DNA of 64,000 nucleotides from Macrostomum lignano. Its lineage: Eukaryota. The notes beneath the pieces are model-generated. The model ran no database searches and was not told the origin of the DNA. It saw nothing but the letters and a program-made list of their open reading frames with translations. Positions within the stretch are counted from its first letter, which is position 1. The number at the start of each line of letters is the position of its first letter. This document shows positions 1-64,000 of the stretch, piece by piece. The stretch lies in NCBI GenBank assembly GCA_002269645.1, contig NIVC01002029.1, positions 147,242 to 211,241 of the forward strand. The letters run 5' to 3'. The translations under genes and the position numbers were made by a program.

Positions 1-594
1 CCCAGTTTCTGATTGACAGCTTGACCAGCCTAGCAGCAGCAGCAGCAGCAGCGGTCCTCTATCTATCTGTTTATTCATATCTTGCCGACTCCTCATATTC
101 ATATATCTAGCTGATCCGTCCTGGGCAAATGAAATTTCCAGTTCCTGGGGACAGCGGGGAAGTTTCTCGATGTCTGCTTCTCAGCTCCATCAGTTCATAT
201 CTTCCTGTGCAGTTGCAAGTGCAGCAAAAGAGCTCAGCGTGAGCAGTCGGATGACCATTTAAATCAATCATCGCCCCGGTCGCTTCTGGCCCACTGCTGC
301 CACCGAAGCGCCAGGATTGACGGAATTGCAAAAGATGTCAATATAAGTATTATAAATATATATGTACGTATGTATATATGTATATATGTATATGTTATCA
401 ATGCATTTTTGTGGAGCAGAAACTTTAGTACGCTCGTATACACATGCTAATACTAATACCTTTTCACTTCACTGCATGAAGACAAAGCTAAAGAATTAAT
501 ATTATCTTTAGTAGTTTTCGTGTCTGTATAAATTGTGTTCGAAGAATCTCATTTTTAGATATGAAAAAAATTCGTGTGAGTGCAACTATGATTC

Positions 595-775
595 TCGTGA
601 GGTGGATGCAATGTACATTACAGGGGAAGAGAGTAAATCGATATTATCGTGAGGTAGCTCCAATGTACATGATCGGGGAAGAGATTAAATCGATATTATC
701 GTGAGGTAGCTGCTATGTACATTACCGGGGAAGAGAGTAAATCGATATTATCGTGAGGTAGGCGCAATGTACTTT
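595..775. repeat. Degenerate ~52-bp tandem repeat, about 3.5 copies
   Basis: TCGTGAGG recurs at about 595, 648, 699 and 751, each followed by ...AATGTACAT...GGGGAAGAGAKTAAATCGATATTA. Confidence 0.75.
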
Positions 776-1426
776 ATCACGAAGTGAATGCATTGTACAT
801 TATCACGACGCGTTGGCGTGTGTAGCTTTGTTTTCGCAGATGAAGTTTACATTTTAGTCGGCCAAACGCTAACAAAAATACACTTTCAAATGCGGTCAAT
901 TTTTAGCGAGTTCGTGACAAGTGCCTGCCATGTGACTCCATTCGAATCGCGTAATTAATCAAGTCTAATTCAATCAGGACTAGACGGCCTAGAACTTTAG
1001 AGAAATTTTTATCCAGACCTTGCATACAAAGCCAGCTCTCTCCTCGGTTGCCAAGCCGCAAAATTACCAGAACGTTCCGGGGAACTTTTAGCGGCCCCGA
1101 AAAAGATTACTATAGTAGCTTAACTAACTGGCAAACAGGACAGGACAGCCGGGCCTCAAAGGAGGGAGCCTCCGCTTCACGCTTGAGCGCCAACGCGGGG
1201 GTTCTCAGGCTTCGGGTCATGCGTTCGAGCTGGATTTTGGTTCAACAGAGAGCTCTCTTGTGACGACCCTCTGAACAACACTGACAAGTCTTTTATAGTT
1301 CCCCAGTGCAGCCCACAGTTCTGCTCTGGCCTACTAAAAGGCAATTCAAGTGCACTCGAACTAATGCGCTTTTCTTGAGACTGGGCTGTTTAAATCAATT
1401 TCTATTGCTGTTATTGATCGACTGTC

Positions 1427-3220
1427 ATGGGAAATCCTGTTCGGGAAATCCTGTTCGGGAAATCCTGTTCGGGAAATCCTGTTCGGGAAATCCTGTCTGG
1501 GAGATCCTGTCTGGGAAATCTTGTCTGGGAAATCCTGTCTGGGAAATCTTGTCTGGGAAATCCTGTCTGGGAAATCCTGTCTGGGAAATCCTGTCTGCGA
1601 AATCTTGTTTGGAAATCCTGTCTATGAAATCTTGTTCGGGAAATAATGTCTGCGAAATCTTGTTCGGAAATCCTGTCTATGAAATCTTGTTCGGGAAAAA
1701 TTGTCTGGGAAATACTTCCTAGGAAATCCCGTCTGGGAAATCCTGTCTGGGAAATCTTGTCTGGGAAATCCTGTCTGGGAAATCCTGTCTGGGAAATCCT
1801 GTCTGCGAAATCTTGTTTGGAAATCCTGTCTATGAAATCTTGTTCGGGAAATAATGTCTGCGAAATCTTGTTCGGAAATCCTGTCTATGAAATCTTGTTC
1901 GGGAAAAATTGTCTGGGAAATACTTCCTAGGAAATCCCGTCTGGGAAATCCTGTCTGGGAAATCTTGTCTGGGAAATCCTGTCTGGGAAATCCTGTCTGG
2001 GAAATCCTGTCTGCGAAATCTTGTTTGGAAATCCTGTCTATGAAATCTTGTTCGGGAAATAATGTCTGCGAAATCTTGTTCGGAAATCCTGTCTAGGAAA
2101 TCTTGTTCGGGAAATAATGTCTGGGAAATACTTCCTAGGAAATCCCGTCTGGGAAATCCTGTCTGGGAAATCCTGTCTGGGAAATCCTGTCTGGGAAATC
2201 ATGTCTGGGAAATACTGTCTAGGAAATCCTGTCTGGGAAATCTTGTCTGGGAAATCCTGTCTGGGAAATCTTTTCTGGGAAATCCTGTCTGCGAAATCTT
2301 GTTCGGAAATCCTGTCTAGGAAATCTTGTTCGGGAAATAATGTCTGGGAAATACTTCCTAGGAAATCCCGTCCGGGAAATCCTGTCTGGGAAATGCTGTT
2401 TGGGAAATCCTGTCTGGGAAATCATGTCTGGGAAATGCTGTTTGGGAAATCCTGTCTGGGAAATCATGTCTGGGAAATCATGTCTGGGAAATCCTGTCTG
2501 GGAAATCTTGTCTGGGAAATCCTGTCTGGGAAATCCTGTCTGGGAAATCCTGTCTGGGAAATCATGTCTGGGAAATCATGTCTGGGAAATCCTGTCTGGG
2601 AAATCATGTCTGGGAAATCTTGTCTGGGAAATCCTGTCTGCGAAATCCTGTCTGGGAAATCCTGTCTGGGAAATCTTGTCTGGGAAATCCTGTCTGCGAA
2701 ATCTTGTTCGGAAATCCTGTCTATGAAATCTTGTTCGGGAAATAATGTCTGCAAAATCTTGTTCAGAAATCCTGTCTATGAAATCTTGTTCGGGAAATAA
2801 TGTCTGCGAAATCTTGTTCGGAAATCCTGTCTATGAAATCTTGTTCGGGAAAAATTGTCTGGGAAATCCTGTCTGGGAAATCATCTCTGGGAAATACTGT
2901 CTAGGAAATCCTGTCTGGGAAATCCTGTCTGGGAAATCTTGTCTGGGAAATCCTGTCTGCGAAATCTTGTTCGGAAATCCTGTCTAGGAAATCTTGTTCG
3001 GGAAATAATGTCTGGGAAATACTTCCTAGGAAATCCCGTCCGGGAAATCCTGTCTGGGAAATGCTGTTTGGGAAATCCTGTCTGGGAAATCATGTCTGGG
3101 AAATGCTGTTTGGGAAATCCTGTCTGGGAAATCATGTCTGGGAAATCATGTCTGGGAAATCCTGTCTGGGAAATCTTGTCTGGGAAATCCTGTCTGGGAA
3201 ATCCTGTCTGGGAAATCCCA
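1427..3220. repeat. 14-bp minisatellite (GGGAAATCCTGTCT)n with higher-order blocks
   Basis: Visible unit; the 14-aa period in the ORF track (GKSCLGNPVWEILS) equals 3x14 bp. Identical ORF starts at 1646, 1854 and 2062 show a 208-bp higher-order period. Confidence 0.97.
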
Positions 3221-3645
3221 ACTGAGAAATCAGTCCGCTTATACCAGATCCCGTCTGAAACTGTTATTGCGCCCAGGTTTCTGCAAAGAAGATTAATGCG
3301 AGCCTGCGGCTTTCTTATTGAGGGACTTTATTATCAGATTAACGAGGCTATTTCTTTCTATTCACCGCCGGAATCATGATTTTTTCTTGAGAGAATATTC
3401 CCTAATCCTCGCTTTATGATTTCATATTTTAAACTGCTCTAATTGTGAGCGCTGATAAATGAGTCGAATAAAACGATTCATTATCTCGGACTAGAACGGG
3501 GAGAGGGACGGACTTTGTGGATCCCGTGACTCCATTGGGCAGTGGCGTACGCAGAAAATTGTATTTGAGATTGGGGGGTCCGAGCCTCAGGGGCGCCAAT
3601 ATATTGGGTGTCTTGTAGTGGGCGCCCCCGTTTTTTAGGTTGACA

Positions 3646-6600
3646 GCCCCTGTCTCTTAGGTGGCCGGCCCTGTCTCTTAGGTGGCCGGCCCTGTCTCTT
3701 AGGTGGCCGGCCCTGTCTCTTAGGTGGCAGCCCCTGTCTCTTAGGTGGCCACCCATGTCTCTTAGGTGGCCGCCCCTGTCTCTTAGGTGGCCGGCCCTGT
3801 CTCTTAGGTGGCCACCCCTGTCTCTTAGGTGGCCGGCCCTGTCTCTTAGGTGGCCGGCCCTGTCTCTTAGGTGGCCGGCCCTGTCTCTTAGGTGGCCGCC
3901 CCTGTCTCTTAGGTGGCCACCCCTGTCTCTTAGGTGGCCGCCCCTGTCTCTTAGGTGGCCGGCCCTGTCTCTTAGGTGGCCGGCCCTGTCTCTTAGGTGG
4001 CCGCCCCTGTCTCTTAGGTGGCCACCCCTGTCTCTTAGGTGGCCGCCCCTGTCTCTTAGGTGGCCGCCCCTGTCTCTTAGGTGGTCGCCCCTGTCTCTTA
4101 GGTGGCCACCCCTGTCTCTTAGGTGGCCGGCCCTGTCTCTTAGGTGGCCGGCCCTGTCTCTTAGGTGGCCGGCCCTGTTTCTTAGGTGGCCGGCCCTGTC
4201 TCTTAGGTGGCCGGCCCTGTCTCTTAGGTGGCCGCCCCTGTCTCTTAGGTGGCCGCCCCTGTCTCTTAAGTGGCCGCCCCTGTCTCTTAGGTGGCCACCC
4301 CTGTCTCTTAGGTGGCCGGCCCTGTCTCTTAGGTGGCCTTCCCTGTCTCTTAGGTGGCCGCCCCTGTCTCTTAGGTGGCCGCCCCTGTCTCTTAGGTGGC
4401 CTTCCCTGTCTCTTAGGTGGCCGCCCCTGTCTCTTAGGTGGCCGCCCCTGTCTCTTAGGTGGCCACCCCTGTCTCTTAGTTGGCCGCCCCTGTCTCTTAG
4501 GTGGCCACCCCTGTCTCTTAGTTGGCCGGCCCTGTCTCTTAGGTGGCCGCCCCTGTCTCTTAGGTGGCCGCCCCTGTCTCTTAGGTGGCCACCCCTGTCT
4601 CTTAGGTGGCCGGCCCTGTCTCTTAGGTGGCCGGCCCTGTCTCTTAGGTGGCCGGCCCTGTCTCTTAGGTGGCCGGCCCTGTCTCTTAGGTGGCCGGCCC
4701 TGTCTCTTAGGTGGCCGGCCCTGTCTCTTAGGTGGCCGGCCCTGTCTCTTAGGTGGCCGGCCCTGTCTCTTAGGTGGCCGCCCCTGTCTCTTAGGTGGCC
4801 ACCCCTGTCTCTTAGGTGGCCGCCCCTGTCTCTTAGGTGGCCGCCCCTGTCTCCTAGGTGGCCGCCCCTGTCTCTTAGGTGGCCGCCCCTGTCTCTTAGG
4901 TGGCCGCCCCTGTCTCTTAGGTGGCCACCCCTGTCTCTTAGGTGGCCGGCCCTGTCTCTTAGGTGGCCGGCCCTGTCTCTTAGGTGGCCGGCCCTGTCTC
5001 TTAGGTGGCCGGCCCTGTCTCTTAGGTGGCCGGCCCTGTCTCTTAGGTGGCCGGCCCTGTCTCTTAGGTGGCCGGCCCTGTCTCTTAGGTGGCCGGCCCT
5101 GTCTCTTAGGTGGCCGGCCCTGTCTCTTAGGTGGCCGGCCCTGTCTCTTAGGTGGCCGGCCCTGTCTCTTAGGTGGCCGGCCCTGTCTCTTAGGTGGCCG
5201 GCCCTGTCTCTTAGGTGGCCGGCCCTGTCTCTTAGGTGGCCGGCCCTGTCTCTTAGGTGGCCGGCCCTGTCTCTTAGGTGGCCGGCCCTGTCTCTTAGGT
5301 GGCCGGCCCTGTCTCTTAGGTGGCCGCCCCTGTCTCTTAGTTGGCCACCCCTGTCTCTTAGGTGGCCGCCCCTGTCTCTTAGGTGGCCGCCCCTGTCTCT
5401 TAGGTGGCCACCCCTGTCTCTTAGGTGGCCGGCCCTGTCTCTTAGGTGGCCGCCCCTGTCTCTTAGGTGGCCGCCCCTGTCTCTTAGGTGGCCGGCCCTG
5501 TCTCTTAGGTGGCCTTCCCTGTCTCTTAGGTGGCCGGCCCTGTCTCTTAGGTGGCCGGCCCTGTCTCTTAGGTGGCCACCCCTGTCTCTTAGTTGGCCGG
5601 CCCTGTCTCTTAGGTGGCCGCCCCTGTCTCTTAGGTGGCCGCCCCTGTCTCTTAGGTGGCCACCCCTGTCTCTTAGGTGGCCGGCCCTGTCTCTTAGGTG
5701 GCCGGCCCTGTCTCTTAGGTGGCCGGCCCTGTCTCTTAGGTGGCCGGCCCTGTCTCTTAGGTGGCCGGCCCTGTCTCTTAGGTGGCCGGCCCTGTCTCTT
5801 AGGTGGCCGCCCCTGTCTCTTAGGTGGCCACCCCTGTCTCTTAGGTGGCCGGCCCTGTCTCTTAGGTGGCCGGCCCTGTCTCTTAGGTGGCCGGCCCTGT
5901 CTCTTAGGTGGCCGCCCCTGTCTCTTAGGTGGCCACCCCTGTCTCTTAGGTGGCCGCCCCTGTCTCTTAGGTGGCCGCCCCTGTCTCTTAGGTGGCCGCC
6001 CCTGTCTCTTAGGTGGCCACCCCTGTCTCTTAGGTGGCCGCCCCTGTCTCTTAGGTGGCCACCCCTGTCTCTTAGGTGGCCACCCCTGTCTCTTAGGTGG
6101 CCGGCCCTGTCTCTTAGGTGGCCGGCCCTGTCTCTTAGGTGGCCGGCCCTGTCTCTTAGGTGGCCGGCCCTGTCTCTTAGGTGGCCGGCCCTGTCTCTTA
6201 GGTGGCCACCCCTGTCTCTTAGGTGGCCGGCCCTGTCTCTTAGGTGGCCGGCCCTGTCTCTTAGGTGGCCGGCCCTGTCTCTTAGGTGGCCGGCCCTGTC
6301 TCTTAGGTGGCCGGCCCTGTCTCTTAGGTGGCCGGCCCTGTCTCTTAGGTGGCCGGCCCTGTCTCTTAGGTGGCCGGCCCTGTCTCTTAGGTGGCCGCCC
6401 CTGTCTCTTAGGTGGCCACCCCTGTCTCTTAGGTGGCCGCCCCTGTCTCTTAGGTGGCCGCCCCTGTCTCTTAGGTGGCCACCCCTGTCTCTTAGGTGGC
6501 CGGCCCTGTCTCTTAGGTGGCCGCCCCTGTCTCTTAGGTGGCCGCCCCTGTCTCTTAGGTGGCCGCCCCTGTCTCTTAGGTGGCCACCCCTGTCTCTTAG

Positions 6601-6672
6601 GTGGCCGCCCCTGTCTCTTAGGTGGCCGCCCCTGTCTCTTAGGTGGCCGGCCCTCTTAGGTGGCCGGCCCTG
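3646..6672. repeat. 21-bp minisatellite (GTGGCCGGCCCTGTCTCTTAG)n, about 144 copies
   Basis: Near-perfect unit; variants mostly at one codon (GCC/CCC/ACC-type). Produces the spurious 994-aa SLRWPAL ORF. Confidence 0.98.
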
Positions 6673-7415
6673 TCTTTTAAGTGGGTGTCCCCGTAAAATA
6701 GCTACTTTGTTTTATTTACAATTAGAAAGCTCAAAATAGGTGAGATGTTGTGAATTGAGTGCAAAATAATACTGTAAACTTCTTACATCCCGCAAATGCA
6801 TTTTGTAGCGAGAACAAGCCTTCAAAGTGAAATAAGCAAGATCCTGTTATTTCTTTAGCTGCCCATGATTGGAATTTACATGACCGCGCCGAGCACCCGA
6901 TGTGGCGACACCCTCCAACCCTTTGGGAGGCGCTCTCAGCGCTCTCGAGAGTGAGCAGTGCGCGGTCACAATGCTGAGATTGATTGGGTGGGGAGCCACC
7001 TCCCCCGGATCTCCTCAAACTTATCCGAGCCACCACTTCTCCCCTAAACGCCCCGAGAGTTCTTCCCTTCGATCCAGCCAGCACGCCAAGGGTCGGGCAA
7101 GGAGGAGCTCGCGCGATAAAAAATAACCAGTGTGTTCCTTCTTATCCCTTCCTTCGACTTCTCTCTTTTTTGCAGTTTTTTTCTCTATACGACCTCCAGG
7201 AGGAGCAGCCGGGGTTCTCACTGGCGATAATTGAAGAAATGCTGGTTCCCTATAGATAACATAATGCGATAGACAAATTTTGGCGGTTACTTATGAACTG
7301 CAAATGCACCTGGTGGGGTTTTTAATTAAAAAAATGCATAATGGCAACTAATGCTTCGTCAGTCAGCCATTACATTTTTATCGGGTTGGAAAATAATACT
7401 TTCGAGTTGTTCACG

Positions 7416-8400
7416 AGACTCACTCTTTAAAGAGTTGAAATCCACGAGAATCACTCTTTAGAGAGTTGAAATCCGTGAGAATCACTCTTTAGAGCGTTGA
7501 AATCCATGAGAATCACTCTTTAGAGAGTTTAAATCCACGAGAATCACTCTTTAGAGAGTTGAAATCCGTGAGAATCACTCTTTAGAGAGTTGAAATCCAT
7601 GAGAATCACTCTTTAGAGAGTTTAAATCCATGAGAATCACTCTTTAGAGAGTTTAAATCCATGAGAATCACTCTTTAGAGAGTTTAAATCCACGAGAATC
7701 ACTCTTTAGAGAGTTGAAATCCATGAGAATCACTCTTTAGAGAGTTGAAATCCATGAGAATCACTCTATGAGAATCAATCTCTGATAATTACTTTGAAGA
7801 ATCACTCTGGAGAATCACTCTGGAGAATCACTCTGGAGAATCAATCACTCTGGAGAATCACTCTGGAGAATCACCCTGGAGAATCACTCTGGAGAATCAC
7901 TCTGGAGAATCACTCTGGAGAATCAATCACTCTGGAGAATCACTCTGGAGAATCACTCTGGAGAATCACTCTGGAGAATCACTCTGGAGAATCACTCTGG
8001 AGAATCACTCTATGAGAATCACCCTGGAGAATCACTCTGGAGAATCACTCTGGAGAATCACTCTGGAGAATAATTCTATGAGAATCACTCTGGAGAATCA
8101 CTCTGAAGAATCACTCTGGAGAATCACTCTCTAATAATCACTCTGGAGAATCATTCTATGAGAATCACTCTGGAGAATCACTCTGGAGAATCACTCTGGA
8201 GAATCACTCTCTAATAATCACTCTGGAGAATAATTCTGGAGAATCACTCTGGAGAATCACTCTGAAGAATCACTCTGAAGAATCACTCTGGAGGATCACT
8301 CTGAGAATCACTCTGAAGAATCACTCTGGAGAATCACTCTGGAGAATCACTCTGAAGAATCACTCTGGAGGATCACTCTGAGAATCACTCTCTGAGAATG
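7416..8400. repeat. Compound minisatellite: ~31-bp unit (GAGAATCACTCTTTAGAGAGTTGAAATCCAT) grading into 13-bp unit (ATCACTCTGGAGA)
   Basis: 31-bp units at about 7416-7770 and 13-bp units at about 7770-8400 share the GAGAATCACTCT core. Confidence 0.93.
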
Positions 8401-9139
8401 AGACTTTAAAAAATATGTCTAAAGAACTCATCCGGCACAACAGGGGGGGGGGCACACGCGTCACTTGTCGGAAAAATGAATATGCTCGCATTAGACCCAA
8501 TATAAGATCCGAGCTCGGGAAGTCATCGAGTCGCCAGGGGCCGAGTCGGGAGTCCCAGCGGTTGGCCAGCTTGAGCAGCTCTGACGATCTTTCCCCATGG
8601 GATCGGCGGCCGTGAGGAGCCGGAGTGGTCCCCTGGCCGCTGTTCCCCATTTTCCTCCCTAATTCCTTTGCCTTCTCTCCCTCTTTCTTTCGAATGCTTC
8701 GCCTTTAACAGGACGCCGCACCGACCCCGGGGAGAAGGCTGGACAGCGGCTTCATCGCTGCTTTGAATAATTGCAATTTGGCCCCGGCTGAGAAGGCTGG
8801 CGGGCGGCAGATGCTAGCGAAAATATGAGGAGAGCCATTTTTCTCAGCGATGTGGAGGAAGGGGCGACTCTCGTGTCTCCATTTTTTTCTTTCCCTTGCT
8901 TCCTTCGGGAAATTTAGGCGACCAAAAATCGACTCGACAAATTTTGAGTCACGTGATTCGCTAGGGACAGGAGACTCAGTAATTTGGCAACGGATCACTT
9001 CGGCGTCAGCTAATTTATTGCTTCCAAGCCAGGTTGACCGAGCCAAAATTTATGATCTTAAAGTGACTTCCTATTTGAAGAAGAGAGATTCTTCGAACAC
9101 CCGGAATCACTCTAGTCATACCCGGGATCCTTTAGAACC

Positions 9140-9320
9140 CCTCTGGGGAAACCCATCTGGGGAAACCCCTCTGGGGAAACCCCTCTGGGGAAACCCCTCT
9201 GGGGAAACCCCTCTGGGGAAACGCCTCTGGGGAAACCCCTCTGGGGAAACCCCTCTGGGGAAACCCCTCTGGGGAAACCCCTCTGGGGAAACCCCTCTGG
9301 GGAAACCCCTCTGGGAAACC
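9140..9320. repeat. 14-bp minisatellite (CTCTGGGGAAACCC)n, about 13 copies, just inside the intron after the Ig exon
   Basis: Visible unit; 14-aa period in the ORF track. Confidence 0.95.
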
Positions 9321-9346
9321 TTGAAAATGTAGCAGAAATGACTCAC

Positions 9347-9773
9347 CGTAGACGAACAGGTAGATGGTGCACTGATCCTTGGCCTCGCCGGGATCCTCAA
9401 CGCGAAACTTCACGTAACACCGGTAGACGCCCTGGTCGCTGACCCGCACATCCTTCAGCTTCAGGCTGGCCTCCGAATACACCGATAGGCGGCCAACAAA
9501 CTCGGTGGCAAGCGTGGGCTCGAAGGACTCAAACCTGTCGAACACGGCCTGCTGCAAGCCGTCACGGCGCCACTGCACCTGGTGCGGCACCAGCACGTTG
9601 GCGTTCGCCGGGTAGCGGAGCTGGCATTCGAACAGCACGTCGCTGCCAACGGCCACCTCCTTGGCAATCTGGCGCCGAGTCCGCGACAGCAGCGGCTGCA
9701 TGGCGTGGCCCAGCCGACCGGCTTGTAGAAGCAGCAGCAGCGACAGCAGGAGCAGCAAGCCACCCGGAGCCAT
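9347..9773 (-). CDS. First coding exon of an immunoglobulin-superfamily protein (signal peptide + V-type Ig domain), turtle/IGSF9-like
   Basis: MAPGGLLLLLSLLLLLQAGRLG signal peptide; FECQL...QWRRDG...FVGRLSV...ASLKLKDVRVSDQGVYRC V-set pattern similar to the first domain of turtle/IGSF9. Exon ends in phase 1 at TACG|GTGAGT (9347/9346). No next exon found within the window. Confidence 0.8.
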
Positions 9774-10310
9774 TATTCGCCCAATCGCTACCTTACTACT
9801 GTAGCGGCCTTGTCCGCGAACTCTAAGCCGGAGACTGATCGGATTTATTAGCAGGCGGATTAGTCAAACAAACTGCATATCTCAGCCCAGCCTCCGGCGC
9901 AGAGCGGACTCCGAACTCAGCAGCTTTCTAAGCATCCCGGAGGGTCGGCGGTGTGTCCGGTGCAAACAGGAGGTGCAAAAAACACAGCAGGAGGCCGGGC
10001 ATTGGACGGGGGTGGACCGGAGCCGGTAGCCCATTGGCCGGTGGCCCTGCTGGAACTTTGAGCTATACAGGATGGCTGGGATTTTAATCCCTCCGGCCCC
10101 TGAAAAGAGCACCGATGCTTGTTCTGGTCGCTTTCAGTCTTTAATTGTACAAGCGGTGAGCACTGCTCACAAGACAGGAGACAATGCTCAGATTGAGTCC
10201 TTGCAGTTTTACAACCCCCAACCCCTCGGGGACACTTTTATAGGGAATTTATTGGGGATTCAATTTTAAGCGGAAATGCATTAGAGGTAGTGGGGTTGCT
10301 AGGAACTTCA

Positions 10311-13300
10311 GATCCCATAGATGAGAATCTCCCACTGCATCCAAATCCCATAGGTGAGGATCTCCCACTGCATCCAAATCCCATAGGTGAGGATCTCCCA
10401 CTGCATCCAAATCCCATAGGTGCCTCCCACTGCATCCAAATCCCATAGGTGAGGATCTCCCACTGCGTCCAAATCCCATAGGTGAGGATCTCCCACTGCA
10501 TCCAAATCCCATAGGTGAGGATCTCCCACTGCATCCAAATCCCATAGGTGCCTCCCACTGCATCCAAATCCCATAGGTGAGGATCTCCCACTGCGTCTAA
10601 ATCCCATAGGTGCCTCCCACTGCATCCAAATCCCATAGGTGAGGATCTCCCACTGCGTCCAAATCCCATAGGTGAGGATCTCCCACTGCGTCTAAATCCC
10701 ATAGGTGCCTCCCACTGCATCCAAATCCCATAGGTGAGGATCTCCCACTGCGTCCAAATCCCATAGGTGAGGATCTCACACTGCATCCAAATCCCATAGG
10801 TGCCTCCCACTGCATCCAAATCCCATAGGTGAGGATCTCCCACTGCATCCAAATCCTATAGGCAAGGATCTCACACTGCATCCAAATCCCATAGGTAAGG
10901 ATCTCACACTGCATCCAGATCCCATAGGTAAGGATCTCACACTGCATCCAGATCCCATAGGTAAGGATCTCACACTGCATCCAGATCCCATAGGTAAGGA
11001 TCTGACACTGCATCCAAATCCCATAAATGAGGATCTCCAACTGCATCCAAATCCCATAGGTGCCTCCCACTGCATCCAAATCCCATAGGTGAGGATCTCA
11101 CACTGCATCCAGATCCCATAGGTAAGGATCTCACACTGCATCCAAATCCTATAGGTAAGGATCTCCCACTGCATCCAAATCCCATAGGTGAGGATCTCCC
11201 ACTGCGTCTAAATCCCATAGGTGCCTCCCACTGCATCCAAATCCCATAGGTGAGGATCTCCCACTGCGTCTAAATCCCATAGGTGAGGATCTCCCACTGC
11301 ATCCAAATCCTATAGGCAAGGATCTCACACTGCATCCAAATCCCATAGGTAAGGATCTCACACTGCATCCAGATCCCATAGGTAAGGATCTCACACTGCA
11401 TCCAGATCCCATAGGTAAGGATCTCACACTGCATCCAGATCCCATAGGTAAGGATCTCACACTGCATCCAAATCCCATAAATGAGGATCTCGAACTGCAT
11501 CCAAATCCCATAGGTGCCTCCCACTGCATCCAAATCCCATAGGTGAGGATCTCACACTGCATCCAGATCCCATAGGTAAGGATCTCACACTGCATCCAAA
11601 TCCTATAGGTAAGGATCTCCCACTGCATCCAAATCCCATAGGTGAGGATCTCCCACTGCGTCTAAATCCCATAGGTGCCTCCCACTGCATCCAAATCCCA
11701 TAGGTGAGGATCTCCCACTGCGTCTAAATCCCATAGGTGCCTCCCACTGCATCCAAATCCCATAGGTGAGGATCTCCCACTGCATCCAAATCCTATAGGC
11801 AAGGATCTCCCACTGCATCCAAATCCCATAGGTGAGGATCTCCCACTGCGTCTAAATCCCATAGGTGCCTCCCACTGCATCCAAATCCCATAGGTGAGGA
11901 TCTCCCACTGCATCCAAATCCTATAGGCAAGGATCTCACACTGCATCCAAATCCCATAGGTAAGGATCTCACACTGCATCCAGATCCCATAGGTAAGGAT
12001 CTCACACTGCATCCAGATCCCATAGGTAAGGATCTCACACTGCATCCAGATCCCATAGGTAAGGATCTGACACTGCATCCAAATCCCATAAATGAGGATC
12101 TCCAACTGCATCCAAATCCCATAGGTGCCTCCCACTGCATCCAAATCCCATAGGTGAGGATCTCACACTGCATCCAGATCCCATAGGTAAGGATCTCACA
12201 CTGCATCCAAATCCTATAGGTAAGGATCTCCCACTGCATCCAAATCCCATAGGTGAGGATCTCCCACTGCGTCTAAATCCCATAGGTGCCTCCCACTGCA
12301 TCCAAATCCCATAGGTGAGGATCTCCCACTGCGTCTAAATCCCATAGGTGAGGATCTCCCACTGCATCCAAATCCTATAGGCAAGGATCTCACACTGCAT
12401 CCAAATCCCATAGGTAAGGATCTCACACTGCATCCAGATCCCATAGGTAAGGATCTCACACTGCATCCAGATCCCATAGGTAAGGATCTCACACTGCATC
12501 CAGATCCCATAGGTAAGGATCTCACACTGCATCCAAATCCCATAGGTAAGGATCTCCAACTGCATCCAAATCCCATAGGTGCCTCCCACTGCATCCAAAT
12601 CCCATACGTGAGGATCTCACACTGCATCCAGATCCCATAGGTAAGGATCTCACACTGCATCCAAATCCTATAGGTAAGGATCTCCCACTGCATCCAAATC
12701 CCATAGGTGAGGATCTCCCACTGCGTCTAAATCCCATAGGTGCCTCCCACTGCATCCAAATCCCATAGGTGAGGATCTCCCACTGCGTCTAAATCCCATA
12801 GGTGAGGATCTCCCACTGCATCCAAATCCTATAGGCAAGGATCTCACACTGCATCCAAATCCCATAGGTAAGGATCTCACACTGCATCCAGATCCCATAG
12901 GTAAGGATCTCACACTGCATCCAGATCCCATAGGTAAGGATCTCACACTGCATCCAGATCCCATAGGTAAGGATCTCACACTGCATCCAAATCCCATAGG
13001 TAAGGATCTGACACTGCATCCAAATCCCATAAATGAGGATCTCCAACTGCATCCAAATCCCATAGGTGAGGATCTCACACTGCATCCAGATCCCATAGGT
13101 AAGGATCTCACACTGCATCCAGATCCCATAGGTAAGGATCTCACACTGCATCCAAATCCTATAGGTAAGGATCTCCCACTGCATCCAAATCCCATAGGTG
13201 AGGATCTCCCACTGCGTCTAAATCCCATAGGTGCCTCCCACTGCATCCAAATCCCATAGGTGAGGATCTCACACTGCATCCAGATCCCATAGGTAAGGAT

Positions 13301-13880
13301 CTCACACTGCATCCAAATCCTATAGGTAAGGATCTCCCACTGCATCCAAATCCCATAGGTGAGGATCTCCCACTGCGTCTAAATCCCATAGGTGCCTCCC
13401 ACTGCATCCAAATCCCATAGGTGAGGATCTCCCACTGCGTCTAAATCCCATAGGTGAGGATCTCCCACTGCGTCCAAATCCCATAGGTGCCTCCCACTGC
13501 ATCCAAATCCCATAGGTGAGGATCTCCCACTGCATCCAAATCCTATAGCTAAGGATCTCACACTGCATCCAAATCCTATAGGCAAGGATCTCACACTGCA
13601 TCCAAATCCCATAGGTAAGGATCTCACACTGCATCCAGATCCCATAGGTAAGGATCTCACACTGCATCCAGATCCCATAGGTAAGGATCTCACACTGCAT
13701 CCAGATCCCATAGGTAAGGATCTCCCACTGCATCCAAATCCCATAGGTAAGGATCTGACACTGCATCCAAATCCCATAAATGAGGATCTCCAACTGCATC
13801 CAAATCCCATAGGTGCCTCCCACTGCATCCAAATCCCATAGGTAAGGATCTCACACTGCATCCAGATCCCATAGATGAGG
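10311..13880. repeat. 33-bp (with 29-bp variant) minisatellite (GGTGAGGATCTCCCACTGCATCCAAATCCCATA)n, about 110 copies
   Basis: Visible unit. ORF ends at 11079/12144, 11174/12239, 11236/12301 and 11628/12693 show a 1065-bp higher-order duplication. Confidence 0.97.
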
Positions 13881-14995
13881 AGCTGACACTGCCTCCAGAT
13901 TCCAAAGGTACCTTTAAGCTACAACATTTCTGAGTATCCAATAAAGTTGAGGATCTCTTCGGATCGGTATCCAGACTCCCAGATCCCATAGGAGTCATTC
14001 AAGATGAAGTGCTTCAGCATTGCTGGCACCAAATGGGCCAGTTGTAAATAGGAAATGGCACAGCCAGCTGTCTCCCATTTCTCACAACGAGAAGAGCCTC
14101 TCACAGGCCAGTTGAAAACCTGAAGAACGGCCTTTAAGATTCATTCAAAGGAAGAAAAACTCTCAGTTGATGTAAAGGCTTTATTGATGAGGGAGAGTAT
14201 GAGCGCAAATCCCTATTGTAGAAAAAAACAAGGGAACACGGCAATACGGGGGATAGCCGGGGCAATTACTCTGCAACTATGAAGTGCAACATCGCTGCCG
14301 AAGTAGAAGCGGGTATTTGTCAAGATGCCAAAAGAATTTCCAGGGCCAAGAATACGGAGAGAAGGCCAACTTTGAGATGGAGAGAGAGAGAGCTGGGAGT
14401 TGCAGAGAAGAGATGGCGGAGGAGGATAGCGAGAATCTTGAAGAATCCAGTTGGACCGGGATGGCGGGCGGGGCAATGACAAATCGGTATATACATGAAC
14501 TATAGGCCCAGCGTTTCTCGATCTATCCTTCTATGCCAGGGGCCTCTGCAAGCAAATTACAGGCGCACAGAGACTAATCTAATGCCGGGCACTCCTTGCC
14601 ATCCCTTCTCATCCCCTCATCCAGTCCGCATACAACAACTTGTTTTGAGCACTCAACCTCGACTGCAGCTCTTCAGCCTAACAAATATATAAAACTTACT
14701 TTTGCTATCCTAAGCTGGATAGAATGAGCGAGTGATGGAGGGCGAGAAGGCAGATAGGGAGAGCTGTCATGTCGAACTGCTGCTGCTGCTTCTGGGGCTT
14801 AAGCAGATTTCTTTGATTGAATATTAGTTTGCGCGCTCTAGAGGGCTGCCAGAGGCGCCAATTCAAATTAATTGGCACCCGAAGGAAGAGCCGCCAAGCA
14901 GATTACGCAGTTTAAGGCTGGGTCAGGCGGCATCTCCGACATATTTTTGACGCAAGAGCTCTCGGGGCATTGGGGCAGGGTAGCGAATGCCATCC

Positions 14996-17900
14996 TAAAT
15001 CAGTCTGCAGATTCCTGACTAAATCAGTCTGCAGATTCCTGACTAGATCAGCCTGCAGATTCCTGACTAGATCAGTCTGCAGATTCCTGACTAGATCAGT
15101 CTGCAGATTCCTGACTAGATCAGTCTGCAGATTCCTGACTAGATCAGCCTGCAGATTCCTGACTAGATCAGTCTGCAGATTCCTGACTAGATCAGCCTGC
15201 AGATTCCTGACTAGATCAGCCTGCAGATTCCTGACTAGATCAGCCTGCAGATTCCTGACTAGATCAGTCTGCAGATTCCTGACTAGATCAGTCTGCAGAT
15301 TCCTGACTAGATCAGCCTGCAGATTCCTGACTAGATCAGCCTGCAGATTCCTGACTAGATCAGCCTGCAGATTCCTGACTAGATCAGCCTGCAGATTCCT
15401 GACTAGATCAGCCTGCAGATTCCTGACTAGATCAGCCTGCAGATTCCTGACTAGATCAGCCTGCAGATTCCTGACTAGATCAGCCTGCAGATTCCTGACT
15501 AGATCAGCCTGCAGATTCCTGACTAGATCAGCCTGCAGATTCCTGACTAGATCAGCCTGCAGATTCCTGACTAGATCAGCCTGCAGATTCCTGACTAGAT
15601 CAGCCTGCAGATTCCTGACTAGATCAGCCTGCAGATTCCTGACTAGATCAGTCTGCAGATTCCTGACTAGATCAGTCTGCAGATTCCTGACTAGATCAGT
15701 CTGCAGATTCCTGACTAGATCAGCCTGCAGATTCCTGACTAGATCAGTCTGCAGATTCCTGACTAGATCAGCCTGCAGATTCCTGACTAGATCAGCCTGC
15801 AGATTCCTGACTAGATCAGCCTGCAGATTCCTGACTAGATCAGCCTGCAGATTCCTGACTAGATCAGTCTGCAGATTCCTGACTAGATCAGCCTGCAGAT
15901 TCCTGACTAGATCAGCCTGCAGATTCCTGACTAGATCAGCCTGCAGATTCCTGACTAGATCAGCCTGCAGATTCCTGACTAGATCAGTCTGCAGATTCCT
16001 GACTAGATCAGCCTGCAGATTCCTGACTAGATCAGCCTGCAGATTCCTGACTAGATCAGCCTGCAGATTCCTGACTAGATCAGCCTGCAGATTCCTGACT
16101 AGATCAGCCTGCAGATTCCTGACTAGATCAGTCTGCAGATTCCTGACTAGATCAGCCTGCAGATTCCTGACTAGATCAGCCTGCAGATTCCTGACTAGAT
16201 CAGCCTGCAGATTCCTGACTAGATCAGTCTGCAGATTCCTGACTAGATCAGTCTGCAGATTCCTGACTAGATCAGTCTGCAGATTCCTGACTAGATCAGC
16301 CTGCAGATTCCTGACTAGATCAGTCTGCAGATTCCTGACTAGATCAGTCTGCAGATTCCTGACTAGATCAGTCTGCAGATTCCTGACTAGATCAGCCTGC
16401 AGATTCCTGACTAGATCAGCCTGCAGATTCCTGACTAGATCAGCCTGCAGATTACTGACTAGATCAGCCTGCAGATTCCTGACTAGATCAGTCTGCAGAT
16501 TCCTGACTAGATCAGCCTGCAGATTCCTGACTAGATCAGTCTGCAGATTCCTGACTAGATCAGCCTGCAGATTCCTGACTAGATCAGTCTGCAGATTCCT
16601 GACTAGATCAGCCTGCAGATTCCTGACTAGATCAGCCTGCAGATTCCTGACTAGATCAGTCTGCAGATTCCTGACTAGATCAGCCTGCAGATTCCTGACT
16701 AGATCAGCCTGCAGATTCCTGACTAGATCAGCCTGCAGATTCCTGACTAGATCAGTCTGCAGATTCCTGACTAGATCAGCCTGCAGATTCCTGACTAGAT
16801 CAGTCTGCAGATTCCTGACTAGATCAGTCTGCAGATTCCTGACTAGATCAGCCTGCAGATTCCTGACTAGATCAGCCTGCAGATTCCTGACTAGATCAGT
16901 CTGCAGATTCCTGACTAGATCAGTCTGCAGATTCCTGACTAGATCAGCCTGCAGATTCCTGACTAGATCAGTCTGCAGATTCCTGACTAGATCAGTCTGC
17001 AGATTCCTGACTAGATCAGCCTGCAGATTCCTGACTAGATCAGCCTGCAGATTCCTGACTAGATCAGTCTGCAGATTCCTGACTAGATCAGCCTGCAGAT
17101 TCCTGACTAGATCAGTCTGCAGATTCCTGACTAGATCAGTCTGCAGATTCCTGACTAGATCAGCCTGCAGATTCCTGACTAGATCAGCCTGCAGATTCCT
17201 GACTAGATCAGCCTGCAGATTCCTGACTAGATCAGCCTGCAGATTCCTGACTAGATCAGTCTGCAGATTCCTGACTAGATCAGCCTGCAGATTCCTGACT
17301 AGATCAGCCTGCAGATTCCTGACTAGATCAGCCTGCAGATTCCTGACTAGATCAGCCTGCAGATTCCTGACTAGATCAGTCTGCAGATTCCTGACTAGAT
17401 CAGCCTGCAGATTCCTGACTAGATCAGCCTGCAGATTCCTGACTAGATCAGCCTGCAGATTCCTGACTAGATCAGCCTGCAGATTCCTGACTAGATCAGT
17501 CTGCAGATTCCTGACTAGATCAGTCTGCAGATTCCTGACTAGATCAGTCTGCAGATTCCTGACTAGATCAGTCTGCAGATTCCTGACTAGATCAGTCTGC
17601 AGATTCCTGACTAGATCAGTCTGCAGATTCCTGACTAGATCAGTCTGCAGATTCCTGACTAGATCAGCCTGCAGATTCCTGACTAGATCAGTCTGCAGAT
17701 TCCTGACTAGATCAGTCTGCAGATTCCTGACTAGATCAGCCTGCAGATTCCTGACTAGATCAGCCTGCAGATTCCTGACTAGATCAGTCTGCAGATTCCT
17801 GACTAGATCAGCCTGCAGATTCCTGACTAGATCAGCTGCAGATTCCTGACTAGATCAGCCTGCAGATTCCTGACTAGATCAGCCTGCAGATTCCTGACTA

Positions 17901-19292
17901 GATCAGCCTGCAGATTCCTGACTAGATCAGCCTGCAGATTCCTGACTAGATCAGTCTGCAGATTCCTGACTAGATCAGCCTGCAGATTCCTGACTAGATC
18001 AGCCTGCAGATTCCTGACTAGATCAGCCTGCAGATTCCTGACTAGATCAGCCTGCAGATTCCTGACTAGATCAGTCTGCAGATTCCTGACTAGATCAGCC
18101 TGCAGATTCCTGACTAGATCAGCCTGCAGATTCCTGACTAGATCAGCCTGCAGATTCCTGACTAGATCAGCCTGCAGATTCCTGACTAGATCAGTCTGCA
18201 GATTCCTGACTAGATCAGTCTGCAGATTCCTGACTAGATCAGTCTGCAGATTCCTGACTAGATCAGTCTGCAGATTCCTGACTAGATCAGTCTGCAGATT
18301 CCTGACTAGATCAGCCTGCAGATTCCTGACTAGATCAGTCTGCAGATTCCTGACTAGATCAGTCTGCAGATTCCTGACTAGATCAGCCTGCAGATTACTG
18401 ACTAGATCAGTCTGCAGATTCCTGACTAGATCAGTCTGCAGATTCCTGACTAGATCAGCCTGCAGATTCCTGACTAGATCAGCCTGCAGATTCCTGACTA
18501 GATCAGCCTGCAGATTCCTGACTAGATCAGCCTGCAGATTCCTGACTAGATCAGTCTGCAGATTCCTGACTAGATCAGTCTGCAGATTACTGACTAGATC
18601 AGTCTGCAGGTTCCTGACTAGATCAGCCTGCAGATTCCTGACTAGATCAGCCTGCAGATTCCTGACTAGATCAGCCTGCAGATTCCTGACTAGATCAGCC
18701 TGCAGATTCCTGACTAGATCAGCCTGCAGATTCCTGACTAGATCAGCCTGCAGATTCCTGACTAGATCAGCCTGCAGATTCCTGACTAGATCAGTCTGCA
18801 GATTCCTGACTAGATCAGCTGCAGATTCCTGACTAGATCAGCCTGCAGATTCCTGACTAGATCAGCCTGCAGATTCCTGACTAGATCAGTCTGCAGATTC
18901 CTGACTAGATCAGCCTGCAGATTCCTGACTAGATCAGCCTGCAGATTCCTGACTAGATCAGCTGCAGATTCCTGACTAGATCAGCCTGCAGATTCCTGAC
19001 TAGATCAGCCTGCAGATTCCTGACTAGATCAGCCTGCAGATTCCTGACTAGATCAGCCTGCAGATTCCTGACTAGATCAGTCTGCAGATTCCTGACTAGA
19101 TCAGCCTGCAGATTCCTGACTAGATCAGCCTGCAGATTCCTGACTAGATCAGCCTGCAGATTCCTGACTAGATCAGCCTGCAGATTCCTGACTAGATCAG
19201 TCTGCAGATTCCTGACTAGATCAGTCTGCAGATTCCTGACTAGATCAGCCTGCAGATTCCTGACTAGATCAGCCTGCAGATTCCTGACTAGA
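14996..19292. repeat. 24-bp minisatellite (GCAGATTCCTGACTAGATCAGYCT)n, about 179 copies
   Basis: 120-bp periodicity equals 5 units; essentially one polymorphic C/T site. Source of the spurious 959-aa RSACRFLT ORF. Confidence 0.98.
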
Positions 19293-19669
19293 TAATCACC
19301 AGAGAATTAAGCACAACACAGCAACTCAACCCGAGTCTATGCGCAAGGCCACTATTATAAATAAATCTGTCTGATATATTAATTAGGTTTCTATCTGTGA
19401 GTGGGTTGGGGCTGGCGGGCCTCGCTTTACTGCCAGAGCATAGCGAATGGATTTGGCCAGATGGAGGATCGATTCTGGGCCGGCGGGAGGCGGGCCGCAA
19501 CCTCCCCCAATTTAATCGATGCTAGTGCATCCTTTTTATCTGTTTGTATCCCCCCAGCTGGTTCGGTGTGCAGCTAAGGTTTATCTTTATATTATTATTA
19601 TTGGATTGCGACACTATCACGGCTTTACGGCAGTTAAACTGCTCACATTTCAAACTGAGATTGAGAGGA

Positions 19670-20010
19670 ATGGATAGAGGTAGATAGTGGATATAGGGAC
19701 ATAGCAATACAGACAGGTAGACAATAGATTGAACAACTGGAGTGTGGATAGGAGTAGAGTAGATAGAGGCAAATAGAAAGTGGATAAGAGGCCAATATAG
19801 TGGATAGTGTAAGATACAGTGTGGATAGAGGCAGATAGAGGGTGGATAGTGCAAGATACAGTGTGGATAGGGGCAGATAAAGTGGATAGAGGTAGATAGA
19901 GAGTGGATAGTGCAAGATACAGAGTGGATAGGGGCAGATAAAGTGGATAGAGGTAGATAGAGAGTGGATAGTGCAAGATACAGAGTGGATAGGAGCAGAT
20001 AGACACGTAG
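19670..20010. repeat. Degenerate purine-rich repeat built on GTGGATAG / GATAG
   Basis: Repeated GTGGATAG(A/G/T)G blocks with a larger (~60 bp) period near 19850-20000. Confidence 0.8.
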
Positions 20011-20306
20011 TGTAGCGGATAAGGCTAGATTAAAGTACACTAAAAAAGTAGAAAGACATTTCCAATCAACCAGAATTCAGGCTCCTACAACTGACAATTA
20101 ATAAAAAATGCTGTCAATGAGCGTTCAATAGATTCGAAAACCGATAGCAAAATGCATTTATTATTAAAAAATTGCAGTGCAATACCCGAATGCTTTTACA
20201 TGCATATAGATATAAGGCTTTGAAAAACTGCATTGCACCAAAAACATTACAAATCATTGTATTGTGCTGCGATGGCTCAACAATGAATGGTGTAATTCTT
20301 ATCCGC

Positions 20307-21147
20307 AGTGACCCACTCTCTGTACCTGGACCCAGAGCAGTGTGACCCACTCTCTGTACCTGGGCCCAGAGCAGTGTGACCCACTCTCTGTACCTGAGCC
20401 CAGAGCAGTGTGACCCACTCTCTGTACCTGGGCCCAGAGCAGTGTGACCCACTCTCTGTACCTGGGCCCAGAGCAGTGTGACCCACTCTCTGTACCTGGG
20501 CCCAGAGCAGTGTGACCCGTTCTCTGTACCTGGGCCCAGAGTAGTGTGACCCGCTCTCTGTACCTGGGCCCAGAGTAGTGTGACCCGCTCTCTGTACCTG
20601 GGCCCAGAGTAGTGTGACCCGCTCTCTGTACCTGGGCCCAGAGCAGTGTGACCCGCTCTCTGTACCTGGGCCCAGAGCAGTGTGACCCGCTCTCTGTACC
20701 TGGGCCCAGAGCAGTGTGACCCGCTCTCTGTACCTGGGCCCAGAGCAGTGTGACCCGCTCTCTGTACCTGGGCCCAGAGCAGTGTGACCCACTCTCTGTA
20801 CCTGGGCCCAGAGCAGTGTGACCCACTCTCTGTACCTGGGCCCAGAGCAGTGTGACCCGCTCTCTGTACCTGGGCCCAGAGCAGTGTGACCCGCTCTCTG
20901 TACCTGGGCCCAGAGCAGTGTGACCCACTCTCTGTACCTGGACCCAGAGCAGTGTGACCCACTCTCTGTACCTGGGCCCAGAGCAGTGTGACCCGCTCTC
21001 TGTACCTGGGCCCAGAGCAGTGTGACCCACTCTCTGTACCTGGGCCCAGAGCAGTGTGACCCGCTCTCTGTACCTGGGCCCAGAGCAGTGTGACCCGCTC
21101 TCTGTACCTGGGCCCAGAGCAGTGTGACCCACTCTCTGTACCTGGAC
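20307..21147. repeat. 34-bp minisatellite (AGAGCAGTGTGACCCRCTCTCTGTACCTGGGCCC)n, about 25 copies
   Basis: Visible unit; the 34-aa ORF period equals 3x34 bp. Confidence 0.97.
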
Positions 21148-21714
21148 ATGAAATTTATCTTCATACCCTAAAAAGGACTTTGTGGAGCACACAATAGGTG
21201 ATGCGTACATTGGTATAAAAATTAATGGTGATAAGGGATGATTAAATATGCGCAAAAGTGCAAGTGCGAAAGCGTGTTGCAATTTAAATTAGCAGAAAAT
21301 TAACAATTAGTAAATAAGTAAAGAGCGCGAGTGCGAAAGTACAAATAAGTTGTTAAACAGTAAGAAAATGATGAAAGCCAATACAGATGAAAGTTTTCTG
21401 GAAACAGAGAGCTTGAAAAAATATGCATTTAAATTACTGACCAACTGGTTATTTAAATATCAGCATAAATGCTTACTATAGCCAGTAGAAAACGGATTTT
21501 AAAAATTTGAGCAATAAAAATAGATAAACGAATGTCTGGCTAATTAAAACAGTTTAACCAGAGCAATAAATTATGATGAGCGAAGCAATTATCTATTAGA
21601 GTTAAAATTTTATTACTTTCTTTATTGCTGAACGATATCGATCGCATGAATAAAACCCAAAACTGAGTTAAAGCCTTTAACTTAAAGATGCTAATTAAAA
21701 CTGTACGTTAATTA

Positions 21715-22435
21715 ACTAAATAAACCCAAAGTGGCAAAGGTGCTAATTACACCTGAGCGCTAATTAATTAAATCAACCCAAATCTGCAAAGGTGCTAATT
21801 ACACCTGAGCGCTAATTAATTAAATAAACCCAAATCTGCAAAGGTGCTAATTACACCTGAGCGCTAATTAATTAAATAAACCCAAAGCTGCAGAGGTGCT
21901 AATTACACCTGAGCGCTAATTAATTAAATAAACCCAAAGCGGCAGAGGTGCTAATTACACCTGAACGCTAATTAACTAAATAAACCCAAAGCTGCAGAGG
22001 TGCTAATTACACCTGAGCGCTAATCAATTAAATAAACCCAAAGCGGCAGAGGTGCTAATTACACCTGAGCGCTAATCAATTAAATAAACCCAAAGCGGCA
22101 GAGGTGCTAATTACACCTGAGCGCTTATTAATTAAATAAACCCAAAGCTGCAGAGGTGCTAATTACACCTGAGCGCTAATTAATTAAATAAACCAAATGC
22201 GGCGAAGTTGCTAATTACACGTGAACGCTTATTAATTAAATAAACCCAAAGCTGCAGAGGTGCTAATTACACCTGAGCGCTAATTAATTAAATAAACCAA
22301 ATGCGGCGAAGTTGCTAATTACACGTGAACGCTAATTAATTAAATAAACCAAATGCGGCGAAGTTGCTAATTACACCTGAACGCTAATTAATTAAATAAA
22401 CCCAAAACGGCAAATTAGCAAATGTGCTAATTACA
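21715..22435. repeat. ~52-bp AT-rich minisatellite, about 14 copies, downstream of CDC6
   Basis: Unit approximately AAAGCTGCAGAGGTGCTAATTACACCTGAGCGCTAATTAATTAAATAAACCC. Confidence 0.93.
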
Positions 22436-22515
22436 GCTGCGGGGTAAGCACACTCAAAGCTGAATTAGGTCAGGTGTTAATTGCCGCTGTTTTACGCCAT
22501 ACAAAATTAATTTAA

Positions 22516-25500
22516 TTATCGCGCAGGCCCAACATCGGCCAGCAGGCCGGGGTCGGCGACAAGCTCTTCAACGTCGCGATCGTCCAGACGAAGCGCAATG
22601 CGGGACATCCGGGCCTCGGCTGCCTTGGTGAGGCGCAGCACGCCGGTGTCGTGCAACGACTGGCAGTAGGACGGCAGCTCGTCCCACAGAGGCGGCGGCA
22701 TCTGGCGAGCCGAGCAGAGCTCGCGCAGACTCGAGTCCAGCTCCGCCAGCGTTGCCTGCGGGCATTGCGAGAGTGAATTAAAACAAGGTCATCCCAGGTC
22801 AACAGGGAGGTCAGCAGGTTCACTGGCAAAAAAATTCGGCGGTCGCTAGAAAAAATAGGTCACTTCAGTTTCTAGGAAAACAGTTGGTTTGAATGTAGGA
22901 ATTCTAGGAAACTGACACATGCTTGAGCTGACATAAATTTCGCCGCAGAATATCATTTCTCACCTGTCGTTGACCCCGCCGACGAAGCCGCAGCGCCGCG
23001 GCAGCCGTCAGCCGTAAGTGCAACGGGAGTCGCCGTTGCGGCGTGTCCGGGGTAGCCAGACTGCTGGAGCCGCCGACCACGGCGGCCAGCGGCGACGCAG
23101 TCGCGGCTTTCAAAGCTTCGCCAACGTGTCGCACAGTCGGCGAACCATCGGCCAGTTCAACGGATCGGCGGCAGACTTCCAGGAGGCGTCGGGCATCTCC
23201 GGTGCTGGCGGCGATTCGGCCAGCTGCCAGTCGGACAGCGTCGGCGGTTTCGGCAGCCAGCGCGGCCGGGGCCGCGGCGAATCGGGCGGTGACGATGGCG
23301 AGCAGGTCGGCTCGGGTATAGGGCGAGAAACTGAGCTGGCGAAGGCCGGCTGGCCGGGACACGGTGGCCGAGGCGGGGAACAGCCGGTCGCACAGGCTCA
23401 GCGAGTTGGCCACGCCTAGTACGCGAAGCCGGTTGCCGTCGCCAGCTCCGGCCAGACTGTCCGGCCAGCGAAAGATTCGCCGAAGATTGGCCAAGTCAAT
23501 CTGGTCGATTTCGTCCAGCACCAGAGACAGCGACTGCTGCTGCTGCTGCAGGAAGCGCCTGATGGCCGCCTCCGCCAGCTTCAAAGAGCCGGCGCCGCCA
23601 TCTCCGCCGCTGTTAGCGGAGCTATTTTTAGCATCAACCAGCTGGGCCAGCTGAGCAGAGAATGACTTGGCGGATTCGCCAGTCTCCATGCAGTTGTGCA
23701 GAATACAGCGGACGCCTTTGACAGATTGCAGCTTGCGAACGGCGGTTTTAACGGCGGCAGTTTTGCCTGCGGTTTTTTAGCAGAGGAAATCATTGCCAGT
23801 GTTATGAAGAGCTTTATTAAACTACAGACCTGCTAGCTTATGATAAGAAGTAGCGAATCTAGAGTTTTACAATAGGATGTTCCTATAATAGGGATCTTCA
23901 ATAACGATGTACAGCTTCAATAAGGATGTACAGCTTCAGTAAGGATGTACAGCTTCAGTAAGGATGTACAGCTTCAATAAGGATGTACAGCTTCAATCAG
24001 TATGTACAGCTTTAATAAGGATGTACAGCTTCAATCAGTATGTACAGCTTCAATAAGGATGTACAGCTTCAGTAAGGATGTACAGCTTCAGTAAGGATGT
24101 ACAGCTTCAGTAAGGATGTACAGCTTCAATAAGGATGTACAGCTTCAGTAAGGATGTACAGCTTCAGTAAGGATGTACAGCTTCAGTAAGGATGTACAGC
24201 TTCAGTAAGGATGTACAGCTTCAGTAAGGATGTACAGCTTCAGTAAGGATGTACAGCTTCAGTAAGGATGTACAGCTTTAATAAGGATGTACAGCTTCAA
24301 TCAGTATGTACAGCTTTAATAAGGATGTACAGCTTCAATCAGTATGTACAGCTTCAATAAGGATGTACAGCTTCAGTAAGGATGTACAGCTTCAGTAAGG
24401 ATGTACAGCTTCAGTAAGGATGTACAGCTTCAATAAGGATGTACAGCTTCAGTAAGGATGTACAGCTTCAGTAAGGATGTACAGCTTCAGTAAGGATGTA
24501 CAGCTTCAGTAAGGATGTACAGCTTCAATAAGGATGTACAGCTTTAATAAGGATGTACAGCTTCAGTAAGGATGTACAGCTTCAGTAAGGATGTACAGCT
24601 TCAGTAAGGATGTACAGCTTTAGTAAGGATGTACAGCTTCAGTAAGGATATACAGTTTCAATAAGGATGTACAGCTTCAGTAAGGATGTACAGCTTCAGT
24701 AAGGATGTACAGCTTCAGTAAGGATGTACAGCTTCAGTAAGGATGTACAGCTTCAATAAGGATGTACAGCTTCAGTAAGGATGTACAGCTTCAGTAAGGA
24801 TGTACAGCTTCAGTAAGGATGTACAGCTTCAATAAGGATGTACAGCTTTAATAAGGACTTCAGGAAGGCCATCTAGACATCAATGGCGTGTGAAGTATCA
24901 AGGATGTCTCACCTGAGCCCGGCGCCCCGCAGACATACAGCACGCTATGGCCGGCCTTGCCCCTGAGAAAAGTCTCCAGAGTTTCCAGCTCAGCTTGCCG
25001 ACCAACCAAACTGACATCGTCCCGCTCAGAGATGGCACTCTGCAGCAGCTGTTTGAGCTCAACAGACTGAGCGCTGGCCCTGAGCAGGGTAGACTTGCGC
25101 AGGTCGCACTCGGCCTCTTCTTCATCACGCTGCGGATGCTGCTTTGCTTTTAACTTATTAGGAGTTGCTCTTGTTGCTGCTGCTGCCGCTGAAAGAAAGA
25201 GAGAGAGGGGGGGCATGGCAGGTTTCGATGAGCGGTGGCTACAGACTTGTGAAACTCGAGTCTAAGAGTCTTGCCCTCCAAGCCAAGGAGCATATTGAAT
25301 GCTCATTTTTTAAATACGACTTGTCTGTCCTATGGCGCGCTTTGTGCTAAAGAAAGATTTCTCCTCCTGCCCTGAATATCTTCTTAAGGTACCAATTGCA
25401 GAGGAGACGCCAGCTATAGAGGGGGCGCAAGCTACAGAGAGAGCGCCAGCTACAGTGGGGGGCGCCGGCTACAGTGGGGGGCCGCCAGCTACAGTGGGGG

Positions 25501-26307
25501 GCGCCGGCTACAGTGGGGGCCGCCAGCTACAGTGGGGGGCGCCGGCTACAGTGGGGGGGGGCGCCAGCTACAGAAAGGGGACGCCAGCTACAGTGGGGGA
25601 GGGCGCCAGCTACAGAAAGGGGACGCCAGCTACAGAGAGAGCGCCAGCTACAGTGGGGGGCGCCAGCTACAGAAAGGGGACGCCAGCTACAGTGGGGGAG
25701 GGCGCCAGCTACAGAAAGGGGACGCCAGCTACAGAGAGAGCGCCAGCTACAGTGGGGGGCGCCAGCTACAGTGGGGGGGCGCCAGCTACAGAGAGGAGAC
25801 GCCAGCTACAGAGAGGAGACGCCAGCTACAGAGAGGAGACGCCAGCTACAGAGAGAGCGCCAGCTACAGTGGGGGGCGCCAGCTACAGAAAGGGGACGCC
25901 AGCTACAGTGGGGGGCGCCAGCTACAGAGAGGAGACGCCAGCTACAGAGAGGAGACGCCAGCTACAGAGAGGAGACGCCAGCTACAGAGGGGGGGGGGCA
26001 TGCCTGCACACATACTCAGGGGGAAAGCTGCTGCAGACAAGTCAACGCCCCTGCTCCCACTCCAAATAAGCTCACCTTCAACAGTCGCATTTTCCTTCTC
26101 CAGCTGCTCGTCATCAATTTCAGCTATTGACTTCTTCTTGCCCTTCATCGGCTTGCTCTTGGCCTTAGCAACCGACTGTCGCCGCCCAGTCCGCTGTTGC
26201 TTAGCCTTTGTCGGTGTCTCGAATAATTCCTCAGACTGGCCTGGGGCCACCTCCGACAGCGGCTGCTGCTGCTGTTGAAGCACAGACCTTCTTCTGGTTG
26301 TTGGCAT
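22516..26307 (-). CDS. CDC6: Cell division control protein 6 (AAA+ ATPase + winged helix), 4 exons, about 516 aa
   Basis: Exons 26307-26076, 25188-24913, 23766-22964, 22755-22516, all GT-AG with matching phases (1551 nt). Splicing restores Walker A GAPGSG|KT; Walker B LVLDEIDQ; VLGVANSL, FSPYT and GDARRLLEVCRR are Cdc6-family motifs. Confidence 0.9.
23900..24857. repeat. 19-bp minisatellite (AGGATGTACAGCTTCAGTA)n, about 50 copies, filling CDC6 intron 2
   Basis: Visible unit; occupies most of intron 24912-23767. Confidence 0.97.
25408..25990. repeat. Variable 19-23-bp minisatellite with GCCAGCTACAG core in CDC6 intron 1
   Basis: CGCCAGCTACAG followed by TGGGGGG, AAAGGGGA or AGAGGAGA variants. 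Confidence 0.93.
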
Positions 26308-26601
26308 AGCGATATTGGTGTCGGATTTATTTTGAATTTAATCAACGTTTCGCTGAAATTAGAAATATTGTTGAGAAATCGTAATAATCGTTACTAATGC
26401 TGTAAAATATTTAATTCGACTACTACTACTAGATAAAATAATAATTAAACAAAATAGACGCAAAAGTTCCCTTTTCCAACAATAAGCATACTACTAATAC
26501 CAAAGAACACCAAAAGAGCACCAAAGAACGCGACAGTAGGAAAATGCGATTAGGCACAGTTTTATTAATTCTATAACAACGGGAGTTCACTTGTTTTATT
26601 T

Positions 26602-27549
26602 TCACTTTCTCTTCTTTTTGGCCCCCTTTTTAGCCAGTTTGCGGGCCAGTTTCCCGCGCGGACCCTTGGCCCGCCTGCCGCCGCGGTCCTCGTCCAGGCC
26701 GGCTGGCAGCAGGCCGCCCAGAGATTCGAAATCGCTGCCTAACCGTTTAGCCCGCAATTCCAGCTGCCTCTGCCGTTTGGTGACGGACAATCGAGTCAAA
26801 TTCGCTTCCTCGTAGCGTCTGCGAGCTTCCGCTTCGCGCAGACGGCCGCTAGCGCCGGCGCCGCGCCGTTCCGACAATTCAACAGGCGCGTCGTCCATCT
26901 GCTGGCGAAGCTCCTCAAGCACATCCAGTTGAATAGCCCGACGCTTGGCTCGCCGATCGGCATCCGTGTTGGATGCGCGCCGATTCGAACCACTGGCCGC
27001 CGCCGCCGCCGCTCCCTCGTCGTAGAACATCGGCGTAACCTTCGGCGGCACGTACTTGCCAGCACCGGCTGCTGAGGGCTTGGAGGCTTCGGCCAGCTTC
27101 TTCTTCTTCAGCTGATTCTGCTTGGCTCTCCTTGCCGCCTCATCGCTGTCGTCCCCGCTGTCTCCAGCATCTTCTTCATCCGAGGACAGCCGGAAATTCT
27201 CCAGCCTGGCAGCCGTCGGCTCGGCCGCTTCATCAGCTCCGGCCAGCTGCGCCAGCCTGTCAATCTGGTGCCGGACGCGAGTCTCCACTGGCCGGGCGCA
27301 CTCCAGCAGGCACCGCAGCTGGCACAGCCGTTCGACTGTCCGCTGCGGCGGAGGCTGGCCGGCCAGCCGGTCGGCTATGAGCTGCATCAGGTTGGCGGTG
27401 TACAGCTCCATAGCCTGGCATTTCAGCGCCACCAGGCTGACGGCTTCCGTGGTTGGCTGGCTGGACCAGTCTCGGCCGGACACTAAGTCGGACAGTTCGG
27501 CCAATGCGCCGGACACCTGATTGTAGAGCGGAGCTAGTTCTGCGTCCAT
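26602..27549 (-). CDS. NGDN: Neuroguidin / Lcp5 (Sas10/Utp3/C1D family), single exon, about 315 aa
   Basis: LRCLLECARPVETRVRHQIDRL (Sas10/Utp3), KYVPPKV, RRRYEEANLTRL and a basic C-terminus match neuroguidin. Start taken at MDAE; the ORF is open from 27561. Confidence 0.85.
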   Translation of the reverse strand: MDAELAPLYNQVSGALAELSDLVSGRDWSSQPTTEAVSLVALKCQAMELYTANLMQLIADRLAGQPPPQRTVERLCQLRCLLECARPVETRVRHQIDRLAQLAGADEAAEPTAARLENFRLSSDEEDAGDSGDDSDEAARRAKQNQLKKKKLAEASKPSAAGAGKYVPPKVTPMFYDEGAAAAAASGSNRRASNTDADRRAKRRAIQLDVLEELRQQMDDAPVELSERRGAGASGRLREAEARRRYEEANLTRLSVTKRQRQLELRAKRLGSDFESLGGLLPAGLDEDRGGRRAKGPRGKLARKLAKKGAKKKRK

Positions 27550-27639
27550 GCAAAAAAACACATGATGGGCTTTTGTTAACTACTTACATAAGTAGTACTA
27601 ATATCCTGCACTGTATTCTAAATCCCCCAAATCCCACAG

Positions 27640-27802
27640 CCTAAACTAATCCCTAAAAATATCCCACACCCTAGACTAAATCCCTAAAAATCTTACACCC
27701 TAGACTAAATCCCTAAAAATCTTACACCCTAGACTAAATCCCTAGAAAATCTTACATCCTGGACTAAATCCCTAAAAAATGCCACACCATAGACTAAATC
27801 CT
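27640..27802. repeat. ~29-bp tandem repeat, about 5 copies
   Basis: CTAGACTAAATCCCTAAAAATCTTACACC repeated. Confidence 0.85.
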
Positions 27803-28432
27803 CTAATTTTGTAACAAGACACGAGTGACAATCTCTGTCGCAGTCACGGTGCACTAAAAGTATGCACATGAGTAAGTGTAAGCGGCATTACAACTTGGAC
27901 AATATTTATATATATAGAGTATATTTAATTTTATTCAAATTCTGTCCATATTTTTAAACACAGAGCCACTACTTAGCATACAGGTGGGCTGGGCGGTACG
28001 GGATCTGCCATAGAGGTGCAATAAAGTTCCTACAGTATAGTTACACATCATACTCATTAAAAGCTAATTATAGACAAAAACTGATAACTGGGAAGCTAAA
28101 GAATGGAAATGGGAGGGCAGGAGGGGAGACGCAAAAATGACACACTAAGGCTACTACTGAGAGACCCAAAGTAAGTAGTACTTATAAAAACAGAAACTAA
28201 TAGAGATATATCTATGACAAAAATTCAATAAGAATCCGATCTGGTCTGACCCATTTATTTTGCTTTACGAGTCCATAAATTTAGACTATAAAAAACTTAT
28301 GTGTGCTCTACTATGAGTAGCAAACTCAGCAATACACGCTATATTTATCCAGACCAGAGTAATTCACACTGACAGCTTGAGTTTACCCAATTAATATAAT
28401 TAGTTTATATCAACAATCTGTCAGTAAATCTT

Positions 28433-31108
28433 TCAACGGTCAACTTCGCCGAACACAACGTCCAGTGTGCCGATGATAGCCACAATATCGGCCAGCATGT
28501 GACCCTTGCCCAGCTTGTGCAGTCCGGCCAGGTGGGAGAACCCGGGCGCTTTGATTTTGCACCTGTACGGCTTGTTGCCGCCGTCGGAGACCAGGTAGAC
28601 ACCGAATTCGCCTTTTGGCGCCTCGATTGCCGTATAGGTGGCGCCGGGTGGCACCTGTGGATTTGGGATAACGCGTCCAAATTTCAGTATTTGGATCAGA
28701 GTAGAGTGAGATCAGAATTGAGTGGGATCAGCATTGAGTGGGAGCAGAGTGGAATGGGATCAGAATCGAGTGGGATCAGCATTGAGTGGGAGCAGAGTGG
28801 AATGGGATCAGAATCGAGTGGGATCAGCATTGAGTGGGATCAGTATAGAGTGGGACCAGAGTAGAATGGGATCAGTATAGAGTGGGATCAGAGTAGAATG
28901 GGATCAGAGTAGAATGGGATCAGCATTAAGTGGGATCAGAGTAGAATGGGATCAGTATAGAGTGGGATCAAAGTAAATGGGATCAGTATAGAATGGGACC
29001 AGAGTATAATGGGATCAGCATTGAGTGGGATCAAAGTAGAATGGGATCAGCATTAAGTGGGATCAGAGTAGAATGGGATCAGTATAGAGTTGGATCAAAG
29101 TAGAATGGGATCAGTATAGAGTGGGATCAAAGTAGAATGGGATCAGCATTGAGTGGGATCAAAGTAGAATGGGATCAGCATTAAGTGGGATCAGAGTAGA
29201 ATGGGATCAGTATAGAGTGGGACCAGAGTAGAATGGGATCAGCATTGAGTGGGATCAGAGTAGAATGGGATCAGTATAGAGTGGGATCAGAGTAGAATGG
29301 GATCAGCATTAAGTGGGATCAGAGTAGAATGGGATCAGTATAGAGTGGGATCAGAGTAGAATGGGATCAGCATTGAGTGGGATCAAAGTAGAATGGGATC
29401 AGTATTGACTAGGATCAGAGTAGAATGGGACCAGAACCCATTAGTTGCTCACACAATTTAATCAGTCTTACCTGATAGCCCTCGGTAAAGAGTTTAAAAT
29501 GGTGAATAAGCGCCTCCATGGACTCCTTCATCTCGGCACGCCTAGGCGGCACAATTTTTCGATCGTCGACTTTCACCTCGCCAGGCGGCAGCTTGTTGAG
29601 GCACTGTTCGATGATTTTCTGGGACTGGCGCATCTCTTCCATGCGGCACAGGTAGCGGTCGTAGCAGTCACCGTTGCGACCAATGGGAACGTCGAATTCA
29701 ACCTGCGGCAGTGGGCAACGGACGAATTAGATAAAAAATAGATTAGAAGTTAGACTATTAAAATCGCGTAGTGTCAGACTACATGGACTCTAACGGTGTC
29801 ACACTAGTGTTGTCAGACTCTAGTGTTGTCAGATTAGTGGGTGTCAGACTCTAGTGGTGTCAGACTCTAGTAGTTTCAGACACTAGTGGTGTCAAACCGG
29901 TGTCAGACTCTAGTGGTGTCAGACTCTAGTGGTGTCAGACTCTAGTAGTTTCAGACACTAGTGGAGTCAAACCGGTGTCAGACTCTAGTGGTGTCAGTTG
30001 AACTAATGAAGGTAAATAGAAGGGGGTCAAAGTCTGGAGGTTGTGACGGGTTCAAAAATCGATCGGGGTCAGCTGAGTCCATGGGGTGGGGAATCCAGTG
30101 GACTCAAAGTCAAAACGTGTACAGGATTGGACCCGCCAAGCAGCCAATTTATGCGCTCACCTGATCGTAGGCATCGTATGGCTGGGATTTGCGCAAGTCC
30201 CAGCAGATGCCGGAGCCGCGAAGCATCACCCCAGAGAAGCCATAGTTGAGCGCATCCTCCGCGCTGATCACACCGATATCCTTGGTTCGCATCACCCAGA
30301 TGCGATTCTCAGTTAGCAGATCATCCACCTCGTCGATTCGCTGTACAAACTTCTTATTCCAATCGTAGATATCCTCGAGCAGGCCGACTGGCAGGTCCCG
30401 GTCCACGCCGCCGGGCCTGACGTAGGCGGCGTGCATTCTGGCGCCGCTGACTCGCTCGTAGAACTCCATCATCTTTTCGCGCTCCTCGAACATCCAGAAG
30501 AATGGCGTCATGGCGCCAACGTCGAGCGCGTGAGTGCCGATGCCCATGAGGTGGTTCATGATTCTGGTCAGCTCGCCGAACAGCACCCGGATCCACTTGG
30601 CCCGGGGCGGCACATCAATATTGAGCAGTCGCTCAACAGCCAACGAGAAGCACTGCTCGTTGCACATCATTGACACATAGTCTAATCTATCGAAATAAGG
30701 CAGCGCCTGAGTGTAAGTCTTGTACTCGATCAGCTTCTCAGTGGCCCGGTGCAGCAGGCCGATGTGCGGATCGGCTCGCACGACAGTCTCACCGTCCAGG
30801 GTGAGCACCAGCCTGAGCACACCATGAGCAGCCGGGTGTTGCGGACCAAAATTTATCGTCATATTTAGCACCTGCTTGTCCCGATCCTCCATAGCGCCAG
30901 TCTGCGGCAGGAACGGCTCCCATTTGCTGGCCCATTTCTGGTCAGGATGAGTGGCTAGCATGACTTGCTTGTCGATGGTTCGCCTGTCGGCAACGTACTG
31001 CTCAGCATAGCCGCGCCGGCACTGCTGCTGAGCTGGCAGCGGCTGGCGCAGCAGAGCCAGCTGGGTGAGCCTGCTGCTGGCCTGGCGTAGCAGGGCGGTG
31101 GCCGACAT
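28433..31108 (-). CDS. NDUFS2: NADH dehydrogenase [ubiquinone] Fe-S protein 2 (complex I 49-kDa subunit), 3 exons, about 466 aa
   Basis: Exons 31108-30161, 29702-29472, 28654-28433 (phase 0, GT-AG, 1401 nt). [38 protein letters not shown] and VFGEVDR motifs; Arg/Ala/Leu-rich mitochondrial transit-like N-terminus. Confidence 0.97.
28690..29435. repeat. 16-bp minisatellite (alternating AGAGTAGAATGGGATC / AGYATWGAGTGGGATC) in NDUFS2 intron 2
   Basis: Visible GGGATCAG every 16 bp. Confidence 0.93.
29770..29995. repeat. 16-bp minisatellite (GTGTCAGACTCTAGTG)n in NDUFS2 intron 1
   Basis: Visible unit, about 14 degenerate copies. Confidence 0.88.
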
Positions 31109-31249
31109 TGGTTTTTTAAAATAAATATTAACTGTGTATATTCAGTGTATTAGCAGTATAGTTCAGCTGAGTCTGTTGTAAGTCGGCTGAAGTAGTAAGT
31201 GCATTAATATTTAAATATTATTAATTATTATTGTTGATTACATGTCATA

Positions 31250-31526
31250 ATTAAACCAGATGTGCAGCCGACAGCTTGGCCGCAGCTTTTGTATGGCGCA
31301 TCTGAAGGCTGCATACGGCTGTTCAGTCCAAGGACTGGGGGGGTCGCCCCACACATCCTCAATTACCCCAGCTAATGCTGGCACCCATTTTACAGCTGGG
31401 TGAACTGAAGCAATGCAGAGTTAAGTGTCTTGCTCAAGGACACAAATTGTTCCAGTGGGATTGGGAATCGAACCCCTGACCTTTAAGTTATGAGTCTAAT
31501 GCTCTAACCATTAGACTACAACAACC
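31250..31526 (-). mobile_element. tRNA-derived SINE with a CORE-like central domain, decayed
   Basis: Minus strand: tRNA-like head with A box (TGGTTAGAGC) and B box (GGTTCGATTCC), then TGTGTCCTTGAGCAAGACACTTAACTCTGCATTGCTTCAGTTCACCCAGCTGTAAAATGGG, resembling the MIR CORE (recalled, not searched). Confidence 0.75.
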
Positions 31527-34337
31527 TATATATTTAAAAATATAAATAAAATTTTAAAGTATTTTAAATTCATTGGGATGATAACTAGCATTAGACACAA
31601 TATTCAAAAAAGTAATGCCAATACCTGAAAGTCTGGTACTTTATGGCATTACTTGGTTTTTTAAAAAAGCAAGGTTTTAAGGCAAAGAAAGCAAGCTTAG
31701 CATTGTTTTAAATGAAGAAACTTTGGTAAAACAAATAAAATAAAATTACCAAATTAAAAAGAAACAATTGCCACTTTATTCAATCAATTAGCTACTTTAG
31801 ACAGTCTTATTTATATATATTAGTACTATTATCATTTGAGTATAGTGTTGCAGCCTGCTAATCTGCAATTGCTGCACCTGCATGCTTAATCCTTTAGTTT
31901 GATAAGGGGTTGGGTGCACTTAGTCATCTAAGCAGACTGACTGCTCTAAGCAAAGCTAGACTTAAAAGCCTTACCTTTGATTAGGCAATATCTTGCCCTA
32001 CTGCTCTCTATATGTAAACCTAAATAAATTACATCACTTTTCTTCATTTTACTCAACTTGGCCTTGCTCTGAGCACCTAAATAGTGGATTTATTTATTTA
32101 TTTCTGATTGTTTACTTGTTTACTAAATTACCTGTGCTACTACTAGTGTATTACTAGTATATTTACGATTATAAAAATTATAGAATCAATTGACAATCAA
32201 CATATAATCAATTGATAGTAAATCTATTGCAGAGCTTGCAGCATAATAATTGATAAATAAATAATATCCTTTTAATGATGATTAATAACTACCAACTAAT
32301 TATAAAGCATATATAGCCAAGGATATTTCTTTAAAATTATAAAAACTTTTCAAGAAAGAAAACATTTGTAACTTTTTACTAGATTAGCTAGATTAGACCT
32401 AATTATTTTACCTTTATTGACCTAAATATATAGTATTTATTATTTTTTAAAGTATTTAACTATTTCATTTATTTTAAAGAAATTTTATATATTTTTTAAT
32501 TTTCAAATTTTAAATAGCATTGATTGGGAAAATTTAAAAATTATACGAAGTTATAGGCTTAGAAATCCAATGCTAATAAAAATATTGGCTTCCAATACTC
32601 CAATACCTAAAAGGTATTGCCAATAGTATTAGAATATCACATAATCAAAATTGTGCCTAACACTGATGATAATAAATTTTATTAGGCATATCTTTTCTAT
32701 AATTGGCTTATTAAGAAAACTAACAATTTAAATATGCTAAATTTTGCTTACTATAAGTGGAAAAAAATAAAGCAATTGGTTATAATGAAAATACAAAAAA
32801 TGTATTTTGTATAGTCTTACCATGTATTTTTTTAATTCTAAGACTGACTTTAAAAGTATTATTGTAAAGGTTTCGACTATTTTGGCTATAGGCCCATTAT
32901 ATTTATTCTTATTTTTATTAGTAAATAAGGATAGAAAAGGCCTAAAAGTATTGAAAATACTAGTGAAAAAAGTTTTTGGGAACAGATAATCAATATCTAA
33001 ATAGACAAAATATTATAAAAATGTTGGAAATTTTAGATATGAAAAGTTTTATGTTTAAACTGGCAAAATGTTCATAGGACATTTAGGTGAATACTACACT
33101 CCAGATCATATAGTATACACCCAAAAATTGGGCATGCATTGGCCTTGTATGACAAAAGTTAGGCATATATAGTTGGCATGCATGACTTCTAAAATAGTGT
33201 GCCTGGACACCTGGCATGCACAATATAGAATTGTATAAATTTCAAGTTTTCTAGCTTTTAGGCTCATTAATTAGATATTTAAATAAATGTTTGTGAGTAT
33301 TTATTTTTTACTAGAAAAAGTAAAGGTAAGAAAAATAAATAAATATTATTTTTATATTTAAAATTATTTATTTTATTTTAAATTTAGAATTTTAAATTAT
33401 ATTAAAATTATAGCATACAAAGAGACCTAGAATATACCATTGGCATACAACTTAATGAATCCAGGACTATTTGTCTACATTGGGCAAATGGCCAATGGAC
33501 TATGTCTGCCGGTGCTAAATAATGGATGTGGTACATAGGTTTTTGGACACTTTGGCAACAGATGTTTTAGCAACATCATAAAACATCTAAATAATACGTA
33601 CAATAGAGTTCCTAATTTTGATATATTGTGTCACTAAAATACATTGCAAAAAATTGCCATAAAATGTGCACTATTATAATCCAGACTAAGGCAGTAGTCT
33701 TATCTACTTCTTATCTACTATTCTCTTATCTACTTTTTCTCCACAGTAAAACCATGCCGCAGTAAAAAATGGAAGCCATTGTATTGGACATAATCTACAC
33801 AAATGAAATTACCTTGCTATTGAAAATCCCTATAAACTAAATCTCTAAGGTTTGTATATTTGACTTTTTATAAAGTCAATCTGATTCTAAGAAAGTATAT
33901 ACTTTTAACAAAGCCAACTTTTTTCGTTTTTAAAAATTCTAGAATATAATTATTTATATTAAGTTTGTTATTTTGCTTGAAAAATGCATTCAAAAATGAA
34001 AAAATGTGTATAACTTCGGCTTACATGTTGAAAACATTTTTTGCCTTGGTGTACAAATGTTTTCTTATACTTTTTCTCCCACTAGACCAGGCGTACATTA
34101 AAATGCAATCCAAACTATGGCCTTTTGCTCTTGGTAGGCAGTAGGCTTATGGGGCATAAATTTACTTTTGTTCGTGAATTTTTTTCTTTTAAAATGGTGC
34201 CAATGACATGGAATGACAAATGGGAGTTGTCTATAGCCCATATTAGCTGCATAGAGTTGTTTGGGGCACAAAAATTTGGCAGAGTTTTATTGAGCCCTCA
34301 CTATAGTTTGGACTTTAGAGACTCTTCTGATTTGCAA

Positions 34338-35681
34338 ATGGCTGGACTGCCCCTAAGACCATCATGGATTGGGCCACTGAATGAAGTTCTGCCAGCACAG
34401 GCACTAACGGAACTAAATATGAATTCAAGGGATCTGATGGAAGTGACAGCAAGTACTGACGAGACTATGTGGTGGCTCACTTGTCATGGACTATTAGCCA
34501 ACCAATGGACCTGCCCATGTGCCGCGCATACACCGATGAATCTGCAGCACAATGGAAAGCAATTCATTAATGGCTATGCCTAGGACTGTAAAACCTGTTG
34601 AAACCAAGAGAGCATATGCAAGGGCTCCTTTTTGGAGGCTAGCCATCTGGACTTGCAATAGCTGATCACCCTATTGCAATGCTGGGCCAAAAACGAGTCC
34701 ATGTCAACCATCATGCACAAGTGTTGCATCAGTAGCCGCACTGCCATCAACTGGCTCAACTTCATTCGTGACGTCTATTGCCAATACTTTGTGAATCACA
34801 TGATGCAGCTGGGTGGCCCTGGTCACATGGTCGAGATTGACAAAAGTTGGTTCTTCTACCGCAAGTATTACCAGGGAACCTATCATGACAGTCACTGGGT
34901 GCTTAGAATGATGGAACAAGGCTCGCCCAAGTGTGTCATGGTCATTGTACTAGACAGGTCTGCTGCTGTACTGCTGCCCATCATCTAGCAGTATATCCTA
35001 CCTGGCATGCGGATCCTGACAGATGGCTAGCAAGCATATAATCAAGTGGCAAATGCTGTCAGTGGTCTTGGTAATCATGGTGTCATTAATTATAGGCTCC
35101 ACTTTGTGGACTCCAATGACCCCACACTGCACACAAACACAATTGAAGGGACATGGGGCAATTGCAAAGCAAAATTCTGGGCCATGCATGGCACTAGCAA
35201 TGCCCTCTTTGCAGGGTTTTTTGTGCGCAGAGTGTGCATATGCACCCTAAATTTTAAAATTGCACCCTGAAATTAAAAAAGTAGGTGTAGTTTAGGTGCG
35301 GTCTTATAACCATTTTTTAAAGGCTTAACCATGCTTAAGTTATTTTTCATGCACTGCTTTAAAATATGAAACAAAATAACTCTTTAAATCCTATTAAGTC
35401 ATATATATAGGCAATATAGCCTATGGCTATAGCCTTATGTAAGATATTAAAATATATATTCCCAGTTGTCTGAAACAAGACTCAAGAGAAATTGCACTCT
35501 GAGCCTTAAAATCGCACCTTGAAATTTGGCACAAGGTGCGATTTTGCACCTTGTCTCTGGCAAAAAACCTAGCCTCTTTGAATCGCACATCCAAGAGTAT
35601 CTATGGCGACGCTTTTACCCAGGGCCTACTAAGGCTTTTGGCAGCATTCTGTACTGGATTTGTAATTATTACCCAGTTTAG
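34338..35681 (+). pseudogene. ISXO2-like/Merlin DDE transposase pseudogene (324 codons after removing the nested MITE)
   Basis: 34338-35211 joined to 35581-35681 is one frame (975 nt). Cys ribbon (TCPC...CKTC), GGPGHMVEID, ILTDG, HTNTIEG, EYLWRR and YPV* C-terminus. Five in-frame stops (4 TAG, 1 TGA), no frameshift. Confidence 0.9.
35212..35572. mobile_element. hAT-like MITE (361 bp) nested in the Merlin transposase
   Basis: Exact 8-bp TSD CCTCTTTG (35204-35211 and 35573-35580). Ends CAGGGTTTTTTG.../...CAAAAAACCTAG form an imperfect TIR. Excision restores NALF|ESHIQEY in frame. Confidence 0.82.
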
Positions 35682-35950
35682 GAATCTGAGACAGTCAGGA
35701 CTACATTGAACTAAACTGAGTAATGCTCAGTGCCATTTAAAAATGTTTCCCACCAGTTGTTACCAGTTGATGTTATGAGCTAAATAAAACTTAGCTGAAT
35801 TTTTGTGCCCCAAACATCTCTATACAGCTAGTACAGGCCATAGACAACTCCCATTTATCATTCTGTGTCATTGGCACCATTTTAAAAGAAAAAATTTTGC
35901 GAACAAAAGTAAATTTATGCCACTAATTGGCTAATTGGCTATAGACTTTA

Positions 35951-36343
35951 CGAAGAGCTTGCGTGCATGGCCGCCGTTCACGTAAGCTCAGAATTGCGTG
36001 CACGGCAGAGCTATATCTTATAGGCTTATACAGTAAGTCATATACTATTTGAATTAATATTCAAGTTAACAAAAAAACAATGAATTAAGATTAAATTTGC
36101 AGTCCATGGTGTACGGGGGATAAAACATTATAAAACAATATAGTAAAAATATTTTTTAATTAGGTTTGCAATGCCAATGCGTGGATTTAAGGGCCCCAGT
36201 CCCGGCCAATTGCCGGCTGCCGTGCACGCAATTACAACACTAGGTGTACGGCTGCATACATGCAAATAAAGCACTAGGTAGATAGCCGCCGTGCACGCAA
36301 TTCTGAGCTTACGTGAATGGCTGCCGTGCACGCAAGCTCTTCG
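35951..36343. mobile_element. MITE (393 bp) with ~70-bp TIRs and 9-bp TSD
   Basis: CGAAGAGCTTGCGTGCA...TCACGTAAGCTCAGAATTGCGTGCACGGC is inverted at both ends; flanked by direct TAGACTTTA (35942-35950 and 36344-36352). Confidence 0.88.
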
Positions 36344-38400
36344 TAGACTTTATAACTTTGTAGTATACAGAGATTGCCAAGATAGCAGGTAAGACTGAGA
36401 CCAAGTTGTAAGTAGTTGTAAGTCCAAAACAATTTATACAGTGTATAAAAATGCCCTTTAGTAGTTTAATTTTAGTTTAGCATAGGGTATAGGCCTAGGC
36501 CTAGTCCTAGTCGCTACCAACATAGCTAAATTTTGATCAAAAAGGAATATCTCCTTTAAAATAATAATAAGGCTCACCTAGGACTAGGTTCAAAAAGTCA
36601 GGACAGGGCAGGCATGACCAGCCAACATGAGGCGTGACCGGCGAACACATTTTGGTTGAAAATAACTGATAGCTAGGCCTAGCATTCGACCCGGAATTCG
36701 CGCGAAAGACGGAGCTAAGGCCTAAGCGACAGACGGAGAAGACATCATAAAACTGAAATAAAAAATTATACAACAGACAGAAGTACTATAAAACGACGAG
36801 TGTGTTTGAGACGAGTAGACGACTGGGTCTGAGACTTAGGCTAGTCAGTCTTAAGGCTGGGCATGAATGGCCTGCGCATTCGGCATTCAGCGCCGCCGGC
36901 GCGCGAATAATAATTGATTTTTGGGATTTGGCGTGTTTGTAAATGTGCATGTCTCAGAATTTGTCAGTTAAACAAAAAGTCAATGACTCTAAATTTGTTT
37001 TAAAAAAGGAAATAATGGTATCGAAAATTATGAGAAAAAATTTCAATACAAAGTTACATTAGGCACTTGATATTAGGATGTCTTAATAAACTTATTTGTA
37101 TTTGGTTATTTTTAATCGTATTGCGCTACATCTGACTAATGCTTACGTTGTTGCGCCTTAAAAACAGGATGCAGCCATAGGTAATTCTCTGTCTGAGTTC
37201 AAGGTACCCGCGAGCATGAATAGCGAAATTTCAGATTTCATTATATTTTAATAAGGTGAGCTACGGAATCACGGCAGATTTAATCGCAAAATCTTAGAAT
37301 AAACATGACATGTACTCGTAAATTCGTTTTTTGGTGATAAATGCACAATTTGAACACTTAGTTTTTCTAATGGTTCTTGATAAAACATATTATTAAAATT
37401 AGACAAGATTTATTTTTTTTTCAAGTCGACGAAAAAGTCGCTGCTGACAATAAATACTATCTAGTAGAAATGATCGCCTAATTCTACTCTCGTGATCGAT
37501 CGAAGATACTATACATCTAGAAATTAGAGTGTTCAGAAATACACTCAGAGATACACGTAGCAATACCGATTTCTTCCGTGTATATGCTACGCGCATGTCT
37601 TGAATCCAAGGACTACTACTAGACTTGAAGGGCGCAAACACTTGCAAATCGCGTGCAAAAATAGCTGAAGGCCGATTATTAATGTCTGTTTCTCTAAATC
37701 GATTGCACGTAGGTTATTTTTTCGCTAGATTGTTCAGCTTTTTGTCGCCTACCATGCACGAAGTCAGGCAGTTTAGTTTTTCCACTAGATGTAGATGCAA
37801 GAAAATCCTGTACAATGTAGACATCCTATTTTTGGGCATATGGTAGCTTTATTCAAATCTTCGAGTTTAGGAAGCAAAATTATAACGAGAGTGTAACGTC
37901 CTTTATACATGTACATGTATAACGAAGTGTTCCTAGTGGTACTTGTTTGACTCTAGGATGCTTAATTAGGTACTTCATTGTACCTAAGGTGCAAAATTGT
38001 TGCATGTAAATTATAAGTGCACGATAGTGACGACTGGTGAACAACTTTAAGTCACTTTTGCATTCGAATTTTTGTCAGCAAAGCTGCAGATCGAGTCAGC
38101 CACGGCAGATGGCCTATAAAGCATTCGAACGTTTGCAATGTTAACACATTGCTGCTGTGCAAAGAACCGTGAGAAAAAACCACTGTAAATATGCTTGGAT
38201 ACTGCTTGGAGGAATGTATGAAAAATGAAAAATAAAATAAAATAGAGTGTCATGCTTCTGTATTATATATCTGATCTGATTGAATTATTACTAAATTAAA
38301 GGCCATTAAAGTCAACAAAATAAAGATCAAACAATACACAAACGATCATATGCAAATACACCGTGAATAAACTACGTAGATAATAATAGATAATTGCATT

Positions 38401-38612
38401 CCAGGGCGTAGCCGGGAGGGGGGGTCGGTGTTTCCAATTAGACCGGCAAAAACTTTTCGCTTCTGTTCCCTGTTAGCAATTCCTCAACAACTACATTGGC
38501 ATCCCTTGGTGCGATGGTGACCCTATACTGTACCAAGGTCACATTTCAAGCTCTCTCGCTGTCCATCCCGCGCTGGTACCCCTAGTTAAACGATCCTCCA
38601 GCTACGCCCGTG
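38401..38612. mobile_element. Probable small MITE with GGGCGTAGC terminal inverted repeats
   Basis: CCAGGGCGTAGCCGGGAGG at left versus reverse complement CACGGGCGTAGCTGGAGG at right; no TSD found. Confidence 0.45.
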
Positions 38613-38844
38613 CTACAAGTACAGTACGTGCCGATTAAAATTAGTTTCCATGCACAAAAAATATAATGGTCGGCAGCAGGCAACAAGTGAAAGACGTGCC
38701 AATAAAAATTTCGAAGCTTAAAATTTTCTAATAATTCAATAAGCCGTGATAGAATCATACTGTACAAATAAAAAAATATCGATATTAATACATATAAAGC
38801 ATGTATTAGGGATGAATAAGTTATTTTAAATATCAAGCAATAAA

Positions 38845-38877
<33 letters not shown>

Positions 38878-39283
38878 GGCACAACAAAAATTTATTAAAA
38901 ATTGCCAAATGAATTTCCAAATATAGATAAAAGAAGATAAACTAAGTAAATTTTAAGGATTAATATGTTGGAAATCTGCTATATTGTTGACTCGCATCAG
39001 TCACTTATGCTTGGGTTCCAATGTGGGGTCACTCTGAAACTATAGACACCGCATGAGACAGTCGATCAGGGCGTGCCTGTGCGAGTGCGTTCCTGCCTGT
39101 GTACGTGACGTGTGTGCTCAAGGATCAGCGAAAGAGACATCTGCTTGTCGCCTTGATAGTGCCCGAAGCCTACATGTGACTTAACAAGATAGTACTAATT
39201 ACCGTTTACATATATATATGTGTGAATCATTTTCCCTTTAGAAGAAAATAATTAAACATTAAATTAGAAGCCAAATATTAGAT

Positions 39284-50686
<11,403 letters not shown>

Positions 50687-52714
50687 TTCAGCAACAGTCG
50701 AATCTAGTGTAATATAAACTCAGTTCATTACTGAAAAATAAATTAAGAATAATTCAATATTCCTGAATGGTTATTCAGGAATAATTCAATATTCAAAATC
50801 CTATCTTTCATTAGAGATGAAAAATTATAAACCTATTTAACAATACTTAAAATTATACTATAGTTGATTAATGCTAGGAAATAGCTATAAAGCAATAAAC
50901 TAAACTATGAAACAGACATTTTTGACAATACTACAGGCTTGAATAGATTAAATATTAAAACACGAAATGTATTTTTCTCAAAAGAAAAATTAAATATAAA
51001 GATATGTTTATCAATTTTTATGACTATATTATATAAAGTTTTGGCGTCCTAAAACTAATTTAATCATTACATGCTTGCGACTTTATTGAATTGAAATGAA
51101 TTTTTCAATTTAGCGTAGGTCTTCTAAACGTATCGCAAAAATAGGCGCTAGCGCTAACATGCATACATTCAGCGAGGAGACGACTGATCCAAGGGGTCCA
51201 GACCCACGGCGGATGGCATGCATTTAAGCGAAAATCAACTTTTTGGTGTCTCAAATCAAAAGGACTAAGAAATATGAATCCTGTTTCATTTTTCATACAA
51301 ACACTATAATACAAGAACTGAATGGCTGCAGTGCGAAAGACAGTGAGTAATGATAAATATAGAAAAAGACAGGCATTAAAATCATCCGATTTGACACATA
51401 CTTTCGTATTATTTGATATGATAAGTGATAACTAACTGGTAAAATAATCATTATTTCAATAGCACATTTAAATCTGAAAACTGAGGTTTGCGCGTGTGGA
51501 GACAATATAAAATTAAATATTAATGCTTTCATTTTCAGTCGCAACCATTCAACGATTTTCAATTGCATTCTCATTTGTGAGTTTTTATCCAAAATAAAAT
51601 ATATTTAGTAAAAATAGCTTACAGTAAAAGACTTTGTTAAAACAGGAAAACGTAAAACGCGCAATTCAAGCTGCAGTAAGGCTTGAGCAACCTTGAAACT
51701 TTCTTCTGCCGGCAATGGCGGAAGCAGCCTCAGATCGAGAATAAAGAATAGTAGATCGTGACAGAATCGACTGTATTATCCGATTTGATGTATTTCAGTG
51801 GGACTAAATACATATAATGCTCAGTCAGTCTCCTGTTGAAGTGCGATGAAGTGCGAGAGATAGACTGACTGACAAAACGCTTCGTGATTTACAAATGTAT
51901 ATATGTATATGAAGTAGAAGGATGCAGATCATGCTGCAGGCACTCGATGTTCTTAGAAATAAGCTGGAGGACGGATTTATTGCTAGTGCAATTATGCTCT
52001 CGAGAAATCTATTTTTTCTAGCGCGGATTTTTCTAGGCTATGAGAAATCGTAGGCTCGTAAACCTCATTCAGAGTTATACATGTATATGCGTTGTCTAGC
52101 TAGAGCATACTTCCGTACGAGACTGAAATGCACTGCGCACTGACCGACGACTTAATTTCTTAAAAAATCGAGTTCTGTGGCGTAAATTCTACGTACTAAA
52201 TTTTTACTCGTCTTCATTAAATAACCATGTTAAGATTCAATTAACCTGCTCTGCTAAGTGTAGTATACTGTATATATGAAATTACAATTAACCTTTCAGA
52301 CTTATAATGCACCATGTTCTACACAGAAACCCATGGTTCCTTCTGATTGATTTTGGAATAGCGAAAATTGACCCTTTAAAAGCTCACTGACCCCAACAAG
52401 TTTACTTGTAACATCTACATGTAGCAATTAATAGCTCGTACTATGTACATCGTACATGTAAATGCCAAAATAATAAAACATAGAAGCTGTTTTAGAGTTT
52501 AATAATTTGAACTACTTCAGATTCTCAACATACATTTCATTAAAATATTAAGCTTATAGTAGCTCCAGTAATATTTATTAATTATTTAAGCAAATAAAGA
52601 AGACTCGCTACAAGAGAAAAAAGGATTGAAGAACTATTGCAGTATAGCATATTTCAGCCTGACATTGATAGCCTAAGTTATTGAAGGTTCGCGTAGTTTG
52701 AGATCGAGAGCGCA

Positions 52715-54808
52715 TCAAACTTGAATCATCATCCGAAACTCTTTCAAGGCCCTGAAGCCTTCTACAAAATACCACACAGCATAAGAAGCGGTTGTTGTTT
52801 GGCCGTAGTAGTAGTTACCATTGGGATTCGCATAGCTGCAGCTGCTATATTTATGCCACCAGCCACCGTAGCCGCCCCAATTAACAGAACAGTGCGATGC
52901 AGAGTAGCCATCGTTATCAACATCGCGGGTTGAAAACTTCTGACCTCTCGAGAGTTGCAGAGCGTCAAAGACCAAGCTTGATTTCGCTCTGACCATCGAT
53001 CCGTACGACATCGTGTAGCTGGTGCTGGCGGGGCCAACAACGAAGTTCGAATATTCGGCGAACCATTCAGTGTTATTCCAAAGAAGAATTTCTACTCGCA
53101 ACGCTGCACTTCGAGAACTCGTCAGCCTGTGCATGGTGTCCAAACCTACAAAAAGTCAAATACACAAAATAACATGAATCAGGCCTAAATTGTTTCCTCG
53201 TTTAATAGCTATGCAAAATAAAAGTTACCAATCCAAAAGTTGATGTCGTCACCGAATCCAGCCACATATTCCCGCCAGTATCGTTGAAACTGGCTGGTTC
53301 GACAGTTTCGTTGAACCACGACTAAGAAACTTCTGTCGTCTCTGGTGACAGTTTTATTACTAAGAGCTTCCAGGTTCGATAAAGCAGCACGAACTGCCTG
53401 GCTGTTGACTGACATCCTGTCTTTCATTCTGAAAGCAAAGCGGCTCTGACTGGTGCGATATTCGCACTCGTCTTTGAGCGAAAACGAGCCGGACCATCGA
53501 ATGCCCTTCCAGAAGTTGACCGGCTCAGACTGAAGAATGGAGCTGAAAAACCAATCTAATTGTACAGTCACCGAATTAAAGTTAAGGTACTTCTAAAAAT
53601 AACTCTTACATAAGCAAATCACACGATTCCAAAGCCCTACAGTAAGCTCTCAGCTCCGCAGTCCGCCGGTCAACAGACAGTCTCAACGCCTCGAACCGCC
53701 ACTGAGACAGCCTGCTGCTCACGTGGATGCTCGCGTGCCACAGCTTCATGAACTCCAGCGACTCGACTGACGCAGACCCGATCCGAGACCTCACCGCCGC
53801 GATCACGGACTCGTCTTCGATCAGAGCGGGCAGCCTCACATAGTGGCTACCGAGTGAGAAGTCTCTGAGCAGCTGGAAGCTCGGAGTCGGACACAGCAAC
53901 GGTTCGATCACAAAGTGGCCTCTCTTGCCTCGTCTCTGGTGCACGTAGGCAGTGCAGTTGTCCAGCTGAACCACTCTGAACAGCTGGAGATCGGAGCAGG
54001 CTGGCAGAGCAGAGCTCCTGGGTCTCTGCAGCGACTCGATTGGGAGGAACGGAGCGCGAGCGACGGTGACCGGGAAGGCGCGCTCGAAGGAGGCGCAGCC
54101 CTCGCCAGCTCGCATGCTGGCCACGAGGCGGATGTTGTCGAATGGCTCCAAGCGGTCTCTCTCGAGGTTCATCCTGAACGACATTCGAACGATAACTTGA
54201 ATTTGGCTTTCTACGAGCTAAATAGCATTCACCCTTAACTGTTATTCCATGCAAAATTATGAAACATACGCGAGGGACGGACACGCGAATTCGGCGCACA
54301 TCAGCCGCAGGTGTCCAATGAACTCCGTCGGACCCCACAGAAATGAGGCCTTCCTGAACGCGAGGCTGGTCGATCCGTTTATCCGGACGCTCGTCACCTC
54401 CAAAAAAGACACCGACTTTGGCGACAGGTGGCTCAGCATCGACGCCGCGTCGGTCGCCAGAGTCTCGTCGGTCACGTTGACGGGGAAGCTGAAGTAGAAC
54501 TCGTTGGTCAGCAGGTCGAAGTGGGCGCCGGGACTGCGCAGAGCGGCCGGCTCCGTGATGCAGAAGGTCGGCTCGAGCACGAAGCGACCGGCCTTGACGG
54601 CGCCCAGACGGTGCACGAAGACGGGGCAGCCGCGGATCGACAGGCTGGTAACGAAGGACATGGAAGGCAGCGAGCCGTTGCTGCAGGCGAACTCTATGCG
54701 TTGGGCCGGAGCTGGCAACGAGTCGGCCGCGTCCTGCTCCGACGGGACTGCCGAAGCGCCGAGGCTGCAGAGCAGCAGCAGCTGAAGAAACTCTTGCAAA
54801 TGACGCAT
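52715..54808 (-). CDS. Secreted fibrinogen-related-domain (FReD) protein, copy 1; 4 exons, about 615 aa
   Basis: Exons 54808-54270, 54173-53610, 53542-53229, 53145-52715 (phases 2,2,1; 1848 nt). Signal peptide; FBG motifs VVQR..FQRYWREYVAGFG..FWIG|LD, FSTRDVDND..C..GGWW..C..ANPNG, FRMMI. Confidence 0.9.
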
Positions 54809-55781
54809 TATGCTCTTCCGAGTGGATAATGAAAAAACCCGGCGGTAAAGTTAGTTAATAAATTAACAGCATTAAATTGTCTTTCAAACAAGCCCAGTGT
54901 GTTGCAGTCAACTGGTTTTGCATCGCGCGACTCTTCTGTGCTGATGCTATCGGAGTGGCAGTCTGCAGAATTCACCTTTGACTCTGTGCGGTCTGGTAGA
55001 CAGCATCAGATAACAGCCCGTGTGTGGGACAGAAGTTTGTTCGAGTTCTCCGTAGTAAGTGCAATGATAACGGATCTCGTGACTTGACATTGCACCCATA
55101 AAATTTGCACCAAGACACGTTTGCGATTTAAGCATGCACCGGAAATATACAGGCAGTTAGTCAAGGTGGTCTGGATTCTAAACAAATCTAGAAAAGCATA
55201 GTTTACGAGTAAACAGTTTATGCATAAACATTGTTAAGTTTACATAGCAGTCATATCTAGCTTTTCTGGTATTTTTCTCTCATGATTCCACAAGAATTAA
55301 GCTAATGCATAGGACAGTAATTTATATTATCACTTGGTAATTATTGGAGCAGTTTTCAGAATATTTGAGCGAGTGTTTAAAAATACCTTTGATAAGTGAA
55401 TTTTGATGAGCATACGAGTAAATATTTGCAAGAGGGCTGCAATGCAGAGGGCTGAACCCTGGTGCAACGCTTTCGGCGACATGGTGTCAAAACCAGCGCT
55501 GAGGCAGACACTCGTACACACGCTCACACAGGGTGTACAGCGGCCCTGACCTTCGAATCGGCAGGCATGTACATTGTCTGTGCCTTGGAGGTTGGCCCTC
55601 GTAGGTGTGAATCGCCCGCCTCCCCGCCCCAAATGAATGCGGCCGCGCATAGAATCGAACAGGCGTCGTAGCGCGAGTCAGACAGGCACGTTTACCGCTG
55701 GGCTGCTCTGCACTCTCAATTTCGATCGAAAACTTCTTTAGGCTTTGTGGCACAATCTGTTGCAATCAGATTCCGCAAGAA

Positions 55782-56063
55782 CATACTCAGAAACATCGAA
55801 CAGTCGCGCCATCACAGAAGATTCCGTCTGTGGTTGTCACTTTTGAGAGTGCAGGTAAAGTCTCTCAATCTTTGCGAGTGACGCAACTTTGCTACGCCAC
55901 GGCAGACTTTGGTTGAGGAATGAAGTAGGGGGGGGGGCGGTGTGGGAGGGTTGGACGGATTAAAGCTGCCCCGATCAGTTTTCTCGGATCTCTTATTCCA
56001 AAATAGTCCAAGAGAAATTGCTCACTGTTGCATGGAGTGGCGACTTTTCAATGTTGCTGAGTA
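55782..56063. repeat. ~280-bp dispersed repeat, copy A (between FReD copies 2 and 1)
   Basis: Aligns in the same orientation with 61033-61298; shared GCCATCACAGAAGATTCCGTCTGTGGTTG and GGCGACTTTTCAATGTTGCT. Confidence 0.85.
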
Positions 56064-56528
56064 TAATTAAATAAGAAAGGATTTAAGAAATGAATACTTG
56101 GATTCTTGGAAAGATAGGTCATTTTTTACTTCGAGCTGCTCTTCTTTTAAACTGAGTACAACAGACTGCAGCTGCTCACGAAAGTTGCCAGTGTGATGTA
56201 ACTGACTTTCTACAAGCACTTAGCATCCGATCATTAACCCGTTCATGAACCAACGAATAATCAATACGAAGCAAATAATCAGATTTATAAAACTCATGCA
56301 CAGAAGACTAAAAAAGTTCTTTTTCGTAGAAACAGAAGGATCAAGAAAATGTTTGAAGCAACAAAAAAAACTGAGCTATGAGGCTAGTTTGCTTGCATTG
56401 TCTCCATTAATTATTATTGTTATTAGCGTGCAGGAACACGAGAGCTTATATAAATTCAATTTTGGTGCAACGAAGATTGAGTACCCGAATGTTACCAACA
56501 TCAATTGCTGTCTAAATAAACTGTCTTT

Positions 56529-58774
56529 TCATATCTGCACCATCATTCTAAACTCTTTAGCAGCTTTGTAGCTTTCTTTAAATTGCCAACCGGATATCGT
56601 TGTGGCTCTCGAGTCACCGTAGTTATAGACGCCGTTCGGGTTGGTGTGTCCGCAGGCTGCGTACCACCAGCCGCCGTAGCCGCCCCATTTTTTTGAGCAG
56701 TAGTTAGCAGTTGAATGGCCGTCGTTGTCTCGGTCTCGCGTGGAGAACTTGGTGCCGTTTGAAGACGCCAGGGCGTCATACACGAGGCTGGACTGCTCCC
56801 GAAGCATGCTGCTGTACTTCATTGTGTACAGCCTCGCCGCGTTGCCAACAGAGAAGCCGGAGTACTCAGCAAACCACTCGGTGTCATTCCATAGCAGCAT
56901 CTCAACACGCATTCGAACGCTCTGCGGACTTGTGAGCCAATGCAGAGTTTCCAAACCTGTAACAGATCAACAATAGGTTGCTGCAGTGTAGTACCATGTA
57001 CTCGTAATGCTGACTGTCTAGTACAAAGAAACCTTAACTAAGAGGCTACCATTTTCGAGCCTTCAGAATATCCGAAAAGTATAACAAGTCCATCCTTGTA
57101 GTTAACTAATTAAGCTCGTAACTACGGCAACTAAGTCTGTGCAGTAGTAACGGTGTTCATCTATTGTCAAGACGGCAGCCTTACCTATCCAAAAGTTGTG
57201 CTCGTCACCAAAGCCAGACACATATTCACTCCAGAAGCGGTTGAAATTGCTGCTTCTGCAACCACGCTGAAGCACAATAACGAAATGGCGATTGTTTCGC
57301 ACGACCGTCTTGTTCCTCAGACTATCAACTTTCTGGCCAATTGCAGTTGACACTTGGCCTTCACCGCCAGACCGTTCCTTCATCCTAAAAACAAACCGAA
57401 GCTTTTCGGATCGGAGTTCGCAGTTGTCTTCCAACAAAAATGTCGCAGTCCACTGGACGTTTTTCCAGAAGTTCACTGGCTCTGATTTAAAAATGGATCT
57501 GAAACAAATGAGAAAGTTTTTTCTGCATCTATTAGATGGAAAAAATCGTAAAAAACCTGATTCAGCAGCCAAACATACACTAGCAACTCGCATGACTTTC
57601 GCGTATTGCAGTAAGCTCTCAGCTCTGCAGTCCGCCGGTCAACAGACAGTCTCAACGCCTCGAACCGCCACTGAGACAGCCTGCTGCTCACGTGGATGCT
57701 CGCGTGCCACAGCTTCATGAACTCCAGCGACTCGACTGACGCAGACCCGATCCGAGACCTCACCGCCGCGATCACGGACTCGTCTTCGATCAGAGCGGGC
57801 AGCCTCACATAGTGGCTACCGAGTGAGAAGTCTCTGAGCAGCTGGAAGCTCGGAGTCGGACACAGCAACGGTTCGATCACAAAGTGTCCTCTCTTGCCTC
57901 GTCTCTGGTGCACGTAGGCAGTGCAGTTGTCCAGATGAACCACTCTGAACAGCTGGAGATCGGAGCAGGCTGGCAGAGCAGAGCTCCTGGGTCTCTGCAG
58001 TGACTCGATTGGGAGGAACGGAGCGCGAGCGACGGTGACCGGGAAGGCGCGCTCGAAGGCGGCGCAGCCCTCGCCAGCTCGCATGCTGGCCACGAGACGG
58101 ATGTTGTCGAATGGCTCCAAGCGGTCTCTCTCGAGGTTCATCCTGAACGACATTCGAACGACAACTTGAATTTGGCTTTCTACGAGCTAAATAGCATTTA
58201 CCCTTAACTAATATTTCACACACAATTATGAAACATACGCGAGGGACGGACACGCGAATTCGGCGCACATCAGCCGCAGGTGTCCAATGAACTCCGTCGG
58301 ACCCCACAGAAATGAGGCCTTCGTGAACGCGAGGCTGTTCGAGCTGTTCATCCGAACGCTCGTCACCTCCAGAAACGACACCGACTTTGGCGACAGGTGG
58401 CTCAGCATCGACGCCGCCTCGGTCGCCAGAGTCTCGTCGGTCACGTTGACGGGGAAGCTGAAGTAGAACTCGTTGGTCAGCAGGTCGAAGTGGGCGCCGG
58501 GACTGCGCAGAGCGGCCGGCTCCGTGATGCAGAAGGTCGGCTCGAGCACGAAGCGACCGGCCTTGACGGCGCCCAGACGGTGCACGAAGACGGGACAGCC
58601 GCGGATCGACAGGCTAGTAACGAAGGACATGGAAGGCAGCGAGCCGTTGCTGCAGGCGAACTCGATGCGTTGGGCCGGAGCTGGCAGCGAGTCGGCCGCG
58701 TCCTGCTCCGACGGGACTGCCGAAGCGCCGAGGCTGCAGAGCAGCAGCAGCTGAAGAAACTCCTGCAGACGCAT
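56529..58774 (-). CDS. Secreted FReD protein, copy 2; 4 exons, about 613 aa
   Basis: Exons 58774-58239, 58142-57579, 57498-57185, 56956-56529 (phases 2,2,1; 1842 nt). Same architecture as copy 1. Confidence 0.9.
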
Positions 58775-60485
58775 TTAGTTTTCTTGCGCAATAATATCTG
58801 AATTAGTCTTGATTCAGATAGTGTCGCAGAACAGTGAACTTAAATTTGTCTGAACGAAACCTTTAATTTACTTTTCATCACTTACCCTCGAAACGATTCT
58901 GTTTCTTGCAAGAAGCATCGCTGCTGCAAATTGTGGCCCAATCCTGCGGCTGATTGGCACCATCAGATTGGTATTGTAAAATGTAAACAACACGTTTGTC
59001 ATCGTGTGTAGGCTGTGACTTCAGGGCCCCACAGCTGCGATAGAAGCAGGAGGATAAGAGAGTTCTGATAATTACAGAAGTTTTCTTCATTTTCGTTTGC
59101 CTGTCTGCAGATTAAAATATCTCTGCACTGTAATTGCTAATTCACGTGCTTTAAGTGCTGTCAGAAGAGCAATATGAAGGCCAACGAACAGGCGAGAAAA
59201 GTAAAAGCAGACCAAATCACTGCTAATAAGCTTGTAAGTTTCTAAGTGCCAAAGTACTTACCCCTTTGTAGTAGGAAGTTTCTGTGGCACGTGACACGGT
59301 GAAATTTAGACAGGTGATTATTAGCTCCTATGCTTTCGGCTTGTTAGCCTGAGGCAAGTGTCTGAAGCATGTATGAAGCAAGCAAGAACGTGCTTGTCTG
59401 GGGTGCAGTCACACGAATTTTTAAGTGCTTCGAAAATATTAGCTTTTTGCATGGCGCTGAATGGAGTTTTCGCCATGGACGAATTCGGTCGAGAATAATT
59501 CGTCCATAAAAATACACTAAAGAGACAGGAACTTGCTTTATGGCTGGTCTTCGTTAGAATTTCAGGAAAAATAGCTTCATAAACTCGTGGGTACGACTCG
59601 GTAAAAACGCATGTTTACTTCGTTTGCAATTCAGAAGGAATTCAGTGCTGAAAAACTGGAAACTTCTCATCTTGCTAAAGCATATCGAAGCGAAATCCTC
59701 ATGATTTTGCGACTGCAACATCCTGCTTTAGATATCCATGCGTGATGATGCCCACTCTCTATCTATCCCGGTCTAAGAGTAGCCAATTACGAGCTATAGT
59801 CTATGGCCAAACCATCTTTAGCACCAATGACTGGCATGGGTTGGCTCTTGACTTTGGATACGCTGTTTTGCATGAGAAGCATGCAGGCATGGAGGGAGCC
59901 GTACCTAGTCGTCCAGCGAGGCGCTCTTATGTGCCAGCGGCCCAAGCTCGATTCCAATTGAAAATCACAACAATTCGGGGTTAAATTTGAATCTCGGCTT
60001 GGCTCTGCTCGTGCAATTAACGCCCGAGGGCCATTGAGGGCCAACACCCAAGACTGTGAAGTGTACATGCTTACGTATCCGCACCTTATGTGCCTGCTCA
60101 GGGGAGTCGGCGGAACGGGCAGTGATGCCGCTCCCCAGTTGAGTAACAATTTCGCTTGAAGTACCCCTACCTCTAATAAATAATCAGGCATAGAGGCTCC
60201 AGTTGATTTTTAAGGGTAAAATCTTTTTTCAAATCGTAAGAACAAAAGTACATACAGTACTAATAGAAGGCTATGAATATTAAATATTCGACGTGAAAAA
60301 TCATCTATTAATTAGCAAGGTTAAGGGTCATAGGATTAATTTTATTGCTGACAGCAATCATAACGTTATTATAACAAAAAAGTATGAGCATTTCGGCACT
60401 GTTTCTTAGAAAACATTTCACTCGAGCTTTGTGATCTGAAGTTGAGTGGACAAAGCAATCTTAAGCTTCAATCTTTAGCTTTTAA

Positions 60486-62944
60486 CTATATCTGAACCAT
60501 CATGCGAAACTCCTTCAGAGTTCTATAGCCCTCCTTGAAACTCCAAGTTGAGTAACCGGTGCTTGTTGACTGGGCGAAGTGATAAATCCCGTTCGGGTTG
60601 GCGTGACCGCAGTTGCTGTACCACCATCCACCGTTGCCGCCCCATGAACGTGAGCAATAGTGGCGCGAAGAATAACCATGGTTATCCTTATCCCTAGCGG
60701 AGAAGGGAGAGCCTTTAACCGAGCTGAGCGCATCAAAGACTAAGCTGGACCTCGACGGGATCATCTGCAAGTACCGCATGCGGTAATTGTTGCTGGCATT
60801 GTCAACGGAGAATCCAGAGTACTCGGCGAACCACTCGGTCTCGTTCCAGAGCAGCAGCTCCACCCGCATGAGGGTGCCCTGCCGGCCGGTCAGGCTGTGA
60901 AGAATGTCCAGGCCTGGAATTGGCGCAGATTAAATTCTGCACACTTTAGTCATGGAATTCTGCGGTTTGACCCGAGGTCTGGGACTCTGGTTGCTGGATT
61001 CACACAGCTAGAGCCAACCCACAAAGCGGCATATACTCAGCAACATCGAAAGTCGCCATCACAGAAGATTCCGTCTGTGGTTGCCACTTTTGAGAGTGCA
61101 AGTACAGTCTCTCAATCTTTGCGAGTGACGCAGCTTAGCTACGCCGAGGCAGACTTGAGTTGAGAAATGAAGTGGGGGGAGCGGTGTGCGAGGATTGGAC
61201 TGATTAAAGCCACCCCGATCAGTTTTCTCAATTTCAGAATAGTCCAAGAGAAACTGCTCACTGGCATATAGAATGGCGACTTTTCAATGTTGCTAAGTAA
61301 TACACTACCTTCCACCGACCTAAAACACCTGAAAATCAAAAACCATGCCATCACCTATCCAAAAATTGCTCTCATCGCCAAAGCCAGCCACGTATTCCCG
61401 CCAGGTGCGCTGAAAATTGCTGGCCCTGCAGCCGCGCTGGTTAATAATGATGAAAGTGCGCCCGTCCCGCCAGACGGTGCGGTCTCGCAGATCCTGCGCA
61501 TTCCATCGGCCGTCATTTCGCCGTGTCTTCAGCGCTGGGCCTCCCGGCGGTCGGTCTCGCATGCGCAGTGCGAATCGGCGCTGCTGGGTGCGGAAATAGC
61601 ACTGGTCGTCCAGCAAGGAGACTGCGGTCCACTGAATGTTTTTCCAGAAGTTCACCGGCTCAGAGATCAGCACGAGGCTACAATAGGAGTTTGCTGCTTG
61701 ACTTCTTAAAATTTAGCTAATCAAAGAACAGTCTAAAAGCAAAGGAGCACTAAAGTTAGACCCACCCAAGTGCATCGCAAGATGATTGAGTACTGCAGTA
61801 AGCTCTCAGCTCCGCAGTCCGCCGGTCAACAGACAGTCTCAACGCCTCGAACCGCCACTGAGACAGCCTGCTGCTCACGTGGATGCTCGCGTGCCACAGC
61901 TTCATGAACTCCAGCGACTCGACTGACGCAGACCCGATCCGAGACCTCACCGCCGCGATCACGGACTCGTCTTCGATCAGAGCGGGCAGCCTCACATAGT
62001 GGCTACCGAGTGAGAAGTCTCTGAGCAGCTGGAAGCTCGAGTCGGGCACAGCAACGGTTCGATCACAAAGTGGCCTCTCTTGCCTCGTCTCTGGTGCACG
62101 TAGGCAGTGCAGTTGTCCAGCTGAACCACTCTGAACAGCTGGAGATCGGAGCAGGCTGGCAGAGCAGAGCTCCTGGGTCTCTGCAGCGACTCGATTGGGA
62201 GGAACGGAGCGCGAGCGACGGTGACCGGGAAGGCGCGCTCGAAGGCGGCGCAGCCCTCGCCAGCTCGCATGCTGGCCACGAGGCGGATGTTGTGGAACAC
62301 TTCCGTCTGTCCTTTTGCCAGGTAAAGCCTAAACATTAAGTACAGTACGGTGTTAAACAATCCAAAAAGCATCTACTGAATCACTTTAAAACTGAAGATC
62401 ACCACCTGTATATTTACTTTAGAGATTGGCAGACAAGCCCAGAACACACCAGCCGCAGGTGTCCAATGAACTCCGTCGGACCCCACAAAATGAGGCCTTC
62501 GTGAACGCGAGGCTGTTCGAGCTGTTCATCCGAACGCTCGTCACCTCCAGAAACGACACCGACTTTGGCGACAGGTGGCTCAGCATCGACGCCGCCTCGG
62601 TCGCCAGAGTCTCGTCGGTCACGTTGACGGGGAAGCTGAAGTAGAACTCGTTGGTCAGCAGGTCGAAGTGGGCGCCGGGACTGCGCAGAGCGGCCGGCTC
62701 CGTGATGCAGAAGGTCGGCTCGAGCACGAAGCGACCGGCCTTGACGGCGCCCAGACGGTGCACGAAGACGGGCAGCCGCGGATCGACAGGCTGGTAACGA
62801 AGGACATGGAAGGCAGCGAGCCGTTGCTGCAGGCGAAGATGTCTTCTGTCAGTAGATTGGACACATTCAGAAGCTGTTTGGCTGAGGACCCTTGGCACAG
62901 TCCACGCTGCACAAAAGCAGCATTAGAAATAATTTGAAGTGCAT
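60486..62944 (-). pseudogene. FReD copy 3: same 4-exon structure with four 1-bp deletions (pseudogene or read error)
   Basis: Exons 62944-62418, 62328-61766, 61677-61355, 60913-60486. Own signal peptide MHFKLFLMLLLCSVDCAK. Single-base losses near 62890 (inferred from the frame shift), 62770, 62488 and 62040 (seen against copies 1/2). Exons 3-4 are intact. Confidence 0.75.
61033..61298. repeat. ~270-bp dispersed repeat, copy B (intron 3 of FReD copy 3)
   Basis: See copy A at 55782-56063. Confidence 0.85.
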
Positions 62945-63691
62945 CGTCAATTCCGTTAGAGAAACCCAATGATAACCGAAGTCTTTGGTTGCGAACGATG
63001 TCTTATAGTCTCCCCGGTGTCCAGGCCTCGCTGGATACTGAATTATCTGCCATGGCATCTACGGTGTATGCTTTTGTTTATGCGGTCTTGTCAGAAATTT
63101 CGTCAGACGGAGAGAGTTCGTTATTTCACTTAGACAAACTCGACTTTAGGGATGCAGGTATACGCGGCCTACTAACGAGTAGTAAGAAATGAATGAGTAA
63201 CGACCTAACAGTGCGGGCAAAAATATTACGCAGTGATCGTTAATCTTTGAATGTGGGCTCATGGTTTACGTCCTAGCAGCCCAGCGGTTAAAGCCAACTG
63301 AAAAAGAGCAAGAGTCCCGTTATTGTTGGACACACATGTAGGCTATAGAAAAAAAGCTCTGAAACTTGATGGAACGCTAGTTTTTTTAACTAGTCCCAGA
63401 ACAATTGAGACTTTCTGAAAAAACAAGACAGTAACACAGCAAATAAGGTTTTATTTCAAATTTAATACACTTGTTTCGACACACAAAAATGCGTACAATT
63501 AATTGTATTTGACGTATCTGAAGAGAAGTTCAAAGAAGCAAAGAAACTACCGAAGCAAAAAACAAAGGAAAGAGACAACCAAAATCGCGGAGACATGTTC
63601 GACTACAACATATGAGAAGTTAATAAAAAATGATTCTGGATAAAAACAGTTCGTCACAGCTTCATCAGTTCTTAACCAACAAGAATCGGCC

Positions 63692-63989
63692 TCATTGAAC
63701 CGCAGTCTGACCGAATCGAGCCAGCCGCCTCTGCCGCAGCTCCTCATCCGACACCGCCGTTGCCGAATTCGAACGCCGAGTTGGCGGCGGCGGAGGCGGC
63801 GGCTCGTCCTGGAAGCTCCGGTCGGCTCGTCGCTCCTCGCGACTGCTGCTGCCACCGGCCCAGCCCAGCCCCAGGGCCGATAAAACCGAGTCCGATTGCC
63901 GCCAAGAATGCCCAGACAGAGCGGCTCCATGATGAGCCGGAGGGGGCCCTTGACGTAGGCCAGGCCAACCAGAATGCCGGCGAGGTGGC
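63692..63989 (-). CDS. RHBDD1: Last exon of an RHBDD1/RHBDL4-like rhomboid protease (gene continues beyond the window); one apparent frameshift
   Basis: Acceptor TTTTAG|GC gives GHLAGILVGLAYVKGPLRLIME (catalytic His helix). A second frame ends SDEELRQRRLARF, the VBM-like RHBDD1 tail. The two frames need a 1-nt correction near 63860-63880. Confidence 0.7.
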
Positions 63990-64000
63990 CTAAAAGTCAC

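What the first reader, a model, noticed from the sequence alone, without database searches (positions are those of the whole stretch)
52715..62944. Tandem FReD cluster with a homogenised 'constant' N-terminus and highly divergent fibrinogen 'variable' domains
Seen: copies 1 and 2 are about 97-99% identical, including synonymous sites and most of intron 1, from the ATG region to the codons for LRAYC. Identity then collapses; the last (FBG) exons are only about 55-60% identical in protein, with most change in the C-terminal P-subdomain region. Copy 3 shares only two tracts (about 62836-62451, FACS...HLRL, and about 62290-61793, NIRL...LRAYC). Its signal peptide, exon 1 end, intron 1 and exon 2 start are divergent. 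Within the tracts it switches between copy-1 and copy-2 alleles (exon 1: copy-1 type then copy-2 type TEAA/MNSSNS; exon 2: A of copy 2, Q of copy 1). Established: FBG P-domains bind ligands in ficolins, tachylectins and snail FREPs. Inference: old paralogues with diversified recognition heads whose stalks are kept uniform by recurrent gene conversion, perhaps for hetero-oligomer assembly; a constant/variable recognition (or adhesion) system with an architecture I do not recognise.
Basis: partly seen in the sequence, partly recalled or inferred. Interest (0 to 1): 0.82.

Follow-up and report, generated by a model that had tools for sequence, protein, structure and literature searches.

The report
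Flatworm lectin genes with copied front halves
Three neighbouring lectin-like genes of the flatworm Macrostomum lignano have old, very different sugar-binding ends, but front halves made almost identical by recent DNA copying between the genes; this process is well known, and here it acts on a protein module found so far only in this worm genus.

Summary
The window is the last 64 kb of Macrostomum lignano contig NIVC01002029.1. It carries three tandem minus-strand genes, c1 to c3, each of four exons. Each encodes a signal peptide, two copies of an undescribed ~138-aa domain, and a fibrinogen-related (FBG) head.

- **Identity pattern.** c1 and c2 differ at 29 of 1160 bases from the ATG to the LRAYC codons, intron 1 included. 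They differ at 51% of positions elsewhere (Fisher p 5e-182). c3 shares two tracts with them.
- **Age contrast.** Synonymous divergence is 0.01-0.06 in the tracts and saturated in the FBG exons. GC3 is raised in the tracts.
- **Generality.** A second paralogue pair on other contigs shows the same mosaic.
- **Best explanation.** Interlocus gene conversion is the best explanation. Nothing shows that uniformity is selected; the constant/variable or hetero-oligomer idea is untested.

- c3 is frame-broken four times in this window. This is probably consensus error at the contig end, because the sister contig has c3 intact.
- Divergence is not concentrated in the P subdomain.
- Allele "switching" among three copies is weak evidence of mosaicism.

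The N-terminal domain is confined to Macrostomum, has no Pfam or PDB match, and also carries C-type lectin heads. Interest is moderate.

The parts
52715..54808 (-). Gene c1 (615 aa, intact here). Exons 54808-54270, 54173-53610, 53542-53229, 53145-52715. Signal peptide, D-domain 1 (about 54682-54270), spacer, D-domain 2 (about 54010-53610), spacer, FBG.
   Evidence: GT-AG model translated without stops. Pfam Fibrinogen_C E=7.9e-29 at aa 436-613. P0002 is 100% identical over aa 200-615. Domain limits from the HMM.
56529..58774 (-). Gene c2 (613 aa, intact). Exons 58774-58239, 58142-57579, 57498-57185, 56956-56529.
   Evidence: Same coordinates as the 613-aa GenBank gene in L002. Pfam Fibrinogen_C E=1.6e-30. 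The model's FBG part matches ANGPTL2 and ficolins at E about 1e-9.
60486..62944 (-). Gene c3. Exons 62944-62418, 62328-61766, 61677-61355, 60913-60486. The frame is broken in this window by 1-bp deletions near 62904, 62773, 62488 and 62041. It is intact (615 aa) in sister contig NIVC01000142.1.
53639..54798 (-). Homogenised tract in c1: start codon region, exon 1, intron 1 and exon 2 up to the LRAYC codons. Its partner in c2 is 57608-58767.
   Evidence: 29 mismatches in 1160 columns against 51% outside, Fisher p 5e-182. dS 0.04-0.06.
57608..58767 (-). Homogenised tract in c2, the partner of 53639-54798.
62451..62837 (-). c3 tract A (FACS...HLRL, the core of D-domain 1). It is c2-like at 10 consecutive c1/c2-variable sites (62596-62501).
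   Evidence: (D3, D5). dS to c2 is 0.010.
61796..62294 (-). c3 tract B (NIRL...LRAYC: spacer hairpin plus D-domain 2).
   Evidence: (D1, D2). dS 0.016-0.024.
62295..62450 (-). Unconverted island in c3: the C-x5-C helix segment at the end of exon 1, intron 1, and the start of exon 2.
   Evidence: pS 0.95 and pN 0.38 to c1 and c2. GC3 is 0.52 here against 0.83 in c1/c2.
54354..54449 (-). Patch of c1-private changes inside the tract (INGSTSLAFR against MNSSNSLAFT): 9-10 differences in about 100 bp.
   Evidence: Clustering p = 0.001 for exonic sites.
52715..53638 (-). Diverged 3' part of c1: C-x5-C segment, spacer 2 and FBG exons. The equivalent parts are c2 56529-57607 and c3 60486-61795.
   Evidence: pS 0.72-0.85 and dN 0.35-0.40. 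Protein identity 0.41-0.64 by sub-region.
59780..64000 (.). Terminal 4.2 kb of the contig, with an excess of 1-bp deletions relative to the sister contig. It includes c3 and the last exon of a rhomboid gene.
   Evidence: Window position 64000 is the contig end. There are 65 differing columns, nearly all here, with about 14 deletion events against 1 insertion. The rhomboid frame is broken near 63867.

Best explanation
The region is a three-gene tandem cluster in Macrostomum lignano. It encodes secreted fibrinogen-related-domain (FReD) proteins, each with a signal peptide, two copies of a lineage-specific ~138-aa domain separated by short spacers, and a C-terminal FBG head.

The three genes come from an old local triplication, and their FBG exons, introns 2-3 and flanks have diverged to saturation.

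At least three recent non-reciprocal exchanges (interlocus gene conversion) then copied the N-terminal part between the genes:
- one tract of about 1.16 kb between c1 and c2;
- two shorter tracts into or out of c3.

The tracts stop where the partners are already too different to pair, or where converted variants are removed by selection. In both domain repeats this point is the end of the last strand, just before the C-x5-C helix.

By homology the heads are probably calcium-dependent binders of acetylated or carbohydrate ligands, with different specificities. The N-terminal repeats are probably a presentation or spacer scaffold.

Shown: the sequence pattern, the age contrast, the family distribution and the FBG fold. 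Inferred: the conversion mechanism, the ligand-binding function and the scaffold role.
For: 1. Sharp identity steps: 2.5% mismatch inside the tract against 51% outside, p 5e-182.
2. Synonymous divergence is 0.01-0.06 in the tracts and saturated in FBG. Intron 1 is shared by c1 and c2 only.
3. Different segments give different nearest neighbours. c1 and c2 pair in the signal peptide, junction and intron 1. c2 and c3 pair in tract A.
4. GC3 is 0.75-0.88 in the tracts, 0.55-0.70 in FBG, and 0.52-0.57 in the unconverted c3 segments. This is the signature expected of GC-biased conversion.
5. Across the family the N-terminal part normally diverges faster than FBG (0.20-0.39 against 0.29-0.43 identity). 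Constraint alone therefore cannot give 98% identity.
6. A second pair, P0027 and P0016 on different contigs, shows the same mosaic. pS is 0-0.18 in the domain cores and 0.5-0.7 in the junction, with a drop right after domain 2. GC3 tracks identity.
7. The two contig versions of c3 differ at 2 of 7 substitutions exactly where c1 and c2 differ, and carry the paralogue alleles (p = 0.008).
8. The three-gene arrangement and the c3 tracts are present in a second contig.
9. The FBG identity rests on Pfam, PDB sequence matches to tenascin-R and ficolin-1 at E about 1e-20, and fold matches.
Against: - No outgroup species was available. It is therefore not shown that the N-termini group by paralogue within a species while the FBGs group by orthology.
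- The assembly was polished with Pilon using Illumina and RNA-seq reads (PMC5730564). Such polishing can move single-base variants between 99%-identical tracts, so the fine-scale allele patterns and exact difference counts are uncertain.
- The c3 version in the window sits at a low-quality contig end, so item 7 above could be read mixing.
- With three sequences, most allele sharing is equally explained by private mutations.
- The number and direction of the events are not resolved.
- No expression or binding data were accessible.
Confidence: 0.8

Rival explanations
1. Selected constant/variable system. Uniform N-terminal domains are maintained by selection because paralogues with different FBG heads must co-assemble (hetero-oligomers) or dock to one common partner. 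Conversion is the means and not just a by-product.
For: - The boundaries fall at the same structural position in both repeats and in two independent paralogue pairs.
- The same domain carries two kinds of lectin head, FBG and C-type lectin, which suggests a generic scaffold.
- The few differences inside the tracts are mainly synonymous between c1 and c2, with omega 0.13-0.34.
Against: - There is no evidence for oligomerisation. No coiled coil or collagen-like segment is present.
- c3 keeps a fully diverged junction.
- c1 keeps a private patch inside the tract.
- c3 in the sister contig has mostly non-synonymous private changes in tract A (Nd 9 against Sd 1).
- In the second pair conversion also touches FBG.
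- The pattern is expected without such selection (PMC3924837).
Confidence: 0.13
2. Assembly or polishing artefact. The near-identical tracts would come from collapsed or cross-corrected paralogues or haplotypes in a difficult neopolyploid genome.
For: - Mlig_3_7 has only about 64% error-free bases by REAPR and was Pilon-polished. The DV1 line carries duplicated chromosomes (PMC5730564).
- One-base errors are evident in this very locus.
- The annotation models are chimeric across copies.
Against: - The tracts are 0.4-1.2 kb long inside 4-kb units, each flanked by unique sequence. They are far shorter than PacBio reads.
- Polishing cannot turn about 50% divergence into 98% identity.
- c3 shows the same two tracts in a second contig that differs from the window by 1.5% there.
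- An unrelated pair on two further contigs shows the same pattern.
- GC3 and codon structure are coherent across the boundaries.
Confidence: 0.04
3. Nucleotide-level purifying selection on an overlapping element (antisense gene, RNA structure or regulatory DNA) keeps the tracts identical without any exchange.
For: Long antisense ORFs exist in the GC-rich tracts.
Against: - There is no Rfam match.
- The antisense ORFs are what GC-rich coding DNA gives by chance.
- Such selection would not explain the shared intron 1 in only two copies, the differing nearest neighbours, or the GC3 shift.
- The same domains are only 20-39% identical elsewhere in the family.
Confidence: 0.02

Closest known systems
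Partial concerted evolution of tandem paralogues by interlocus gene conversion (human red/green opsins, RHD/RHCE, protocadherin clusters)
   Same: Divergence between the duplicates is very low in some parts of the gene and high in others, with sharp steps. Conversion continues where the copies still pair, and diverged or selected segments stay distinct (review PMC3924837; it cites Innan 2003, Noonan 2004 and Teshima & Innan 2008).
   Different: Here the diverged part is a whole ligand-binding domain plus its introns, at saturation, rather than a few sites. The converted part is a lineage-specific repeat. Selection on the diverged part is not demonstrated.
Snail FREPs (Biomphalaria glabrata: IgSF + FBG) and other invertebrate FReD expansions
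   Same: They are secreted proteins with a C-terminal FBG head behind N-terminal non-FBG domains, in a multigene family, and gene conversion is discussed as a force acting on the family (PMC7588048 and PMC3313920, listed).
   Different: There is no IgSF domain here (no Pfam hit; the Foldseek matches to Fab chains are noise at E >= 0.08 and TM about 0.2). In FREPs conversion is invoked to diversify; here it homogenises. No somatic variation is in evidence.
Vertebrate ficolins and collectins
   Same: One stalk type carries either an FBG head (ficolin) or a C-type lectin head (collectin). In Macrostomum the D-domain repeat likewise precedes either FBG (x1-2) or Lectin_C (x6). The FBG head is closest in sequence and fold to tenascin, ficolin and angiopoietin-like heads. 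The ficolin/collectin comparison rests on general knowledge.
   Different: The stalk is not collagen-like. No MASP-binding motif or trimerising neck can be pointed to. The canonical FBG A subdomain is not matched: the Pfam match starts at profile position 39.
Tachylectin 5A (horseshoe crab)
   Same: It is an FBG-only lectin fold with a Ca site and an acetyl-group pocket. It is matched at E 2e-12 in sequence and 1e-8 in fold.
   Different: It has no N-terminal repeat domains. The residues after the conserved second Cys differ between the copies here (C-S-Y in c1, C-G-H in c2 and c3, against C-H in tenascin-R). Acetyl binding is therefore not assured.

Membership tests
Fibrinogen-related domain (FReD, Pfam PF00147) | Significant match to the Fibrinogen_C profile above the gathering score | tested here: met
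   c1 101.5 bits, c2 107.1 bits, c3 (sister contig) 105.3 bits, against a cut-off of 22.
Fibrinogen-related domain (FReD, Pfam PF00147) | FBG fold | tested here: met
   The c2 model matches ANGPTL2, M- and L-ficolin, tenascin, FIBCD1 and TL5A at E 6e-10 to 1e-8 with target TM about 0.6. The P-subdomain part of the model has low confidence (pLDDT < 50 at 544-600).
Fibrinogen-related domain (FReD, Pfam PF00147) | Canonical A subdomain at the start of the domain | tested here: not met
   The profile match begins at position 39-43 of 221. The preceding segment resembles the family's own inter-domain spacer.
Fibrinogen-related domain (FReD, Pfam PF00147) | Ca-binding D-x-D-x-D loop and the Cys pair of the P subdomain | tested here: inconclusive
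   Read from the alignment: c1 has DVDNDG, c2 has DRDNDG, and c3 has DKDNHG, with the third Asp replaced. The Cys pair is present in all three.
Ficolin | Collagen-like Gly-X-Y region N-terminal to FBG | tested here: not met
   There is no collagen hit in Pfam at E <= 1 and no Gly-X-Y run in the sequences.
Snail-type FREP | One or two IgSF domains N-terminal to FBG | tested here: not met
   No Ig-family Pfam hit. The domain model has no significant PDB match.
Interlocus gene conversion / concerted evolution | Paralogue identity tracts with sharp limits that include synonymous and intronic sites, flanked by old divergence | tested here: met
Interlocus gene conversion / concerted evolution | Incongruent relationships between segments | tested here: met
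   c1 and c2 are nearest in the signal peptide, junction and intron 1. c2 and c3 are nearest in tract A.
Interlocus gene conversion / concerted evolution | Paralogues within a species more alike than orthologues between species, in the tracts only | not testable with these tools
   No other Macrostomum genome is reachable. The collections on hand hold bacteria, archaea, viruses and metagenomes.
Interlocus gene conversion / concerted evolution | Polymorphism shared between paralogues | tested here: inconclusive
   2 of 7 substitutions between the two c3 versions sit at c1/c2-variable sites (p 0.008). One version comes from an error-rich contig end.
Shared-exon constant/variable clusters (protocadherin, UGT1A type) | One set of constant exons spliced to alternative variable exons | tested here: not met
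   Each gene has its own copy of every exon and its own start and stop. The chimeric GenBank models are most simply mapping artefacts in identical tracts. RNA data were not available.

The most novel reading that the evidence does not exclude
The D-domain repeat may be a genuinely new fold that serves as a common 'constant' scaffold. On this reading, selection keeps the three paralogues' scaffolds identical so that heads of different specificity co-assemble into mixed lectin complexes. Alternatively, read-through transcription and splicing between the genes (c2 exon 1 joined to c1 exon 2, as in GenBank model P0001) could combine them. This would be a flatworm-specific analogue of the collectin/ficolin stalk-and-head design, with conversion-maintained uniformity.
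Probability: 0.12. Interest if true: 0.75.

Novelty: new variant of a known kind. Interest (0 to 1): 0.45.

Why it matters
- **A clean example.** The cluster shows domain-limited concerted evolution: a conversion limit that coincides with a protein-domain limit, a more than 40-fold contrast in synonymous divergence within single genes, and a GC3 shift that tracks conversion.
- **A new module.** It exposes a Macrostomum-restricted protein module with a confident predicted structure and no Pfam, PDB-sequence or PDB-fold match. The module is used as the pre-head part of both FBG and C-type lectin proteins. This gives a starting point for flatworm pattern-recognition or adhesion biology, in a model animal where knock-down and transgenesis exist.
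- **A practical warning.** The identical tracts have already produced chimeric gene models. Together with 1-bp errors, they make copies look like pseudogenes in the public assembly.

None of this overturns current understanding.

Tried and rejected
- **Word-indexed protein searches.** The search with c1 returned only 4 proteins, and the search with an N-terminal family profile returned 5. The exhaustive search was needed to see the family.
- **Fold and sequence searches for the D-domain.** Foldseek against PDB and BFVD, and a profile search of PDB sequences, gave nothing significant. One Medusavirus protein (E 0.054, TMq 0.43) was not pursued.
- **Rfam** scan of 50000-64000: no hit.
- **Literature.** No paper mentions the locus tags. 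No paper links M. lignano with fibrinogen-related proteins in substance.
The spliced c1 and the sister-contig c3 could not be given to the structure tool.
- **c3 as a pseudogene: rejected.** The sister contig is intact. The neighbouring rhomboid gene is also frame-broken in the same 4.2-kb contig end, with about 14 deletion events against 1 insertion.
- **Unequal crossing-over as the sole mechanism: rejected.** It changes copy number and would not leave three full genes with different tract sets.
- **Recent whole-gene duplication followed by fast FBG evolution: rejected.** Synonymous sites, introns 2-3 and flanks are saturated.
- **Site-model tests of positive selection on FBG: not attempted.** Three sequences with saturated dS cannot support them. 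The crude dN/dS of about 0.1-0.16 is unreliable.

Full report
**Origin of the window.** A protein search with the c1 product returned only Macrostomum lignano proteins at 99-100% identity. Exact look-ups placed them on two contigs of assembly GCA_002269645.1 (Mlig_3_7). The reverse complement of the window equals locus L002 base for base. The window is therefore the last 64 kb of NIVC01002029.1, and window position 64000 is the contig end. A sister contig, NIVC01000142.1 (L001), carries the same locus in its interior. Mlig_3_7 is a Canu assembly of PacBio reads polished with Pilon using Illumina and RNA-seq reads. It comes from the DV1 line, which carries extra large chromosomes. The assembly holds 180 Mb of duplicated blocks at 95% identity or more, and only about 64% of its bases are error-free by REAPR (PMC5730564).

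**Anatomy.** Three genes lie head to tail on the minus strand, in the order c3, c2, c1 along the direction of transcription. Each has four exons with GT-AG introns of 67-441 bp. c1 (54808-52715) encodes 615 aa. c2 (58774-56529) encodes 613 aa, and its coordinates are identical to a GenBank model. A tblastn search of the whole window finds no further copy. In the sister contig a rhomboid gene lies upstream of c3, so the cluster has three members. Pfam recognises only Fibrinogen_C, at aa 436-613, from profile position 39 onward. Nothing is found in the first 400 residues even at E <= 1.

- Sliding identity and maximum chi-square place a low-divergence segment between c1 and c2 at 54798-53639 / 58767-57608. 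It has 29 mismatches in 1160 columns, against 51% mismatch elsewhere in the gene (Fisher p 5e-182). The longest identical run is 260 bp, which none of 2000 shuffles reach.
- The segment includes intron 1, with 8 differences in 96 bp. Introns 2 and 3, the 5' flank from about 20 bp upstream of the ATG, and the 3' flank are unalignable.
- c3 shares two tracts, 62837-62451 and 62294-61796. Its signal peptide, the end of exon 1, intron 1 and the start of exon 2 are at noise level.
- All three copies lose identity at the same point, the Cys codon of LRAYC.
- Nei-Gojobori estimates give dS 0.01-0.06 in the tracts. In the FBG exons pS is 0.72-0.85 (saturated) and dN is 0.35-0.40. In the c3 junction pS is 0.95.

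**Corrections to the observation.**
1. c3 is not an open gene in this window. One-base deletions near 62904, 62773, 62488 and 62041 break the frame.
   - The sister contig has an intact 615-aa c3 with a normal signal peptide.
   - The window and L001 are identical from 59780 down to 50794, except for one base. They differ by 1.5% plus indels from 59780 to the contig end, and there the window carries about 14 deletion events against 1 insertion.
   - The last exon of the neighbouring rhomboid gene is also frame-broken in the window and intact in L001.
   - Conversely, L001 has a one-base deletion in c1 exon 4 that the window lacks.
   - I conclude that these are most probably consensus errors at a poorly covered contig end, and that all three genes are intact in the animal.
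2. Divergence is not concentrated in the P subdomain. The most diverged stretch is the segment right after domain 2 (0.41-0.47 identity). The B-like part is 0.61-0.64 and the P-like part 0.55-0.59.
3. With only three sequences, a site where c3 agrees with c1 against c2 can simply be a private change in c2. What does carry weight is the following:
   - The c1-private differences are clustered, with 9 in 100 bp (p 0.001 for exonic sites).
   - 2 of the 7 substitutions between the two contig versions of c3 fall on the 2% of sites where c1 and c2 differ, and they carry the paralogue alleles (p 0.008). The caveat is the contig-end quality.

**What the N-terminal part is.**
- Exon 1 and exon 2 each encode one copy of the same domain (25% identity, E 3e-8).
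- An exhaustive HMMER scan of 1.84 billion representative proteins found only 12 clusters. Every named member is from M. lignano. The rest are one run-assembly contig and short metagenome contigs.
- An iterated domain HMM shows a ~138-aa unit. It is present once or twice before FBG heads and six times before C-type lectin heads (P0005, P0007, P0018, P0019).
- AlphaFold2 on a 17-row alignment of units gives pLDDT above 90 for the core. The core is a mixed beta/alpha domain ending in a strand, followed by a C-x5-C helix and a small hairpin spacer.
- Foldseek finds nothing significant in PDB or BFVD, and a profile search finds nothing in PDB sequences.
- The C-terminal part is a normal FBG fold by sequence (tenascin-R and ficolin-1, E about 1e-20) and by structure (ANGPTL2 and ficolins, E about 1e-9).

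**Mechanism.** Interlocus gene conversion is the best explanation.
- Besides the dS contrast and the shared intron, different segments have different nearest neighbours.
- GC3 is 0.75-0.88 in the tracts, 0.55-0.70 in FBG, and 0.52-0.57 in the c3 segments that escaped. This is as expected from GC-biased conversion.
- Constraint cannot explain the identity. Across the family the N-terminal part is less conserved than FBG (0.20-0.39 against 0.29-0.43).
- The three FBGs are each other's nearest relatives (0.54-0.56), so the cluster is an old local triplication.
- The phenomenon is not unique to this locus. P0027 and P0016, on two other contigs, show domain-1 and domain-2 cores at 95-100% nucleotide identity (pS 0-0.18), a junction at about 40% (pS 0.5-0.7), a drop immediately after domain 2, and two short high-identity patches inside FBG. 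GC3 again follows identity.
- At least three events are needed in the window: the long c1-c2 tract, c3 tract A (c2-like), and c3 tract B.

**Why the limits sit where they do** is inferred, not shown. In both repeats and both pairs, identity ends at the last strand of the domain, just before the C-x5-C helix. That segment is the fastest-diverging part of the proteins. Once diverged, such a segment blocks pairing, which makes the limit self-reinforcing. Alternatively, converted variants of heads and junctions are removed by selection. Both outcomes are described for other duplicated genes (PMC3924837). The data do not show that uniformity itself is favoured.

**Rivals.**
- An assembly artefact is unlikely. 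The tracts are much shorter than the reads and flanked by unique sequence. Polishing cannot erase 50% divergence. c3 shows the tracts in two contigs that differ there. An unrelated pair also shows them.
- Nucleotide-level selection on an overlapping element has no support (no Rfam hit), and it would not explain the intron, the incongruence or the GC3 shift.
- The adaptive constant-scaffold reading stays open at low probability.

**Comparison with known systems.**
- The evolutionary process is the known partial concerted evolution seen in opsins, RHD/RHCE and protocadherin clusters.
- The proteins are FReDs but not ficolins (no collagen) and not snail-type FREPs (no IgSF).
- The use of one pre-head module for both FBG and C-type lectin heads resembles the collectin/ficolin pair in design only.
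- They are not a shared-exon constant/variable cluster. The chimeric GenBank models (P0001: c2 exon 1 plus c1 exons 2-4; P0002: c3 exon 2 into c1) are most simply mapping artefacts caused by the identical tracts.

**Verdict.** This is a real and well-delimited case of domain-limited gene conversion in a lineage-specific lectin-like family. It includes an undescribed domain. It is a new variant of known kinds, of moderate interest.

Noticed in passing
window 591-30000: This stretch is almost continuous minisatellite arrays with periods of 13-52 bp. Examples are 3648-6684 (21 bp x145), 10312-13910 (33 bp x111) and 14995-19293 (24 bp x179). They explain the odd composition blocks.
   Followed up: no
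window about 42715-50707 (minus strand): The gene next to c1 encodes a product of more than 1827 aa with WD40/beta-propeller hits. Its copy on the sister contig has weak NACHT and AAA_16 hits. A STAND-type NACHT-WD40 gene therefore lies beside the lectin cluster.
   Followed up: no
window 47931-48510 and 49259-49813: There is an (AGAC)n microsatellite of 145 copies and a 22-bp array of 25 copies just downstream of c1. The array region is only 84-93% identical to the sister contig, while the genes next to it are 100% identical.
   Followed up: no
window 55783-56065 and 61033-61299: A 283-bp element in the c1-c2 spacer recurs at 85% identity inside intron 3 of c3. It is absent from the other family loci fetched. 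It is probably a small mobile or relic repeat.
   Followed up: partly
window 63685-64000: The last exon of a rhomboid gene is frame-broken by a 1-bp deletion near 63867 and lacks 6 bases near 63853, relative to the sister contig.
   Followed up: yes
L001 about 15741 (= window 53033): The sister contig has its own 1-bp deletion in c1 exon 4. This produces the frameshifted tail of GenBank protein P0001.
   Followed up: yes
L001 10001-16012; L002 1731-11286: Two GenBank gene models are chimeric across copies. P0001 joins c2 exon 1 to c1 exons 2-4. P0002 starts in c3 exon 2 and continues in c1. Whether any such transcript is real was not testable.
   Followed up: partly
window 59780 (transition point): The window and the sister contig are identical for 9 kb (c1 and c2) and then 1.5% different from 59780 to the contig end. 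This is either a haplotype or homeologue switch, or the onset of poor consensus.
   Followed up: partly
c3 exon 4, window about 60690: The calcium-loop motif is DKDNHG in c3, against DVDNDG in c1 and DRDNDG in c2. The two residues after the second conserved Cys also differ (S-Y in c1, G-H in c2 and c3). The heads may differ in ligand or calcium use.
   Followed up: no
L004 1755-2162: An isolated FBG-like exon (about 66% identical to P0016 and P0027) lies 8 kb upstream of the P0016 gene. It may be a gene fragment or an unannotated family member.
   Followed up: no
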